From Armatimonadota bacterium (GTDB lineage Bacteria > Armatimonadota > UBA5829 > DTLH01), in assembly GCA_039679675.1 (NCBI GenBank), contig JBDKUN010000059.1:51105-115104 (forward strand): 64,000 nucleotides of DNA, written 5' to 3'. Position numbers and translations under genes: made by a program. Positions within the stretch are counted from its first letter, which is position 1. Each line of letters begins with the position of its first letter. The notes below the pieces were generated by a model. It was not told where the DNA came from. It saw only the letters and a list, made by a program, of their open reading frames with translations, and ran no database searches. Shown here one piece after another: positions 1 through 64,000 of this stretch.

Positions 1-969
1 TCACCTGAAGCCGGTGATCGCGTTGCACTCAATACCACGGCAGTCTCTCTCAGTCTCGGTACAGGCGGTCTGCACTTCATCATTGAAAACCTCTCAAGAG
101 AAGACGAGGTATTAAACGATGGTCCTGGGCATATAATGAAGCTGCGTTATACACCAGAGCAGCACGCTGTCCTTTCAGTCGAAGAGGAAGACAGCCCCCA
201 TCGAGATCTGATAGATAGTTTCCAGTCGCTAAACAAAATGCCGGTCATCATAGGCCAGCTTCACAGCCAGGTAGCACCCGCAGCTGCCGCAATAAAGCGA
301 TTGACCCAACCGAAGGCAAAAATCGCTTATATCATGACCGATTCAGCTGCTCTTCCCATCGCATTCAGCAGGATTGTCAGCCAGATGAAGGATAAAGGGC
401 TTTTGGACGTTACGATAACCGCAGGGCAGGCATTCGGCGGCGATATTGAGGCAGTAAACGTCTACAGCGCCTTAATTGCTGCAAAAGCTGCTGCGAATGC
501 TGATGTTGCAATAGTCTGCCAGGGCCCTGGAAACGTAGGTACAGGCACAAAATACGGATTTTCAGGAATAGAGCAGGGTGAGATAGTAAACGCAGCTGCC
601 ATCCTTGGCGGAACGCCGGTCGCAATCCCCAGAATCAGCTTTGCAGACCCCAGGCCACGACACAGAGGCATCAGCCATCATACAATAACATCACTTTCGG
701 AAATTGCGCTTGCTCAAGCTATCGTTCCGCTTCCTATGATGGAAGAGATGAAACTTCTTACGGTCGAGGAGCAGGTTCGCCAAACATCCATTAACTACAA
801 GCATCGCATGCGGGTAATTGACGGTATGCCGGGTATTAGAGAATGCGCCGAACGGGGGATAAAACTCTCGACGATGGGCCGCGGGTTCAATGAAGATCCG
901 GAATTCTTCCTTGCGGCGGCTGCCGCCGGTGTTTTTGCGACGGAACTCCTCCGTTCGACAGGTATATAA
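1..969 (+). CDS. DUF3866-family protein, 5' end outside window
   Basis: Frame 1 is open from base 1 and runs into ORF 136..969. The stretch GPGHIMKLRYTPEQH and the Ala/Gly-rich core match my recollection of DUF3866. No start codon can be assigned. Confidence 0.6.
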   Translation, partial: SPEAGDRVALNTTAVSLSLGTGGLHFIIENLSREDEVLNDGPGHIMKLRYTPEQHAVLSVEEEDSPHRDLIDSFQSLNKMPVIIGQLHSQVAPAAAAIKRLTQPKAKIAYIMTDSAALPIAFSRIVSQMKDKGLLDVTITAGQAFGGDIEAVNVYSALIAAKAAANADVAIVCQGPGNVGTGTKYGFSGIEQGEIVNAAAILGGTPVAIPRISFADPRPRHRGISHHTITSLSEIALAQAIVPLPMMEEMKLLTVEEQVRQTSINYKHRMRVIDGMPGIRECAERGIKLSTMGRGFNEDPEFFLAAAAAGVFATELLRSTGI

Positions 970-1079
970 AACCAATTTGCAGATGCAATATCTTGACAGC
1001 CATTTGCACTTGGTTTACTATTCCACTAAGAATTGTTGGGATTCTAAGCCAAGGAGATAGTGCATATCATAAGGAGAAC

Positions 1080-1748
1080 ATGATGCAGAAAAACTCAAAA
1101 ATATTCGTTTTATTATTGCTTGTGATAGCTATAATCGCGGTAGTCGCTGTAAAGAGTAAAAAAACGACTGAGAAATCGCAGATTGCAAAAGTTGAAGAGA
1201 AATCCGTTGAGCAAAAATCATCACTCAAAAAGGTAGGAGTCTCCGTAGAAGAGCCTGCAGCAAATCTCAAAAAGGAGACAACTGAAACTGCAAAGACTAC
1301 CGATGAAAAATTGCCTGCAGCGAAAGATAAAACATCTGCGACTTTAGCTAAACCAGTCCCGGCTAACCAAAAGAATGTAAAGCCGATAGATATTAAGCCA
1401 TTGAATACTACAGCTAAACCTGCCAAGGCCAGTCCTTCCCAGAGTGGAAAGAATATTCGTCCCGTAAAATTGATTGAGCTTGGTGCGCCTGCTTGTGCTC
1501 CTTGTAAAAAGATGCTCCCGATCATGGATGAGCTGAAGCGCGATTATGCCGGTAAACTAGAGATAGTTCTCATCAATGTCCAGGAAGATGAGAAAGCGAT
1601 AGATAAATACAATGTCAACACGATCCCGGCCCAGATATTTCTTGACTCAAAAGGACATGAGATCTTCCGCCATGAAGGTAAATATACCAAAGCCGAAATA
1701 CTAAACGCCTTCAAATCACATGGAGTAAATCTGAAGAGTTCCAAATAA
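1080..1748 (+). CDS. membrane-anchored thioredoxin-like protein (CAPC active site)
   Basis: AAGGAGA lies 3 nt upstream of the ATG at 1080. The protein has an N-terminal TM helix (IFVLLLLVIAIIAVVAV), a long Lys/Ala/Pro-rich linker and a C-terminal Trx fold with the CAPC motif. Confidence 0.8.
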   Translation: MMQKNSKIFVLLLLVIAIIAVVAVKSKKTTEKSQIAKVEEKSVEQKSSLKKVGVSVEEPAANLKKETTETAKTTDEKLPAAKDKTSATLAKPVPANQKNVKPIDIKPLNTTAKPAKASPSQSGKNIRPVKLIELGAPACAPCKKMLPIMDELKRDYAGKLEIVLINVQEDEKAIDKYNVNTIPAQIFLDSKGHEIFRHEGKYTKAEILNAFKSHGVNLKSSK

Positions 1749-1761
1749 GCTGTGAACTGTT

Positions 1762-2571
1762 CTAAAGAGCTTTGCTTGCAGGCATGAGAATCTGGTTCAA
1801 TCTTTCGAATGCCTGCATCCAACTCCATCCCTCCGGCGGCATCGTTTCAAGCGTCATCGTGGCGTGCGTATTAAACCTTGCCCGAAGTTCTGCGAAAACC
1901 GGCCAGTCAATTGTGCCAAAACCTGGGAATTTGTGCTGGTCTGTCAGCCCATCGTTATCATGAAGGTGCATGGTAACAGTATAAGGTAACAGCTTTTTTG
2001 TCTGTTCCTTGAAACTGGGCGAAAGGTTGGCATGCCCGGTATCGAAACACACTCCAACTGAGTCTGAGTTTGCAGCTTCGACTAATCTGACTAATTCTTC
2101 TTCAGAGCAGCAGAGGTATCCGGGAGGCATATTCTCTACTGCGAGGACAACTCCTGATTCCTTTGCAATTACCGCCAGTTCCCGTATGACACCTGTTGAT
2201 CTATCAAGCCGCCTGGCTCTGTCATCTAAAACGGTTCCGTTGCCGGGGTGGACTATAGTATATGAGGCTCCAAGAACGTGAGTGAACTCGATAGCTTCTA
2301 TCAAAGATGCGACACCATGCTCGTGCACGTTGTCGTCGAACGATGAGAAATCAACATTACCGCCAAACGGGGCGTGGACGGAGTTTACACGGAGCCTTGC
2401 ATTTTGCAGTTTACATAAAAGTTGGTCCATTTCAATCGGTCCAACCTCATCGAGAAAACAACTGCTTCCCATCCCCACCTCAATTGACGATACACCTTGC
2501 CCTTCATAGCTTGAAATAGTATCAAATAATTCTGAAATACTCTGGCGCATTGCAAAACCAACGAGTTTCAT
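1762..2571 (-). CDS. sugar phosphate isomerase/epimerase (xylose-isomerase-like TIM barrel)
   Basis: 269-aa ORF with family-typical motifs (VHAPF, YTIVHPG, LAVENMP, CFDTGHANL). Confidence 0.7.
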   Translation of the reverse strand: MKLVGFAMRQSISELFDTISSYEGQGVSSIEVGMGSSCFLDEVGPIEMDQLLCKLQNARLRVNSVHAPFGGNVDFSSFDDNVHEHGVASLIEAIEFTHVLGASYTIVHPGNGTVLDDRARRLDRSTGVIRELAVIAKESGVVLAVENMPPGYLCCSEEELVRLVEAANSDSVGVCFDTGHANLSPSFKEQTKKLLPYTVTMHLHDNDGLTDQHKFPGFGTIDWPVFAELRARFNTHATMTLETMPPEGWSWMQAFERLNQILMPASKAL

Positions 2572-2612
2572 TTAAATATCCTTGAGAAATTAGAATATAT
2601 TAACTAACTCTT

Positions 2613-3089
2613 CTACCTATACCCGCCGTTTTCCTCCTGCGTATCTCTACGTACAAATGCTCCACCGAACACAATCCCGGCTGCGATGATCACCAGATTT
2701 TTTACAACAAACTCACCATCTATGGTCAGAAGCAAAGGGTTGCCGTGTTGGAAAGCTGTTTCAGGACGGACTAGAAGGACAAGAAACGTTCCGGCGAGTT
2801 GCGCCCACATCAAAAGCAGCGTAAGGCGCATCCATAACTTGAGCAGAAGCAGAGTCCCTATCAGCACTTCCCACACACCCAGCACAGGCACAAAAATATC
2901 CGGGGCAATCCAGTATACAGTGCGGGCAACAAGGTCGTTTACCGGGCTTTCACCAACCAGCTTGAGCACACCAAACCAGATAAATACTATGGAGACCGAT
3001 ATACGCAGTATGTCAGTGCCCCAGCGCCGCATAAAACGCGTAAGCGTTATATCAATTTGATCATACACATTCAGCAGCCAATGAATCAT
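2613..3089 (-). CDS. small polytopic membrane protein, DoxX/DUF417 (YkgB)-like
   Basis: The segment ILRISVSIVFIWFGVLKLV resembles the YkgB/DoxX N-terminal helix, and four hydrophobic segments are present. I chose the start at internal Met MIHWLL. The longer 2613..3185 version would overlap the uvrB upstream region. Confidence 0.5.
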   Translation of the reverse strand: MIHWLLNVYDQIDITLTRFMRRWGTDILRISVSIVFIWFGVLKLVGESPVNDLVARTVYWIAPDIFVPVLGVWEVLIGTLLLLKLWMRLTLLLMWAQLAGTFLVLLVRPETAFQHGNPLLLTIDGEFVVKNLVIIAAGIVFGGAFVRRDTQEENGGYR

Positions 3090-3201
3090 ATCTATAAGGT
3101 TACCAGCTTTAAGTAGTACTAAACATGCTAAAAAATATCGGCAGCTATAATGCGTTCCATTGCTTGGCAATATGGCCTTGATCAAGTATCATGTACTCAC
3201 G

Positions 3202-5190
3202 ATGACGGAGTTCAGGATAAAATCAGAATTTGAGCCTACGGGAGACCAGCCGGAGGCTATAGATAAGCTGGTTGCGGGGATAAGCAGTGGCCACCGCTAC
3301 CAGACGCTTGTTGGCGTCACAGGGTCGGGAAAAACCTTTACGATGGCCAATGTGATTGCGCGTGTACAGCGCCCGACTCTTGTCATTGCCCACAACAAAA
3401 CGCTTGCTGCGCAGCTTGCAGGTGAGTTCAGGGAGTTTTTCCCGGATAACGCCGTCGAATACTTCGTTTCATATTATGACTACTATCAGCCTGAAGCATA
3501 TATCCCTCAGACGGATACATATATAGAGAAAGATTCAGCGATAAATGATGAGATAGACCGGCTTCGGCATGCTGCAACGCAGGCAGTGCTGGAGCGGCGT
3601 GATGTAATAGTGGTCGCGAGTGTTTCTTCCATCTATGGCTTGGGGTCACCGGAAGACTATGCTGCTACCGTGCTCGCAATAGAGCGCGGGAAGGCATACA
3701 GCCGGGAGTCGATGCTCCGCCGGTTGATCGACATGCAGTTCAGCCGGAACGATATGGCGCTCTCGCGCGGGACATTCCGTGTGAAGGGCGACATCATGGA
3801 GATTCAGCCCGTAGATGAGGAGATAATTACACGGGTAGAGTTCTTCGGCGATGAAGTAGAGAAGATTACCGTCATAGATCCGGTAACAGGAGAAGTGATA
3901 ACAGGGAAGGACAGGGTAACGATCTTCCCCGCATCACACTTCATTACTCCATGGGACAAGATGGAGCGTGCGCTCAAAGATATCGAAGCCGAGCTTGCCG
4001 CACAGATAGAGTATTTCCAGAAGCAGGGAAAGCTCTTGGAAGCCCAGCGGATAGAGCAGCGGACAAATTACGACATGGAGATGATGCGCGAGGTCGGTTA
4101 CTGCTCTGGAATTGAGAACTATTCTCGCATTCTGGACGACCGCGCGCCCGGTACACCGCCGCACACGCTGCTCGACTACTTCCCGGATGATTTTTTGCTG
4201 ATGATCGACGAGTCTCACCAGACGATTCCGCAGCTTCATGGGATGTATAACGGCGACCGCTCGCGCAAGACCACACTTGTGGAGTTCGGATTCAGGCTGC
4301 CGAGCGCGCTCGACAACAGGCCGCTTAGGTTCGAGGAGTTCAAGGAGCGAATAAATCAGACCGTATTCGTCTCAGCAACGCCTGGGCCGTTCGAAATGGA
4401 AAACAGCGGGCAGATGGTCGAGCAGTTGATCCGTCCGACCGGTTTGATCGACCCTGAGATAGAGGTCAGACCGACAAAAGGTCAGATAGACGATCTCATA
4501 GAGGAGATTCGGATCCGCGTAGAGAAGAACGAGCGAGTGCTTGTGACGACACTTACGAAACGGATGGCAGAAGACCTGTCGGAATATCTGCTCGATCTTG
4601 AGATGAAGGTCCACTATCTGCACTCAGACATAAAAACGCTGGAACGGTTGGAAATACTGCGCGACCTGCGGCTCGGTGTATATGACATCGTGATCGGCAT
4701 CAACTTGCTGCGTGAAGGACTGGACCTGCCGGAGGTCACACTCGTTGCTATTCTAGACGCAGATAAAGAGGGCTTTCTCAGGTCGGAGACGTCGCTCATC
4801 CAGACCATCGGACGCGCCGCGAGAAATGTTAACGGCAAAGTGCTGATGTACGCGGACAACATAACCGACTCCATGCGCCGCGCTATAGATGAGACGAACC
4901 GGCGCCGCAAAATACAGATGGACTACAACGAGGAGCACAACATCACTCCGCAGACGATCCAGAAGGCCGTTCGAGATGTAATTGAGTCTAAAACCGCCGC
5001 TGTGACGAAGGAATACTATGGCCTGTCCAGGCAGGATGTGAAGAACATCCCTTTGGACGAAGTAATGCTGATGCTTGCCAATCTGGAGCGCGAGATGAAG
5101 CAGGCGGCAAAAGCGCTGGACTTCGAACACGCTGCTGAATGCCGCGACGAGATGACCCGTATCAAGAAACTGCTGCCGAACATGAAATGA
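3202..5190 (+). CDS. uvrB: excinuclease ABC subunit B
   Basis: Contains F.I.S.F.PTGDQP.AI, Walker A GVTGSGKT, a DESH box and the C-terminal UVR motif ([13 protein letters not shown]). Start placed at [10 protein letters not shown]. The ORF is open from 3160. Confidence 0.95.
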
Positions 5191-5238
5191 TGAGATATCT
5201 ATCAGCCATACACGATATTCCAACTGTTTCTTTGGAGT

Positions 5239-5263
5239 GCGGAAGCATTAGCTTCCGCTTTTC
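5239..5263 (+). terminator. intrinsic terminator after uvrB
   Basis: GCGGAAGC-atta-GCTTCCGC followed by TTTTC. Confidence 0.65.
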
Positions 5264-5336
5264 TATCGATATTTTCTTCTGAATTGGTAAATAAACTAGA
5301 CTTTAACGTTCAATTTATAATTCCGGGAGGATAACC

Positions 5337-5684
5337 ATGCAAGAGATAATAGCAGCCTGTGGTCTGGTGTGCAGTAAATGTGGGGCTTACATTGCGACTA
5401 AAGCAAACGATGCCGAGGCCATAGAGAATGTCGCAAAAGAGTGGTCATCGCAGTTTGGGGCGGATATTAAGCCGGAGGTGGTGTGGTGCGACGGATGCAT
5501 GACCGATGGCAGCCGGAAGTGCGGGCATGTCGGTGAGTGTCAAATTCGCGCATGCGCAATCGAACGTGGATTAGTAAATTGTGCAGGTTGTGCAGACTTC
5601 GGGTGCGGGAAGATCAGTGAACTTCTTAACGCAGCCCCAGAAGCATGTGAGACAATGGAGAAACTGCGGAATTCAAACAAATAG
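5337..5684 (+). CDS. DUF3795-like cysteine-rich protein
   Basis: GGGAGGA RBS precedes the start. The cysteine pattern CGLVCSKCGAY...WCDGC...C...C..C..C matches my recollection of DUF3795. Confidence 0.65.
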   Translation: MQEIIAACGLVCSKCGAYIATKANDAEAIENVAKEWSSQFGADIKPEVVWCDGCMTDGSRKCGHVGECQIRACAIERGLVNCAGCADFGCGKISELLNAAPEACETMEKLRNSNK

Positions 5685-5695
5685 TAAATTACTGA

Positions 5696-5718
5696 GGGGG
5701 ATGCGTGTTACATCCCCC
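5696..5718. terminator. bidirectional hairpin between convergent genes
   Basis: GGGGGATG-cgtgtta-CATCCCCC lies between the stops of 5337..5684 (+) and 5728..7161 (-). Confidence 0.55.
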
Positions 5719-5727
5719 AACATATTA

Positions 5728-7161
5728 CTATGCAGCTTCAGGTTTCTGTTTTTGATCGCCTTTTTTAGGCTCAGCCGCATTATTGGATTTTACGATTTCC
5801 ACAAAAAGATCGACCAGTTCAGGGTCGAATTGAGTCCCGGCGCAGCGTTTGATCTCTTCCAGCGCATCTTCCCTGGAAAGCGCATTGCGGTAAGTTCTGT
5901 CCGAGATCATGGCGTCATAGGCATCAGCCAGACCTATTATCCGGGCAATCAGCGGGATATTCTTTCCTGAAAGCCCGTTAGGGTATCCCAGCCCATCGTA
6001 TCTCTCATGATGATGCCTCACTGCAGGGACTATTGAACTCAATTGCTGGACCTTCTCAAGTATTTCTGAACCAATCTTGGGATGCTCCTCTATCATCTGC
6101 CATTCGTCCATCTTTAGAGGACCCGGCTTATGAAGTATGGATTCAGGTGTACTGATCTTACCTATGTCATGAAGAAGAGCAGCGGCCTTAAGGTTCTCGA
6201 TCTCCGTAGGAGATAACCCCAACTTATCGGCAAGTGCAAGCGAATAGCGAGTTACCGCGTCGGAATGACCCTTAGTGAACCGGTCTTTTGCGTCTACTGC
6301 GGCTGACAGTGCTTCGATGGCATCCATGGGCTTGTCCACTAAAAGCGCCTTCACTGTATCGGATGTAGTGCGGTATGATTGCTTGAAAGACTCTTCATAG
6401 ATAAGAGCTTTGTTTTTACCTGTTCGCTTTGCGTAATATAACGCAGTATCGGCGTTAAGTATGATATTATGGCGAGTCTTGCCATGATCGGGATACGCAG
6501 CGATACCTGCACTGACCGTAACTGAAGCCACGCCCGGGAATTTGAGCGACGCGTCACGCTCCAATACCCCTCTTATCCTGTCTGCGACAACCTTTGCTTC
6601 ATCAGCTCCTGCCTCAGGAAGTATTACAACAAATTCTTCGCCGCCATATCGAGCAAGAATATCTATAGTACGTATGTTATCACGGCATATCTCGCCGAAC
6701 CAACTTAGCAGCCGGTCGCCTTCCTGGTGGCCCCGGCGATCATTGAATGCCTTGAAATCATCGAGATCGAACATAGCAAGAGACAGACGCCTGCCGTAAC
6801 GCTGCGCCCGCTCTATCTCCGCTGTTAACCTGTCCTGGAAATAGCGGTGATTATAACAGCTTGTCAGTCCATCAACATTCGCTTTCATTTCTGCCCGCTT
6901 GCGGAAGTAGACCTGGCGGTCGAACAGGTAGCCGGTAGTGACGGAAAGCCCTGTAATCCCGCAAACCCAGGCAATGAATGTAAATGGATGGCGCGGCAGG
7001 ATCTGTTCGAGCTGCAGTAATAGACACGGCAGCGGTTTTTGCCCCATCGCAGCAGACTCTGCGGAATATCCCCACACACCAATCGCATAGCTCAATACCG
7101 CAAATAGCATTCCCGTGAAGTAGGATATAACCCTGAATGTCATTTTCGGACCATTGTCCAT
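5728..7161 (-). CDS. membrane-associated diguanylate cyclase (GGDEF) fused to HD-GYP phosphodiesterase
   Basis: RTIDILARYGGEEF gives an RxxD I-site plus GGEEF. HDIGK and HHERYDGLGYP give the HD-GYP domain. The N-terminus is hydrophobic. The ORF is open to a TTG at 7209, and ATGs at 7161 or 7143 are alternative starts. Confidence 0.85.
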   Translation of the reverse strand: MDNGPKMTFRVISYFTGMLFAVLSYAIGVWGYSAESAAMGQKPLPCLLLQLEQILPRHPFTFIAWVCGITGLSVTTGYLFDRQVYFRKRAEMKANVDGLTSCYNHRYFQDRLTAEIERAQRYGRRLSLAMFDLDDFKAFNDRRGHQEGDRLLSWFGEICRDNIRTIDILARYGGEEFVVILPEAGADEAKVVADRIRGVLERDASLKFPGVASVTVSAGIAAYPDHGKTRHNIILNADTALYYAKRTGKNKALIYEESFKQSYRTTSDTVKALLVDKPMDAIEALSAAVDAKDRFTKGHSDAVTRYSLALADKLGLSPTEIENLKAAALLHDIGKISTPESILHKPGPLKMDEWQMIEEHPKIGSEILEKVQQLSSIVPAVRHHHERYDGLGYPNGLSGKNIPLIARIIGLADAYDAMISDRTYRNALSREDALEEIKRCAGTQFDPELVDLFVEIVKSNNAAEPKKGDQKQKPEAA

Positions 7162-7483
7162 CCCTCGTTCCAAACTATAATCGCTGTTTCGTTTAAATAA
7201 ATCTGCCAAAAGTACTAAACTCCATCTAAAATGTAGTTGTTTATGGTAGATCAGAGCGCTGAAATATTAATGGAGCCTGTGTCGTTTGTAAAAACCGGCC
7301 GCATGAGCATTCTTCTCCACAATCGTAATTATTGGCTGAATGGCTGCTCTCTGCAGGTTAAGTGAGCGATAAAGTAAACGCAAAATATCAGCATAATAAT
7401 ACCGGCGCGGAACCATACACCCAGCCCGGCAGTCAAAAGAACAAGATTCTGCGATGGACATAATAAATACAAGGAGGCGAAAG

Positions 7484-8446
7484 ATGGATACCAGGAATGC
7501 CCAGGGGATAAGCATAAAGATGCAGGCTATCCAGGAAAGAGTGAGTACCGTAATAGTCGGAAAAGACGATGTAGTCCAAATGGTTCTGGCTTCTCTTCTG
7601 GCTGGGGGACACGTACTCATAGAAGATGTCCCCGGTGTGGGCAAGACCACTCTTGCAAAGGCAGTAGCAAAGGCTATAGGCAGTTCTTTCAGCCGCATAC
7701 AGTTCACGCCGGACCTTCTTCCATCCGATGTGACCGGAACATCCATCTACAACCAGAAAACAGGGGAGTTCGACTTCCACCCGGGGCCGGTGTTTTCAAG
7801 CGTTGTCCTCGCGGATGAGATAAACAGGGCCACACCAAAGACCCAGTCAGCTCTGCTTGAGTGCATGGAGGAGCTTCAGATCACTGTAGACGGTACGACA
7901 AGAGCGCTTCCGAGGCCGTTTCTGGTAATAGCAACCCAAAACAACATTGAGCATGGCAGCACCTACCCGCTTCCAGAAGCCCAGCTTGACAGGTTCCTTA
8001 TCAGAGTCTCTATCGGCTATCCGGACAGACACAGCGAGATCGCAGTGCTTGACGGTCATTTAAAAGAGCATCCTATCAATGCGATTACCCCTGCAATAAC
8101 GCCGGATGAACTTGCGTCCCTGCAGGAAGAAGTAAAAGACATTTACATAGATGATTCTCTCAAGGACTACATAGTAGATATTGTCACAGCGACCCGTAGC
8201 CGCCGGGATGTTCTGGTCGGTGCAAGCCCTCGCGGTTCGCTCGCCTTGATGCGCATAACCCGCGCGCTTGCAGCCGTTTCAGGAAGAGATTTCGTACTTC
8301 CTGATGACGTCAAAGCAGCCGCAGTCCCCACGCTTTCACACAGGCTGATAGTATCTCAGAACAGCTGGCGGTCTGATGCCGGAGACAATATAATCCGTGA
8401 TATCTTATCCTCTATTCCAGTACCGGTGAGATATGGACGCGCGTGA
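7484..8446 (+). CDS. MoxR-family AAA+ ATPase
   Basis: AAGGAGG lies 6 nt before the ATG at 7484. Walker A is PGVGKTT, Walker B is VVLADEINR, and the C-terminal SPRGS motif is MoxR-like. Confidence 0.9.
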   Translation: MDTRNAQGISIKMQAIQERVSTVIVGKDDVVQMVLASLLAGGHVLIEDVPGVGKTTLAKAVAKAIGSSFSRIQFTPDLLPSDVTGTSIYNQKTGEFDFHPGPVFSSVVLADEINRATPKTQSALLECMEELQITVDGTTRALPRPFLVIATQNNIEHGSTYPLPEAQLDRFLIRVSIGYPDRHSEIAVLDGHLKEHPINAITPAITPDELASLQEEVKDIYIDDSLKDYIVDIVTATRSRRDVLVGASPRGSLALMRITRALAAVSGRDFVLPDDVKAAAVPTLSHRLIVSQNSWRSDAGDNIIRDILSSIPVPVRYGRA

Positions 8447-9641
8447 CAAGATAAAAAACATCAAAGCGGATACCGGCAGCCTGATTTTGAACCCAAGGTT
8501 CATCGGGCCATGTCTCGCGGGCTTGTTCTGCCTCATTGTAGCTACAGTGCTGAATGTGGCGTATCTCTTTACTATGGCTACGATACTTCTCGCGCTGCCT
8601 TTCGCCGGTTATATCATCGGTATCATTATACTAAAGAATTGCACGGTCAAACGCGAGCCGCTGGTGGTAACGACACAGGGTGAAAGCGCATCCGTTACTG
8701 TTAAGGTCGAATGCCGCCTCGGCAGACTTTCTTCCGAGCTGACAGTGAATGATAAGCTGCCTAAATGGATCGAACCTGAAGAAAACACAGGGTTAGAAAT
8801 CTTTCATGAGCAATGTGTAGAGATACATTCATCGTTTAAGGCTCTCAGGCGCGGCCGGTATCAGATAGGTCCGGCGAGCTTACAGACCATTGACCCTCTA
8901 GGCATGCTCAGATTGCGGTGCAGAGTGCCCGGCAATACTGAATTGATAGTGCATCCAAGGCCTATTCCTTTCAGAATCAATCTGGTAGCAGGCGGAAACA
9001 TGGAATTCGAGCAATTGAACCTTTCAGGCCGTACTGCAGTCAGAGGAGACTTCGCCGGTGTCCGTGAATACCGCTTCGGAGACGAATTCAAGCGTATACA
9101 CTGGAAAACAACCGCACGTACGCAGCGTCTGTCTGTTATGGAGTTCGAGGATTCCACCATAGGGTCTGTAACGGTAATGCTTGACCTTTCAAAAGGCTGC
9201 GATTACGGAGCAGAGCCGGTAACATCGCTCGATATAGCAGCCGGCGCTGCTGCGTTTGCGCTTAAAGAGTGTTTGAGTCATAAGCGGCAGTCGAGATTAG
9301 CCATTCCGAGAGATAATACTGTATTGAACATAGATGTTCACAGACCGGGCAGTATAGACTCCGCGCTCAATGCTCTTTCAGATGCAAAAGCAGACTCAAC
9401 ACTTTCAGCAGTCGATCTGGTCGGGTCATGTCCCAACGGCTCCAGCGCAATATTGATTGCGACTAAAGCCACAAAGGAAACTATAGCAGCGGTACGGGAT
9501 GCTGCATTGCGTAATATCAGCTTCATTGTGGCATTGGTCGACCCTGAGCCGTTCGGCAGGCATTCTGATGATGAAGTATCGATAGCCGGACTGGAGCAAG
9601 CCGGTGCGAATGTCGAGCTTATACGGGAGGTACGGCAATGA
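8433..9641 (+). CDS. DUF58 domain protein (MoxR partner)
   Basis: Overlaps the MoxR stop. Has two N-terminal TM helices and the core motif GDFAGVREYRFGDEFKRIHWKTTAR...VMEFE typical of DUF58. Confidence 0.8.
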   Translation: MDARDKIKNIKADTGSLILNPRFIGPCLAGLFCLIVATVLNVAYLFTMATILLALPFAGYIIGIIILKNCTVKREPLVVTTQGESASVTVKVECRLGRLSSELTVNDKLPKWIEPEENTGLEIFHEQCVEIHSSFKALRRGRYQIGPASLQTIDPLGMLRLRCRVPGNTELIVHPRPIPFRINLVAGGNMEFEQLNLSGRTAVRGDFAGVREYRFGDEFKRIHWKTTARTQRLSVMEFEDSTIGSVTVMLDLSKGCDYGAEPVTSLDIAAGAAAFALKECLSHKRQSRLAIPRDNTVLNIDVHRPGSIDSALNALSDAKADSTLSAVDLVGSCPNGSSAILIATKATKETIAAVRDAALRNISFIVALVDPEPFGRHSDDEVSIAGLEQAGANVELIREVRQ

Positions 9642-11662
9642 GACGCACAACAGGCCCCGACATAAGTTATCCACTGTACCTCGCCGGTCTTGCGACCATG
9701 TTATGCGCATTGACGGCGCTTAACTCAGTAGTATCCGACAACTCATTTACCATACTGAGCGGCACGCTCATGTGTTTGGGTTATATCACGAGCGTAATCC
9801 TTAGGCGAGTCGGCTACAAAACCCGTATTATCGAGTTTGTAATCGTAATTGCAGCCGTGCTGGTCTATTTGCAGATAATCGGCGGCCGTGCGATCATCCC
9901 CATGAATACAACCGGTTCTTCGGAGATGAGACTCGCATCGATGCTGCTATGGCTGGAAGTACTTAGGAGTTTTACTCTCGTCTCGGACGAAGCGGTTGTT
10001 TTTACATCAATTCCAGCCGTCGTCCTGATCAGCTTAACGGCGACAAATAACATAAACTCTGAGGTAATGGCGGCCTTTATAGTATATCTGATCCTGGCTA
10101 CATTTACGCTGGCTCACCGGCCTGAGCAAAACAACAAGTCAGTCAAGCCGGGATTCAGGATGGCTATTGCTATTACAAGCCTCGCGATTGCAATTGGCTG
10201 CCTCGCCGTTATCCCGGTCAGATTAGCTTGTACGAAGGCGTTTGCCATTGCAATGCCTCAGTTTACACAACTCAGAGAACGCGCGGGAATGTCCGTCGAT
10301 AGCGATTCGAGCATGCTGCAGATCTCCCAAGGGCCGGTTCACCTGTCCGATAAAGTTGTGATGTCCATCAAGTCTCGATCATTGAAAACGGGCAAAGCAG
10401 TCGGGGCATACTGGAGAAGCAAGGTTTTCGACCGCTACACAGGTCATGGCTGGCAATCAACCGCACAATTTACGACAATGGCGAGCGAAAGGATAGATGA
10501 GCCGGGATACGATAAGGGTTGGAGCCGGTACAGCTTTATCCCAGCGGAACACGAAGAGTTGATAGAACAGGTTATATACCCGAGCTTCGCAATCGGAAGA
10601 GATGTGATCGCGGCAACTGAGCCGGTAACTATCGAAGGGCCGTTTTCCGAGCTAAAGCGTAACGATTTCAATTGCTGGCACAGCTATACCTCGATTGGCA
10701 GCTTATCAAGCTACCGGGTAATCTCCTCCATGCCAGTTACCGATCTGGAAAGATTAAGGAAAGCGTCGACCAACTACAGCAGCGATATCAGAACCTGCTT
10801 CCTGCAGACGACAACCAGTACATCAAAAGCCGGAGAACTGGCAAGAAAAATTACCCGTGGAATTAAAAATCCGTATGATAAGGCTGCTACCATCAGCAGA
10901 TACCTTGGAGAACACTATACCTACGATCTGGATGCACCGCCAGCTCCGTCGGGACAAGATGCGGTCGATTATTTCCTTTTCAAGTCCAAGACCGGATACT
11001 GTGATGTATTCGCCAGTGCAATGGTTGTGATGCTTAGGGAGACAGGTGTTCCGGCAAGGCTTGTGGCTGGATATGCGACCGGAGACTATGATGCGGATTC
11101 GGGTATGTTCAAAATACGGGACAGAGACCGTCATGCCTGGGTGGAAGCCTACTTCCCGGACTGCGGATGGGCCACTTTTGATCCAACAGAACTGACCAAA
11201 ACGCGTTCAGAGAGCTTCTTGGGCCGGATATTCGCTATTTTCAACCGATTGTTGCGCGGTATATTGAGCGGGCCGATCATATTGCCGCTGATGGTTGCAG
11301 TGCTTATTATCAGCGCGTGTTTCGCATTTGCGCCGGACATAAAGAAACTCCGTCTGTTCAGAAAGCATTCCGGCCCCGGCAAGCTTCATACAGCTTTCGT
11401 GGCGAGATACGAATCGATCCTGAGAAGTATGAATGTCAGAAACAAATATCTAACTCCCAGCGAAGCAGCTGTTGCCGGAACAGAATGCGCGCCGGAAGCA
11501 AGCGCGATAGCTCTGAAAGCCGCAAATCTATTCGGGTATATACGCTACAGCGGGCGCGAGGTAACTGTTAGCGATATAAAGGAGCTTGAACATCTGCACA
11601 GGAAACTGCAAGCCGCTTTGAGGCTTGCAAATGGCAGCCAGTCTCACCTGAAGAATTGTTAA
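9638..11662 (+). CDS. polytopic transglutaminase-domain protein (TgpA-like)
   Basis: 4-nt overlap with the DUF58 gene. About six N-terminal TM helices. The transglutaminase core is GYCDVFASAMVVMLRETGVPARLV...DRHAWVEAYF...FDPT. Confidence 0.85.
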   Translation: MRRTTGPDISYPLYLAGLATMLCALTALNSVVSDNSFTILSGTLMCLGYITSVILRRVGYKTRIIEFVIVIAAVLVYLQIIGGRAIIPMNTTGSSEMRLASMLLWLEVLRSFTLVSDEAVVFTSIPAVVLISLTATNNINSEVMAAFIVYLILATFTLAHRPEQNNKSVKPGFRMAIAITSLAIAIGCLAVIPVRLACTKAFAIAMPQFTQLRERAGMSVDSDSSMLQISQGPVHLSDKVVMSIKSRSLKTGKAVGAYWRSKVFDRYTGHGWQSTAQFTTMASERIDEPGYDKGWSRYSFIPAEHEELIEQVIYPSFAIGRDVIAATEPVTIEGPFSELKRNDFNCWHSYTSIGSLSSYRVISSMPVTDLERLRKASTNYSSDIRTCFLQTTTSTSKAGELARKITRGIKNPYDKAATISRYLGEHYTYDLDAPPAPSGQDAVDYFLFKSKTGYCDVFASAMVVMLRETGVPARLVAGYATGDYDADSGMFKIRDRDRHAWVEAYFPDCGWATFDPTELTKTRSESFLGRIFAIFNRLLRGILSGPIILPLMVAVLIISACFAFAPDIKKLRLFRKHSGPGKLHTAFVARYESILRSMNVRNKYLTPSEAAVAGTECAPEASAIALKAANLFGYIRYSGREVTVSDIKELEHLHRKLQAALRLANGSQSHLKNC

Positions 11663-11678
11663 CCTTTTAGAATGGATT

Positions 11679-11712
11679 CCTCCGGAAGGAGCCCACCGCT
11701 TTCTTCCGGAGG
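11679..11712. terminator. bidirectional hairpin
   Basis: CCTCCGGAAG-14 nt-CTTCCGGAGG lies between convergent genes. Confidence 0.55.
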
Positions 11713-11736
11713 TTAAAACTTTGATACGGCCGGATC

Positions 11737-11943
11737 CTATTCCACCTGTCCCACACCAGCCATTACATCAGCCATGTTTGTATATTCCTGGTTAGGAAGT
11801 TGTTCCAGGATGTCTATGATTTCTTGTGGCGCATTATTATCCTCGGCATGGTTGACTAATTCGTCTTTGGATGCAGGAAAATCGATTCCTTCAAGAAAAT
11901 TAGCGATATTTGCAGGCGACCTTCCGCCCATACCTCTCGACAT
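11737..11943 (-). CDS. DUF2795-family small protein
   Basis: GGAGG lies 8 nt before the ATG at 11943. The sequence GGRSPANIANFLEGIDFPASKDELVNHAEDNNAPQEIIDILEQLP matches the DUF2795 pattern. Confidence 0.7.
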   Translation of the reverse strand: MSRGMGGRSPANIANFLEGIDFPASKDELVNHAEDNNAPQEIIDILEQLPNQEYTNMADVMAGVGQVE

Positions 11944-12081
11944 GCAAGACACCTCCTTTGCATTTTTCAGCAAGCGGCGCCGATCTTTGTTGTTAATACC
12001 AACAAAAGCCGATAAATATGCCTGCCAAGCAATCTTAGGTGGTACAAGCAAAAGGAGCCCGATAAAATCAGACTCCTTCTA

Positions 12082-12267
12082 CTATGGATGCAATCTGTCC
12101 AGGAGTTCGCTGGGAATGCAGGCGCACCTAAACGATACGAATGATAATAGCGATTTGCTGACCTGCATTACCTGATCGAAGACATCCACCGGCACTTGAA
12201 CGGAAACAACCTGCCCACTGCGGGGGAACACCAGGTCGACGGACCGTGTGAGCTGCATCCCATTCAC
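12082..12267 (-). CDS. hypothetical 61-aa protein
   Basis: ORF with a purine-rich stretch (GGAAAGGCAGGTGA) directly upstream. No recognisable family. Confidence 0.3.
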   Translation of the reverse strand: MNGMQLTRSVDLVFPRSGQVVSVQVPVDVFDQVMQVSKSLLSFVSFRCACIPSELLDRLHP

Positions 12268-12349
12268 CTGCCTTTCCTTTTTAAATTGTCAAATCCGGAC
12301 TTATGCTTCAAATATCGGCATGTGCCGATCAACTCTTCAGTCGAAGAGA

Positions 12350-12547
12350 CTACCTATAGATTTTCGGCTGATTAATTAACAACCAGTCATATATTGGTTG
12401 TTGCCGAAAATCCCCCGGAAGAGTTTCAGGTATAAGTGTAAAATCAACAGATATAGCTACATCAGAGAATTGTTTATATAGCTGTAAGGCTGTTACTTTA
12501 TCTCCTGAAACTCTGTAAGTCCGGTTATTAGACGAACTCACCGCCAT
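12350..12547 (-). CDS. hypothetical 65-aa protein
   Basis: The ATG at 12547 lies 10 nt after the stop of the upstream zinc-ribbon gene, with GAGGGA 6 nt before it. Two hairpins follow it (12310-12345). No recognisable family. Confidence 0.3.
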   Translation of the reverse strand: MAVSSSNNRTYRVSGDKVTALQLYKQFSDVAISVDFTLIPETLPGDFRQQPIYDWLLINQPKIYR

Positions 12548-12557
12548 CGATGTTCCC

Positions 12558-13613
12558 TCACCTTGGTGTCGTTTGCAGCGGCATTTGCAGCGGCTGTTGA
12601 GGCGCCATTTGCGGCGCCATTTGTGGTACCATTTGTGGTGATATGTGCATTGTCTCAACAATGAGCTTTTTCATCATTTCCTGTGTAGCTTGCTCTGACT
12701 GCGCCTCATCAATCTTCCACTTACCGTCTTCTAATACAGTCACCATTGGTATGCCAGCTTGTAATATCTTATCAATAAAATCCATTACGAGTTTCCGCGT
12801 CTCAGGGGTCATTGAGATGTCTCTTTTATATATTTCATTCTCGATTTTCTTGCATCCAGCGGGTAGGAACATAAAAGAAACAACAGCTCTCGTATTACTG
12901 CTGCTGGTAACCTTTAAGGCATAGTCGACGCCTTCCTTTTCAGTAGTTCGCCCAAAACTTACGTGGCTATTATTTATTACACTGCCAATAATATCGAATG
13001 AACTGTAAGCATTGTTATTCTGAGATCCTTTTGTAAGACAATTCCGCATGGCCTTCTTATTACCGGAATCGGATGCTCGTATAAATGCCCTGACTACACC
13101 TGCGGGGGTATTGTCCTCAGGTTTGTGGCTTTTCATATAAGCAAAGATTCCTCCACCTATGATCGCCAGAGCCAGTATAATAACAGCAATCATTGCTCCC
13201 GGTCCGGAGCTTTTCACCGGCTCAGGCCGTATGAACTCTTCGCGTCGGCGATATTGCTGCTGAGGAGGAGGGCCATAAGGTCCGGGTTGTGGTCCATAAG
13301 GACTTGGCGGTTGCGGCCGTTGCCCGCCCAGTGGCTGTCCAACTACTGTTTGCTGATTTGCCTGCGGCGGCTGTCCGGTCGGAGGACCATTAAGCGGACC
13401 AGTTAAGGGACCTGTCAATGGGGTAGAGCCGCCCATGGGTTGTTGAGGCTGCACAGGCTGTATCGGTTGAGTTTTTTCAGGACCGGTCAGAGGTTGAGCG
13501 TTCAAAGGCCCAGGAGTTACGGTCGGTTGAACATTCGCAAGTGGTGCAAAGCAGTTATAACAAGCCGAACTATCAGGTCTGTTATCAGCACCGCATTTCG
13601 GACACTTCTTCAT
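12558..13613 (-). CDS. zinc-ribbon / Pro-Gln-rich / single-TM protein with C-terminal globular domain
   Basis: N-terminal CPKCG...CYNC ribbon, a long P/Q/G-rich linker, a TM helix (AMIAVIILALAIIGGGIFAY) and an extracytoplasmic domain of about 170 aa. A 3 x 12-nt tandem repeat at 12601-12636 encodes PQMA/PQMV. Confidence 0.7.
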   Translation of the reverse strand: MKKCPKCGADNRPDSSACYNCFAPLANVQPTVTPGPLNAQPLTGPEKTQPIQPVQPQQPMGGSTPLTGPLTGPLNGPPTGQPPQANQQTVVGQPLGGQRPQPPSPYGPQPGPYGPPPQQQYRRREEFIRPEPVKSSGPGAMIAVIILALAIIGGGIFAYMKSHKPEDNTPAGVVRAFIRASDSGNKKAMRNCLTKGSQNNNAYSSFDIIGSVINNSHVSFGRTTEKEGVDYALKVTSSSNTRAVVSFMFLPAGCKKIENEIYKRDISMTPETRKLVMDFIDKILQAGIPMVTVLEDGKWKIDEAQSEQATQEMMKKLIVETMHISPQMVPQMAPQMAPQQPLQMPLQTTPR

Positions 13614-13753
13614 GTCTGAATTCTCCTTAAGTATACATTTGGCGATGCGACGGACCGTAACTACCCGATGCCGTCATATTAAGCAATCATACTATTGAAT
13701 TATGACCAAATATTAGCAGACAGTCAAGAGGATTTTGTCGGCATTGCATAGAG

Positions 13754-13782
13754 TTGACACCAATAATCTACTGAATTACAAT
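13754..13782 (+). promoter_or_regulatory. sigma70-like promoter for 13859 gene
   Basis: TTGACA, 17-nt spacer, TACAAT. Confidence 0.5.
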
Positions 13783-13858
13783 CAATTCAATGATTAGCAA
13801 TGATCATGAATCGAGTAGTTAGTCTTGTCATTTTAAATGAGTTAAAAGGAGAAATGCC

Positions 13859-14821
13859 ATGAAACGCAAGATCATTTTCTTAATCATTGCTGTTATGCCG
13901 TTTGTCTGCAGTATGCCGAATATCGGTTTTTGCGATCAAGACAATCAGATTCCTGATGAGGCAACCCTAATCCGGGCATTTGATATGGGAAGTACATTTG
14001 CTGTTGTGGAAATGCTCGGAGAGCAGCATCTGGACAATGATGGTAGATATCGGATAAAGCTAAAAGTGAAAAAACTTCTTATTCCTGGGGATTTATCGCT
14101 GCAGGATGTCAAAGACCCGATAGCCTGTTATAGTGGCATGTGGCATCCAAGGAATTACCCGCCAAAGGACGTTAATGACCCGAAGCCTCCGAAACCCGAA
14201 CCGAATGAATTATTCAGCAATCTGATACCTGGCCATACCTATGCGCTGTTTTTCATTCGTGAATTTCAAAACGGGTTCGTCTGGTGTTTTAGGGATAATT
14301 ATTATGAAGTAAGCATAGCTGACCAGCAGGAAATGGCAAAACTCGAATCCTTGGCAGAACAAGCATATAAGTCTTCAACAGTAATAAAATTTCGGAGTGT
14401 TAAGCCGAAGGTAGATCATACGCTGCCAAATCTTGATGATCAACTCATCCAAACCTGTAATCGGTTCAGAGCAAATATCAGTAAAAGGTGCAGTGAAGGT
14501 GAAGCAATAGCAAGATCAGATCTCGGATCACGTGCAACAATGAGATCTCCAGTCTATTCCTATATATCATTTGACCCACCAAAAATTAAGCTCAGCCGCG
14601 GCCAAGTTCTGGGTCTTCTCGGCCAACCAACACAGAAAAACGGTTTTACCTACTCCTGGCACTGTGGTTTAGATCCCATTCCAGATGCCTGGAAACTTAG
14701 CCCTACATGTGCAACTATCGACAGATCAAAACAGTATTACGGTGCATTGATCATTACATTCGATGCCGATGAAAATACTCATTACGTGGGTTATGCGATA
14801 TCTTCAATGGATTCAAAATAG
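13859..14821 (+). CDS. hypothetical secreted protein
   Basis: AAAGGAG RBS and a signal-peptide-like N-terminus (IIFLIIAVMPFVCS). AT-richer than its neighbours. No recognisable family. Confidence 0.6.
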   Translation: MKRKIIFLIIAVMPFVCSMPNIGFCDQDNQIPDEATLIRAFDMGSTFAVVEMLGEQHLDNDGRYRIKLKVKKLLIPGDLSLQDVKDPIACYSGMWHPRNYPPKDVNDPKPPKPEPNELFSNLIPGHTYALFFIREFQNGFVWCFRDNYYEVSIADQQEMAKLESLAEQAYKSSTVIKFRSVKPKVDHTLPNLDDQLIQTCNRFRANISKRCSEGEAIARSDLGSRATMRSPVYSYISFDPPKIKLSRGQVLGLLGQPTQKNGFTYSWHCGLDPIPDAWKLSPTCATIDRSKQYYGALIITFDADENTHYVGYAISSMDSK

Positions 14822-14886
14822 ACAACCTGGAATCTGTAGTAGGTAATTGGCCGGGTTTGCACCACCTATTCTCCGCACGCTTGTCC

Positions 14887-14915
14887 TTGACACTGTTCCT
14901 GGTGGATGGTAGGAT
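14887..14915 (+). promoter_or_regulatory. candidate sigma70-like promoter upstream of hrcA
   Basis: TTGACA, 17-nt spacer, TAGGAT. Confidence 0.4.
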
Positions 14916-14963
14916 GAAACTTGGAAAATAGGCTTTTCCGGTAGTAATTCTGCAGGTAACAAG

Positions 14964-16025
14964 ATGAGCGCGCACTCAGAATCATTGGATAATCGAAAGC
15001 GAAAAATACTAAAAGCGGTGGTACATGAGCATGTAGAGACTGCCGAGCCTGTTGCATCGGAGTCTCTGGTACAGCACTATGACTTCGGCGTCAGGTCCGC
15101 AACTATCCGCAACGAAATGGCTGAGATGGCAGACATGGGTTATCTACGTCAGCCGCATACGTCTTCTGGCCGGGTTCCGTCGGACCTGGGCTATAGGTTC
15201 TATGTGGACCAGCTGATGGATGCTCCGCATCTGCCAATGAGCGATGCCGTAAAAGCAAAAGAAAGTCTTGCGTCTGCCGCTGTTGAGTTTGACCGTGCAA
15301 TCAGCCAGACCTGCCGTATTCTCACAGGGCTTACGCGCTACACATCCATAGCAACACAGATAGTAGGCAAAGAGACGATTATCCGGCACATCAGCCTGTC
15401 AAGGATCACAGGCCGGAAACTGCTCCTTGTCGTCGTGCTTTCGGATGGTCGCGTTGAACACAGGATCGTCGATCCAGGTATTTCTGTTCAGGATAGAGAT
15501 GTAATCCAGGTTTCGAACCTTCTTTCGTCGCATTTCTGCACAGCAAGCATAGGGGCTGTGCTTTCAGCCGATGATATTGACATTCCGCAGCCTGTATCGC
15601 AATCTGCCGGTACTATCTATTCAAGAGCGAAATATGTGCTCAAGAATTTGGCTGAATCTTTGTCTTTTTCTGATACGAGTGTTCATATCGAAGGAACTAA
15701 CTACATCTTGTCTCAGCCCGAATTTCAGGATGTACTCAGGTTGACATCTATACTTTCAGCGCTCGAAGAGCGGACGCGGCTTTACCAACTTCTTTCCAGG
15801 CTGGTACTTGGGCCCGACGTTACGGTAATTGTGGGCGCTGAGAACCCATACAACGAGATGCAGGATACCAGCTTTGTAGCAGCAAGCTATAAGATCGGCG
15901 ACAAGGTTGTCGGCACTATCGGAGTTATAGGCCCGACCAGGATGAACTATCGCCGCGCTGTAGCCGCTGTAGAAGTTATGGCGAGAAACTTGAGCAATCT
16001 GCTCACCGATTTAAGCTTGAGCTGA
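14964..16025 (+). CDS. hrcA: heat-inducible transcription repressor HrcA
   Basis: RKRKILKAVVHEHVETAEPVASESL...ATIRNEMAEMADMGYLRQPHTSSGRVPSDLGYRFYVD is typical of HrcA. Confidence 0.9.
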   Translation: MSAHSESLDNRKRKILKAVVHEHVETAEPVASESLVQHYDFGVRSATIRNEMAEMADMGYLRQPHTSSGRVPSDLGYRFYVDQLMDAPHLPMSDAVKAKESLASAAVEFDRAISQTCRILTGLTRYTSIATQIVGKETIIRHISLSRITGRKLLLVVVLSDGRVEHRIVDPGISVQDRDVIQVSNLLSSHFCTASIGAVLSADDIDIPQPVSQSAGTIYSRAKYVLKNLAESLSFSDTSVHIEGTNYILSQPEFQDVLRLTSILSALEERTRLYQLLSRLVLGPDVTVIVGAENPYNEMQDTSFVAASYKIGDKVVGTIGVIGPTRMNYRRAVAAVEVMARNLSNLLTDLSLS

Positions 16026-16059
16026 TTCGCCAGTTAATATAGTATTCTGAGTATTTTTC

Positions 16060-16108
16060 ATGCTTCGGGACCGCAGTTCGCCCCGAAGCACGCATTCCAC
16101 CATTTTTT
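16060..16108. repeat. REP-like palindromic element (hairpin plus TCCACCA tail)
   Basis: ATGCTTCGGG-accgcagttcg-CCCCGAAGCA followed by cgcaTTCCACCAtttttt. Related copies are listed in the findings. Confidence 0.7.
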
Positions 16109-16165
16109 GAAACTCTGAGTTGTTGGGTGCTGTTTACCGGCATCCATATTTTTATGAGAGGTACA

Positions 16166-17740
16166 ATGACGGATAACGTAAAGCAGGTCAGTAAAGGTGC
16201 GGAAGTCGATGAGCGTCTCGCCGCGCTTCTCGCAAACGCAGGAGCGATAAGGACTGTCGCTTCCGCTGTCGAAGGGACTATCGGCCCGAAAGGGCTGAAC
16301 TGCATGCTCGTTGACAGGTTCGGCGATGTCATTATCACCAACGACGGAAGCGCAATTCTCGATAAGATAGATGTGACTCATCCGGCTTCCAGGATGCTCA
16401 TCAACACGGCAAAAGCACAGGATGATGAGGTCGGAGACGGCACTACCACCGCTACATTGCTCGCGAGCGCGCTTGTGACAGAAGGCGCGAACCATGTGGC
16501 CCGCGGCGTGCCTGTGACTAAGGTTATCGACGGGCTGCAGCTTGGGGTCGCTTCTGCGCTTTCATTTATCAAGAACCAGGCGAAGCAGGTCGAAGGGTTC
16601 GACGACAAATGGCTCATCAAGACCGCACAGGTCTCTGCAAGAGGGCAAGAAGACCTGGCGGAGCTTGCCGTGAATGCAGCGAAACTCGTCGGGCGGGATA
16701 AGCTTGCTGAACCTGCATTCAAACTCTCGGATACTGTCGTGGCAAAAGAAGGTGCAGAAAACGAAGTCTTTTCCGGGCTCGTCATCGACAAGGAACGAAT
16801 TTCCAGGCAGATGCCGCTCTCCGTTGACGACGTAAAAGTCCTTGTAGTCGATGATGCCATAGAGCCGGAAAAAATAGAGGAAGACGCGCTTGCCACTGAA
16901 GCAGGATTCTCCCGATATATGGCTCTCCAGGCTGAGTTTCATGCGAACCTGAAGAAAATAATTGAGCTCGGAGTTCGGTTTGTCGTGGCTGCGAAGTCTA
17001 TTGATGACACAGCAGAGGAGATATTTACGGATGCCGGAATACTTGCGGTCAGACGGTTGTCGTCCAGAGATATAACCCGGCTTATAGACCACACCGGAGC
17101 ACGCCCGATTAAGCGGTCAGGACTTAAAAAGGATGCTGCGGAGCTTGAAAAGTTTCTCGGCAAATGCGAGCGGGTATACGAAGATGAGCACCTGGGGCAT
17201 ATCCGTGTAATCGGAGGCGCGGGAAAGCCCGCAGCGACGATTCTGGTCGGCGCATCGACACAGGAAGTCAAGGAAGAGCGCGACAGGATCGCAAGAGACG
17301 CAGCTTCGGCGGTCCAGGCTGCAATACTCAGCGGTGTAGTTCCCGGCGGCGGCTCAATTGAGCTTGCAGCTGCCCGTAAAGTCGGTGAACTCCGTCAGGA
17401 AGTCCGTGGGATGGCCGCCTACGGAGTAGATTGCGTCGCTGAAGCCCTGAAACGGCCGCTTATGCAGATCGTGGCGAATGCGGGGTTCAATCCACTTGAA
17501 AAAGTGGAAGATGCTATCGCTGCTCAGTTAAAAGATAATAAATCGTCGCTTGCCGTTAACTGCGATACGGGTGAGATCGTCGATATGTTCGAACTCGGCG
17601 TCGTAGACCCTGCCAGAGTCAAAATTCATGCACTCAAGGCAGCGGGTGAAGTCGCGGAAGCGGTGCTGAGAATAAATATAATCATCAGAAAACGCGAGGA
17701 CGGCACCGGGCAGAAACCCGATAGCCGTATGTCGGTGTGA
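16166..17740 (+). CDS. thermosome/TCP-1-type (group II/III, archaeal-like) chaperonin
   Basis: GAGAGG RBS. The sequence TIGPKGLNCMLVDRFGDVIITNDGSAILDKIDVTHPASRML...DDEVGDGTTTAT has the ITNDG signature of the thermosome family rather than the ITKDG of GroEL. 524 aa. Confidence 0.88.
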   Translation: MTDNVKQVSKGAEVDERLAALLANAGAIRTVASAVEGTIGPKGLNCMLVDRFGDVIITNDGSAILDKIDVTHPASRMLINTAKAQDDEVGDGTTTATLLASALVTEGANHVARGVPVTKVIDGLQLGVASALSFIKNQAKQVEGFDDKWLIKTAQVSARGQEDLAELAVNAAKLVGRDKLAEPAFKLSDTVVAKEGAENEVFSGLVIDKERISRQMPLSVDDVKVLVVDDAIEPEKIEEDALATEAGFSRYMALQAEFHANLKKIIELGVRFVVAAKSIDDTAEEIFTDAGILAVRRLSSRDITRLIDHTGARPIKRSGLKKDAAELEKFLGKCERVYEDEHLGHIRVIGGAGKPAATILVGASTQEVKEERDRIARDAASAVQAAILSGVVPGGGSIELAAARKVGELRQEVRGMAAYGVDCVAEALKRPLMQIVANAGFNPLEKVEDAIAAQLKDNKSSLAVNCDTGEIVDMFELGVVDPARVKIHALKAAGEVAEAVLRINIIIRKREDGTGQKPDSRMSV

Positions 17741-17748
17741 GGATAAAT

Positions 17749-18345
17749 ATGCGCAGGCAAAAAGATTACGACCAAAAAGAAGTCGAGATAGAAGTTGAAG
17801 AAACAGGCGGAGATGAAAGCCTTGAGCCGGAGGCTGAGGCGCTTGCGCCGTCTGTCGATGAGCTCCAGAATGAGATAGAACGTCTTAGAGCCGAGCTTAA
17901 AGAAGAGAAAAAGCGCGCGGACGAGGAACATGACCGTCACCTGAGGTCGCTCGCCGACTTCAGCAACTATAAAAGGCGGCATACAGAAGAGTACAAACAG
18001 GCGATTCTGTGTGCGTCGCAGGAGTTGATACTAAAGATCCTTCCTGTCATCGACAACTTCCAGCGTGCGCTCGAAGCAGCTGAAAAAACGCAGAGCTTCG
18101 ATGGTCTTTTGGAAGGTGTCCGCTTGACTCTCAAGCAGTTGGGAGATATTCTCGAACGAGAAGGAATCCAGCAGATCAAAGCCGCCGGTGAACAGTTTGA
18201 TCCCACATATCATGAGGCTGTCATGCGGGTCGAGACTGACGAATACCCTGAAAATACAGTCATCGATGAGTTTCAACCAGGCTACACTCAACACGACAAG
18301 GTAATTCGACCCGCAAAGGTGAGAGTGGCTGTTTTACCGGAGTAA
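17749..18345 (+). CDS. grpE: nucleotide exchange factor GrpE
   Basis: GTGAGGA RBS. An N-terminal acidic coiled coil is followed by RSLADFSNYKRR...ILPVIDNFQRA...G.LEGV.L and a C-terminal beta domain. Confidence 0.9.
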   Translation: MRRQKDYDQKEVEIEVEETGGDESLEPEAEALAPSVDELQNEIERLRAELKEEKKRADEEHDRHLRSLADFSNYKRRHTEEYKQAILCASQELILKILPVIDNFQRALEAAEKTQSFDGLLEGVRLTLKQLGDILEREGIQQIKAAGEQFDPTYHEAVMRVETDEYPENTVIDEFQPGYTQHDKVIRPAKVRVAVLPE

Positions 18346-18382
18346 GACAGGTGCTTTAGTATTAGAAGGTCCAGATTAATCA

Positions 18383-18412
18383 GGGGGAATGGTAATTTTT
18401 TACCATTCCCCC
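18383..18412. terminator. bidirectional intrinsic terminator
   Basis: GGGGGAATGGTA-attttt-TACCATTCCCCC (12-bp stem) lies between convergent grpE and the 18417 gene. Confidence 0.75.
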
Positions 18413-18416
18413 CTAT

Positions 18417-18719
18417 TTATTGATGTTTTGGCCTGATCCCCACATACGAAAGCAAAGTCCGGCCGTTATAGAAAATGTGTATTAATCCAAAGACCAAAAT
18501 AAGGACCCCAGCCAATTTATGCAGCCCCTCCGGGAAAAATCCGCTCCTACCGTGTGATGTTGGTGCAGGTGCAGCAGCCTGACCGGCATTTACAGCAGAA
18601 GCTACCGCCGGCCTGCCTCTATGTCTTTCTTGTCCTTCGTGCCCAGACATCATAGACACCACTGTTACGAACATCGCGATAAAGCTGATCGCAAGAATTA
18701 CCGATGTTACTTTTCTCAT
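18417..18719 (-). CDS. hypothetical two-TM membrane protein
   Basis: Two hydrophobic helices flank a His/Arg/Ala-rich loop. No family assigned. Confidence 0.45.
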   Translation of the reverse strand: MRKVTSVILAISFIAMFVTVVSMMSGHEGQERHRGRPAVASAVNAGQAAAPAPTSHGRSGFFPEGLHKLAGVLILVFGLIHIFYNGRTLLSYVGIRPKHQ

Positions 18720-18987
18720 AGCATTCGTTTTTCCTTGTCACAAGATTAATAAGGACTTGATGAAAGTCCCTCGACAGTTACGCATCCCCCAACCTATCGC
18801 CATTACCCAATTATACAGGTTTTCTTGTACATCTGTAATAAAAAGCACATCCATATTTCCTGCTATTGCCTGTTACGCTAAAGAATATATGAGTATACTC
18901 CTATAATTAAGTCGTCATACAAATGCTTTTCACTATATTGTGAACATTTATCATCTATATTTAATCTTACTTGACCTGGAGTCAGTC

Positions 18988-20553
18988 ATGATGCAAAAGA
19001 TCATTCGCAATGAGGCTTACATCGATACAATCCTAAACTCTATTCAGACTGCTGTCATTACCATAGATGCAGAGACTCACAGAATCGTTGATGTCAATCC
19101 TGCCGCCGTAGAGATGATTCAGACTCCTATAGAATCTATAATTGGGTCCGAATGTCATAAATTCATCTGTCCGGCAGAAAAAGGCAAGTGCCCGGTAACA
19201 GATTTGGGACATACTATAGACCGCTTATCAGAGCGCGTCTGTCTGAAGTCCGACGGGACCCAAATTCCCATCCTGAAAACAGTTGTGCCCGTCGTAATGG
19301 ATGGACACAAATATCTGATCGAGAACTTTATAGACATTTCAGAGCAAAAAGAGGCTGAAAATAAGATGCGGCTCGCCAAGGAAGCAGCTGAAGCCGCTAA
19401 TAAGGCCAAAAGCGAGTTCCTCGCTAACATGAGCCATGAAATCCGCACCCCCATGAACGCTATCATCGGTATGACTTACCTGGCCTTGGGTACTGAACTT
19501 AACGATGAACAGCGTGAGTATCTCGAAGATGTACGAATATCGGCAGATTCGCTTCTGTCTCTATTGAATGACATCCTAGACTTTTCTAAGATCGAAGCCA
19601 TGAAGATCGAGATAAACCCAACTGAGTTCTCTCTCTGCGATACGCTTAAGAATATCATCTCTAATCTTACTGTAAAGGCTCATGAGAAGGGTCTGGAATT
19701 GTCGTGCAGGATTTCTCCCGATGTGCCGAACCATATTATTGGAGACTCTCTGCGTCTCAGGCAAGTTCTAGTAAACTTTATTGATAACGGCATCAAATTC
19801 ACCGAACACGGCAAAGTAAATATAGATGTAGAAATCGAATCCACATCCAGTGATGAGATAATTCTTCATTTCGCGGTATCAGACGACGGTATCGGAATAT
19901 CTCCTGATAAACATAACCGAATATTCCTTGCATTCGAACAGGCTGACAGCTCCACAACGAGAAAATACGGCGGTACAGGGCTTGGCCTTGCCATAGCATC
20001 CAATTTGATACGGATGATGGGCGGACGTGTATGGCTGGAAAGCACTCCCGGAAGCGGCTCCACATTCCATTTCACATCCATATTCAAATTGCCGTATGAT
20101 AATCCACAAGCTGCAAAGCCTGCCGTCAGTATAAATAATGCTGCACCCATTCCCAATCGCAGTCTTCGAATCCTTTTAGCTGAAGACAACATAATTAATC
20201 AAAGGCTTGCTAAGGGCCTACTGGAAAAACGCGGCCATTCAGTAACTATTGCAGGGAACGGACAGGAAGCGCTTATCCTTTTAGGCAGCGGAGAGTTTGA
20301 CCTGGTCCTTATGGATGTTCAGATGCCGGTAATGGATGGGTTTGAAGCAACCGCGCACATTCGCTCCAGTGAAAAAGACACCGGCAAACATATGCCTATA
20401 GTTGCAATGACTGCCAATGCGATGAAAGGTGACAAGGAACGTTGTCTGGAAGCCGGTATGGATGCCTATACCTCAAAGCCTATTGAAGCAGCTGAGCTGA
20501 TAAAAACAATAGAAGATATGACTACAACTGATACTAATTGTGCGGCTGCGTAG
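18988..20553 (+). CDS. PAS-containing hybrid sensor histidine kinase / response regulator
   Basis: PAS domain, then H-box [18 protein letters not shown] boxes ([22 protein letters not shown]) and a C-terminal receiver (LLAEDN...[14 protein letters not shown]...TANA). No TM segment. Confidence 0.9.
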
Positions 20554-20582
20554 TTTCGAATATTTGGGGAATAGAGAAACTA

Positions 20583-20616
20583 CATGCTTCGGGACGGTAA
20601 TTCGTCCCGAAGCATG
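20583..20616. repeat. REP-like palindrome, probably acting as terminator between convergent genes
   Basis: CATGCTTCGGGAC-ggtaattc-GTCCCGAAGCATG (13-bp stem). Confidence 0.7.
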
Positions 20617-20628
20617 AATTATTTATTC

Positions 20629-21486
20629 TTATTCGGATGGCTGCGGTACTTGTATTATTTTGATAACCTCAGGATCCATAAAGTCTATTCCTGCTGCCAA
20701 TGTACTAAGAGCATCGCTCGGAAGGCTGACTGCCAACTGCGGATTATGTGGACCACGCAAATACAATGTCTTTTCTTTTGCATCATAGCTCGATACGGAC
20801 AGGCTGCGGGTTCCCCCGTCGAAGAGTTGAGCATACTTCGTGAGCGTTTCCTCATTTGGCTCGACTAATGTTACTACACAGGGCCGCTTCGGATGCCCGT
20901 TCTGGTTGAAATCTTTGATCAGCCTTGTTATCCCATCCGCAAGCGCTTTACCATTTTCCTGCTGATTATCGTAAATCACCCAGTTGCCGGTACCGACGTA
21001 CTGCCGGAAATCCGCTTTTCCATAGCTGAGTTTAGCTGTGACTGGATCATAACCTCCGCTCCGCTTGCTGACTGCAAGAGAGAAGATATTTATCAGATTA
21101 TCCGGTTTCCCAAAGGAAAATCCGTTAGCTATTGATTTGTTCATCTCCGGTTTTGCTACGAATGTCTGCCGGCCGCCTAGCATTACTGCCCAACCACCAG
21201 CTCTTGGCGTGATCGCAGCTTTGAACGCTGCCGGATCGGTCTCGGCAAATGCCAGCGTATGCGAATATATAGCTTCAATATCCGATTTAGCCTGTTTGAA
21301 ACTGCCGGTCATTGCATTGAAGTCCGGTTTCTGGGCAACAACTGAAGCACTCAACAAAAGAACCACAAAAAGCAATCCAATTCCGATACAGATAGTTTTA
21401 AGTCTCAAAAGATAACCTCCGTCCGCCGGAAAGCCCGGATAATAACTATATTTATATGACTCAGCTTTACTCGCATTATTGCTCAT
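20629..21486 (-). CDS. hypothetical membrane-anchored/secreted protein
   Basis: 285-aa ORF with one TM/signal anchor (ICIGIGLLFVVLLLSASVVA). No family recognised. Confidence 0.55.
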   Translation of the reverse strand: MSNNASKAESYKYSYYPGFPADGGYLLRLKTICIGIGLLFVVLLLSASVVAQKPDFNAMTGSFKQAKSDIEAIYSHTLAFAETDPAAFKAAITPRAGGWAVMLGGRQTFVAKPEMNKSIANGFSFGKPDNLINIFSLAVSKRSGGYDPVTAKLSYGKADFRQYVGTGNWVIYDNQQENGKALADGITRLIKDFNQNGHPKRPCVVTLVEPNEETLTKYAQLFDGGTRSLSVSSYDAKEKTLYLRGPHNPQLAVSLPSDALSTLAAGIDFMDPEVIKIIQVPQPSE

Positions 21487-21582
21487 GCTGCAAATTCTTG
21501 ACTCTGATACCTATCTGAAGGGATAATCTTTAAAAGATACACGATATGAATTATCCAACTTTACAGAAAAGGGATTTCACCT

Positions 21583-22692
21583 ATGTTCACCCATAAGCTG
21601 ACTGACGATGCCGAACTGAGACTGATTGAACCGAGAAATGCTGAGGAATTGTTCTTACAGATAGACCGGAACCGTGAGCGTCTCAGCCAGTGGATGACCT
21701 TCGTCGACAAGGCAGGATCTGTAGATGCAGAACGAGTTTTCGCCAAAAGAGGATTGCATCAATTTGCAGACGGTGAAGGCTTCCACTGCGATATTATGCT
21801 TAAAGGGAAGATTGTGGGCGGCATCGGAATGATGCCAGTGAACGTTTGGAATCGTTCGACTGAGCTTGGTTACTGGCTGGATGCTGATGCGGAAGGGAAA
21901 GGGCTTGTCACAGCATCCTGCAGGGCTCTTCTGGACCACTGCTTCAACGAGATGAATATAAATCGTGTTACACTCAGAACAGCCTCAGGAAACACTCGCA
22001 GCCAGGCAGTTGCGAAACGCCTTGGCGCCGTTCATGAGTCAACACAACGGCAATCAGCAATACTTCAGAACAAATTGGTTGACATAGAAGTCTTTTCCAT
22101 ACTCAAGAACGAATGGCCTGCAGGTTCTCCTACAGGTCGCGCATTCTTCACGTATAGACTGGACGATAAAACGGAATTAGGGCTCCTTGAACCGATCCAT
22201 TCGAAGGCTGTTTTCGATCTTGTTGACCGCAATCGTGAACACTTGCGCCGCTGGTTTTCTTGGGTGGACGAAACGCAATCAGAAGACGACGCGCTGGCTA
22301 CCCGCAAGAAGCAGCTTCATAATTTTGCTAAAAATGGCTCGATGGCAGCAGGTATCTGGCACTTTGGGAGTCTCGCGGGGCTCATCGGGTTTCATACCCA
22401 CAATGCCAAATGTATGGAGATCGGCTACTGGCTTAGTGAAGAGCACCAAGGCAAGGGGCTTGCCATCTCATCATGCAAGCAACTGATCCGTTATGCATTC
22501 GAAGACCTTCATATAAACCGCATCGAGATACGCGCTGAGCCGGGTAATTCCCGCAGTTGGGCCATACCAAGACGGCTTGGATTCACCTATGAGGGAACAC
22601 TCAGGCAGGCAAGCGTAAGTTCTGATGGAAGCATGGCTGACATGATGGTGTTCTCACTGCTCAAGGATGAATGGGATACCCGACTCGATTAA
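21583..22692 (+). CDS. tandem-domain GNAT (RimJ/RimL-like) N-acetyltransferase
   Basis: Two consecutive modules of about 180 aa each carry a GYWL...GKGL...N.RS..V..RLGF pattern. Confidence 0.75.
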   Translation: MFTHKLTDDAELRLIEPRNAEELFLQIDRNRERLSQWMTFVDKAGSVDAERVFAKRGLHQFADGEGFHCDIMLKGKIVGGIGMMPVNVWNRSTELGYWLDADAEGKGLVTASCRALLDHCFNEMNINRVTLRTASGNTRSQAVAKRLGAVHESTQRQSAILQNKLVDIEVFSILKNEWPAGSPTGRAFFTYRLDDKTELGLLEPIHSKAVFDLVDRNREHLRRWFSWVDETQSEDDALATRKKQLHNFAKNGSMAAGIWHFGSLAGLIGFHTHNAKCMEIGYWLSEEHQGKGLAISSCKQLIRYAFEDLHINRIEIRAEPGNSRSWAIPRRLGFTYEGTLRQASVSSDGSMADMMVFSLLKDEWDTRLD

Positions 22693-22727
22693 TGCGGGAT
22701 TTGTTAATAAAAACGAGCAGGCAGCGG

Positions 22728-22756
22728 TTGACTCAGTATAGCTGGTATGCTATACT
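22728..22756 (+). promoter_or_regulatory. sigma70-like promoter of tRNA-Gln
   Basis: TTGACT, 17-nt spacer, TATACT, ending 17 nt before the tRNA 5' end. Confidence 0.65.
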
Positions 22757-22772
22757 ATGTCGTTACACGCGT

Positions 22773-22848
22773 TGCGGGGTAGTTTAGTTGGCAGAACGCC
22801 TGACTCTGGATCAGGAGGTCCTAGGTTCGAGTCCTAGCCCCGCAGCCA
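22773..22848 (+). tRNA. tRNA-Gln (anticodon CTG), CCA encoded
   Basis: Cloverleaf folded by hand. Acceptor TGCGGGG/CCCCGCA (U1:A72). Anticodon stem CCTGA/TCAGG with loop CTCTGGA. T arm CTAGG-TTCGAGT-CCTAG. Confidence 0.9.
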
Positions 22849-23054
22849 ACAATTTTATATACGCTTTACTGACTTTCTAGCACAATCAACTCCGTCACTC
22901 CATTTACCCATTGTCCTCTCTATTAATCCATTAACAAAGGATTATTCTATAATAATGCAAAAGTAGTTAATAATTCGCTATTATCAGCAATGCAATAGGC
23001 ACAACCAGGACTTAACGAGACCTTTATTGTCCATAGTGCACTGTAATCGGAGGC

Positions 23055-23852
23055 ATGATAAGTATGACAGCAACAGATATTGCAGCATATATTGGGGCTG
23101 CAGCATGGCTACCTCCCATCGCCTATGGGATTTACAGATGGTTAACAAAACCTATTGTCCAAATTGCGCCAGAAATGCAATTTGAGCTTGGATTCACTAA
23201 TTTGGGGCCAATATTCAATATTAGGCTTGCATTATCAGCCTCAAAAATGGATACAATCATCGATAGGATTTGGGTAGAACTCCATCACGAAGGTGGTGAT
23301 ACACATCGTCTTGCTTGGACTGGTATGCGAGAAACATTCAGTGAGATAACTGACTCGGCTGGAAACAAGCAACGGGTAGAGAAAGATCAACCTGCAATTG
23401 CCTTGAAACTGGCAACTCCTCTATTAACGGAAAAAATTATACGCTTCCAGGACTTGGACTTCCATAGTAGATTAAGGCCAATTTTGGGTGCTCTAATAGA
23501 ACATGAAGCATATCTAAAATCGCAAAATGACGATTATCAACAAATCATAATGGCATCAGCGCAAATGTTTAAATTCCTGGAGTTTTACAGAAGTAGTTTC
23601 TGGTGGAAAACCGGTAAATACATTATCCAGTTTGTAATCGAAAGTAGAGATAATGCCATACTTAAGAAGGAAGCTTTCAGTTTTGAGTTGGAGCAATATG
23701 ATGTCGATGCTCTTCAACAAAACGTAAACCTTGTTAAAGTTAATATTGAGAATGCAGTAAAATCCTCGCAACCAGATTTTGAGCCATACAATGTGTCTTG
23801 GGCGTGGCGGATTATTCCACTAGTGAAGAGTGAAGACTCACAAAGCGCATAA
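23055..23852 (+). CDS. hypothetical protein with one N-terminal TM helix
   Basis: AT-richer ORF immediately downstream of tRNA-Gln. GGAGG is better spaced for the second ATG at 23064. No recognisable motif. Confidence 0.55.
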   Translation: MISMTATDIAAYIGAAAWLPPIAYGIYRWLTKPIVQIAPEMQFELGFTNLGPIFNIRLALSASKMDTIIDRIWVELHHEGGDTHRLAWTGMRETFSEITDSAGNKQRVEKDQPAIALKLATPLLTEKIIRFQDLDFHSRLRPILGALIEHEAYLKSQNDDYQQIIMASAQMFKFLEFYRSSFWWKTGKYIIQFVIESRDNAILKKEAFSFELEQYDVDALQQNVNLVKVNIENAVKSSQPDFEPYNVSWAWRIIPLVKSEDSQSA

Positions 23853-23940
23853 ATAATCGTGATTTTGGGATCCTTCGGTACGCTTTTTTGCACCTTTTCG
23901 CCGAAGTGGACTTTCTGTATTAGTAATAACTCGTGCTTCT

Positions 23941-23966
23941 CCATGTGGTCCAGTGGGACCACATGG
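23941..23966. repeat. perfect 11-bp hairpin
   Basis: CCATGTGGTCC-agtg-GGACCACATGG. Confidence 0.8.
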
Positions 23967-24003
23967 TATGTAGGACGAACTTGCGTTCCCGAAGTATTGG
24001 GTT

Positions 24004-24049
24004 CTCGACACCTGCGGTGAATGCTTCGGCAGCAAGCAGTCCGAAGCAA
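24004..24049. repeat. REP-like element, homologous to 48316..48361
   Basis: CTCGACACCTgCGG...GCTTCGG-cagcaagcagt-CCGAAGCAA. I count about 38 of 47 positions identical to the 48316 copy. Confidence 0.7.
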
Positions 24050-24224
24050 GGTTTCCATTTGCAATATCCGTCAAATCCACGTCTCCGCGTTTCAGAAACT
24101 GACTGTTGACGGCTAATAGCTGATACTATCTCCACCTAAAGACCTCCCAATGCTCCTCCAATAATACTAGTAGTTTCACTTGGAAAATATGGATATTATC
24201 CAGAGAAAGAATAAGGAGTAGTAT

Positions 24225-25262
24225 ATGGGAATACGATTCAAAGTTGCATTTTACCTTTGCCTGACGATCTTGCTTTCATTGTCATTAACCGGTTGCGGCG
24301 GCGGCAGTTCATCGTCCTCTACTGGTATCGGTGTTGAAGCAGTCGGCACACTGACCAGTGATAGAAGCCGGGCACTGGACCCTGCTATATGCACTCAATT
24401 CAACCCAAACTATCCTGACTGCTACCAAATACCGAGAAGTTATCAGGTCGCGGTGTCGAAGCTGGAACTTCTTAAGGGCGAAAATGATACAACGCCGTAC
24501 GTCGTATTCGACAAAGGCGGAGTGGATAATGCTGAGCTCATCGATCTTACTGCCGGAAGCGCATCCCTCGGTGCAAACAATGAATATCCGGCAACCGGCA
24601 CATATACACATGTCCGCATGACCCTGGCATATTCTCAGTTTGAGATCAAGATCGATCTCGGCGGTAACAGCACCTATGACTACCGCAAGTTCAGGTTGTA
24701 CACAAGCACTGTCGGTAACGTCCATGACGGCGACCTGATCATGCAGGATAACAACGACTGGTGCTGGATGGTCGGCAGTGAAGCAGGTCTTTCTCTGCCT
24801 TCTACAACAGGTGATAGACCGGAACAAGTCGTCGCTCAGACATTCGAGACTTCTCTAGGCAAGATCACCGAAGATAACATCATTCACGATTTCTTCTTCT
24901 CGAAAGATACATCGGACTCTCCTGACCCTTATATCCAGGTCATACAGCTAACTTCGCCTATAGTCGTCCCAGCGAACCCGACAGGCAAGTTCAGCATCAA
25001 TGTGAACTTCGATATCACCAAAAGCCCACTTATTTCTGGCTCCACGGGGACTTTCTTCTGGGATGATGTCCAAAACGATGACCACCCTAGCGGTGACGGC
25101 ATTTTCAGACCCGGCAGAAGCTGGGGACAGACCGATGCAGGCAGCGAGACAGGTACCAGCGGTGATCAGACTCCGCAGCTTGCACCCGCGTATGATTCCT
25201 TCGGGACTCCGTTCTGGTGTCCGCTCCCGCCCACCGTTTCGGTGAGTCTGCAATCAGACTAG
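24225..25262 (+). CDS. hypothetical lipoprotein
   Basis: AAGGAG RBS, a lipobox LSLTGC followed by a Gly/Ser-rich linker, then beta-rich sequence. Confidence 0.65.
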   Translation: MGIRFKVAFYLCLTILLSLSLTGCGGGSSSSSTGIGVEAVGTLTSDRSRALDPAICTQFNPNYPDCYQIPRSYQVAVSKLELLKGENDTTPYVVFDKGGVDNAELIDLTAGSASLGANNEYPATGTYTHVRMTLAYSQFEIKIDLGGNSTYDYRKFRLYTSTVGNVHDGDLIMQDNNDWCWMVGSEAGLSLPSTTGDRPEQVVAQTFETSLGKITEDNIIHDFFFSKDTSDSPDPYIQVIQLTSPIVVPANPTGKFSINVNFDITKSPLISGSTGTFFWDDVQNDDHPSGDGIFRPGRSWGQTDAGSETGTSGDQTPQLAPAYDSFGTPFWCPLPPTVSVSLQSD

Positions 25263-25434
25263 AAGCAATACCTTTTCAAAGATGCGCCGATGCCAATTAA
25301 CCTGCACCGGCGCATCCCATACCCCTCTCCAATGCACCAATTCTTGTTCTCTTCTCCCGATCTGTTGCCTCCACGCTTGACATAGCAGCTTCGCTGGGGG
25401 AAAATAGACTCTGCCATATTATGATTATTGCGAG

Positions 25435-28278
25435 ATGACAAACTATATGACTGATTATCTTAAAAACGCGACAAATATCCACGGCCCTGTTCCATTCTGG
25501 TTTATCAATGGGCACATAACCCAAGATGAAATATCTTCTGAATTCGATGAAATGCGCTCCAAGGGCATGTTTGAAGTAATTGTCCATCCCCGTTATGGAT
25601 TGACTGTAGATTACCTTTCTGAAGACTGGTTCCGTATCTTCGGCTGGTGCGTCGAGGAAGCAAAAGCCAGAGATATGCATCTCTGGATCTATGACGAGCT
25701 GAACTGGCCGAGCGGCACTGCAGGAATGACCGTACAGCTTGCAGACCCGCAGTTTATGGGGAAATATCTGGCCGTTAGCGCAGTCCCTAAGGCCGAGATC
25801 GACCTTGCTGCTTTTGAGCCGGGACAATTTCTGATGGCAGCTAAAATGCAGAGCGGAAGAATCACGAAAACCAAGATGCTCGCTGACCGCCATGCCATCA
25901 AACTACTGGATGATACATGGCATATCTTCAATTGCCATATCAAGCGGGATAAATATTACATAGACACGCTTTCAAAAGCCGCCGTAGACTTCTTCAAAGA
26001 ACGCACCCACGAGGAATATTTCAAACGCTTCGGCGATGAGTTCGGCAAAACGATCCGTGCCGCTTTTACTGACGAGCCGAGCATCTACTGGGTCTCCGTT
26101 GGTTACGACGACTGGAACCTTCCTTACACAGAGAAACTTTTCCAATCTTTTGAGGATAAATACCACTACTCGGCGATAGGTAATATACCTTACCTGTTCT
26201 TCCCAGGTGACGACGCGCCATCATTCAGAGCTGATTTCTGGGAGCATGTAGCTTACCTGTTCAATACCAACTATCACGGTAATCTCGCACAGTGGAGCAG
26301 GGAGCATAATCTCATCTATACCGGGCACAATAACTGTGAAGAGCCGCTCAGGTATCAGATCAGGTTCGAAGGCGATATGTTCGGCACTATGAAGACAATG
26401 GACATTCCCGGTGTAGACCATCTCCGCAAAGCTACACTCGGCAACTCGTTCATCTCGGTAATCGGGCACAAAATCGCATCCTCCCAAGCACATGCCGCCG
26501 GTAAACCGCGCGTCATGTCTGAATCGTTCGGTATTACAGACTGGGATGTGCATTTCATTGATCTCAAGAAAATCGTCGATTGGCAGTTTGCTCTCGGCGT
26601 GAACCTGCTTGTCCCGCACGCACTTTTCCACACTGTAGCCGGACCAATGAAGAGGGAAAGCCCTCCATCTTTCTTCTTCCAGTCGCCCATGTGGCAGGAT
26701 TTCGATGCGTTTTCGGATTATGTAGAACGGCTTTCCCAACTGCTGACCGGCGGCAGGCATATAAGCAAGATACTAATGCTCTACCCGCTGACAGGATTGC
26801 ACGCGTCGTATCAAACGGATAGAAAGACACCGGAGTTCGAGTGTATTGATAACATCCTGAACTCCATTTGTGTTGAGCTGATAAAACACCATCTCGATTT
26901 CGACCTGGTGGACTTCCCCACCCTTTCAACTGCCGGAATGGAAAACGGCAAGCTAACTCTGGGGGATGAACAATATGATCTTTTGATCGTCCCGTATACG
27001 CCGTATATGCGTCCTGCCGAGTATCAAGAAATCAGTGACATTGCAAAGCAGGTTGAAACGTATTTCTTCTATCGTTCCGGCGATCCGATGGAAGTAAACA
27101 ACCCAAGCACCTCGAACGGCGTCAATTTCGTCACTACAGAAGACCTGCCTGCGTTCGTAATGAGGCTCAGGCACTCTATTGACGACGGCATACACCTCCT
27201 GGGCGATGACAGGGAAGACATTATGCTCCTTCAGCGGCAGAAAGACGGTAAAAACATCGCTTTTATGATCAACAGATGCGAGAATCCGCGCGATATTACC
27301 GCCAGGTTTACCGGAAACGTCGGACTCAGGCAGATCGAGCTGGAGACAGGGGTGTCCAGGACTATAGACAGCAGCTTCGTGGACGGCAAGACCGAGGCTT
27401 CGCTTCACTTTGGCCCATACCAATCATTTGTAATCACCGAGGAGGAGCCGTCTAGCCTTCAGAAAGAAGCTAAGTTGACCAAAGCATCAGAGATCACACT
27501 GGATAAGCTCGCGTTTGAAACCAGCGAGAACGTCGCACTAATCTTTGATTTCGATTATATCCCTTCCGGGCACAGGATCGACGTCCGCAGGAACGCTAGG
27601 TGCATTCCAGTCAATTGGGTGACACCTCCTGATCCCACACGATTTGCCGGTGAATACGCCACAAGCTTTAACGTCGAAGGCGACCCTGGTGAAGTCCGAT
27701 TTGTGCTCGATATCGACTACGCAGTATGCCAGGTGTACGTAAACGATGCCGAAGTGACGCTCTATCCGACACAGAAGTGGATGACTGACCCGTCAGACCT
27801 GTCGGCAAATATCACTTCTCTCATCAAAGAGGGATTGAACACCGTCCGAGTCATCTCCCCCACCCAACTCTCGGAGCCGGTCAGGATGGTCGGGGATTTC
27901 GATGTGTTTTTAGGCGATTCGCTTACAATAAAACCGAAAGAAGCACGTGACTCGTTCCATCTGGAAGAAAGAATGCCTTTTTACTCCGGAACAGTCGTTT
28001 ACACAACGGATTTCGAGCTAAAAGAGCACAACGGCAAAGTTGAGCTTTACCTGGAAGATGTCGCAGATTCTGCAACTGTCTATGTAAACGGTGAATGTGC
28101 AGGAAAACGACTCTGGGCTGGATATACCTTCGACATTACGAAGTTCGTAAAGTCTGGAAACAACCAACTTAAGATCGAGACACGCGGCAATCTGGCAAAC
28201 ACCATGATGGGCAGACGTCAACCCCAACCGTTCGGGTTGAGAGTGCAGCCGAAGGTGGTTCTGTGGGATATTGAGTAG
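25435..28278 (+). CDS. large putative glycoside hydrolase with C-terminal galactose-binding-like jelly-roll domain
   Basis: 947-aa cytoplasmic-type ORF. The C-terminal segment (VYVNGECAGKRLWAGYTFDITKFVKSGNNQLKIE) resembles sugar-binding jelly-roll domains of GH2-like enzymes. The exact GH family cannot be determined by eye. Confidence 0.6.
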   Translation: MTNYMTDYLKNATNIHGPVPFWFINGHITQDEISSEFDEMRSKGMFEVIVHPRYGLTVDYLSEDWFRIFGWCVEEAKARDMHLWIYDELNWPSGTAGMTVQLADPQFMGKYLAVSAVPKAEIDLAAFEPGQFLMAAKMQSGRITKTKMLADRHAIKLLDDTWHIFNCHIKRDKYYIDTLSKAAVDFFKERTHEEYFKRFGDEFGKTIRAAFTDEPSIYWVSVGYDDWNLPYTEKLFQSFEDKYHYSAIGNIPYLFFPGDDAPSFRADFWEHVAYLFNTNYHGNLAQWSREHNLIYTGHNNCEEPLRYQIRFEGDMFGTMKTMDIPGVDHLRKATLGNSFISVIGHKIASSQAHAAGKPRVMSESFGITDWDVHFIDLKKIVDWQFALGVNLLVPHALFHTVAGPMKRESPPSFFFQSPMWQDFDAFSDYVERLSQLLTGGRHISKILMLYPLTGLHASYQTDRKTPEFECIDNILNSICVELIKHHLDFDLVDFPTLSTAGMENGKLTLGDEQYDLLIVPYTPYMRPAEYQEISDIAKQVETYFFYRSGDPMEVNNPSTSNGVNFVTTEDLPAFVMRLRHSIDDGIHLLGDDREDIMLLQRQKDGKNIAFMINRCENPRDITARFTGNVGLRQIELETGVSRTIDSSFVDGKTEASLHFGPYQSFVITEEEPSSLQKEAKLTKASEITLDKLAFETSENVALIFDFDYIPSGHRIDVRRNARCIPVNWVTPPDPTRFAGEYATSFNVEGDPGEVRFVLDIDYAVCQVYVNDAEVTLYPTQKWMTDPSDLSANITSLIKEGLNTVRVISPTQLSEPVRMVGDFDVFLGDSLTIKPKEARDSFHLEERMPFYSGTVVYTTDFELKEHNGKVELYLEDVADSATVYVNGECAGKRLWAGYTFDITKFVKSGNNQLKIETRGNLANTMMGRRQPQPFGLRVQPKVVLWDIE

Positions 28279-28283
28279 TTGAA

Positions 28284-28393
28284 CCGCGGAGACGCGGAGG
28301 GTGGAGATTTACAGCATTTGCTTTTATGCTACGAGTCTCCACCAATCTCCTTTCGCGTCTTTCGCGCTCCTTCGCGTAATTCGCGATTCAGAA
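28284..28393. repeat. imperfect palindromic element ending in phased TTCGCG units (repeat copy A)
   Basis: Left arm CGCGGAGACGCGGAGGGTGGAGA, inner hairpin AGCAT..ATGCT, right arm TCTCCACCAATCTCCTTTCGCGTCTTTCGCGCTCCTTCGCGTAATTCGCGATTCAGAA. TTCGCG recurs 4 times at 9-10 nt spacing. Confidence 0.75.
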
Positions 28394-28424
28394 AATAAAA
28401 AAGCCGGGACTCTGCACCCCGGCT
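28392..28424 (-). terminator. intrinsic terminator of the 28432 gene
   Basis: On the minus strand, AGCCGGG-gtgcagagt-CCCGGCT followed by TTTTTTATTTT. Confidence 0.7.
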
Positions 28425-28431
28425 GAAGCCA

Positions 28432-28851
28432 TTATTTTATCTTGTCATATACTTTATCGTAATCAGGTGAATTTGTTAAGTGGGTCTCTTCTCTTGACCC
28501 GTACGGCCAAAGCGAATATAACTCTTTTGGAACTCTGAGAGGTGAAGGCGCATGAAATTGATCTAGTTCCAGTATATTCCTAAACTCTACTTGAAACTGA
28601 CTAGTCCCCTGCTCAAGAGTTCTCCACCTACCTCTCAACACTACCGTCTTACCATTATACGGCACATATGTCTGCACAAAAGTCCTATCACTCTTTAACT
28701 CGATAGTCTCTGTTCCGTAATCAAGAGTGATCTTGTATTTACCATACAAGTCGGATTCTTTCAGGTCTTTTGCACCATTGCTACATCCTGTCAAAAACGT
28801 GCATAGGATGGATACCACTACAAACCACCCCAAAAGGTATTTTCGTATCAC
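28432..28851 (-). CDS. small hypothetical lipoprotein
   Basis: GTG start with AAGAGGA 4 nt upstream. Lipobox FLTGC. AT-richer than the flanks. Confidence 0.6.
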   Translation of the reverse strand: MIRKYLLGWFVVVSILCTFLTGCSNGAKDLKESDLYGKYKITLDYGTETIELKSDRTFVQTYVPYNGKTVVLRGRWRTLEQGTSQFQVEFRNILELDQFHAPSPLRVPKELYSLWPYGSREETHLTNSPDYDKVYDKIK

Positions 28852-28925
28852 TTTATCCTCTTTTCGCCGTATGTGAGCAGATTCTATTGTATCGGGCTCA
28901 ATACCAGCCTAACTCCGAAGGGTAG

Positions 28926-29100
28926 ATTTCGGGACGATGGCGTCCCGAAATAACAGCAGTTCGATGTAAAACCCCCTCATTCCGACCTCTCCCGCAAGGG
29001 GAGAAGGAGCAGTCGCCTATGCTTCGGGACCGCAGTCCGTCCCGAAGCATGACATCCACCAATCCCTTTTTCGATTCTTCGCGTAATTCGCGATTCAGAA
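28926..29100. repeat. cluster of REP-like palindromes plus repeat copy B
   Basis: ATTTCGGGAC-gatggc-GTCCCGAAAT (28926-28951). CTCCC-gcaa-GGGAG. ATGCTTCGGGAC-cgcagtcc-GTCCCGAAGCAT (29019-29050). Then TCCACCAATCCC...TTCGCGTAATTCGCGATTCAGAA (29055-29100). Confidence 0.8.
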
Positions 29101-29109
29101 GCCCAAGCT

Positions 29110-30414
29110 CTACCTTGTCGCTACGCTCAAGCCTGAGAACAGGATGTGCGGTATCCATCTTCCGCCGGACTGCCTGTGGCTTATGTTTTCGATTGTGCCG
29201 ATGTTCTTTAACCCCTCAAAAACATTGCCTGCAACCATGACATCCTTGACCCGTCCGACCAGTTCTCCGTTCTCGATCTTCAGTCCGTAGTGGACATTAC
29301 CGGAGAAATCGCCGCCTCTGGCATTTCCTGCCCATGCGCCGAGCGTCTGGTCTACCAGAAGGCCGTACTCTACACCTTTTATCATATCTTCAAGCGAAGT
29401 ATCGCCTGCCTGGATTACCATGCCATTATATCCTGGGTTCGGCAGACTGCCGAGGCCTCTCTGGCCGTTTCCTGTCGGTTTTGCGCCTGCTTTCGCGGCT
29501 GTAGCAAGGTCATAGATAAAGTTCTTCACAACACCGTTCTCTACAAGCGGCATGCGGGTCGTCGGAAGCCCCTCGTCATCGAACGGACGGGAAGCGGCCG
29601 AGTAATCGATGATACCGTCGTCGTAAATCGAGATGCGCGGGTCCATTGCCTGTTTTCCGAGCTTGTCGGAGACAGGAGTCACACCCTGCAGCACCTCTTT
29701 GCCGCTGAACGCTATGGCAAACGGCAGGCTGAGTGTCATCTCAAACCCTTTCGGCGTAAAGATAACCGGCATGGTGCGCGTGTCTATCGGAACGATATTT
29801 TTGCCGCGAGCCGCTTTCTCTTTGATCGCGTTTATAACCTCGGCGATTTCGAACTTGCTTCTGGAATCGAGACCATCCCATATCTGGAGCATATCCGTTC
29901 CCTGAATAAGCTCCAGGCTTGCTCCAATTCCAAAATAAGTGTCCTTGCTTTCGACATCAAGCCCTTTTGTGTTGACCAGCCTGTGTGTGCCATAGGCTTT
30001 TTCTACCCCTACGGCAACCTGAGCATCTGGTTCAGCCTGTCTGATGCCGTCAAGCACCGCCTGGCCTATCTCGACCAATTGCTCGACCGAGACCTTTGCG
30101 ACTTCCTCATCGTAAACTTTTACCGAAGGAAGTTCTGCAGGCTGAGATGGAAGCTCGAAATTGGCTTCCTGCCCGAACTGAGCCGTCTCGACCGCATGCT
30201 GGACCAGATCAGCTGCGCCGTCCGGCTTGGTAGTCGAGGAAAACCCTATTTTTCCGTCTTTCACTATCCTGAGTGCATAACCCTTCACTGAACGGGTGGA
30301 TGCCGATTTCAGCTTGTTGTTTTCGAACTCTACCGGGGTCTCTTCACTCACGACCTCGAATACTTCCGCATCCTGCGCAACACGCGCGGCCATCTCAAGA
30401 ATCTTGTCTATCAT
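29110..30414 (-). CDS. pmbA: TldE/PmbA-family metalloprotease partner subunit
   Basis: TldD/PmbA-fold paralogue lacking the HExxxH motif. It starts 1 nt after the tldD stop. Confidence 0.8.
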   Translation of the reverse strand: MIDKILEMAARVAQDAEVFEVVSEETPVEFENNKLKSASTRSVKGYALRIVKDGKIGFSSTTKPDGAADLVQHAVETAQFGQEANFELPSQPAELPSVKVYDEEVAKVSVEQLVEIGQAVLDGIRQAEPDAQVAVGVEKAYGTHRLVNTKGLDVESKDTYFGIGASLELIQGTDMLQIWDGLDSRSKFEIAEVINAIKEKAARGKNIVPIDTRTMPVIFTPKGFEMTLSLPFAIAFSGKEVLQGVTPVSDKLGKQAMDPRISIYDDGIIDYSAASRPFDDEGLPTTRMPLVENGVVKNFIYDLATAAKAGAKPTGNGQRGLGSLPNPGYNGMVIQAGDTSLEDMIKGVEYGLLVDQTLGAWAGNARGGDFSGNVHYGLKIENGELVGRVKDVMVAGNVFEGLKNIGTIENISHRQSGGRWIPHILFSGLSVATR

Positions 30415-30415
30415 C

Positions 30416-31783
30416 TTACTTTCCTCCCACCACGCAGTTGCGGATTCTGAAGTGCGGTCCGGCGAATCCTACGGGAAGCGGAGACTGCCCGCCTTTGCCG
30501 CATCCGCCGCCTTTCTTCGGCCATACAATGTCGTTGCCGATGGCATCGATGTTCTCTAGCGTCGTAAAGACGTTACCTGTCAGGTTTACGCCCCTCACCC
30601 GCTCGGCTATCTTGCCTTTTCGAATCATGAACGCTTCTCTTGCCGAGAAGGTAAACATTTCGCCGGAAGTCTGCCCACCGAGGCTGTCTATAACGTAAAG
30701 CCCCTCGTCCACATCCGAGAGTATATCTTCCATCGTAACATCCTTTGACGGAGCGACGTAGGTATTCGTCATCCTGACTATAGGCGGGAAGGTATAATTC
30801 AAGGCACGTGCGTTGCCTGTAGGCTCTTCGCCCATTTTTGCTGCGCTCTCGCGCGAATGGAGCCGCCCGACCAGAACACCTTCTTTTACGAGGTATGTCG
30901 GCTTTTTCAGCACGCCTTCATTGTCATACTTGATAGTTCCGCCGCTGCCTGGAATATCAGCACCGTCAAGAATATTCAGGTGCTTGCCACCGAACCGTCT
31001 GCCGAGCACCATCAGGTCTCTCATCTGCTGATTTTCAGCCATATCGTCAGCTTCAGAAAGGTGCCCGAAAGCTTCATGCGCGAATATTCCGGCAAGGCTT
31101 GGATCGACTATGACTGTATAGCTTCCACCATTGATTCTGGGGGCGGAAAGCATCTCTATCGCAGCTTCTCCCATCTTCTTCACATCGCTGTGCCGGTCTT
31201 CGAACACTCCATAGTCCTGCGTAGAGGAAACGCTCGAAGTATTCTGCTGAATGTCGTCTCCCATCCTCGCGACGGCCTGGGTTGATCCAACCACATAGAC
31301 GCGCTCACTATCAATCCAGGTTCCATCAGTGTTAGCGTAGTAAATCTTGTTCCATGTGTCGCTGTAATTGACGAAACAGGTCTGAATTTTATCGCCAAGC
31401 GAGAGTATTACCTCTGCATACTCCTCTACAAGCTTCTTTTTGTCGGATAGAGAGACTGTCCTTGGGTCTTTTATTATCGCAGGCCGGACTTCATCCACAA
31501 CAGGCTCCACCGGGGCCAACTGGGTCTTGTCTTTGCCGACGAGCTTTGCCTGCAGAACGGCAAGTTTGACCTTGTCCTTCAGATTGTCCAGTGTGTTGAA
31601 GGAAACGAACCCCCATCCTCCGTTCACAGCTGCTCTTACGTTGCCGCCGAAACCGGAAAGCCGACTTATGGAGTCCAGGTCTCGCCCACGGTATGACACC
31701 GCTGTGCGATCCGACTCTTCCACCCGGATTTCCACATAATCAGCGCCGTGATCTTTCAACGCATCATTTATTAAGTTTCTCAT
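30416..31783 (-). CDS. tldD: TldD metalloprotease
   Basis: Contains HEAFGHLSEAD (HExxxH) and a C-terminal Gly-rich GGCGKGGQ motif typical of TldD. Confidence 0.88.
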   Translation of the reverse strand: MRNLINDALKDHGADYVEIRVEESDRTAVSYRGRDLDSISRLSGFGGNVRAAVNGGWGFVSFNTLDNLKDKVKLAVLQAKLVGKDKTQLAPVEPVVDEVRPAIIKDPRTVSLSDKKKLVEEYAEVILSLGDKIQTCFVNYSDTWNKIYYANTDGTWIDSERVYVVGSTQAVARMGDDIQQNTSSVSSTQDYGVFEDRHSDVKKMGEAAIEMLSAPRINGGSYTVIVDPSLAGIFAHEAFGHLSEADDMAENQQMRDLMVLGRRFGGKHLNILDGADIPGSGGTIKYDNEGVLKKPTYLVKEGVLVGRLHSRESAAKMGEEPTGNARALNYTFPPIVRMTNTYVAPSKDVTMEDILSDVDEGLYVIDSLGGQTSGEMFTFSAREAFMIRKGKIAERVRGVNLTGNVFTTLENIDAIGNDIVWPKKGGGCGKGGQSPLPVGFAGPHFRIRNCVVGGK

Positions 31784-31829
31784 TACCTCACCTTATATTG
31801 AGATTTTGTACAACAACTGCCTAAATTCT

Positions 31830-32903
31830 TTAACGCACTACTACAATATCCTTGGCTGACTTCGTAAGCACCTCTACATCGGAATCAGTCACGGCGATAT
31901 CGTCCTCTATCCTTACACCGCCCCAGTCTTCAACGTATATTCCAGGCTCGACGGTGATTATCATACCCGGCTCAAGCACAATACTGCTCCTCTGGCTAAA
32001 TCCATCACCGTCATGCACCGTTAGCCCTATGCTGTGCCCCAACCCATGCCCGAAGTAATCGCCGTAGCCTTCAGATTTTATGTGTTCTCTGGCAACGGTA
32101 TCTATCTCGCTGCCCTTCATACCAGGCTTAATTGCAGATATTGCAGCCAATTGAGCATCTAGAACGACGTTATATACCTCTCTCTGGCGCTCGTCCGGCT
32201 CTCCCATAAAGATTGTGCGGGTCAGATCGGAACAATAACCATCTACTTGCGCACCGAAGTCCATCTTGAGCATCTGCCCTTCTTTCAAGACATCGTCGGT
32301 AGGTTGATGATGAGGACACGCAGCATTCGGGCCAGCCGCCACTATCGTATCGAACGACTGCTTCTCTGCGCCGAGCTTCCGCATATATGTGTCTATCTCA
32401 AGCGCTATCTCCCGTTCCGTCACCCCCGGTTTGACCCATGAGACGATATGCGCAAAACACTTGTCTGCGACAACTACAGCGCGCTTTATAGTATCTATCT
32501 CGCATGAGTCCTTCACCATTCTAAGCTTCTCGACCATTCCTTTTACGCCGATAAGCCTGGTGTTCTTAGACACCAGCCGCCGAATCCTCTGATGTGTGCT
32601 GTATGTGACACAGTTCGGCTCGAACCCAAGTTTTGCAGGAGCTACTTCGTTCAGAATCTCTGCCGCAGCCTCTAGTGTGCCGCCGGAATAAAGGGTCACA
32701 TCGAAATCGGGGCATTCGGCTGACGCTTGAAGAACATATCTGGAATCAACAAGGATAATCGCCTGATCATCAGTGATAATGACAGTCGCGGTGCTTCCGG
32801 TAAACCCGCTTATGTATCGGATATTGACGAGATTCGTTATTAGCATGGCGTCCACACGCCGTTTGCCCATCTCTTCTCTTATCCGCTCTAGTCGATTGCT
32901 CAT
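31830..32903 (-). CDS. M24-family Xaa-Pro aminopeptidase
   Basis: Creatinase-like N-domain plus a pita-bread core (DFGAQVDGYCSDLTRT, HGLGHSIGLTVHD, EPGIY...GGVRIED). Confidence 0.85.
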   Translation of the reverse strand: MSNRLERIREEMGKRRVDAMLITNLVNIRYISGFTGSTATVIITDDQAIILVDSRYVLQASAECPDFDVTLYSGGTLEAAAEILNEVAPAKLGFEPNCVTYSTHQRIRRLVSKNTRLIGVKGMVEKLRMVKDSCEIDTIKRAVVVADKCFAHIVSWVKPGVTEREIALEIDTYMRKLGAEKQSFDTIVAAGPNAACPHHQPTDDVLKEGQMLKMDFGAQVDGYCSDLTRTIFMGEPDERQREVYNVVLDAQLAAISAIKPGMKGSEIDTVAREHIKSEGYGDYFGHGLGHSIGLTVHDGDGFSQRSSIVLEPGMIITVEPGIYVEDWGGVRIEDDIAVTDSDVEVLTKSAKDIVVVR

Positions 32904-33060
32904 AATTTTCTCCTTACAGCTTTTCTTTTATCACGAAATGGAGAAATGAAGAAAGGTAATTGAATGCGGATGTCGATAAAAAAGCGGCGTCAAGCCGCCG
33001 CACTCCAAAGCAGTTCATCCTACTATCCCTTCAGTCTCTCCTTCGCGACTAAATCTGAAT

Positions 33061-33498
33061 CTATCCTGCCAGAATTGATTTTAAGGCGTGTAGAGCCAAG
33101 ATATAACTCTCGGAGCCGAAACCAGAAATTACCCCTTTTGCAACCGGAGCAGTCACGGAAACTTTTCGGAAGTCCTCTCTCGCGTAGATATTGGACATGT
33201 GAACCTCCACCACCGGCATGTCTACCGCTGCGAGAGCATCCCTTATTGCATAGCTGTAATGGGTATAAGCGCCGGGGTTGATAATTATGCCTCCGACTGC
33301 CGATTTAGCCGCTTGCTGGACAGCATCTATAATCTCACCTTCGCTGTTGGACTGGTAAAACTCGACATTTATCCCAAAATCACCTGCGGCAGCATATATC
33401 TTATTATTAACATCATCAATAGTCTGGCAGCCGTAAACATCCGGCTCGCGGGTTCCCAGCATATTCAGGTTTGGGCCATGGATAACAAGTATTTTCAT
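33061..33498 (-). CDS. aroQ: type II 3-dehydroquinate dehydratase
   Basis: MKILVIHGPNLNMLGTREPDVYG...QSNSEGEIID...INPGAYTHYSYAIRDA. ATGA overlap with the upstream small gene. Confidence 0.9.
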   Translation of the reverse strand: MKILVIHGPNLNMLGTREPDVYGCQTIDDVNNKIYAAAGDFGINVEFYQSNSEGEIIDAVQQAAKSAVGGIIINPGAYTHYSYAIRDALAAVDMPVVEVHMSNIYAREDFRKVSVTAPVAKGVISGFGSESYILALHALKSILAG

Positions 33499-33665
33499 TC
33501 CGTCTCCTCGACCAGCATGGCTGGAACGCCGTCTTCTACAGAATACACCCTGCCGCATTTCGCACAGAACAATTTGCCATCTGTCATCTCGACTCTGGGC
33601 CGGTCTTCGCAGGCCGGACAGCGTAGCAAATCAAGCAACCTCTGATTAATTTGCTTTTCCGGCAT
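33495..33665 (-). CDS. Trm112-family small zinc-ribbon protein
   Basis: AAGGAGG RBS. LLDLLRCPACE...L.CAKCGRVYSVEDGVPAMLVEE is the Trm112/UPF0434 pattern. 56 aa. Confidence 0.7.
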   Translation of the reverse strand: MPEKQINQRLLDLLRCPACEDRPRVEMTDGKLFCAKCGRVYSVEDGVPAMLVEETE

Positions 33666-34410
33666 CTTTGTCCTCCTTGCTCTGAGCGGTATCGATAGTA
33701 TAGGCATTAACAACACTATCAGCCGAGCCTTCCATATGGACCAACCCCTGGTCCAGCCATATGGCTCTCGACGCGACACGGCGAACGGCGGGCAGATCGT
33801 GAGAAACAAATATTATCGTCTTCCCGAGTTTCTGAAACTCCTCGATCTTGCTGTAACACTTGGACTGGAACGCCTCGTCTCCTACTGCCAGGACTTCATC
33901 CACCAGAAGAATGTCAGGGTCTACCTGCACGGCAACAGAGAACCCAAGCCGCATGACCATTCCCTTGGAGTAGGTTTTGATCGGAGCGTCGATGAACTTC
34001 TCAAGCTCGGCAAACTGAACTATCTCGTCAATCTTACCCTTCATATCGCGGGTCCTGATGCCAAGTATAGCCCCGTTCAGGTAAATATTCTCTATCCCGG
34101 TCAATTCTGGATGAAAACCTGCTCCAAGTTCGAGCAGAGCGGAGACTCTGCCGTGCACTATCACATTACCACTCGTCGGTTTGTATATACGGCCGATGAT
34201 CCCCAGCATCGTGCTTTTGCCCGAACCATTTTTGCCGATAACCGCCAGCGTTTCACCTTGCTTGACGGAGATATTTACCCCTTTCAGTGCCTGAAGCTCT
34301 TCTGGCTTTCTATTATAGAACGAGAGCACCATCGATTTGAGTGAATTTGACTGTCCGTGCCACAGCTTGAACGTCTTCCTCACATTCTGGATTTCGACTG
34401 AGTATTCCAT
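33646..34410 (-). CDS. ABC transporter ATP-binding protein, polysaccharide/teichoic-acid exporter type (Wzt/TagH-like)
   Basis: Walker A GKNGSGKST, signature YSKGMVMRL, Walker B ILLVDE. The start shares a TGATG overlap with the permease stop. Confidence 0.85.
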   Translation of the reverse strand: MEYSVEIQNVRKTFKLWHGQSNSLKSMVLSFYNRKPEELQALKGVNISVKQGETLAVIGKNGSGKSTMLGIIGRIYKPTSGNVIVHGRVSALLELGAGFHPELTGIENIYLNGAILGIRTRDMKGKIDEIVQFAELEKFIDAPIKTYSKGMVMRLGFSVAVQVDPDILLVDEVLAVGDEAFQSKCYSKIEEFQKLGKTIIFVSHDLPAVRRVASRAIWLDQGLVHMEGSADSVVNAYTIDTAQSKEDKDAGKAN

Positions 34411-35255
34411 CAAATCTGCTCCGCGAAGCTCCATTTACGAGCGTTGAAGTAAGCATAGCCGAGGATTGCTGTCAAAAGTGATACGGCTCCTGCTATCGCA
34501 AGAAACTCGTAGTTGAAAGGCAGGTCTTTTATCTCGAATGCCGTCTTCACTTGCGGCGGGACACTGTATGGCTGCAGAAGCAGCTTTCTGAACGCAATAA
34601 CGATCGTATTGAGCGGGACTAATTGATACAGCGAAAAGAAAATGCTCCGTGTCGCTGCCGGGAGCTTTGTATAGATCATCTCCGAGAGATAGATCACAGG
34701 AGTGAGATAGAACAAAATATTGAGAAGCACTGATACTATGTACTTTATGTCTTCGTAAAACACGTTCAGGCAAGAGATAAAAAACGAAAGCCCTGTTATC
34801 AGGAGAAACTCGATCAGGATCAAAACCGGCAGTAAAAGCCATGTAGCCACAATCGGAGTGCCAATAACAAGCAGGTAGATAAAAAACACGATGATCGCAA
34901 GCAAAAAGTGAACAAGGTTTGCAATCACCATTGAAAGCGGCAGCACTTCGCGAGGAAAATAGACCTTTTTAAGCAGATCATGATGCATCAGGACTGCCTG
35001 GCTCGCGTCCATCAGGGACATTTGGAAAAACATCCATGGAAGATACGCCACCAAAAGATATGCTGAGTAGTTCGGTATCTCCACCCTCATAATATACTTT
35101 ACTACGAGCGTAATTGTTGCGACCTGCACGAGCGGATTGATGAGCGACCAGAAAAACCCCAGCACTGAGTTTTTGTAGCGCACCTTGAGGTCGCGAACGA
35201 CAAGTTGCATAAGCAGATCACGATATTTATAGAGTTCCGATAATTCCTTTATCAT
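34410..35255 (-). CDS. ABC-2 type exporter permease (Wzm/TagG-like)
   Basis: N-terminal YRDLLMQLVVRDLKVRYKNSVLGFFWSL motif and six hydrophobic segments. Confidence 0.8.
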   Translation of the reverse strand: MIKELSELYKYRDLLMQLVVRDLKVRYKNSVLGFFWSLINPLVQVATITLVVKYIMRVEIPNYSAYLLVAYLPWMFFQMSLMDASQAVLMHHDLLKKVYFPREVLPLSMVIANLVHFLLAIIVFFIYLLVIGTPIVATWLLLPVLILIEFLLITGLSFFISCLNVFYEDIKYIVSVLLNILFYLTPVIYLSEMIYTKLPAATRSIFFSLYQLVPLNTIVIAFRKLLLQPYSVPPQVKTAFEIKDLPFNYEFLAIAGAVSLLTAILGYAYFNARKWSFAEQI

Positions 35256-35317
35256 TTTTGTCCGTTAGAGTATAGATCAACCCCTGCTGCGAGTCAATTT
35301 TGTAGAAGGTACTTTCT

Positions 35318-36421
35318 CTAAAAGTTAATCTTATGCCTTCTCATACCGATTCCGACCAGAATGCCGAGAGCCATCATATTTGCAAGCAGACTGCTTCCAC
35401 CATAGCTAAAAAGCGGAAGCGGAACACCTGTTACAGGCATAATTCCAAGTGTCATCCCGATATTTACGAATATATGAAACGTAAACATACACACGATTCC
35501 GGCGGCTATAAGTCTGCCTATTTCATCCTCAGTCTCCGCCATTATTGTTAAGCCCTTCCACAGCAGGAGGAAATACATCAGTATGAGCGGTGCAGCGCCG
35601 ACAAACCCCAGCTCTTCTGCTGCCACCGTGAATATGAAATCAGTGTGGTTTTCAGGAATAAATCCTAGTTGGCTCTGTGTCCCGTGAAGCCAGCCTTTGC
35701 CTGTTACCTGCCCGGAGCCGATTGCAATCCTTGATTGAACTATATGATACCCGGACCCTCTGGGGTCTGACTTCGGGTTTATAAAACTTGTGAGTCTCGC
35801 TTTCTGATAGTCCTCAAGCACTCCGACATTCAACCCGATAGCACCGATTATTACTACACCAAGTACAAATATCGCCAGATGCTTCCAGTTAGCTCCGGCG
35901 ATAAACGTCATTCCGAACCAGATAGATGTCAAAACAAGCGATGTTCCTAAATCCGGTTGTTTAAAGATGAGGAGCATCGGTACAGCGACGTGGACAAAAG
36001 ATAGCACGAAAGTCCCGAATTCGTTGATCTTGTCTTTGTGTTTAACCAGGAAAACAGCCAGCGTAATGATAATTGCAATCTTTGCAAACTCCGACGGCTG
36101 GATAACAAGGTTGCCGACTCCTATCCAGCGCTGAGAGCCTTTACGCTCGACACCCACAATGAAGACGCTTGCCAGAAGAAACAGGTTTATTCCATAAATC
36201 CAATTGGTGATGCGCGGATAGCTCTTATGGTCTATCGATGCGGCGACAGCAAACGCGATGCATCCGGCTACAGCCCACATTAGCTGCTTTCGGACCATCG
36301 TCACTTCAAGTCCACTGCCCCTGCTTGCGCTATATATGATCAAAAGACCGTATGTAATAATAGCGAGCATCAGCAGGACAAGACCGATATCAAAATTTCT
36401 AAGAAGCCTGCGTTCGACCAT
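35318..36421 (-). CDS. rodA: FtsW/RodA/SpoVE-family peptidoglycan polymerase, RodA-like
   Basis: Ten TM segments. Contains QPSEFAK and FIPENHTDFIF motifs. No adjacent PBP gene, so the RodA versus FtsW call is tentative. Confidence 0.7.
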   Translation of the reverse strand: MVERRLLRNFDIGLVLLMLAIITYGLLIIYSASRGSGLEVTMVRKQLMWAVAGCIAFAVAASIDHKSYPRITNWIYGINLFLLASVFIVGVERKGSQRWIGVGNLVIQPSEFAKIAIIITLAVFLVKHKDKINEFGTFVLSFVHVAVPMLLIFKQPDLGTSLVLTSIWFGMTFIAGANWKHLAIFVLGVVIIGAIGLNVGVLEDYQKARLTSFINPKSDPRGSGYHIVQSRIAIGSGQVTGKGWLHGTQSQLGFIPENHTDFIFTVAAEELGFVGAAPLILMYFLLLWKGLTIMAETEDEIGRLIAAGIVCMFTFHIFVNIGMTLGIMPVTGVPLPLFSYGGSSLLANMMALGILVGIGMRRHKINF

Positions 36422-36524
36422 TTTGCTACTCTTTTATTATAATGTATAAACGTGTAGACTTTACAGATAGAAACGCATATTACTCAAGATTTTTATTACT
36501 GACAGCTCTACAGGAGAACGTCTA

Positions 36525-37835
36525 TTGAAGAATACGACCATAATAACAGCTATGTTAGCGCTGTTTGCCGCAATATCGGTCTCCCCGGCAGTTGGATCGA
36601 TAAACTCGCCTGTAACATCTACAACACTTGATAACGGACTCAAAGTTCTTGTTCAGGAAGACCACTCGACAGACCTAGTTGCCGTAGATATATGGATAAA
36701 AGCCGGCAGCATCGATGAGACAGCAGCAACAAACGGTGTTTCACATTTCATTGAACACCTTCTGTTTAAAGCCACAGAAAAACGCAATCCCGGACAGGTC
36801 GATATGGAGATAGAGAGCATCGGTGCCAGTCTCGAAGCAAAGACAGGTAAAGACTGGACTCACTGTTTCACGGTTGTCGCCCGCCGATACCTGGACAAGT
36901 CTCTAGATATTATGGCCGATGTCGTTACGGGGCCCAAATTTGATCCGGGAGATATAGAACACGAGCGCCGTATTATCATGGACGAAATAGCCAGGAAGGA
37001 GAGTAACCCCACCTCCGTTCTGCAGGACCTTTTGTATTCTGCTGCGTATAAATCACATCCATATGGCATGCCTGTCGAAGGCACCAAAGATTCTGTGTCT
37101 AAGGTTACACGTGAAACTATTACAGAATTTTACAACAGACTGTACGTGCCGGAGAACATGGCAGTAGTTCTGGTCGGCGATATATCACCGGATGAAGCCC
37201 TCACAGCAGTCAAAAAAGCATTTGTTGGATTTAGGAAGAAGCCTCTCATCGAAAGCCCGATTGCGCAGGAACCGGTAAGGACTGAGCAGGTGCGGAAAAC
37301 GGTGCACTCAAACACAAAACTAGCTTATTTAGGTATCGCCTTCCCGGCACCGTCTATCAAAAACCGTCCTGATGTGTATGCAATGGACCTTCTTATGTCA
37401 TATCTAGGCCTCGGTTATCAGAGCTGGCTTTCGACAGAATTGAAAAGCAACCAGCGGCTTGTTGTAGATGCATCCAGCGATTTTTTGACGCAAAGAGATC
37501 CAGGACTCGCCATTTTGACAATTTCGTCAGAACCCGACAAGGTCACAAAAGCTGAAGAAGCTATTTTTAGCAAAATAGCTGATCTCAGGACCAATAAAAT
37601 AGAGGAAACAGACCTTGCCAGGGCAAGAAGATCACTGGAAGGTGGGTTCGCGTTCGATACCGAGACATTCGCTGGCCGGGCCTCTACCATTGGTTTCTAT
37701 GAAGCCACGGACAAATTCGATCTCGCTCAGTCTTATATCGAAAACATCCGAAAAGTCACACCGGATGATGTCCTTTTCCTGGCAAAGAAGTATCTTGACC
37801 CAAATAAAGCTGTCGTCGTGACACTCGGACCGTAA
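36525..37835 (+). CDS. M16-family zinc peptidase (catalytic subunit type)
   Basis: TTG start 7 nt after AGGAGA. Signal peptide present. HFIEH (HxxEH) zinc motif present. Confidence 0.85.
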   Translation: MKNTTIITAMLALFAAISVSPAVGSINSPVTSTTLDNGLKVLVQEDHSTDLVAVDIWIKAGSIDETAATNGVSHFIEHLLFKATEKRNPGQVDMEIESIGASLEAKTGKDWTHCFTVVARRYLDKSLDIMADVVTGPKFDPGDIEHERRIIMDEIARKESNPTSVLQDLLYSAAYKSHPYGMPVEGTKDSVSKVTRETITEFYNRLYVPENMAVVLVGDISPDEALTAVKKAFVGFRKKPLIESPIAQEPVRTEQVRKTVHSNTKLAYLGIAFPAPSIKNRPDVYAMDLLMSYLGLGYQSWLSTELKSNQRLVVDASSDFLTQRDPGLAILTISSEPDKVTKAEEAIFSKIADLRTNKIEETDLARARRSLEGGFAFDTETFAGRASTIGFYEATDKFDLAQSYIENIRKVTPDDVLFLAKKYLDPNKAVVVTLGP

Positions 37836-37858
37836 TATAAACTGGAGAATTGCTGAAT

Positions 37859-39211
37859 ATGTCTACTTACAGGAGTTTTATCCCAATACTAGCGCTTTTT
37901 ATCCTGAGCTTTGCATTTTCCGCAACTGCAGCCGATTCGCCCAAATTCACCAAAACGGTCCTGCCTAACGGATTGACGGTTATCGTAAAACCGGAAGAAA
38001 GCGCAGGAATAGTCGCAATCGAAGTTTTTATTAAGGCGGGTGCTGCCGAGGAACGGGAATCGAATGCAGGAATAGGCAATTTGATTGCGCACACTCTCCT
38101 TGCCAGCACCAGGAACAAACGTGCCGAAAAGGTTGCTGCGATTGCAGATGAAGTGGGTGGAAACCTGCAGACCGAGTGGAATCCCGACTATACCGAGATC
38201 AAGACTATAACGACAACGCCCGAATTCGATGACGCAGTTATTCTATTGGGCGATATTCTTAATAACGCCAATTTCGAGCAAAAATGGGTAGACCGCGCAA
38301 GACAGGAAATGCTTACCGAAATGGCTGCCGAAGACGATGACATTTTTGACGCTACCTGCGAGCAGATCAGGCAGCGGCTTTACAGTGACAACCCATACCA
38401 TCGTCCTGCAAGCGGCTATGTGAGGACGCTTCAAAGTCTGACACCGGACGACCTTCAAAAGTTCTATAACCAGTATTATGTTCCGAATAATATAGTGATA
38501 GCTGTGGTCGGCGATGTTAAGACAGATCATGCGGTGAAAATGTTCTCGATGGCCTTTGCGGGTATCAGTTCGAAGACTCTGCCGAAACAGCGCCCGATCC
38601 CTGAAGAATCTCTTGCAGAATCGAAGAGCGACCTGCTGGAACGGCCTATAGGTGCAGCTTATATTCTTTTCGGGTTCCTTGCCCCGTCGATCAAGTCACC
38701 GGATTACCCGGCGGCGAGAGTAGCCGCAGTTGCGCTGGGGAGCGGTAAGGGATCAAGAATGTTTCAGAACATCCGCGAGAAGCAGGGGCTTGCCTATGAG
38801 CTTGGTACAGTTTATCCGATGATGAAGGAACAGAGCCACATACTCGTCTATCTGGTGACAGACCCTTATAAGCTCACATATCCGGGACTCACAATCGAGA
38901 TGACCCTTGAAGATGTAAAAAAAGCTGTTCTGGCTGAGATTAACAAAATGCAGAACGAACCGCTTACAAATGAAGAATTGGAACGTGCAAAGCGTTATAC
39001 TATAGGCACATACGCGCTCTCTCATCAGCGGATTCGTGAGCGGGCGTTCCACCTTGGGTGGACAGAAGCAATTGGACTTGGCTGCGAGTACGATTCAGAG
39101 TATTCCTCGGATATAGAGGCCGTGACAGCCGCCGATGTACAGCGTATTGCAAAAAAGTATCTGAATAACTATGCAATGACAATCGTTCTGCCGGAAGCAA
39201 TAGAAAAGTAG
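37859..39211 (+). CDS. M16-family peptidase, non-catalytic partner type
   Basis: Signal peptide and M16 fold, but no HxxEH motif ([10 protein letters not shown] at the equivalent position). Start at ATG 37859, 9 nt after GGAGAA. Confidence 0.8.
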
Positions 39212-39290
39212 CCTTCTTCTATCATCCAGAGAAGGATTATTGTCATGTAAGCAAGAAAAGGTAAGAAAACACGAAACAGGTAACAGAAAT

Positions 39291-40847
39291 ATGGTTCGAC
39301 GCATAAGGATATTTGATACAACACTCCGCGACGGTGAGCAATCTCCCGGTGCGAGCATGAATATCGAGGAAAAGCTGGAGGTTGCGCGCCAGCTTGCAAG
39401 GCTTAAGGTCGATGTGATCGAAGCCGGATTTCCGATATCTTCCCCCGGTGATTTCGAAGCTGTGAAAGCCATCGCTGAAACAATAAAAGGTCCAGCTATC
39501 GCCGGTTTGTGCCGTGCGAACAAGGCGGACATCGACCGCGCCTGGGAAGCATTGCAGTTTACCAAAAAACCGGTGATCCATACGTTTATTGCTACGTCTG
39601 ATATCCATCTTGAAAAGAAACTTAAAAAGTCGCGGGAAGAAGTGCTGGAAATCGCACAGATGGCTGTGAAGCATGCTAAGAGCTATACAGACAATGTGGA
39701 GTTCTCCGCAGAAGACGCATCCCGCACAGACTTTGATTATCTCTGCCAGGTGGTGGAAGCTGTAATCGATGCAGGTGCGACTGTAGTGAATATCCCGGAT
39801 ACTGTCGGCTATGCGTTACCAAGCGAATTTGGAGAAATGATCCGAAAGCTCATCAAAAAGGTGCCGAATTCGAAAAATGCTGTTTTCAGCGTCCACTGCC
39901 ACAATGACCTCGGTCTTGCAACAGCCAATACGCTCTCAGCCGTTATGAGCGGCGCAGGACAGGTCGAGTGTACCATCAATGGCATTGGCGAACGCGCCGG
40001 GAATGCTGCGCTCGAAGAAATTGTGATGGCTATCAGCACGCGCGCAGACCTGATGGACATTAAGACCAATATAAACACAAAGGAAATCCATCGCGCGAGC
40101 CGCCTTGTTTCCGATGTTACCGGCCTCGCAGTGCAAGTGAACAAAGCTATAGTCGGCGCAAACGCCTTCGCCCATGAAGCAGGTATCCACCAGCACGGCG
40201 TAATGCAGGAGAAGCGGACTTACGAGATAATGGATGCCGAGTCTGTAGGTCTCACCGAAAGCAGGTTGATCCTCGGTAAGCATTCCGGCAGGCATGCGTT
40301 TGAAGAAAAGCTCAAATCGCTCGGCTATCAACTGAATAAAGCCGAACTTGAAAAGGCATTCGAACGTTTTAAAGGACTCGCTGACAAGAAAAAAGAGATT
40401 TTCAACGAGGATATAGAGACGATAGTCGCTCACGAAGTGCGCGCCATCTCAGCTAAATACCTGCTGGAGTGTATGAACGTTATGACCAGCCTGGATGGTA
40501 TCCCGACTGCGACGATCCGCCTGAAGAGCGATGGTGCGGACATCTTGGATGCGGGTATCGGCATCGGCTCGGTCGACGCTGTCTACAAAACGATCGACAA
40601 GATGGTTGATGCCGAGTATACACTGCTCGATTATGTCGTGAAAGCCGTCACCGGCGGCACCGATGCGCTTGGTGAGGTAACAGTGAAACTGTCTGCTCCT
40701 GACGGTGAAGTCTACACCGGCCGCGGCGCAAGCCTGGATATAGTTGAGGCGAGCGCTAAGGCGTATCTAAACGCGATCAACAAGCTGGTCTACTATGAAG
40801 AAAAACACGGCAGCAGCGGGAAACCGAAAGAAAAGCCGTCATTGTAA
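39291..40847 (+). CDS. leuA: 2-isopropylmalate synthase
   Basis: [25 protein letters not shown], and a C-terminal LeuA dimerisation/regulatory domain. Confidence 0.9.
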
Positions 40848-40862
40848 TCGAAGAGAAATTGT

Positions 40863-42125
40863 ATGAAACAAACTATAACTCAAAAAATACTGGCTGCACA
40901 TACCGGTAAGGATGTTGTCGAACCTGGCGAGCTGATCAATGCACGGCTCGATCTGGTGCTGGGGAATGACATTACCGCGCCTATCGCTATCCGTGAGTTC
41001 GAGAGAATTGGCGCCGAGACGGTATTCGACAACGAGAGAGTCGCGCTCGTACCGGACCACTCTACTCCGAATAAGGACATAAAGTCTGCTGAACTCGTAA
41101 AGATAATGCGGGAGTTCGCCCACAAGCACAATATCAAGCACTATTACGAAATCGGCAGGATGGGCATAGAGCACACATTGCTTCCTGACGAGGGGCTTTT
41201 AGGTCCCGGGGATGTAATTATCGGTGCAGACTCGCATACCTGCACATACGGCGCACTTGGTGCATTCTCGACAGGCGTCGGCTCTACTGACCTCGGCTGC
41301 GCAATGGCGCTCGGTGAGACATGGTTCAAAGTACCCGAGCAGATCAAGTTCGTATATTATGGCAGACTCCCGAAATGGGTCAGCGGCAAAGACTTGATCC
41401 TCTACACTATCGGAAAGATAGGTGTAGATGGTGCGTTATATTGTTCAATGGAATTTACCGGAGAGGCAATCTCTGACCTTGATATGGCAGGCCGGTTCAC
41501 GATGTGCAATATGGCAATCGAGGCCGGGGGCAAGAACGGGATCATCGAACCGGATGAAAAGACTCTGGCTTATGTCCAGGGGCGCGCAATCCGCCCGTAT
41601 AAAGTCTATAAGAGCGACCAAGACGCGCAGTACAAGGAAATAGTCGAGATCGATTGTTCCAAACTTGAGCCTGTTGTCAGCTTCCCTCACCTGCCGGAGA
41701 ACGCAAAGCCGGTCAGCGAGTCTACACATGTGAAGATAGACCAGTCCGTCATCGGCTCATGCACGAACGGACGCATTGAAGACTTGCGCATAGCCGCAAT
41801 GGTTTTGAAAGGCCATAAGGTCCATCCCGATGTGAGGCTGATCGTAATTCCTGCGACGCAGGAGATATATTTGCAGTCGGTCAGAGAAGGCCTTACCGAG
41901 GTTTTCGTGGAAGCCGGCGGTGTTGTCAGCACTCCGACCTGCGGGCCATGCCTTGGCGGCCACATGGGCGTTCTCGCAGAAGGTGAGCGTGCTGTCGCGA
42001 CCACAAACCGCAACTTTGTCGGGCGAATGGGACACGCGAAGTCGGAAGTCTATCTGGCCAGCCCTGCTGTCGCTGCTGCCAGTGCCGTGCTTGGGAGGCT
42101 TGGAAGCCCTGAGGAGCTGGATTAA
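40863..42125 (+). CDS. leuC: 3-isopropylmalate dehydratase large subunit
   Basis: Aconitase-type motifs GADSHT, GSCTNGR and TCGPCLG. Confidence 0.9.
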
Positions 42126-42126
42126 A

Positions 42127-42621
42127 ATGATTAAAGGAACAGTACATAAATACGGATCAGATGTCGACACGGATGTCATCATACCGGCGCGTTACTTAAA
42201 TACGAGTGATCCAAAGGAACTTGCATCACATTGTCTGGAAGACATTGACTCGAAATTTGTGAAGAAGGTTCAGCCCGGCGATGTAATCGTTGCGGAGGAC
42301 AATTTCGGCTGCGGATCATCCCGTGAACATGCACCGATTTCGATAAAAGCCTCAGGCGTTTCCTGCGTTATTGCAAACACGTTTGCAAGGATATTCTATC
42401 GCAATGCGATCAATATCGGTCTTCCGATTTTTGAGTGTCCTGAAGCGGTCGCAGGGATAGCAAAAGGCGATACCATTGAAGCCGATCTTGAATCAGGCCG
42501 CATAATGAATGTTACCACTGGAAAATCGTGGCAGGCGAAGCCGTTTCCACCATTCATGAGGCAGCTGATCGATGCCGGTGGGCTTGTAAACTATGCAAAA
42601 ACTAAATTTCGGAGCAGATAG
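42127..42621 (+). CDS. leuD: 3-isopropylmalate dehydratase small subunit
   Basis: ATG 2 nt after the leuC stop. Contains [15 protein letters not shown]-like and [12 protein letters not shown] motifs. Confidence 0.9.
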
Positions 42622-42623
42622 AT

Positions 42624-43709
42624 ATGCCATATACTATAGCGGTGCTTCCCGGTGATGGAATCGGGGTTGAGATCATTCCGCAGGGAATAAAAGCACTGAA
42701 TGCAGCTGCCAAGAAGCTTGGACTGGAAATAGAATATCAGGAAGCGCTATTTGGGGGAGCAGCAATTGATGCCACAGGCGTACCACTTCCTGATGACACC
42801 CTCAAACTGTGTCTTGAAAGCGATGCGGTCTTTTTGGGAGCTGTCGGCGGCCCTAAATGGGATACTTTCGAACCGGCGCACTTAAGACCGGAACGAGGAG
42901 GACTCCTCCGGCTTAGAAAAGCACTCAGCGTGTATGCAAACCTGCGTCCGGTAGCTGTCTTCAGCGCACTTGCAGAAGGATCCTGCTTGAGACCGGAGAA
43001 AGTCAAAGATGGGGTCAATCTTTTAATCGTTCGAGAACTCACCGGCGGTATTTACTTCGGCCAGCCGAAGGAACGCCGTATGATTGACGGTGAACAGGTT
43101 GCAGTCGATACTTGCATTTACAGCGTTAATGAGATCGAGCGTGTAGCGCATGTCGCATTCAAGCAGGCGATGCACCGCCGAAACAAGGTCACATCCGTCG
43201 ACAAGCAGAACGCGATGGAGACTTCCCGGCTGTGGCGCGAAGTCGTAAGCAGAGTTGCATCACAGTATCCTAAAGTCGAACTTAATCATATGCTTGCCGA
43301 TAATTGCGCGATGCAGCTCCTACGCGATCCGAAGCAGTTTGATGTGATTCTCACAGACAATCTTTTTGGAGACATATTGAGTGACGAGGCATCGATGCTT
43401 CCCGGTTCACTTGGAGTGTTGCCATCTGCGAGCATCGGAGACGGCAATGCCGGGCTTTATGAGCCGATTCATGGATCCGCGCCGGATATAGCAGGCAAAA
43501 ACATCGCAAATCCCATAGCGACAATCCTCACCGCTGCAATGATACTGGAACATGCCTGCGATAGCCATGCTGGTGCGGTAATGATCCGACAGGCAGCTGA
43601 GAAGGTACTGAATAACGGCTACCGGACAGTTGATATTGCTGCGGATGGGTGTAAGACTATCGGCTGCGAGGAAATGGGCAATCTCATAGCCGAAGCTATA
43701 TTGGTTTAG
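42624..43709 (+). CDS. leuB: 3-isopropylmalate dehydrogenase
   Basis: IAVLPGDGIG.E, NLFGDILSDEASMLPGSLG, GLYEPIHGSAPDIAGK. Confidence 0.92.
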   Translation: MPYTIAVLPGDGIGVEIIPQGIKALNAAAKKLGLEIEYQEALFGGAAIDATGVPLPDDTLKLCLESDAVFLGAVGGPKWDTFEPAHLRPERGGLLRLRKALSVYANLRPVAVFSALAEGSCLRPEKVKDGVNLLIVRELTGGIYFGQPKERRMIDGEQVAVDTCIYSVNEIERVAHVAFKQAMHRRNKVTSVDKQNAMETSRLWREVVSRVASQYPKVELNHMLADNCAMQLLRDPKQFDVILTDNLFGDILSDEASMLPGSLGVLPSASIGDGNAGLYEPIHGSAPDIAGKNIANPIATILTAAMILEHACDSHAGAVMIRQAAEKVLNNGYRTVDIAADGCKTIGCEEMGNLIAEAILV

Positions 43710-43734
43710 AGAATATCACCGATTAAAGAATATT

Positions 43735-46044
43735 ATGCGATTTAGATTGATAGTAGTATGCGCTATAATCGCGCTGATGAATATATTACCTGCTCATGCG
43801 GCGGCTAAAGAGGAAGTAGTCTTCTGGTACGGGGCGACCCAGGACGAACAAGCCGCCTACGAGCAGATGATTGCTGAGTTCAACCGCACTCACGCAGATA
43901 TTTTGGTGCGTGGAATGCTCGTACCGCAGAGATATGTCGAGCGTAAGCTGATGCTCTCCGTCTCAGGCGGCGCCCCGCCGGACGTAGTCCGGTTCTACAC
44001 CCACCTTGGAGGAGAAATGATGTCGCGCGGCGGACTAGAGCCGCTGAGCGGGCTTGTTGCGCGCGATAAGTTCGATCTTTCCGATTTTTATCCCGTCGGA
44101 ATCGAGCAAAACACATACAAAGGAAGGCTTTACGGCATACCTTGGATTCTATCGCCGAACGCGCTCTTCTATAACAAAGCGCTGTTCCGTAAAGCCGGTC
44201 TGGACCCGAACCACCCTCCGAAAACATGGAAAGAGCTCGAAGAATATGCCATGAAGCTCACGGTTCGGGATAAAAACGGCAATGTGGAACAGGTCGGCTA
44301 CGCAAACTTCCTGAACAACCCTGCAGACTTCCACATGTACCTCTGGCAGAGCGGTGGAAACCCGCTTTCAGCCGATCTGAAGCATCCGAACTTCACAAGC
44401 CCTGAGGGAATCGGGGTGCTGACCTGGATGCAGGACTTTCTCATCAAAGAAATGGGCACTATGAAGCCCGGAATCTCCCATGCTCAGGCATCTGCCGATG
44501 CTGTAAGGAAGCTGCAGACTTTTAACAGCTCTTTTGTTGGAGCGACACAAGACCCGTTCGGCCTCGGTAAAGTAGCAATGCGGGTAGACAGCCCGTTCCG
44601 CATACCGGCTCTTCTCAAATATTTTCCTAACCTTGATATCGGAGTCGCAGCAGCGCCGTACAGCAAGGTCCGGGCGGTGGAAGTCGTCGGAAACTCGCTT
44701 GTCATCCCGAAAGGCAGCAGGCACAAAGAGGCTGCATGGGAGTTCATCAAGTTCGCATCGACCCGCAAGCAGTCACTCGGCATCTGCAAAGTCGCCGGAC
44801 GCATCCCTGCAAGGATCAGCGCGGCAACATGGCCTGAGTTTTATAACAACCCGCTCGTAAAGCCATTCGTAGACCAAATCAAGTATGGCCGGACAACACC
44901 TGTTGCGCCGGGGTACCGTGAAGTAAGCGATGCGCTCGCAGGAAGCATAGAGATGGCACTGAAAGGCCAGCAGACACCTAAAGCAGCGCTTGATAACGCT
45001 GCTGAAAAGGGCAGCAAAATACTGTACGAAGCGAACGAGGACCCTAACCTGCATCCCAAAATCCCGTGGAAGGCTACAGCTATCATCTCAGGGTTGGTGC
45101 TTCTGCTCGCAATAGCCGCTGTATGCTGCTATACAGCCAGAGAGACACGTCACAGCCGCGCTGCAAGGCGTGAAGCGATGAACTTCTACCTGTTCCTAAG
45201 TCCATGGCTGATCGGGTTCATTGTGCTCACATTCGGCTCTATTGCCGCATCATTGGTGTTCAGTTTTTCAAAATGGGACACCCTAAGCCCAGCCAGGTTT
45301 ATCGGTCTGGATAATTTCATCAACCTGTTTACGAACGACCCCAGGTTCATGAAAGCGCTCGGCAACACGCTTTATTATGCCGCGTTCAGCATACCGCTTG
45401 CGATGATCGGAGGGCTCGCTATCTCAGTCCTGATGAACCAGAAACTCCGGGGGATAAGCATTTTCAGGACGATCTATTACCTGCCTGCGGTTGTTTCCGG
45501 AGTTGCGACAGCGATCCTCTGGCAGTGGATTTTCAACCCGGGCACAGGGATCTTGAACAAGCTCCTGGCGCTCGTGATGAAGACCCCACCCGGCTGGCTT
45601 ATCGACCCGGACTGGTCGAAGCCTGCATTCATCATCATGGGGCTCTGGGCTATCGGCGGGACGATGATTATTTACCTCGCAGGGCTTCAGGGAATACCAG
45701 GAGAGCTTTATGAAGCGTCCAGGATCGACGGCGCATCGGCCTGGCAGCGGTTCAGGAATGTAACACTGCCGCTCCTTACGCCGACGATCTTTTATCAGCT
45801 CATAGTCGGTACAATGGCTGCGTTCCAGTTCTTCCTGCCTGCATACATTATGACGGACGGCGGACCTCAGGACTCGACGCTCTTCTATTCGCTGTATCTG
45901 TTCAGAAACGGCTTCGAATGGATGAAGATTGGCTATGCCTCGGCTATGGCGTGGGTGCTGCTTGCAATCGTAATGGTCATCACTATAATCCAGTTCAAAT
46001 TCGCAAACAGGTGGGTGTATTACGAGGGGGAAAAAGAGAGTTGA
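43735..46044 (+). CDS. fusion protein: extracellular sugar-binding protein (CUT1-type SBP) + extra TM helix + MalF/UgpA-type ABC permease
   Basis: Single uninterrupted 769-aa ORF. It has a signal peptide (..LPAHAAAKEE), an SBP of about 430 aa, a TM helix (AIISGLVLLLAIAAVCCYTA) followed by RETRHSRAARRE, then a six-TM permease with the EAA-type loop (YEASRIDGASAWQRFRNVTLPLL). Confidence 0.8.
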   Translation: MRFRLIVVCAIIALMNILPAHAAAKEEVVFWYGATQDEQAAYEQMIAEFNRTHADILVRGMLVPQRYVERKLMLSVSGGAPPDVVRFYTHLGGEMMSRGGLEPLSGLVARDKFDLSDFYPVGIEQNTYKGRLYGIPWILSPNALFYNKALFRKAGLDPNHPPKTWKELEEYAMKLTVRDKNGNVEQVGYANFLNNPADFHMYLWQSGGNPLSADLKHPNFTSPEGIGVLTWMQDFLIKEMGTMKPGISHAQASADAVRKLQTFNSSFVGATQDPFGLGKVAMRVDSPFRIPALLKYFPNLDIGVAAAPYSKVRAVEVVGNSLVIPKGSRHKEAAWEFIKFASTRKQSLGICKVAGRIPARISAATWPEFYNNPLVKPFVDQIKYGRTTPVAPGYREVSDALAGSIEMALKGQQTPKAALDNAAEKGSKILYEANEDPNLHPKIPWKATAIISGLVLLLAIAAVCCYTARETRHSRAARREAMNFYLFLSPWLIGFIVLTFGSIAASLVFSFSKWDTLSPARFIGLDNFINLFTNDPRFMKALGNTLYYAAFSIPLAMIGGLAISVLMNQKLRGISIFRTIYYLPAVVSGVATAILWQWIFNPGTGILNKLLALVMKTPPGWLIDPDWSKPAFIIMGLWAIGGTMIIYLAGLQGIPGELYEASRIDGASAWQRFRNVTLPLLTPTIFYQLIVGTMAAFQFFLPAYIMTDGGPQDSTLFYSLYLFRNGFEWMKIGYASAMAWVLLAIVMVITIIQFKFANRWVYYEGEKES

Positions 46045-46140
46045 TATACAATAACGTCATGCTGAACTTGATTCAGCATCCATTTCTCCTATGTCACTCT
46101 TGATTCAGGGTCCATCCCTTTCCTGGATTCCGAGTCAAGC

Positions 46141-46203
46141 TCGGAATGACGTTGTGGCGGTTCGGAATGATGTTGTAGTAGTTCGAAATGATGATTTATC
46201 TGA
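46141..46203. repeat. about 2.6 tandem copies of a 21-nt unit upstream of the tRNA-Ala promoter
   Basis: TCGGAATGACGTTGTGGCGGT / TCGGAATGATGTTGTAGTAGT / TCGAAATGATGAT.... Preceded by the hairpin ATTCCGAG-tcaag-CTCGGAAT (46127-46147). Confidence 0.8.
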
Positions 46204-46216
46204 GCTTGAGTTGATG

Positions 46217-46245
46217 TTGACTTGGGTCATGCCCGGTGGTATAAT
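46217..46245 (+). promoter_or_regulatory. near-consensus sigma70 promoter of tRNA-Ala
   Basis: TTGACT, 17-nt spacer, TATAAT, ending 12 nt before the tRNA 5' end. Confidence 0.75.
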
Positions 46246-46257
46246 ATCGATGCTTTT

Positions 46258-46333
46258 GGGGCAGTGGCTCAGCTGGGAGAGCGCCTCCCTCGCACGGAGG
46301 AGGTCGGGAGTTCGAATCTCCTCTGCTCCACCA
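46258..46333 (+). tRNA. tRNA-Ala (anticodon CGC), CCA encoded
   Basis: Acceptor GGGGCAG/CTGCTCC with the G3:U70 Ala identity pair. Anticodon stem CCTCC/GGAGG with loop CTCGCAC. T arm GGGAG-TTCGAAT-CTCCT. Confidence 0.9.
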
Positions 46334-46340
46334 AATAACA

Positions 46341-46381
46341 ACCGGAAGACTATCTATTGTGTGTGGTTTTCCGGTTTTTTT
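46341..46381 (+). terminator. candidate terminator after tRNA-Ala
   Basis: ACCGGAA-21 nt-TTCCGGT followed by a T7 run. The loop is large. Confidence 0.45.
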
Positions 46382-46399
46382 GTATTTATGGGATGAGCT

Positions 46400-48139
46400 A
46401 TGACCGACAATGAAATCCGTGACAAGATGAAAGACCTGCCCGATCTGCCCGGGCTTGAAACCATCGAGCCCAGAGACACCTCGATAGTCATTATCTTCAT
46501 GCTTCTGGTCTTTATGGCTGTTATGCTGACGCCTATTGTCTCAGTAGCAATCCGCTACGGCAAGTTCATAGACCAGCGCGGTAAAGTGCTTATTATTATC
46601 TGTGTTGCGCTTTTAGTGTGGGCTATACTCAGGCTTCTGTCAGGTTATTATCGGTTCAAGACTGATGCGAATGGCCTCACGATGATCGGCGTGCTGCACA
46701 GAAGGTTCATCCCGTGGATCAACGTGAAAGAAGCACTTATTACGAAAACGAAAATCAGCAATTATAGCCTGGTCCTCAAGACACAGCACGGCACTGTGAA
46801 GTTCGAACCAAGAAACTGGGGACTGATAGCATCCACTTGGCAGCATTTAGGGCGCCTTGGACGAGCTGACAGCATGGTCTTACCGCCGCAAGCGCTTGCT
46901 TTCTGGGAACCGGTGCCGGACGATGTGCCGCAAGAGCTCGACTGGTCGAAGAAAAGCGCTGCTGGGGATATAATTTCCGCTTCAGTAGTCGTTCTATTCT
47001 TCGGTGGCATAGCCATATATTTGTGGTTTTCGGTTAAGACACTGTGGTCTCCTATGGGACTTCTAATAATCTGGCTGACAATATCAATGTTTATAATGCT
47101 GAAATGGCTGCTGCTTCCAGAGGCTTTACACAAACCCTGGCGCATCAGAGTGCGGGAAGACTATATCGAAGCAAACCTGCCTTTTTCCAAAGCCTACATC
47201 CCATGGTCAGAGATAACATCTGCACATTTCGCTAACAATAATAGCAGCGAGTTAATAATCAAATACGGCAGACGGAAATCAGAAATACGGATTTTCTATA
47301 TGCAGGGCAAGAAGGAACTGGAAGACCTTGTACTGGCAATCATCCGTAAACTTCGTGCTTCGAGCGGAGTCGCAATAGAAATGCCGGAGTTCTACTCAAG
47401 AAATCCCGAAGCACTGTACAAACCGGCATACTCGTCTCAAGAATGTCAGCGGAAGGTACGAGCTTTTCTGAATACCCTCGACCCGCCTGTCAGGAAGAAG
47501 GTTTCGAACCTTTACTATGCTCAGTATCTCTCCATCTTTTTGGGATGCGCTGCTGCCTTCGCTGTAATGTTCGGTTCACCATTCGAACGTATTTCGCGTA
47601 GATTGCACAGCACGCCGAATATGCAGTTTTTCTTCACTGGCGTAGACATGTGGCTTTTTCTCGCTACGGGCGTTGTATTTGGTACTGTTGTCATTGCTAT
47701 TATTAATCGAACCGGAATCAAAATGCCCAGTCCTTATCGTGAAGCCTGGATAGAATTACGAAAGGTTCAGTCTCAAGGAAAACTCGACACAATAGCAATT
47801 AAAATCTTTCTGATTATTGCAGCAGTGTCACTCCTTGCCAGCGTCCCAGCTTTCGACTCTTACACCCGCATCACCGATAAGGGCATAACCACGAATGGCT
47901 TCTGGAGTTTCGGACACGAGGATTTTCACTCTTGGAACCATGTCAAACGGGTAATCGTCCACGAAACCCTTACTTCGAAGTGCGACAATATAACTTACGA
48001 AGTGATCTTTACCGACGGCAAGCGTTGGAAAGCCGATCAGGGGAATTTAGGCCTATTGTGCAGCAAAGATCTCGACAACGCTATCAATTATATCGCCGAA
48101 AAGTCAGGCAAATATATGGAGTATCCGCAGCAACCCTAA
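46400..48139 (+). CDS. hypothetical polytopic membrane protein built from three (2 TM + small soluble domain) modules
   Basis: 579-aa ORF. Pairs of hydrophobic helices are each followed by similar segments (YYRFKTDANGLTMIG..FIPWINV / WRIRVREDYIEAN..YIPWSEI / YTRITDKGITTNG..FHSWNHV). Confidence 0.6.
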   Translation: MTDNEIRDKMKDLPDLPGLETIEPRDTSIVIIFMLLVFMAVMLTPIVSVAIRYGKFIDQRGKVLIIICVALLVWAILRLLSGYYRFKTDANGLTMIGVLHRRFIPWINVKEALITKTKISNYSLVLKTQHGTVKFEPRNWGLIASTWQHLGRLGRADSMVLPPQALAFWEPVPDDVPQELDWSKKSAAGDIISASVVVLFFGGIAIYLWFSVKTLWSPMGLLIIWLTISMFIMLKWLLLPEALHKPWRIRVREDYIEANLPFSKAYIPWSEITSAHFANNNSSELIIKYGRRKSEIRIFYMQGKKELEDLVLAIIRKLRASSGVAIEMPEFYSRNPEALYKPAYSSQECQRKVRAFLNTLDPPVRKKVSNLYYAQYLSIFLGCAAAFAVMFGSPFERISRRLHSTPNMQFFFTGVDMWLFLATGVVFGTVVIAIINRTGIKMPSPYREAWIELRKVQSQGKLDTIAIKIFLIIAAVSLLASVPAFDSYTRITDKGITTNGFWSFGHEDFHSWNHVKRVIVHETLTSKCDNITYEVIFTDGKRWKADQGNLGLLCSKDLDNAINYIAEKSGKYMEYPQQP

Positions 48140-48243
48140 CGTCGGCTCATGTCCTTTGTGTAGTTGCATCCGTCGAACGCATCTGAATGGCTATATGGAA
48201 CGATTGCAACAGCGGTACCAGGAAAACGACAGTATTTCCCCGT

Positions 48244-48361
48244 TGCATCGGACTGCTTGCTGCCGATGCAGGGCTGACAGACCCGGAAAACAGTGGAAAA
48301 GTCAGACGCATGTGCCTCGACACCTCCGGCGTCGGCTTCGGTAGCAAGCGAACCGAAGCAA
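48244..48361. repeat. inverted pair of REP-like elements
   Basis: TGCATCGG-actgcttgctg-CCGATGCA (48244-48270) and CTCGACACCTcCGG..GCTTCGG-tagcaagcgaa-CCGAAGCAA (48316-48361). Confidence 0.7.
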
Positions 48362-48453
48362 CAAATGCCGTCACTTTTTGCAGGGTGAACACTCCCCCAC
48401 AACTTCGCCAAATGCGACATGAAATGCCTCCCAAAAACGCTTTTCCGTATCTG

Positions 48454-48462
48454 TGTTATAAT
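48454..48462 (+). promoter_or_regulatory. candidate extended -10 promoter of the DEAD-box helicase gene
   Basis: TGtTATAAT with no good -35. It would give a leader of about 110 nt before the TTG start. Confidence 0.35.
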
Positions 48463-48578
48463 GAACTGCATTGTTACGTTGTTTGGGCATTGGCCTGGTT
48501 GTTTGCTGAGATCTTCAGTTCGGCTGGCTCACCCGCCTCAGCCTCGGAGACAATATTATACAACCAGGAGACCATGTA

Positions 48579-50258
48579 TTGACCTATCAGGAACAAAAAT
48601 GCGTTTGCCGCGACTGCGAACAGGAGTTTATCTTCAGCGCAGAGCTTCAGCAACTGTTTGCGGCGAAGCACTACAACCCGCCGACTAGATGCCCGAAGTG
48701 CCACGAAGAGCGAAGCCACCGGCGCAGACACAGCAGGGGCGGCGACAGCAAAATGCACACCGCCAAATGCTCGATTTGCGGCAAGGATGCACAACTGCCT
48801 TTCAAGCCCAACCCAGAAAAGCCCATTTATTGTGAAGAGTGCTTCAAGAGTCAGACGGCTTCAAAGGCTGAGCCTGCAGCGAGGCAGTTCACTCTTCGGA
48901 AGCAGGAGAAAAACCAGCAGCATGTTGACGAATCTGCCAATGAGATAACATTCGCCAAGTTTAAGCTGGATCAGAGGCTTCATCGTGCAATCGAGGAGGC
49001 TGGATATGAGACTCCCACCCCCGTTCAGGCTGCTGCAATTCCATTAGCACTCAAGGGACGCGACCTTATCGGCACAGCCCAGACCGGAACCGGCAAAACC
49101 GCTGCGTTTGTGCTGCCGATACTCCAGTATCTGCTTGCCAACCCAACTAAAAAGCGCTGCACCAGAGCGATTGTGCTCACACCGACCATGGAGCTTGCAG
49201 AGCAGATCAATAATGCGTTCAAACAGCTGGGCAAGTTCACCAAGATCAAATCCGCGACCGTTTACGGTGGTGTTGGAATGAAACCTCAGGAGCAGGCGCT
49301 CCGAGGTGGAGTTGATGTGATTGTTGCCTGCCCCGGCAGGCTGCTCGACCACATGGACCGAGGCAACACAGACTTCTCTCATGTAGCTAAGCTTGTTCTG
49401 GATGAGGCTGACCGGATGCTGGACATGGGATTCCTGCCTCCGATCAAACGCATACTCGCCAAGTTGCCGGGCGAACGCCACAGCATGCTCTTTTCAGCCA
49501 CATTTGCTCAGGAACTGACAGAACTTGCAATGAGCACACTGAAGAACCCTCAGCGTATCGATGTAGGTATGTGCTTGCCGCCAAAGACCATCGCGCATTC
49601 CCTATATCCATGCCCTTCACACCTGAAAACATCGCTGCTGTTAAAGTTGCTCGAACAAACAGATACAAACTCTGTTCTGATCTTCACCCGCACAAAGCGC
49701 CGAGCGAATAGCCTGGTCCAGAAGATCAAAGAGGCAGGATATGGGACCGCTGTACTACATTCCAATAAGTCGCAGAACCAGAGACAGCTTGCGCTTGAAG
49801 ATTTCCGGTTGGGCCGATGCCAGGTATTAGTTGCCACCGATATCGCAGCCCGCGGGCTGGATGTCGCGACCATATCGCATGTCATGAACTACGACATCCC
49901 CGACACAGCCGACACTTACACCCACCGGATCGGTCGCACGGGTAGGATGGAGCGTGAGGGCGATGCGATTACTTTTGTGACCCCGCTCGACGCTGCCATT
50001 GTCTTCAGCATTGAAAAAGCCCTGGGTGCTCCTATCGAACGGCGCAGGCTGGATGATTTCGACTATAAGGCCCCAGCGCCGCCCAAAGAGCGTGATACGA
50101 AGCCGCAGCGCAGGCCGCAAACAGGATTGTCCCAGGCGAGACTACCTTACAAAGCTCGTCCACAAGCTGCTGCAAAGAAGAAAATAGTAAATGCCTTTAA
50201 AGAGCATCGCAATGCCGGCACAAAGCTATCCGAAGGAAAGACTCAGGCAGGCTCCTAG
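48579..50258 (+). CDS. DEAD-box RNA helicase with N-terminal double zinc-ribbon extension
   Basis: TTG start 7 nt after AGGAGA. Two CxxC...CxxC ribbons lie in the first 90 aa or so. Then Q motif (FAKF..L..RAIEEAGYETPTPVQ), AQTGTGKT, DEAD, SAT, HRIGRTGR, and a basic C-terminal tail. Confidence 0.88.
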   Translation: MTYQEQKCVCRDCEQEFIFSAELQQLFAAKHYNPPTRCPKCHEERSHRRRHSRGGDSKMHTAKCSICGKDAQLPFKPNPEKPIYCEECFKSQTASKAEPAARQFTLRKQEKNQQHVDESANEITFAKFKLDQRLHRAIEEAGYETPTPVQAAAIPLALKGRDLIGTAQTGTGKTAAFVLPILQYLLANPTKKRCTRAIVLTPTMELAEQINNAFKQLGKFTKIKSATVYGGVGMKPQEQALRGGVDVIVACPGRLLDHMDRGNTDFSHVAKLVLDEADRMLDMGFLPPIKRILAKLPGERHSMLFSATFAQELTELAMSTLKNPQRIDVGMCLPPKTIAHSLYPCPSHLKTSLLLKLLEQTDTNSVLIFTRTKRRANSLVQKIKEAGYGTAVLHSNKSQNQRQLALEDFRLGRCQVLVATDIAARGLDVATISHVMNYDIPDTADTYTHRIGRTGRMEREGDAITFVTPLDAAIVFSIEKALGAPIERRRLDDFDYKAPAPPKERDTKPQRRPQTGLSQARLPYKARPQAAAKKKIVNAFKEHRNAGTKLSEGKTQAGS

Positions 50259-50292
50259 CGCGTCTTTATGCTAAAGTCTGCCGCCGCTCGGT

Positions 50293-50955
50293 CTACCGCG
50301 CAGCGAAGCACATGTCGTTGACCGTTTCGACTACCGTCCTGTTTTTCGACAGCATCACAGCGTTGATTGCGCAGTTCTTCTGCTCTATCTGTTTGTATCT
50401 GCCGACCGCTATTCCCATCCAGTGGCAGATCAGCACTCGGTTTACGCTCTTGTGGGCTACAACCGCAATCGTCTGCCCCGGATGCAGCGCGGCAATTCTG
50501 GCCATTGCAGCCGATGCGCGGTCTCTTAACTCACCAAAGGTCTCTCCGCCCGGTATTCTGATATTTTCCGGGTCAGCAACCCAAGCTCGGAAGAAATCCT
50601 CGCCGTAAGCCTTCTTTACTTCGTCAATGCCTAGACCTTCCCACTCCCCATAGTTGATTTCCCTGATCCCCGGCTCGATATTTACGCTTAATCCGTGTGG
50701 TTCGGCTATGATCTCTGCGGTACGCCTTGCACGAACGAGGTCGCTCGAATATACGGCGCTTATGGCGGCATTTCCCAGCCGTTTTGCCGCCATTTTTGCT
50801 TCTTTTACACCATGTTCATCTAGAGGCAGGTCAGTCCATCCGGCGTATGCAGATTTTGCGTTCCACTCGACTCTGCCGTGCCTCACGAGAAGAATGCGGG
50901 CAGCTTCACCACTTGCGGGAGCGCTCCAAAACATGGCTGTACTGCTACTCTTCAA
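50293..50955 (-). CDS. histidine phosphatase family protein (phosphoglycerate mutase / CobC-like)
   Basis: LVRHGRVEWN (RHG motif), a downstream SDL.RA.RTAE, and VVAHKSV. The TTG at 50955 has GGAG upstream. The ATG at 50934 is the alternative start. Confidence 0.75.
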   Translation of the reverse strand: MKSSSTAMFWSAPASGEAARILLVRHGRVEWNAKSAYAGWTDLPLDEHGVKEAKMAAKRLGNAAISAVYSSDLVRARRTAEIIAEPHGLSVNIEPGIREINYGEWEGLGIDEVKKAYGEDFFRAWVADPENIRIPGGETFGELRDRASAAMARIAALHPGQTIAVVAHKSVNRVLICHWMGIAVGRYKQIEQKNCAINAVMLSKNRTVVETVNDMCFAAR

Positions 50956-51853
50956 TATCTTCTCCGTCCTCCGGTTTCTGTGGTTCCTCGTTCTTTGCTT
51001 CAGAAGGTTTGATGCTTCCTGCTATCTGTATAACGAGCGCCTTGCTCTCATCAATCGCCTTACCAGATGTATCGATGCAGTTTATCATCCAAAGATGCCG
51101 CCCCTCTATCATCTGAATGCGGTGAACAACCCTGTTTGCAGAAGGCAGCCCGGCCGTAGTCATAAACGCAGTTCGTCCGCTGATGTTTGTCTGCTGCCAA
51201 TCCGCCAGGTAAGGAGTGCTTTTGAGATAACTTTCCGGTGTATGCTCCATTTTGAGCATTCTGTGCCTGATATTGACGACGTATACTGCCTGCGCTACCG
51301 GGTCCGTCGAGAGGACAAGCCAGTAACCTTCGTCCCAGTCTTTTGAAACACTGATAGACTGGTCTTTTACGGTCCATCCAGCTGGATATACCAGGCTGAC
51401 CTTGTGCTCCTTGCTCGAATACTGCGCCATCTGAGGTTTGGCGGCAGCAGCCGGTTCGGCTGAGGGTGTTTTCAATCCGTTGTTTGTGACGACTAGAGTT
51501 ACTTTTCCTGTCTCAATTTCCCGGTTATCGGGTCCGAAGGCCTTCCATACCGCACAGTGCTCGCCGTCGGAAGCTCCGATGCTGTCCCATTCGACACCGT
51601 ACGGCCGGTGCTCGCACTTGCCGATCTCTTTATCATCCACATAGAAAATAACCGACGATGGCTGAATTCCTGAAGGAGGAAGTGCGATAAGAGTCAGTTT
51701 ACCTGTTACCGGACGTTTCGATGGTTGTGTCCCTCGCGAAATGGTGATTACTCGCTTAGAAGTCCTTTGAGGTGGTGCTGGATTGGATGGCTCCGCAAAA
51801 ACAGCCGGTGCGAATGCAAATAATACCGCGATAATTGCCGCAAATCTATACAT
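50945..51853 (-). CDS. hypothetical secreted protein
   Basis: GGAGGT lies 7 nt before the ATG at 51853. Signal peptide MYRFAAIIAVLFAFAPAVFA. Beta-rich sequence with an acidic C-terminus. Confidence 0.6.
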   Translation of the reverse strand: MYRFAAIIAVLFAFAPAVFAEPSNPAPPQRTSKRVITISRGTQPSKRPVTGKLTLIALPPSGIQPSSVIFYVDDKEIGKCEHRPYGVEWDSIGASDGEHCAVWKAFGPDNREIETGKVTLVVTNNGLKTPSAEPAAAAKPQMAQYSSKEHKVSLVYPAGWTVKDQSISVSKDWDEGYWLVLSTDPVAQAVYVVNIRHRMLKMEHTPESYLKSTPYLADWQQTNISGRTAFMTTAGLPSANRVVHRIQMIEGRHLWMINCIDTSGKAIDESKALVIQIAGSIKPSEAKNEEPQKPEDGEDIEE

Positions 51854-51971
51854 CAGATATACCTCCGAAGCTCGTGTGCAAGCAGTATTATTGAGATTAT
51901 ACCAGATACTAGCCGGATTGACACAAGGAGTTCTAAATGGTACACTATTCAGGCATTCACCCACATAAATT

Positions 51972-52055
51972 GGCCGGGTGGCGGAATGGTAGACGCAGCG
52001 GACTTAAAATCCGCCGAGGCAACTCATGAGGGTTCGAGTCCCTCCCCGGCCACCA
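51972..52055 (+). tRNA. tRNA-Leu (anticodon TAA), long variable arm, CCA encoded
   Basis: Acceptor GGCCGGG/CCCGGCC. Anticodon stem GCGGA/TCCGC with loop CTTAAAA. T arm GAGGG-TTCGAGT-CCCTC. Confidence 0.88.
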
Positions 52056-52125
52056 TCGTTTTTAAGCTCAAAGGTTATGCGCTTTTTACTAGGTTGGCAA
52101 AACAATCAATCTTACTTTTCAAAAG

Positions 52126-53379
52126 TCAAATATCCATTTGCTGTTGTATTTTAACTAATATCTTTCCAGAAACTGGCTCCAACACATCTCTAGAGAATAT
52201 TGTATATTCCACCTCGAATGAAGATGTCTTTAAATTGTTATCAAATACAATGTATATTGACGGCAGACGAGTTGGTATTCCATGCATTGCTGTGCCTACA
52301 CAATAAGAAAAACTCTGTAAGTCATGCTGTTTTGTCTCAGTGTGCCAAACAAAGTTGATATTATTCATCTTAGGAAGCGATCCCTTCAAATGATTAGGAC
52401 CCAAGGAAATACCCGGCACAAACACTTCGTTAGGTCTTGGCATTTTGGGAGGTTCGGGTTTTCTAGGTAGATCATAATATAACTTAATGTCTAGTTCATT
52501 TGGGAGGGTTAACTCTATTCGCACATCATCAGCGGTTGCACTACCAGTATTTGTTAATAATAAATTAAGCGTCACCACAGAGCTTTCATATTCAGATACT
52601 TCATTTAGATATTTCTCGTATGAAGCATAATATTTGCGTACATTCAATTCGTACTGATCATCGGTCATAATTGCTGCTAAACCAGCAGGCATCACTCCAC
52701 GCCCAAGTTTGTAGGTGTTCCACTCCCGGTCCAATTCTGTTTCTTTTTCTTGTTTCGAACGGGGTTTGAGGACAAACTCCTTACACTTCTCATCGTTTTC
52801 AAACTTAACTTCGAGCTTGGGCATCCGGTTCTTTAGGAGTGTAATCTCACGCACCAACTCCTCGTTGCGTTTTTCAAGCGGATCTGGATCAGAAGGTAGT
52901 TTATATTTATTATCACCCCATAGTATTAACGGCAATTTTCGCCCCATAGCCTTCACTCGTATTCCGGGATCGGTAGTAAGAATGATAGCTGGACCATCGG
53001 GATGATTTTCATTCCATTCTATCGCGTGTGCTATTATTCGATCATCTTTTATATCTTTGTCTAATCTATTCAAGTGAAAATCTATTGATGGTTCTGCATC
53101 GAGTATGCAAAGGCTGATGCCTTTTCGAATCACTGTTTTAAGGCTGTCATTAGTAATCTGAGAACTGATCCATTTTATGCAATGATTAGCACGGCTTCGT
53201 AGCTTCCTACTTTGATTTTGAGCATTATGCTTCTCTATCTCCTCGATTACTACTGGAGTTATGAGCAGTTCAACTTTATCTGCTTCCAATTCCTTACACC
53301 AGTCTATCTCATCTGCTTGCCTGTAATGCATGAGAATATTCGTGTCGAGTATGATTGTTTTTTCTGTTCTATTTCCCAT
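52126..53379 (-). CDS. PIN-domain (PhoH2/YlaK-type) nuclease fused to an uncharacterised C-terminal region of about 250 aa
   Basis: AAGGA RBS. Acidic PIN tetrad candidates: IILDTNILM, PVVIEEIE, DDRIIAHA, ILTTDPGIRVKA. After residue 165 or so come a coiled-coil-like K/E-rich stretch and a beta-rich domain. AT-rich. Confidence 0.7.
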   Translation of the reverse strand: MGNRTEKTIILDTNILMHYRQADEIDWCKELEADKVELLITPVVIEEIEKHNAQNQSRKLRSRANHCIKWISSQITNDSLKTVIRKGISLCILDAEPSIDFHLNRLDKDIKDDRIIAHAIEWNENHPDGPAIILTTDPGIRVKAMGRKLPLILWGDNKYKLPSDPDPLEKRNEELVREITLLKNRMPKLEVKFENDEKCKEFVLKPRSKQEKETELDREWNTYKLGRGVMPAGLAAIMTDDQYELNVRKYYASYEKYLNEVSEYESSVVTLNLLLTNTGSATADDVRIELTLPNELDIKLYYDLPRKPEPPKMPRPNEVFVPGISLGPNHLKGSLPKMNNINFVWHTETKQHDLQSFSYCVGTAMHGIPTRLPSIYIVFDNNLKTSSFEVEYTIFSRDVLEPVSGKILVKIQQQMDI

Positions 53380-53501
53380 TTCAGAACATCCTTATCTGTT
53401 TCAAGCCGTTAGCGTAAAGTAAGATTTCTTTATTTCACAAGCACAACAAAAAGAGATATTCGGTCATAAAGACCTCTCAAAATGCTTTCACTGATACACC
53501 T

Positions 53502-53541
53502 CAAAAACAAGCCCGTCCGAGTATCTCCCGGACGGGCTTGT
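53502..53541 (-). terminator. intrinsic terminator of the 53549 gene
   Basis: On the minus strand, ACAAGCCCGTCCG-9 nt-CGGACGGGCTTGT followed by TTTTT. Confidence 0.75.
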
Positions 53542-53548
53542 TGATTAT

Positions 53549-54736
53549 TTATCCACGCCAGAGCGATAGATATACTGTCTCGTTATCTTTATTGGGCACG
53601 GTGACTTTCTTTGTCACGGTCTCGGATGTCTTGGGGTCCGTTATTTCTGCATCATAGGTCTGCCCGCCTGCAATTATGAAGTCGCGGGAGCCATCAACTG
53701 TGTCCTGTGCGACTGTTTTACCGCCGAGCTTCAAAGCCACTTTTGCTTTGAACGATTTGCCATCCCCATTTACCAGGTCGAATTTAACGCTTCGCCTGTG
53801 GATATAGAAATCGGTCACGTTTTCAGCATATACATCGCGGACGCTGTATCTCCATGCCGGAGGGAAGCACGTATCCGTCCTTTTAAACGATATGGCAAAA
53901 ACCGCGTATTCCGGTTTGGTTGGGTCGATTTTGGACACCCTATCGGTAAACCATGCCGTATCAAGATTGTTCGGCTCTCCGGCGCCGATGTATCTCCACT
54001 CATGAGTCCAGACTTCAGACCAGCAGTGGTTTTCAGGCTTGCCATCCCAGCAAAGTACGCCAACGACCCTCGATGGAATACCTACAGCACGGCAGGCATC
54101 GGTAATCAGGATCGAAAGGCTGGAGCATGACGCATAACCTATCTCGATGGACTCGTAAGGGCTCTGATTAGGCTTGCGGCACTTGGTAGCATGGTATTGT
54201 ACGTTAAAGGTCTTGAATACCTCTACGTTGAGCTTCTGCACGGCATCTTCCATCGTCTTGCAGTCTTTGACCATTACGCTGAACCGGTCGTAAAAGTCTT
54301 TCCGCCAATTGTCCCGCCTCTCGGTGAGGTTTGAATAGGGCAAAACATCGTTCAGGAAGAGGTCTTCGGGAACATCCTTGCCCCAAGGCATCGTTTTGCG
54401 GGCTTTGTAGGCGTACTCTACATCATCTACAAGGTAGTCCTTCTTCAGAGATACAAGATCGTCTTTCGCCATGTTGACGATGAGGAACTCCATAGCTTTC
54501 CGGTGTTTCGGATTCACAGCCTTAAGCGCTGCTTCGAGCTGGCAGCGATTGTTTCCTGCTTCTTCAAGAGCCTTTTCGAGATTTCTTGTACCTTTACTGG
54601 CAGCCACAGCCGCCGACGATTCTTTCTGGTCTATATTCATATTTACTGCTTTTTTCGATGCTGCGGATACAACGCCAGTGATAACAACGCTGAGCACTGT
54701 CACGACAACCACAGCGAGAGTAGTGATACGACGCAC
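53549..54736 (-). CDS. secreted transglutaminase-like cysteine protease-fold protein
   Basis: Signal peptide present. The core is GYASCSSLSILITDACRAVGIPSRVVG...NHCWSEVW (Cys and His of the transglutaminase triad). Confidence 0.75.
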   Translation of the reverse strand: MRRITTLAVVVVTVLSVVITGVVSAASKKAVNMNIDQKESSAAVAASKGTRNLEKALEEAGNNRCQLEAALKAVNPKHRKAMEFLIVNMAKDDLVSLKKDYLVDDVEYAYKARKTMPWGKDVPEDLFLNDVLPYSNLTERRDNWRKDFYDRFSVMVKDCKTMEDAVQKLNVEVFKTFNVQYHATKCRKPNQSPYESIEIGYASCSSLSILITDACRAVGIPSRVVGVLCWDGKPENHCWSEVWTHEWRYIGAGEPNNLDTAWFTDRVSKIDPTKPEYAVFAISFKRTDTCFPPAWRYSVRDVYAENVTDFYIHRRSVKFDLVNGDGKSFKAKVALKLGGKTVAQDTVDGSRDFIIAGGQTYDAEITDPKTSETVTKKVTVPNKDNETVYLSLWRG

Positions 54737-54771
54737 TCTATTGCCTCCTATTATAATATTTCCGGTCGTAT

Positions 54772-55950
54772 TTATACTTTCTCATTCATTTCTTTAAAAA
54801 GACGGCTTCCGATCATAAGGGCTCTCGGCAGGTGGAAACATCCTTTCCACTTTCCGCCCTTCAGGCTCAAATGAGGTTCGCCCTGGCGGTTCAGATAACC
54901 GAACCACTCGCCGTACTCTGCGTCCGGGAACCTCTGCCATGCGTAGTCATGGACCTTCTTATACCAGTCCCAGCACTCTTTTCTGCCGGTCAGGTGATAG
55001 CCCATCGCCATAGCGATTAGCGTTTCAAGGTGTACCCACCACAGTTTCTGGTCCCATTCCAGCTGCTGGGTCGGCCTGCCCTTCGTGTCCATGAAGTAGA
55101 AAATGCCGCCGTATTTCTCATCCCATGCATAGTTCAGGATACTGAGCGCAACATCCGTGCACCTGTTGACGAGAGCAGTGTCATTTCTCTTATGGGCTAT
55201 GTCCATGATGAACCACATGCCCTCGATGCCATGTCCCGGATTGATGAGCCTGCCATCGAAGCAGTCGATATGCTTTGCATCAGGGGTTACATACTCGAAA
55301 ATGAGCCCCATGTCCCTATCTACAAAGTCATTCATGACCTCTTCTATTATACCAGTGAGCGTGCTTTTAGTATAATCGGCTGGAAGCATCCATTCCATCT
55401 CCGAGAACAAGCTAGAGATCATCATAGGGAGCGCGAATGCCTTCATGGGCCGTGTGCCGGGGTATGCTTTTGTGTATTTGCCTTTAGGATTGTCTTTGCG
55501 TCTCAGAACATTATCGAATGCCTGCTTTGCTATTGTTTTTGCTTCCTCATTGCCGCTTGCGAGAGCATACTGGCTGAATGCCATTGCTGCAAAACAGTCG
55601 GAAAGCACGTTATACGGCTGTACCAGCGGGTCCCCCGCCCTATCAAGCGCAAAATACCAGTCGCCGTTCTCATCCTTTCCGTGCTTTCTGAGGAAATCCG
55701 CGCCATGTCTGGCTGTTTCCAGCCATTCGGACCGTTTTTCGAACCTGTTGTAGAGCACAGAGAACATCCATGTCTCCCGGCACTGAAGCCAGATAAACTT
55801 ATCCGTATCATACACGCTGCCGTCGCGGTCAAGGCAGGTAAAATAACCTCCGCACTCTTTATCTATAGAGTGGTTCATCCAGAATGGCAGAACATCGTCC
55901 AGAAGCGTATCAGTATAGAGCTTCTGCAGCTTTGCAAGCTCGTCTTTCAT
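54772..55950 (-). CDS. AGE-family (N-acylglucosamine 2-epimerase-like) epimerase/isomerase
   Basis: AGGAGA lies 5 nt before the ATG at 55950. (alpha/alpha)6-barrel repeats with the W/F/H-rich motifs of the AGE family ([41 protein letters not shown]). Confidence 0.75.
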
Positions 55951-56144
55951 CCAAATCTCCTGTCGTTTTAACAAAAACTGCTGTATGGTCCCTCGATTAC
56001 ATCAATATGTATAGCACATTCCGGTGGAAAGGTCTATCTGCATGTTCAAGCAAAGCGGCAGGTGGGTAAGAAGCAATCGTACTTACGGCGTTGCAGCCAA
56101 CCGGCTATTGGCCGGGTATTTCGACTTGCAAGGAGTGAACGGAT

Positions 56145-56765
56145 ATGCGCGCGCTCGTTATTCTATTGGTCTTCCTAATCCCGGCGATAATAATCGGATG
56201 CGGCAGCAGCGTGGATCAAGATACCGTGGTAAATATAAGAGACAATGCGTTCGATCCAACTACCCTGACTGTCTCTCCCGGCACTACCGTAAGGTTCACC
56301 AATTCCGACAACACCACCCACACAATTGTTAGCGGCAGCCTGACTGCTACGAGCAGCCCGCAAACTATATCTGTCAGCTTGCTAGATACTCAGTTTTCGA
56401 GAAGCACCCTTACGGTACATCTCAACGATACTGTGAGGTTTGTTAATGCGAGCAACAGCAACAGACAGATAGAAGTGAAAGATAATAGCAACCTTGATGT
56501 AGTCTATCTCACGCCTGTGCTGGCGCCGCAGGAATCAAATGACTTTAGAACAACTGCAACCGGAATATTCCAAGTGCGAGACGCTAGTAATGCTGCGGTC
56601 CAGATGACTCTTACGGTAGAAGGAGTGCCTAACCCTGATGGGCGTTTTTCCAGCAGCGTTCTCGCCCCAGGAGAGCACTTCGAGTTCCAGTTCAATACAG
56701 CGGGTGAGTTCCCGTTCTTCTGCGGGCAGCATAACATAGAACAAGGGACGATAGTCGTAGAATAA
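56145..56765 (+). CDS. cupredoxin-like lipoprotein with atypical copper-site loop
   Basis: Lipobox IIGC. N-terminal TVRFTNSDNTTHTIV and C-terminal FPFFCGQHNIEQGTIVVE resemble amicyanin/plastocyanin-type cupredoxins. Confidence 0.6.
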   Translation: MRALVILLVFLIPAIIIGCGSSVDQDTVVNIRDNAFDPTTLTVSPGTTVRFTNSDNTTHTIVSGSLTATSSPQTISVSLLDTQFSRSTLTVHLNDTVRFVNASNSNRQIEVKDNSNLDVVYLTPVLAPQESNDFRTTATGIFQVRDASNAAVQMTLTVEGVPNPDGRFSSSVLAPGEHFEFQFNTAGEFPFFCGQHNIEQGTIVVE

Positions 56766-56963
56766 TGATGTGAAGTTTCGACATTTTGAGATTCTTCACT
56801 TTTACAGAGCAGTAGTGGCTGTGTGCGCTTACCACTTATTTGCTTCCACGCAGATAAACAATCTGCACGGTTAATATGTAAGTCAAATCCCCGTCTTTTA
56901 ACACTATGTCTATACTGCTCCTGGCCAGGCAATTGTTTCTTCAATATTTGAAAGGTCTATAAT

Positions 56964-57956
56964 ATGCTGAAAGGGTTGTATATACTCGATAAGGGCTTTA
57001 TTAATGTTATCTACGGCCCAACCGAGATGGCTGACATCGCCCGGCTGATAAACATCTACATGCCGCCGCTGACTGCACAGGATGTGAAGAATGACCCGTC
57101 CGTACTCAAAGATGCGGATGTAATTATGTCCGGCTGGGGCTGCATTCCCATGACAAAAGACATTCTTGACGCAGCGCCGAACTTGAAAGCCGTGTTTTAC
57201 GGAGCAGGGTCAATAAAAAGTATCACTACTGAAGATTTTTGGGACCGGGGTATTGTGATAACAAGCGGATACGCTGCAAACGGTATCCCAGTAGCCGAGT
57301 ATACTCTCTCCCAGGTCATATTCTGCCTGAAATCCGGCTGGAGGTTCGCTCAATCCATTCGCGAACAGAAAAACAATAAGGCACAATTCCCAATATACGG
57401 CGCATACGGCAGCACTGTGGGGATAATATCGCTCGGAATGGTCGGCAGGAAAGTCTGCGAACTGCTCAAAAATCTCGATGTCAATGTCATCTGCTGCGAC
57501 CCGTTTGCCGATGACAATACAGCAGCCGAACTCGGAGTCACATTATGCACTCTTGAAGAAGTATTCAGCAAGTCACACGTCGTATCGCTCCACACGCCGC
57601 TTCTGGAACAGACCAGAGGGATGATCCGCAGCGAGCATTTCGAAATGATGAAGCCGTATTCAAGTTTCATCAACACTTCGAGAGGCGCAGTCATCCGCGA
57701 AAACGAGATGATCGAAGTCCTGAAGAAAAGGCCGGACATACAGGCGGTGCTGGACGTCACTTCACCTGAGCCGCCAGCCCCTGATTCTCCGCTCTATGAT
57801 CTACCGAATGTGGTTCTAACCCCGCACATCGCCGGATCGAAAGACGATGAATGCAGGCGGATGGGACGTTACATGGTGGAAGAACTGGAACGCTACCTGC
57901 GCGACGAAAAGCTCCTATGGGAAATAACCCGGCAGATGGCCGGCACACTTGCTTGA
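56964..57956 (+). CDS. D-isomer-specific 2-hydroxyacid dehydrogenase family protein
   Basis: NAD-binding motif IISLGMVGRKV, plus SLHTPL, FINTSRG and LDV...EP...P..NV.LTPHIAG. Confidence 0.8.
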   Translation: MLKGLYILDKGFINVIYGPTEMADIARLINIYMPPLTAQDVKNDPSVLKDADVIMSGWGCIPMTKDILDAAPNLKAVFYGAGSIKSITTEDFWDRGIVITSGYAANGIPVAEYTLSQVIFCLKSGWRFAQSIREQKNNKAQFPIYGAYGSTVGIISLGMVGRKVCELLKNLDVNVICCDPFADDNTAAELGVTLCTLEEVFSKSHVVSLHTPLLEQTRGMIRSEHFEMMKPYSSFINTSRGAVIRENEMIEVLKKRPDIQAVLDVTSPEPPAPDSPLYDLPNVVLTPHIAGSKDDECRRMGRYMVEELERYLRDEKLLWEITRQMAGTLA

Positions 57957-57963
57957 AAGGGCT

Positions 57964-58728
57964 ATGCAGATGCTCTCGACCGGTTTGGTTTCCGTAACTT
58001 TCAGACAGCTTTCCCCGTTTGAAATAGTAAACCTGGTAAAGCAGGCGGGACTAGACTCAATCGAATGGGGCGGTGACATACACATTCCTCACGGCGATAT
58101 AGCGAGAGCTCGTGAAGTCGGCAAAATTACTGCCGATGCCGGACTCAAGGTAGCATGTTACGGTTCTTACTATCGCTTGGGGCAGGACGAGAACACTCCA
58201 TTCGACGAAATACTAGAAACAGCGCTTGCATGCGGCGCGCCGCTCATAAGAGTCTGGGCAGGAAGCAAAAAGTCCATAGATGCAGATGAATCCTGCAGAG
58301 AGTCCGTCATAGCAGACGCTCGCAGGATCTGTGACGCTGCTCAATCGGCAGGAATATCGATTACAGTCGAGCACCACTGTGATACGCTCGCTGACACTGT
58401 AGCTTCATCGCTGCGGTTGATGAAGGAAGTGGATCATTCGGCCATCAGGATCAATTGGCAACCGCAGATCGGCGTCTCGACGGATGATTGCGTTGCCGGC
58501 CTTAAAAGCATGCTCTCCTGGCTGAGTAATGTCCACGTGTTCCAATGGATAAAGTCCTATTCCGACAGGTACCCGCTTGCGGATGGCGAAGAAGCTTGGA
58601 AGCGATGCATAGCTGCTGTGGTATCGAGCGGACGCGGCCACTGTTTTCTTATCGAATTTGTTGCTGGTGACACCCCTGAAGCATTTCTGCGCGATGCTGC
58701 GGATCTTCGGCGGTGGGTGACAAAATAA
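57964..58728 (+). CDS. sugar phosphate isomerase/epimerase (TIM barrel)
   Basis: The ATG at 57964 lies just after the upstream stop. Motifs LDSIEWGGD, IRVWAG and ITVEHHCDT fit the xylose-isomerase-like family. Confidence 0.65.
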   Translation: MQMLSTGLVSVTFRQLSPFEIVNLVKQAGLDSIEWGGDIHIPHGDIARAREVGKITADAGLKVACYGSYYRLGQDENTPFDEILETALACGAPLIRVWAGSKKSIDADESCRESVIADARRICDAAQSAGISITVEHHCDTLADTVASSLRLMKEVDHSAIRINWQPQIGVSTDDCVAGLKSMLSWLSNVHVFQWIKSYSDRYPLADGEEAWKRCIAAVVSSGRGHCFLIEFVAGDTPEAFLRDAADLRRWVTK

Positions 58729-58732
58729 AATA

Positions 58733-58765
58733 GCCCGGAAGTATATTTCAGCCTCCGGGCTTTTT
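58733..58765. terminator. bidirectional terminator between convergent genes
   Basis: GCCCGGA..TCCGGGC followed by TTTTT on the plus strand and ATTTTATTTT on the minus strand. Confidence 0.6.
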
Positions 58766-58777
58766 ACTTATCTGGTT

Positions 58778-60553
58778 TTATTTGACCAGTTCTTCTACAA
58801 TCTCGTCGGAGGTTTTCTCCGATACAGGATATTTCTTTCGCTTCGTGTATTGCGTGTGCAGAAGTTCATGCGACTTGTGGCCGAGCGGCTTGCCGAGGAA
58901 CTCCTCGTAAAGCGCGATTACGGCCGGGTTCTCATGCGATTTGCGGATCGGAAGATTCGCGTCCTCGTCGTAGATACCCTTCATACGGGCCTTGCGGACC
59001 TCGTCGGTCGTCGGAATCGGTTGTCCGCCTCCTCCAAGACATCCGCCGGGGCAGCACATGATCTCGATGAAGTGGTAATCGGCCTCTCCGGCAGCGATCT
59101 TATCCATCAGCTTCCTTGCATTGGAAAGTCCGCTCGCAACAGCTACTTTCACGTCCAGATCGCCGACCTTTACTGTCGCTTCCTTGACTCCTTCGAGCCC
59201 GCGGACGTCCATGAAGTCCACGTTTTCGAGAGTTTTGCCGGTTACGACTTCGTATACGGTCCTTAGAGCCGCTTCCATAACGCCGCCGGTCGCTCCGAAG
59301 ATGACTGCCGCGCCGGTCGATATGCCAAGCGGGTCGTCGAACTTGCCATCCGGCAGTTTCGCGAAGTCGAGGCCCATCTCGCGGATCATTTTGCCCGCTT
59401 CACGGGTCGTCAAGACCGCGTCGATGTCCGGTATGCCGTTATTGACCGTCATTTCAGCCCTTCCGGCCTCAAATTTCTTGGCCGTGCAGGGCATGATCGA
59501 GACGACATATATGTCTTCCGGTTTGACACCGATCTTATCGGCATAGTAGGTCTTGGCAAGAGCACCGAACATCTGCTGCGGGCTCTTGCAGCTCGATAGA
59601 TGCGGCAGAAGGTCGGGATAGAAGTGCTCGATGAACTTGATCCATCCCGGCGAGCAGGATGTTATCATCGGGAGCGTTCCACCCGTCTGTAGCCGCTGAA
59701 GGAGCTCATTTCCTTCTTCTAAGATCGTAAGGTCCGCAGTGAAGTCGGTGTCGAACACCTTGTCGAACCCCATAGCGCGAAGAGCCGTGACCATTTTGCC
59801 CGTCACTCTCGACCCCGGAGCCATTCCGAACTCTTCACCTATCGCAACACGGACGGCAGGAGCGGTCTGGACTACTACGTGCTTGTTCGGGTCGGCGAGT
59901 GCCTTCCAGACAGCTTCCGTAGAATCTCGCTCATGTAGCGCGTTCACCGGGCAGACACTTACGCACTGCCCACAGAGGACGCACGCAACGTCGTTCAGGT
60001 CTTTTTTGAGCGCCGGGGTTACGACTGTGTCGAATCCGCGTTCCATAGTGAAAAGCGCTCCGACACCCTGCACCTGCTGGCACACGGTCACGCACCTTCG
60101 GCACAGGATACACTTGCTGCTGTCGCGGACAATCGCCGGGGATGATGTGTCCACAAGTGACGGCGGCATCTCTCCCTCGAACCTGGACTGCTGGATTCCG
60201 AGCTGTTTTGCGACCTGCTGCAGCTCGCAGTTAAGGCTTCGTCCGCAGGTTGTGCATTCCTGCCTGTGGGCAGAAAGCATCAGCTCCACTACGGTCCTTC
60301 GTGCAGCCCGGACCCTCGGAGTATTCGTCTTGACGACGATTCCTTCTGCTGCGGGATATACACAGGATGCCTGAAGTCCGCGCGCTTTTTCGATCTCTAC
60401 GAGGCATACCCTACATGCCCCGATTGCATGCACATCCTTAAGGTAGCACAAGGTCGGAATGCCTATTCCTACGGACCTTGCAGCCTCAAGGACGGTCGTG
60501 CCATTCGGCACAGTCACTTGCATACCGTCTATAGTTAAGGTTACGTTCTCCAT
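58778..60553 (-). CDS. hydA: [FeFe]-hydrogenase catalytic subunit (HydA, multimeric group A type)
   Basis: N-terminal 2Fe-2S ferredoxin-like domain, a His-ligated cluster region and 2x[4Fe-4S] (CILCRRCVTVC, CVLCGQCVSVCP). H-domain motifs TSCSPGW, MPCTAKKFE, EIMCCPGGCLGGGGQP. C-terminal small-subunit-like tail. Confidence 0.9.
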   Translation of the reverse strand: MENVTLTIDGMQVTVPNGTTVLEAARSVGIGIPTLCYLKDVHAIGACRVCLVEIEKARGLQASCVYPAAEGIVVKTNTPRVRAARRTVVELMLSAHRQECTTCGRSLNCELQQVAKQLGIQQSRFEGEMPPSLVDTSSPAIVRDSSKCILCRRCVTVCQQVQGVGALFTMERGFDTVVTPALKKDLNDVACVLCGQCVSVCPVNALHERDSTEAVWKALADPNKHVVVQTAPAVRVAIGEEFGMAPGSRVTGKMVTALRAMGFDKVFDTDFTADLTILEEGNELLQRLQTGGTLPMITSCSPGWIKFIEHFYPDLLPHLSSCKSPQQMFGALAKTYYADKIGVKPEDIYVVSIMPCTAKKFEAGRAEMTVNNGIPDIDAVLTTREAGKMIREMGLDFAKLPDGKFDDPLGISTGAAVIFGATGGVMEAALRTVYEVVTGKTLENVDFMDVRGLEGVKEATVKVGDLDVKVAVASGLSNARKLMDKIAAGEADYHFIEIMCCPGGCLGGGGQPIPTTDEVRKARMKGIYDEDANLPIRKSHENPAVIALYEEFLGKPLGHKSHELLHTQYTKRKKYPVSEKTSDEIVEELVK

Positions 60554-60556
60554 TGC

Positions 60557-63500
60557 TTATTTCGCCTCCAAGCTACACGCATCGCAGCGCAGGCATCTGT
60601 TGGCCTCTTTAATAGCCTCATCTCTGGAGAATCCAAGCTCCACCTCCGTGGTTCTCGTTCTCTCCGACACCGCAATCACCGGCATCTTGGCCCTCGGTGT
60701 CTCGACTATGTCGTCGGCATCCTCAGGAGGGGCCGGAATTGTGATGTCCTCGACATCCGACGGAATCTCGCCGGTCCCGCCCAGGTATTTGTCGATTCCC
60801 TGAGCAGCTTTGATACCGGCTCCGATGGCCTCGATTACCGTTGCGGGTCCTGTGACCACATCGCCTCCGGCAAAGATGCCGTTAGCTGAGGTCATTGCGC
60901 TCTGCCTGTCGATCCAGACCTTGCCGCGCTTCGTTTCGACGGTATTGCCGCCGAGGTAGCCCAGTTCCGGCTCCTGGCTGATAGCCGAGATGACGGAATC
61001 CACTGGAATGTCGATAAATGCGCCTTCGATAGCCTTCGGGCTTCGGCGTCCGCTCTTGTCGAACTCCCTAAGCTCCAGAAGCTGGCATCTGAGCGTCTTG
61101 ACCTTGCCGTTCTCGCCGACGGCCTCTATCGGAGCAGCCAGGAACTTGATCTTGACTCCCTCGACTTCAGCTTCGTGGATCTCATGCGGATCGGCAGGCA
61201 TATCTTCCCGCAGTCTTCGATAAACGATGGTGACGTTCTTCGCGCCGAGCCTTACGGCTGTTCTCGCGGCGTCGATGGCAGCGTTTCCGCCGCCGACTAC
61301 GGCCACGTTCTCGCCGACGTCGATCTTTTCGCCCATCTGAACGTCGCGCAGGAACTTGAGCGAATCGAATACGCCCTTCTGTTCCTCACCGGGAATCTCC
61401 AGCGTCCAGCTCTTGTCTGCGCCGGTCCCGATGAAGATTGCATCGAAGTCCTTCTTGATCGTTTCCATCGGAATGTCTTTTCCGACTCTGGTGTTGGTCT
61501 TGATCGTGACTCCGAGGTTCTCGATAGCCTTGATCTCCTGCCTGAGCACGGCCTTCGGCAGCCTGTATTCGGGAATTCCCCAAACGAGCATACCGCCGGC
61601 TTCAGGAAGTGCCTCAAAAACGGTCGGGCTGTGGCCCATTCTTGCCAGGTGATAAGCAGCCGTAAGTCCTGCAGGCCCGCCGCCGATGATGGCGACCTTC
61701 TTGCCGGTCTTTTCAGCTCTCATCTTGACCTGAGGCAGCTTGTGGTCTTTGAACTCCTGGTCCGCAACGTATCTCTTCAGGTTGCGGATAGAGAGCGGCT
61801 CGTCGACCTGGCTTCTCCGGCACTTGTCCTCGCACAGAGCGTTGCATACGCGTCCGCACACCGCTGCAAACGGGTTGTGATCGCGGACGATTCTGAGGGC
61901 ATCGGTGAACCTTCGCTGAGAAATGAGCGCAAGATACTTCGGAACGCTCGTTCCGGCCGGGCATGTGTGGGCACATGGGGCCTCGAAGAGCGAGTTACAC
62001 ACGCACGCAGGGCACTTCTTGTCCCTGATGTGCGCTTCATACTCGTGCCTGAAGTACTTGAGGGTGGAAAGCACCGGGTTCGGAGCTGTCTGACCGAGTC
62101 CGCAGAGCGCAGAGTCCTTGATCCTCTGTCCGAGTTCTTCGAGTAGCTCGATATCGCCTTCCTTGCCCTGTCCGTGAGCAATCCGGTCGAGGATCTCAAG
62201 CATCCTCTTCGTTCCAACGCGGCACGGGGTGCACTTTCCGCACGATTCATCCTGGATGAAGTCGAGGAAGAACCGTGCAAGGTCGACCATACAGGTCCCC
62301 TCGTCCATGATGATAAGTCCGCCTGAACCCATCATTGCGCCGAGTTCGATCAGCGAATCGTAGTCCATCGGGACGTTCAGGTGCTCTTTCGGAATACATC
62401 CGCCGGAAGGCCCACCGGCCTGTGCAGCCTTGAACTTCTTCCCGCCTCGGATGCCGCCGCCGATGTCGTAGATGATCGTTCCGAGGTCTGTTCCCATCGG
62501 GACTTCCACAAGACCGGTGTTGTTGATATTTCCGGCAAGCGCGAAGATTTTTGTTCCCTTGCTCTTCTCGGTCCCGATCTGTGCGTACTCCTCTGCACCC
62601 ATTCTGATGATGAGCGGGATGTTTCCGTAGGTCTCGACGTTGTTCAGAACGGTCGGGCTCATCCAGAGTCCTGAATGAGCAGGGAACGGAGGTCTTGGGC
62701 GAGGTTCCCCTCGTTTACCTTCGATTGAGGCCATCAGGGCGGTCTCTTCACCGCAGACGAACGCTCCGGCGCCCATCCTTATCTCCAGGCTGAACTTGTG
62801 CCCGGTTCCGAGGACGTTATCTCCCAAAATGCCGTATTCTCTGGCCTGTTTGAGCGCATGGCTCAACCGCTCTATGGCAAGCGGATACTCTGCTCTTACA
62901 TATACATAACCGACGGATGCACCTATCGCGTAGCCGCCGATAATCATCCCCTCGATAACTGCATGAGGATCGCCTTCTAGAAGGCTTCTGTCCATAAACG
63001 CGCCGGGGTCGCCCTCGTCAGCGTTGCACAGGATGTATTTTTGTTCGCCTTGTGCGTCGGCTGCGAACTGCCACTTGAGCCCGGTGGGGAATCCACCACC
63101 ACCGCGACCGCGCAGCCCGCTCTTTTTAATTTCTTCGATGACATCCTTCGGAGTCATCTCCGTTAAGACTTTACCAAGTGCCGAATAGCCGTCCTTTGCT
63201 ATGTATTCATCGATATTTGCAGGGTCGATGACGCCGCAGTTGCTCAAGACGAGTTTCTTCTGCCTCTTGAAGAACGGCATCTCATCGATTGTGGTAACAG
63301 CACCTTCGCCGTGACCGTCATGGTGGAGCAGGTCTGTTACAACTCTACCTTTCAAGAGGTGCTCCTCGACGATCCTTACGGCATCTTCCGGTTTTAACTT
63401 CTTATAGAACGTCCCTTCAGGGGAGACGACGATGACAGGTCCGAGATGGCAGGCACCGATACAACCGGTTTGGATCACCTGAATCTCATCCTGCAGATTA

Positions 63501-63607
63501 TGTTTTTCAATCTCTTTTGTGAGGGTCTCTGCAACCGCATGGCAGCCGGATGATACGCAGCCGGCTCCAGCACAGACCAGCACGTGAGATCTATAAAGCT
63601 TTTCCAT
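60557..63607 (-). CDS. hydB: HydB/NuoF-like flavoprotein subunit fused in frame to a GltD/NfnB-like NAD(P)H-FAD oxidoreductase module
   Basis: AGGAGGA RBS before the ATG at 63607. The N-terminal part has a thioredoxin-like 2Fe-2S (VCAGAGCVSSGC..CIGAC), GRGGGGFPTG, ESCGKCTPCR and CPACVC..CAHTCP. The C-terminal part has GRVC..C..C, KKVAIIGGGPAGL, VAVVGGGNAAIDAART and GIFAGGD. It ends with RCLRCDAC. Confidence 0.88.
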   Translation of the reverse strand: MEKLYRSHVLVCAGAGCVSSGCHAVAETLTKEIEKHNLQDEIQVIQTGCIGACHLGPVIVVSPEGTFYKKLKPEDAVRIVEEHLLKGRVVTDLLHHDGHGEGAVTTIDEMPFFKRQKKLVLSNCGVIDPANIDEYIAKDGYSALGKVLTEMTPKDVIEEIKKSGLRGRGGGGFPTGLKWQFAADAQGEQKYILCNADEGDPGAFMDRSLLEGDPHAVIEGMIIGGYAIGASVGYVYVRAEYPLAIERLSHALKQAREYGILGDNVLGTGHKFSLEIRMGAGAFVCGEETALMASIEGKRGEPRPRPPFPAHSGLWMSPTVLNNVETYGNIPLIIRMGAEEYAQIGTEKSKGTKIFALAGNINNTGLVEVPMGTDLGTIIYDIGGGIRGGKKFKAAQAGGPSGGCIPKEHLNVPMDYDSLIELGAMMGSGGLIIMDEGTCMVDLARFFLDFIQDESCGKCTPCRVGTKRMLEILDRIAHGQGKEGDIELLEELGQRIKDSALCGLGQTAPNPVLSTLKYFRHEYEAHIRDKKCPACVCNSLFEAPCAHTCPAGTSVPKYLALISQRRFTDALRIVRDHNPFAAVCGRVCNALCEDKCRRSQVDEPLSIRNLKRYVADQEFKDHKLPQVKMRAEKTGKKVAIIGGGPAGLTAAYHLARMGHSPTVFEALPEAGGMLVWGIPEYRLPKAVLRQEIKAIENLGVTIKTNTRVGKDIPMETIKKDFDAIFIGTGADKSWTLEIPGEEQKGVFDSLKFLRDVQMGEKIDVGENVAVVGGGNAAIDAARTAVRLGAKNVTIVYRRLREDMPADPHEIHEAEVEGVKIKFLAAPIEAVGENGKVKTLRCQLLELREFDKSGRRSPKAIEGAFIDIPVDSVISAISQEPELGYLGGNTVETKRGKVWIDRQSAMTSANGIFAGGDVVTGPATVIEAIGAGIKAAQGIDKYLGGTGEIPSDVEDITIPAPPEDADDIVETPRAKMPVIAVSERTRTTEVELGFSRDEAIKEANRCLRCDACSLEAK

Positions 63608-63645
63608 TTGCTTTTGTCTGATCCTCCTGGGTAAATTAGCCGCTA

Positions 63646-64000
63646 CTAGCTGCCATTCTTCTTGTATTTCGCAATTATGCTGGGAATCTTGTCCAGCTTC
63701 ACCCTGCGGTAGATATCCGCGCCGATGGTGACGACCGGAGCAAGTCCGCAGGCCCCTACACACCTGTTGATCTCAAGCGAGAACTGACGGTCATCCGTAG
63801 TTCCGCCGATTCCAATCTTCAGCTCTTTTTCGAGCTGCTCTAATATCTGCTTACCGCCACGCACATAGCAAGCGGTTCCGAGGCATACCCTTATGGTATG
63901 CTGACCACGCGGAACAGTGTTAAAGAACGAGTAGAACGTTATTACTCCGTAGACTTCGGAGAGAGAAATGCCAAGTCCCTCGGCGACCTTCACCTGCACC
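63646..64000 (-). CDS. hydC: HydC/NuoE-like 2Fe-2S subunit, N-terminus outside window
   Basis: IRVCLGTACYVRG...NRCVGACGLAPVV is the NuoE thioredoxin-like 2Fe-2S motif. The ORF is open to the window edge. Confidence 0.85.
   Translation of the reverse strand, partial: VQVKVAEGLGISLSEVYGVITFYSFFNTVPRGQHTIRVCLGTACYVRGGKQILEQLEKELKIGIGGTTDDRQFSLEINRCVGACGLAPVVTIGADIYRRVKLDKIPSIIAKYKKNGS

What the first reader, a model, noticed from the sequence alone, without database searches (positions are those of the whole stretch)
58778..64000. HydABC-type [FeFe]-hydrogenase in which the NuoF-like subunit is fused to a full GltD/NfnB-type NAD(P)H oxidoreductase
Seen: three tightly packed minus-strand genes, with a 38-nt gap between hydC and hydB and a 3-nt gap between hydB and hydA. 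The middle ORF is 1016 aa (63607..60557). It is continuous, beginning as a standard HydB/NuoF with a thioredoxin-like 2Fe-2S, the GRGGGGFPTG FMN site, the ESCGKCTPCR cluster and CPACVC..CAHTCP. From about coordinate 62017 downward it becomes a complete glutamate-synthase-small-subunit-like module (GRVC..C..C cluster region, KKVAIIGGGPAGL FAD fold, VAVVGGGNAAIDAART second dinucleotide fold, GIFAGGD). It ends with a CxxCxxC triad five residues before the stop. Established: HydABC enzymes couple H2 with NAD(H) and ferredoxin by flavin-based bifurcation. GltD/NfnB modules carry FAD and bind NADPH. GltD-like partners have been noted for one [FeFe] subgroup ('glutamate-synthase-linked'). Inference: this complex would possess two distinct pyridine-nucleotide flavin sites on one polypeptide. 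It could link H2 to NADH and NADPH simultaneously, as a hydrogenase-transhydrogenase hybrid, or use NADPH in place of ferredoxin. No hydE/F/G maturase genes are in the window.
Basis: partly seen in the sequence, partly recalled or inferred. Interest (0 to 1): 0.7.

Follow-up and report, generated by a model that had tools for sequence, protein, structure and literature searches.

The report
Hydrogenase with NuoF–GltD fused subunit
This is a real, widely conserved three-gene [FeFe]-hydrogenase whose NADH-binding subunit carries an NADPH/FAD module where the ferredoxin-reducing domain normally sits; the layout was noted in genomes in 2024, but nobody has tested what it does.

Summary
On the minus strand lie hydC (cut by the window end), a continuous 1016-aa hydB::gltD gene (60557-63607) and hydA (58778-60553).

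The fusion is not an assembly artefact. More than 120 protein clusters (59-93% identical, about 1010-1020 aa) have the same architecture. The junction occurs in genomes of more than 15 phyla, and every cofactor ligand is invariant.

- 'CPAxVC' is the HydB hinge (B2/Zn) site. The GltD module starts at PC545xxxC549P.
- The C-terminal 'CxxCxxC' is not an extra cluster. C1005 and C1008 are the displaced first two ligands of the GltD distal [4Fe-4S]. The module is circularly permuted, exactly as in the StnC/NfnA subunits of Bfu-type transhydrogenases. C1011 is not conserved.

The FAD-proximal cluster has the Stn-type Lys ligand (K611), not the NfnB Glu. The NADPH signature (GGGNAAIDAAR...YRR...MPA) is invariant.

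Zheng & Huang (mSystems 2024) already described this architecture as 'sub-type I BfuB', from sequence only.

Most likely function (inferred): H2 is coupled to NAD(H) at FMN and to NADP(H) at FAD, with NADP(H) taking ferredoxin's place. The same fused core also pairs with formate-dehydrogenase-like and other partner subunits elsewhere.

The parts
63646..64000 (-). hydC (bfuC), NuoE/HoxE-like thioredoxin-fold [2Fe-2S] subunit. The N-terminus lies beyond the window end.
   Evidence: Pfam 2Fe-2S_thioredx 2.3e-39, NCBIfam HoxE/NuoE. Homologous loci carry a 160-197 aa hydC directly upstream of the fused gene.
60557..63607 (-). hydB::gltD (bfuB sub-type I), 1016 aa, one continuous reading frame.
   Evidence: AlphaFold2 mean pLDDT 87.5, pTM 0.85.
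63326..63592 (-). N-terminal thioredoxin-like [2Fe-2S] domain of HydB (cluster B5 in Bfu nomenclature). Ligands C12, C17, C49, C53.
   Evidence: Pfam 6-82. The four Cys are invariant in 72 close homologues and present in 26/28 hydrogenase-linked fusions.
62027..63226 (-). NuoF core: FMN/NAD(H) site (GRGGGGFPTG 167-176, GEETAL E287/E288), SLBB domain, and the [4Fe-4S] B1 cluster (C456, C459, C462, C502).
   Evidence: Pfam/NCBIfam. 66% identical to A. woodii HydB 7q4v_B with TM 0.85. Ligands invariant.
61997..62032 (-). B2 / Zn 'hinge' motif H526-x5-C532-PA-x-V-C537, retained from bifurcating-type HydB. C535 is an unconserved extra Cys.
   Evidence: Aligns column for column with A. woodii, T. 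kivui, StnB and NfnB 'EYEAHIRDKKCPAxxC'. H526, C532 and C537 are invariant and C535 is variable. The Zn-hinge role comes from PMC9499530.
61745..61978 (-). Fe-S domain of the GltD cassette (Fer4_20). It starts at PC545xxxC549P and includes C584/C588/C592/C596 and K611.
   Evidence: Pfam 529-621. Alignment to Csac NfnA 9bov_A, StnC 8oh5_C and Tm NfnB 4ylf_B starts at residue 543/544. K611 aligns with StnC K170 / NfnA K170, the ligand of the FAD-proximal cluster. Invariance.
60776..61702 (-). FAD fold (GGGPAGL 642-648, E665, R682, GGD 914-916) and NADP(H) fold (GGGNAAIDAAR 772-782, Y796-R797-R798, M803-P804-A805).
   Evidence: Pfam Pyr_redox_2 636-931. The motifs are invariant in all 64 fused proteins whatever the partner subunit. 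They align with the NADPH-specific enzymes StnC, NfnA and NfnB.
60578..60694 (-). Permuted tail (residues 972-1010) ending in R1004-C1005-L-R-C1008. It corresponds to the N-terminal helix plus 'RCLxC' of NfnB/GltD and supplies two ligands of the distal [4Fe-4S].
   Evidence: Aligns with T. maritima NfnB residues 15-43, and with StnC/NfnA residues about 530-568, which follow the FAD domain there too. C1005 and C1008 are invariant, C1011 is not. pLDDT is about 90 for 971-1010 and 39 for 1011-1016.
58778..60553 (-). hydA (bfuA), 591 aa, M3-type [FeFe]-hydrogenase: [2Fe-2S], His-ligated [4Fe-4S], 2x[4Fe-4S], and the H-cluster domain (about 58838-59884) with TSCSPGW, MPCTAKKFE and EIMCCPGGCLGGGGQP.
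   Evidence: Pfam/NCBIfam. Best solved relative is A. woodii HydA1 7q4v_A (737 bits, full length, same P1 motif).

Best explanation
WHAT IT IS. A genuine operon, hydC-hydB::gltD-hydA, encodes a heterotrimeric [FeFe]-hydrogenase of the NuoE/NuoF-based 'Bfu' family. It matches the variant called sub-type I by Zheng & Huang (2024).

SHOWN:
- HydA is a complete H-cluster subunit.
- HydB keeps the N-terminal [2Fe-2S] (B5), the FMN/NAD(H) site, the [4Fe-4S] next to FMN (B1) and the His/Cys hinge site (B2).
- The 60-residue 2x[4Fe-4S] ferredoxin-reducing domain (B3/B4) of canonical bifurcating HydB is replaced by a 470-residue GltD cassette. The cassette carries two [4Fe-4S] clusters, FAD and an NADPH-type dinucleotide fold.
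- The cassette is the circularly permuted, Lys-liganded version found in the A subunits of the Stn/NfnABC transhydrogenases. It is not the NfnB/GltD version.

INFERRED MECHANISM:
- Electrons from the H-cluster run through the HydA clusters to B1 and FMN, as in A. woodii HydABC.
- At the FMN/B1/C1 site, one branch reduces NAD+.
- The other branch leaves by the HydC [2Fe-2S]/hinge region into the distal GltD cluster (C1005, C1008, C545, C596).
- It continues to the proximal cluster (C549, C588, C592, K611), then to FAD, and from there to NADP+.

NADP(H) therefore takes the place of ferredoxin as the low-potential partner. The overall reaction would be 2 H2 + NAD+ + NADP+ <-> NADH + NADPH + 2 H+.

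With in-vivo potentials of about -280 mV (NAD) and -380 mV (NADP), H2 at roughly 3-7000 Pa lies between the two couples. The coupling would then be a true bifurcation (H2 uptake that makes NADPH) or confurcation (NADH plus NADPH giving H2 up to about 10^2 Pa).

The FAD most likely acts as a plain two-electron NADP(H) entry/exit site, as in StnC, and not as a second bifurcating flavin.

Confidence is about 0.95 for identity and anatomy and about 0.45 for this specific mechanism.
For: Gene structure and domains.

The fusion is real and under selection:
- More than 120 clusters of about 1010-1020 aa at 59-93% identity carry the same Pfam set.
- A junction-specific scan gave 582 confirmed stretches. 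Of the 80 loci kept, about 70 hold the full junction, in more than 15 phyla.
- The fused ORF sits next to hydC in nearly all of them.
- All ligands of B1, B2 and both GltD clusters, plus the FAD and NADPH motifs, are invariant in 64 fused proteins and in 72 closer ones.

Module boundaries and permutation. Lys ligand: with PMC10482914 and PMC11829005.

In StnC and NfnA the same cassette is an NADPH site whose FAD does not bifurcate.

Deleting B3/B4 abolishes bifurcation in T. kivui HydABC, and B3/B4 are the route to ferredoxin. Their replacement therefore redirects that branch.

Canonical hydCBA trios lie beside fusion trios in L006, L013, L029, L032 and L072, which argues that the two types are not redundant.

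Structure: AF2 pTM 0.85 with a well-ordered tail. Foldseek finds the N-half equal to A. woodii HydB and the C-half equal to Csac NfnA/StnC/Tsi NfnA.

The potentials used are those quoted in PMC9304861.
Against: - No member of this sub-type has been purified or assayed. I found no such report in 8 literature searches.
- Sequence cannot tell whether ferredoxin still docks on the distal GltD cluster, as it does on NfnB.
- R682, the Arg that contacts FAD N5 in bifurcating NfnB, is conserved here as in both NfnB and StnC, so it does not discriminate.
- 'VC584GRVC' is NfnB-like rather than Stn-like.
- An ungated enzyme linking NADPH to NAD+ would short-circuit the cell's NADPH/NADH disequilibrium, so some gating has to be assumed.
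- I could not measure inter-cofactor distances in the model.
- The same fused core serves partners other than hydrogenase. In the short-A class a GltB-like protein follows, so in some contexts the cassette may pass electrons on to another protein rather than to NADP+.
Confidence: 0.55

Rival explanations
1. Four-substrate hybrid with two bifurcating flavins. Ferredoxin still binds at the distal GltD [4Fe-4S], as on NfnB. The FAD bifurcates like NfnB's L-FAD, and the FMN/B1/C1 site bifurcates as well. The complex would merge the HydABC and Nfn activities, linking H2, NAD(H), NADP(H) and Fd. This is essentially the proposal of Zheng & Huang 2024.
For: - The cassette is homologous to NfnB/NfnL (330 and 310 bits; rmsd 1.7 A to Pfu NfnL).
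- R682 and 'VCGRVC' are NfnB-like.
- The authors of PMC11406978 raise this possibility.
- The N-terminal [2Fe-2S] B5 is retained specifically in the hydrogenase-linked class. It could in principle serve as a second outlet from FAD.
Against: - The FAD-proximal cluster has the Stn/NfnABC-type Lys (invariant K611), not the NfnB Glu.
- The permuted topology is that of StnC/NfnA, where FAD sits at the end of a single electron path and was shown not to bifurcate.
- No NfnA/NfnS-like [2Fe-2S]/FAD partner gene lies in the operon, here or in related loci.
Confidence: 0.25
2. Uncoupled, non-bifurcating hydrogenase with dual nucleotide specificity. NADH (at FMN) or NADPH (at FAD) can each independently exchange electrons with the H-cluster, as in the non-bifurcating NADH-dependent HydAB(C) of syntrophs plus an added NADPH port.
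For: - Loss of B3/B4 is the hallmark of the non-bifurcating S. wolfei / S. aciditrophicus enzymes.
- Both nucleotide sites are intact.
Against: - HydB keeps the features that distinguish bifurcating from non-bifurcating beta subunits: the N-terminal [2Fe-2S] and the His/Cys hinge site. These are invariant.
- Its closest relative is the bifurcating A. woodii HydB at 66% identity.
- An uncoupled enzyme would act as a futile NADPH-to-NAD+ transhydrogenase.
Confidence: 0.15
3. Artefact or decayed fusion. An assembly indel joined separate nuoF-like and gltD-like genes, or the GltD part is a vestige that only supplies two Fe-S clusters.
For: Three of about 70 related loci show the gene split into two or three ORFs (L035, L045, L072). 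Frameshifts or assembly errors therefore do occur in this gene.
Against: - The continuous ORF recurs in more than 120 independent protein clusters and in 64 full-length genomic copies.
- The junction sequence itself is conserved.
- The FAD and NADPH glycine motifs and the YRR pair are invariant.
- AF2 gives a single confident fold.
Confidence: 0.02

Closest known systems
Sub-type I BfuABC [FeFe]-hydrogenase of Hydrogenedentota (Zheng & Huang, mSystems 2024, PMC11406978)
   Same: - The same architecture. The B3/B4 domain of BfuB is replaced by a DPD_II (2x[4Fe-4S]) domain plus a C-terminal FAD/NAD(P) domain.
- M3a-type HydA with Ser at the fifth position of P1.
- C-B-A gene cluster.
- Relatives noted in Spirochaetota, Planctomycetota, Verrucomicrobiota and others.
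   Different: - That work is purely genomic and proposes a second bifurcating FAD.
- It does not report the circular permutation, the Stn-type Lys ligand, or that the same fused core also serves Fdh-like and other partners.
- The closest named homologues of this window's protein are labelled Armatimonadota, not Hydrogenedentota. No BfuD gene is seen here.
Acetobacterium woodii / Thermoanaerobacter kivui / Thermotoga maritima HydABC (PDB 7q4v, 8a6t, 7p5h)
   Same: - HydA 737 bits over its full length, with identical P1/P2/P3 motifs.
- HydB residues 1-540 are 66% identical to A. woodii HydB, including B5, FMN, B1 and the hinge motif.
- A HydC partner is present.
   Different: The canonical enzymes end in a mobile 2x[4Fe-4S] domain (B3/B4) of about 60 residues that reduces ferredoxin. 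Here that domain is absent and a 470-residue FAD/NADPH cassette takes its place.
StnABC / NfnABC (Bfu-type transhydrogenases: S. ovata 8oh5, C. saccharolyticus 9bov/9bp5, T. sibiricus 9n5u)
   Same: - The GltD cassette is their type: 47% identical to Csac NfnA over 477 columns.
- The same permuted order (PCxxxCP ... FAD/NADPH ... EAxRCLxC).
- The same Lys ligand of the FAD-proximal cluster and the same NADPH motif.
- The same NuoE/NuoF-type core.
   Different: - There the cassette is inserted in the A subunit and feeds the mid-potential entry (via A clusters to B1).
- The B subunit there keeps B3/B4 and reduces ferredoxin, and there is no H-cluster.
- Here the cassette hangs on the B subunit, at the exit of the low-potential branch, and a hydrogenase occupies the A position.
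NfnAB / NfnSL large subunit (T. maritima 4ylf_B, P. furiosus 5jca_L) and glutamate synthase beta subunit GltD
   Same: The same fold and cofactors: two [4Fe-4S], FAD and NADPH (330, 310 and 221 bits).
   Different: - NfnB has the RCLxC segment at its N-terminus and a Glu cluster ligand.
- NfnB works with an NfnA/S partner, and its FAD is the bifurcating site.
- GltD docks on GltB.

Membership tests
Group A [FeFe]-hydrogenase catalytic subunit (HydA) | H-cluster domain with the three signature motifs P1 (TSC[CS]PxW), P2 (MPCxxKxxE) and P3 (ExMxCxxGCxxGGGQP) | tested here: met
   TSCSPGW, MPCTAKKFE and EIMCCPGGCLGGGGQP are present. Fe_hyd_lg_C 3e-103; NF040763 941 bits > 765.
Group A [FeFe]-hydrogenase catalytic subunit (HydA) | Maturases HydE/F/G available in the genome | not testable with these tools
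   None in the 64-kb window. The rest of the genome is not available.
Bfu family (BfuABC, Schut et al. 2022) | BfuB with FMN, [4Fe-4S] B1, the B2 His/Cys site and the N-terminal [2Fe-2S] B5 | tested here: met
   All ligands are present and invariant.
Bfu family (BfuABC, Schut et al. 2022) | C-terminal ferredoxin-like domain of BfuB carrying the B3 and B4 [4Fe-4S] clusters | tested here: not met
   Alignment to HydB/StnB/NfnB ends at about residue 540-550. From 544 on, the sequence is the GltD cassette. Two [4Fe-4S] clusters of a different fold take that place.
Bfu family (BfuABC, Schut et al. 2022) | BfuC (NuoE-like) with [2Fe-2S] C1 encoded alongside | tested here: met
   hydC at 63646..>64000, 2Fe-2S_thioredx 2.3e-39. 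It is adjacent in related loci.
Bfu family (BfuABC, Schut et al. 2022) | Coupled reduction of NAD+ and ferredoxin by the third substrate | not testable with these tools
   Needs enzyme assays.
Sub-type I BfuB (Zheng & Huang 2024) | B3/B4 domain replaced by DPD_II (Fer4_20) plus a C-terminal FAD/NAD(P)-binding domain, in a hydC-hydB-hydA cluster | tested here: met
   Fer4_20 529-621 and Pyr_redox_2 636-931. Gene order.
Stn/NfnABC-type GltD (NfnL-like) cassette | Permuted order, with the 'EAxRCLxC' segment after the FAD/NADPH domain | tested here: met
   The tail 972-1010 aligns with StnC about 530-566 and NfnA about 530-568, and with the N-terminus of Tm NfnB.
Stn/NfnABC-type GltD (NfnL-like) cassette | Lys ligand of the FAD-proximal [4Fe-4S] (StnC K170 / NfnA K170) | tested here: met
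   K611 aligns with it. It is invariant in 72 homologues and present in 60/64 fused proteins. The ligand's role is described.
Stn/NfnABC-type GltD (NfnL-like) cassette | Cassette inserted in the BfuA subunit, between the N-terminal [2Fe-2S] and the NuoG-like domains | tested here: not met
   Here it is appended to BfuB after the hinge motif. HydA has no GltD part.
NfnB/NfnL of NfnAB (NfnSL) | Glu ligand on the proximal cluster, N-terminal RCLxC, and a partner NfnA/S subunit | tested here: not met
   Lys instead of Glu, permuted order, and no NfnA-like gene in the operon.
HydDB [FeFe] group A2 ('glutamate-synthase-linked') | Classification of HydA by the HydDB classifier, and a GltD-like partner without a NuoE/NuoF core | not testable with these tools
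   No HydDB classifier was available. The context here is NuoE/NuoF (A3-like), and the closest HydA is the bifurcating A. woodii HydA1.

The most novel reading that the evidence does not exclude
The HydC + HydB::GltD pair may be a distinct, widespread 'NADP-type' Bfu core in which NADP(H) replaces ferredoxin as the low-potential leg of the FMN/Fe-S bifurcation site. Joined to HydA, it would give a ferredoxin-independent H2:NAD+/NADP+ bifurcating (or NADH+NADPH-confurcating) hydrogenase. The same core would plug into formate-dehydrogenase-like and GltB-like partners in other phyla. That would be a new reaction class for hydrogenases and a new way for anaerobes to set the NADPH/NADH ratio from H2 or formate.
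Probability: 0.35. Interest if true: 0.7.

Novelty: new member of a known kind. Interest (0 to 1): 0.45.

Why it matters
Electron-bifurcating hydrogenases set the energy budget of fermenters, syntrophs and acetogens. All characterised ones use ferredoxin as the low-potential partner.

Here the ferredoxin-reducing domain has been swapped for an NADPH flavin module. This variant is common in uncultured Armatimonadota, Chloroflexota, Desulfobacterota, Bacillota, Planctomycetota and others, and its reaction is unknown.

If NADP(H) really replaces ferredoxin, H2 metabolism would be wired directly to the anabolic NADPH pool. Models of redox balance in these organisms, and the definition of the Bfu family (which requires B3/B4), would need revising.

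If instead the variant proves to be a canonical Fd-dependent enzyme with an added NADPH port, it is a natural HydABC-Nfn fusion and a useful model for bifurcation studies.

The practical value of this window is modest, because it is one more example of a sub-type already recorded in 2024.

Tried and rejected
- Assembly or fusion artefact: rejected, because the continuous ORF and the junction sequence are conserved across many independent assemblies.
- Extra C-terminal Fe-S cluster from CxxCxxC: rejected. Only C1005 and C1008 are conserved. They align with the first two Cys of the NfnB/GltD motif, and the last six residues are disordered in the model.
- Defective H-cluster because P1 reads TSCSP: rejected. 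The active, structurally solved A. woodii HydA1 has the same TSCSPGW and SSCKSPQ, and the literature calls Ser the common state.
- Longer ORF starting at GTG 63763: rejected in favour of ATG 63607, on the RBS and the homologue N-termini.
- Looking up the window's own HydA in the contig index, to extend past the window end: no record. Context was taken from homologues instead.
- Promoter/terminator scan of 58500-64000: counts no higher than in shuffles, so uninformative.
- Literature searches for a biochemically characterised NuoF-GltD hydrogenase: none found. Schut 2022, Losey 2020, Liang 2019 and Baymann 2018 do not mention the fusion.
- Using the AF2 model to measure cluster-to-cluster distances: not possible, because model coordinates are not exposed to scripts.
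- Taxonomic assignment of the window: not pursued beyond the names of the closest homologues (Armatimonadota MAGs, 77-87% identity). Hydrogenase clusters are reported to be mobile, so this assignment is weak.

Full report
1. OBSERVATION.

The region holds three co-directional minus-strand genes:
- hydC, 63646 to beyond 64000; only the last 117 codons are visible.
- A long ORF, 60557-63607 (1016 aa from the ATG).
- hydA, 58778-60553 (591 aa).

The long frame stays open upstream to a GTG at 63763. However, the ATG at 63607 is preceded by AGGAGG, and 72 homologues begin at the equivalent Met (consensus MxxYRSHVLVCAGAGC).

Pfam divides the 1016-aa protein as follows:
- thioredoxin-like [2Fe-2S], residues 6-82
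- Complex1_51K, 160-331
- SLBB, 355-403
- NADH_4Fe-4S, 442-526
- Fer4_20, 529-621
- Pyr_redox_2, 636-931

NCBIfam gives nuoF_fam for 129-527 and the GltD-like PRK12771 for 496-1011, the latter above its cut-off. HydC is a NuoE/HoxE-type protein. HydA is a complete group A [FeFe]-hydrogenase. A heuristic scan found no radical-SAM or HydF-like ORF in the window.

2. THE FUSION IS REAL.

A search of 5.8 billion proteins returned more than 120 clusters at 59-93% identity. All are about 1010-1020 aa with the same Pfam set. They come from MAGs labelled Armatimonadota, Bacillota (including the isolate Thermanaeromonas toyohensis ToBE), Chloroflexota and Deltaproteobacteria.

I built an alignment of only the 89 residues that span the junction and scanned one genome per GTDB species with it. 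Of the 80 loci kept, about 70 carry the whole junction, in more than 15 phyla.

ORF calling plus phmmer on those loci showed a single ORF of about 1000-1060 aa with both halves in 64 cases. hydC lies directly upstream in nearly all of them. Only three loci (L035, L045, L072) have the gene broken. It can only be revived for this contig by read-level data.

3. WHERE ONE MODULE ENDS AND THE OTHER BEGINS.

The stretch 'EYEAHIRDKKCPACVCNSL' aligns column for column with 'EYEAHIRDKKCPAGVCKHL' of A. woodii HydB. It also aligns with the same motif in T. kivui HydB, S. ovata StnB and C. saccharolyticus NfnB. [quoted passage not shown] It binds Zn in T. maritima HydABC and was proposed to act as the hinge for the mobile C-terminal domain (PMC9499530). 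It is modelled as a [2Fe-2S] in the A. mobile NiFe enzyme. H526, C532 and C537 are invariant. C535, which makes the motif look like CxxCxC here, is not.

All GltD-type structures begin to align at residue 543/544, 'PC545AHTC549P'. The junction is therefore at about residue 540-544 (coordinates about 61978-61990).

4. THE C-TERMINAL TRIAD IS A SIGN OF CIRCULAR PERMUTATION.

In the alignment with T. maritima NfnB (4ylf_B), HMMER reports two segments:
- NfnB residues 46-461 align with fusion residues 544-944.
- NfnB residues 15-43 ('...EVALGYTLEEALEEAQRCLQC') align with the extreme C-terminus of the fusion ('SERTRTTEVELGFSRDEAIKEANRCLRCD').

The same order is found in StnC of S. ovata (residues 102-566), NfnA of C. 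saccharolyticus (9bov_A, 102-568) and NfnA of T. sibiricus (9n5u_A). That order is Fe-S motif half, then FAD/NADPH folds, then a linker, then 'EAxRCLxC'. In those proteins the cassette is inserted into the A subunit.

By homology with DPD/NfnB-type cluster ligation, I infer these ligand sets:
- The distal [4Fe-4S] is held by C1005, C1008, C545 and C596.
- The FAD-proximal cluster is held by C549, C588, C592 and K611.

C1005 and C1008 are invariant. The third Cys of the 'triad' (C1011) is replaced by R/K/E in nearly all relatives. In the AlphaFold2 model (mean pLDDT 87.5, pTM 0.85), residues 971-1010 have pLDDT of about 90, while 1011-1016 score 39. The triad is therefore not an extra cluster.

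5. WHICH KIND OF GltD MODULE.

Bit scores rank Csac NfnA (449) above Tsi NfnA (400), StnC (386), Tm NfnB (330), Pfu NfnL (310) and true GltD (221). Foldseek gives 47% identity to Csac NfnA over 477 columns.

K611 aligns with K170 of StnC and NfnA. That Lys ligates the FAD-proximal cluster, is strictly conserved in Stn/NfnABC, and is a Glu in NfnB. K611 is invariant in 72 close homologues and present in 60 of 64 diverse fused proteins.

The NADPH fold (GGGNAAIDAAR 772-782, Y796-R797-R798, M803-P804) and the FAD fold are invariant in all 64. They match the experimentally NADPH-specific StnC, NfnA and NfnB.

At the FMN site, the GEETAL glutamates of NADH-specific NuoF proteins are invariant. Their role in NADH specificity rests on my own recollection of the complex I literature and was not checked here.

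R682 corresponds to NfnB R201 / StnC R239. It is conserved in both bifurcating and non-bifurcating relatives, so it tells nothing. One NfnB-like trait is the first Cys of 'VC584GRVC', which StnC and NfnA lack.

6. WHAT WAS REPLACED.

Canonical bifurcating HydB ends in a 2x[4Fe-4S] domain (B3/B4) of about 60 residues. That domain swings on the hinge and reduces ferredoxin. Deleting it in T. kivui HydABC abolishes bifurcation.

In this protein that domain is absent, and the GltD cassette follows the hinge after only 8 residues (C537 to C545). The rest of HydB has the features of bifurcating rather than non-bifurcating beta subunits: the N-terminal [2Fe-2S], the hinge site, and 66% identity to A. 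woodii HydB. No PDB chain covers both halves (best query TM 0.51).

7. MECHANISM (INFERENCE).

The simplest reading is that the low-potential outlet of the FMN/B1/C1 site now leads through two [4Fe-4S] clusters to FAD and NADP(H) instead of to ferredoxin. The potentials quoted in PMC9304861 are NAD about -280 mV, NADP about -380 mV, and H2 -414 mV at 1 bar. H2 shifts by about +30 mV per ten-fold dilution.

On these figures H2 at roughly 3-7000 Pa lies between the two nucleotide couples:
- Splitting H2 electrons between NAD+ (downhill) and NADP+ (uphill) would be a genuine bifurcation.
- The reverse reaction would let NADPH pull NADH oxidation to H2 up to about 150 Pa. This compares with about 3 Pa for NADH alone and about 0.15 bar with ferredoxin.

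Because the cassette is the Stn type, I favour FAD as an ordinary NADP(H) port rather than a second bifurcating flavin.

The rivals are:
- A four-substrate HydABC/Nfn hybrid in which ferredoxin still docks and FAD bifurcates, as Zheng & Huang propose.
- An uncoupled enzyme with dual nucleotide specificity.

Sequence alone cannot decide among the three, and an ungated enzyme would waste the NADPH/NADH disequilibrium. I put the main mechanism at about 0.45, the hybrid at about 0.25 and the uncoupled form at about 0.15.

8. WHAT IS KNOWN.

Zheng & Huang (mSystems 2024) classified the BfuABC hydrogenases of Hydrogenedentota into five sub-types. [quoted passage not shown] They note that such coexistence 'has never been reported', and they list relatives in several phyla. 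They also report that Ser at the fifth P1 position is the common state, as here.

The JBC 2025 paper on T. sibiricus NfnABC remarks that NfnL-like domains occur in proteins annotated as FeFe hydrogenase group A and formate dehydrogenase. I found no biochemical or structural study of the fused enzyme.

The window's operon is therefore a new member of a recorded but uncharacterised sub-type. As far as I can tell, the following points are not in that paper:
- the permuted Stn-type nature of the cassette
- the explanation of the C-terminal Cys pair
- the Lys ligand
- the residue-level invariance across phyla
- the partner diversity described in section 9

9. BEYOND THE HYDROGENASE.

Among the 80 genomic loci, the fused core sits next to different partners:
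- An H-cluster HydA in 26 loci.
- A molybdo/tungstopterin formate-dehydrogenase-like A subunit in 22. Some of these ORFs stop where a selenocysteine codon is expected, for example L010 and L021.
- A short Fer2_4-only A subunit in 17.

In two of the short-A loci that I checked (L061, L071), the next gene encodes a protein of about 530 aa with the glutamate-synthase FMN-domain signature PF01645.

A Pirellulaceae MAG fuses HydC as well, giving 1286 aa (L068). Canonical hydCBA trios lie beside fusion trios in several loci. A 79%-identical homologue on a 3.78-Mb contig is followed by a second, short nuoF-like gene and a second hydA. The N-terminal [2Fe-2S] ligands are kept in the hydrogenase class (26/28) but often lost in the other classes.

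The fused HydB::GltD plus HydC unit thus behaves as a general redox core, not as a hydrogenase-specific oddity.

10. VERDICT.

Interest is moderate. A specialist would not be surprised that the sub-type exists, but its reaction is an open and directly testable question.

Noticed in passing
window 59620-59660 and about 59590-59610 (HydA residues about 299-322): The HydA P1 motif reads TSCSPGW, with Ser where C. pasteurianum CpI has the second Cys. 'SSCKSPQ' has Cys where CpI has Ala. A. woodii HydA1 (7q4v_A) has exactly the same pair, so this is a normal variant of A3-type enzymes. Which Cys ligates the [4Fe-4S]H subcluster in this variant was not examined.
   Followed up: partly
L004, L008, L014, L020, L042, L044, L052 (A subunits of about 830-930 aa); L010 7501-8613, L021 7516-8592: The same HydC + HydB::GltD core is encoded next to molybdo/tungstopterin formate-dehydrogenase-like A subunits in Dehalococcoidia, Desulfobacterota and others. 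In L010 and L021 the A-subunit ORF stops about 80 residues into the Molybdopterin domain, as expected for a selenocysteine TGA.
   Followed up: partly
L061 7545-9883; L071 7581-9876: In Aminicenantes and Zixibacteria MAGs the fused core is followed by a short (about 230 aa) Fer2_4-type A subunit. Next comes a protein of about 530 aa with the glutamate-synthase FMN-domain signature (PF01645). This suggests a third, GltB-like partner class of unknown reaction.
   Followed up: partly
L068 3685-7542: A Pirellulaceae MAG encodes a triple fusion, HydC::HydB::GltD (1286 aa).
   Followed up: no
L001 14921-17979 (homologue locus, 3.78-Mb contig): Directly after the fusion-type hydCBA trio lies a second pair: a 444-aa NuoF-like gene without the N-terminal [2Fe-2S] or any C-terminal Fe-S domain, and a 580-aa hydA. 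A 350-aa radical-SAM gene is nearby. The window itself has no such second pair.
   Followed up: no
alignment of 64 fused proteins (positions C12/C17 of the window protein): Two Cys of the N-terminal [2Fe-2S] (B5) are kept in 26/28 hydrogenase-linked fusions. They are kept in only 12/19 Fdh-linked and 5-6/14 short-A-linked fusions.
   Followed up: partly
L052 1504-3699: One Dehalococcoidia locus carries a second GltD module, in a 732-aa protein with Fer2_4, NuoG-type Fe-S and GltD parts (PRK12814/Stn-like). It lies just upstream of hydC and the fused hydB.
   Followed up: no
window 53549-58728: The genes flanking the operon look unrelated to hydrogen metabolism, and the nearest one converges on hydA with a 49-nt spacer. 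From their translations they are:
- a secreted protein (53549-54736)
- an N-acylglucosamine-2-epimerase-like protein (54772-55974)
- a small cupredoxin-like lipoprotein (56145-56765)
- a D-2-hydroxyacid-dehydrogenase-like protein (56964-57956)
- a sugar-phosphate isomerase/epimerase-like protein (57949-58728)
These names are from reading the sequences only and were not checked with profile searches.
   Followed up: no
window 63608-63763: The hydB frame is open for 52 codons upstream of the real start and overlaps the 3' end of hydC. An automatic caller could mis-annotate a 1068-aa product starting at GTG 63763.
   Followed up: yes
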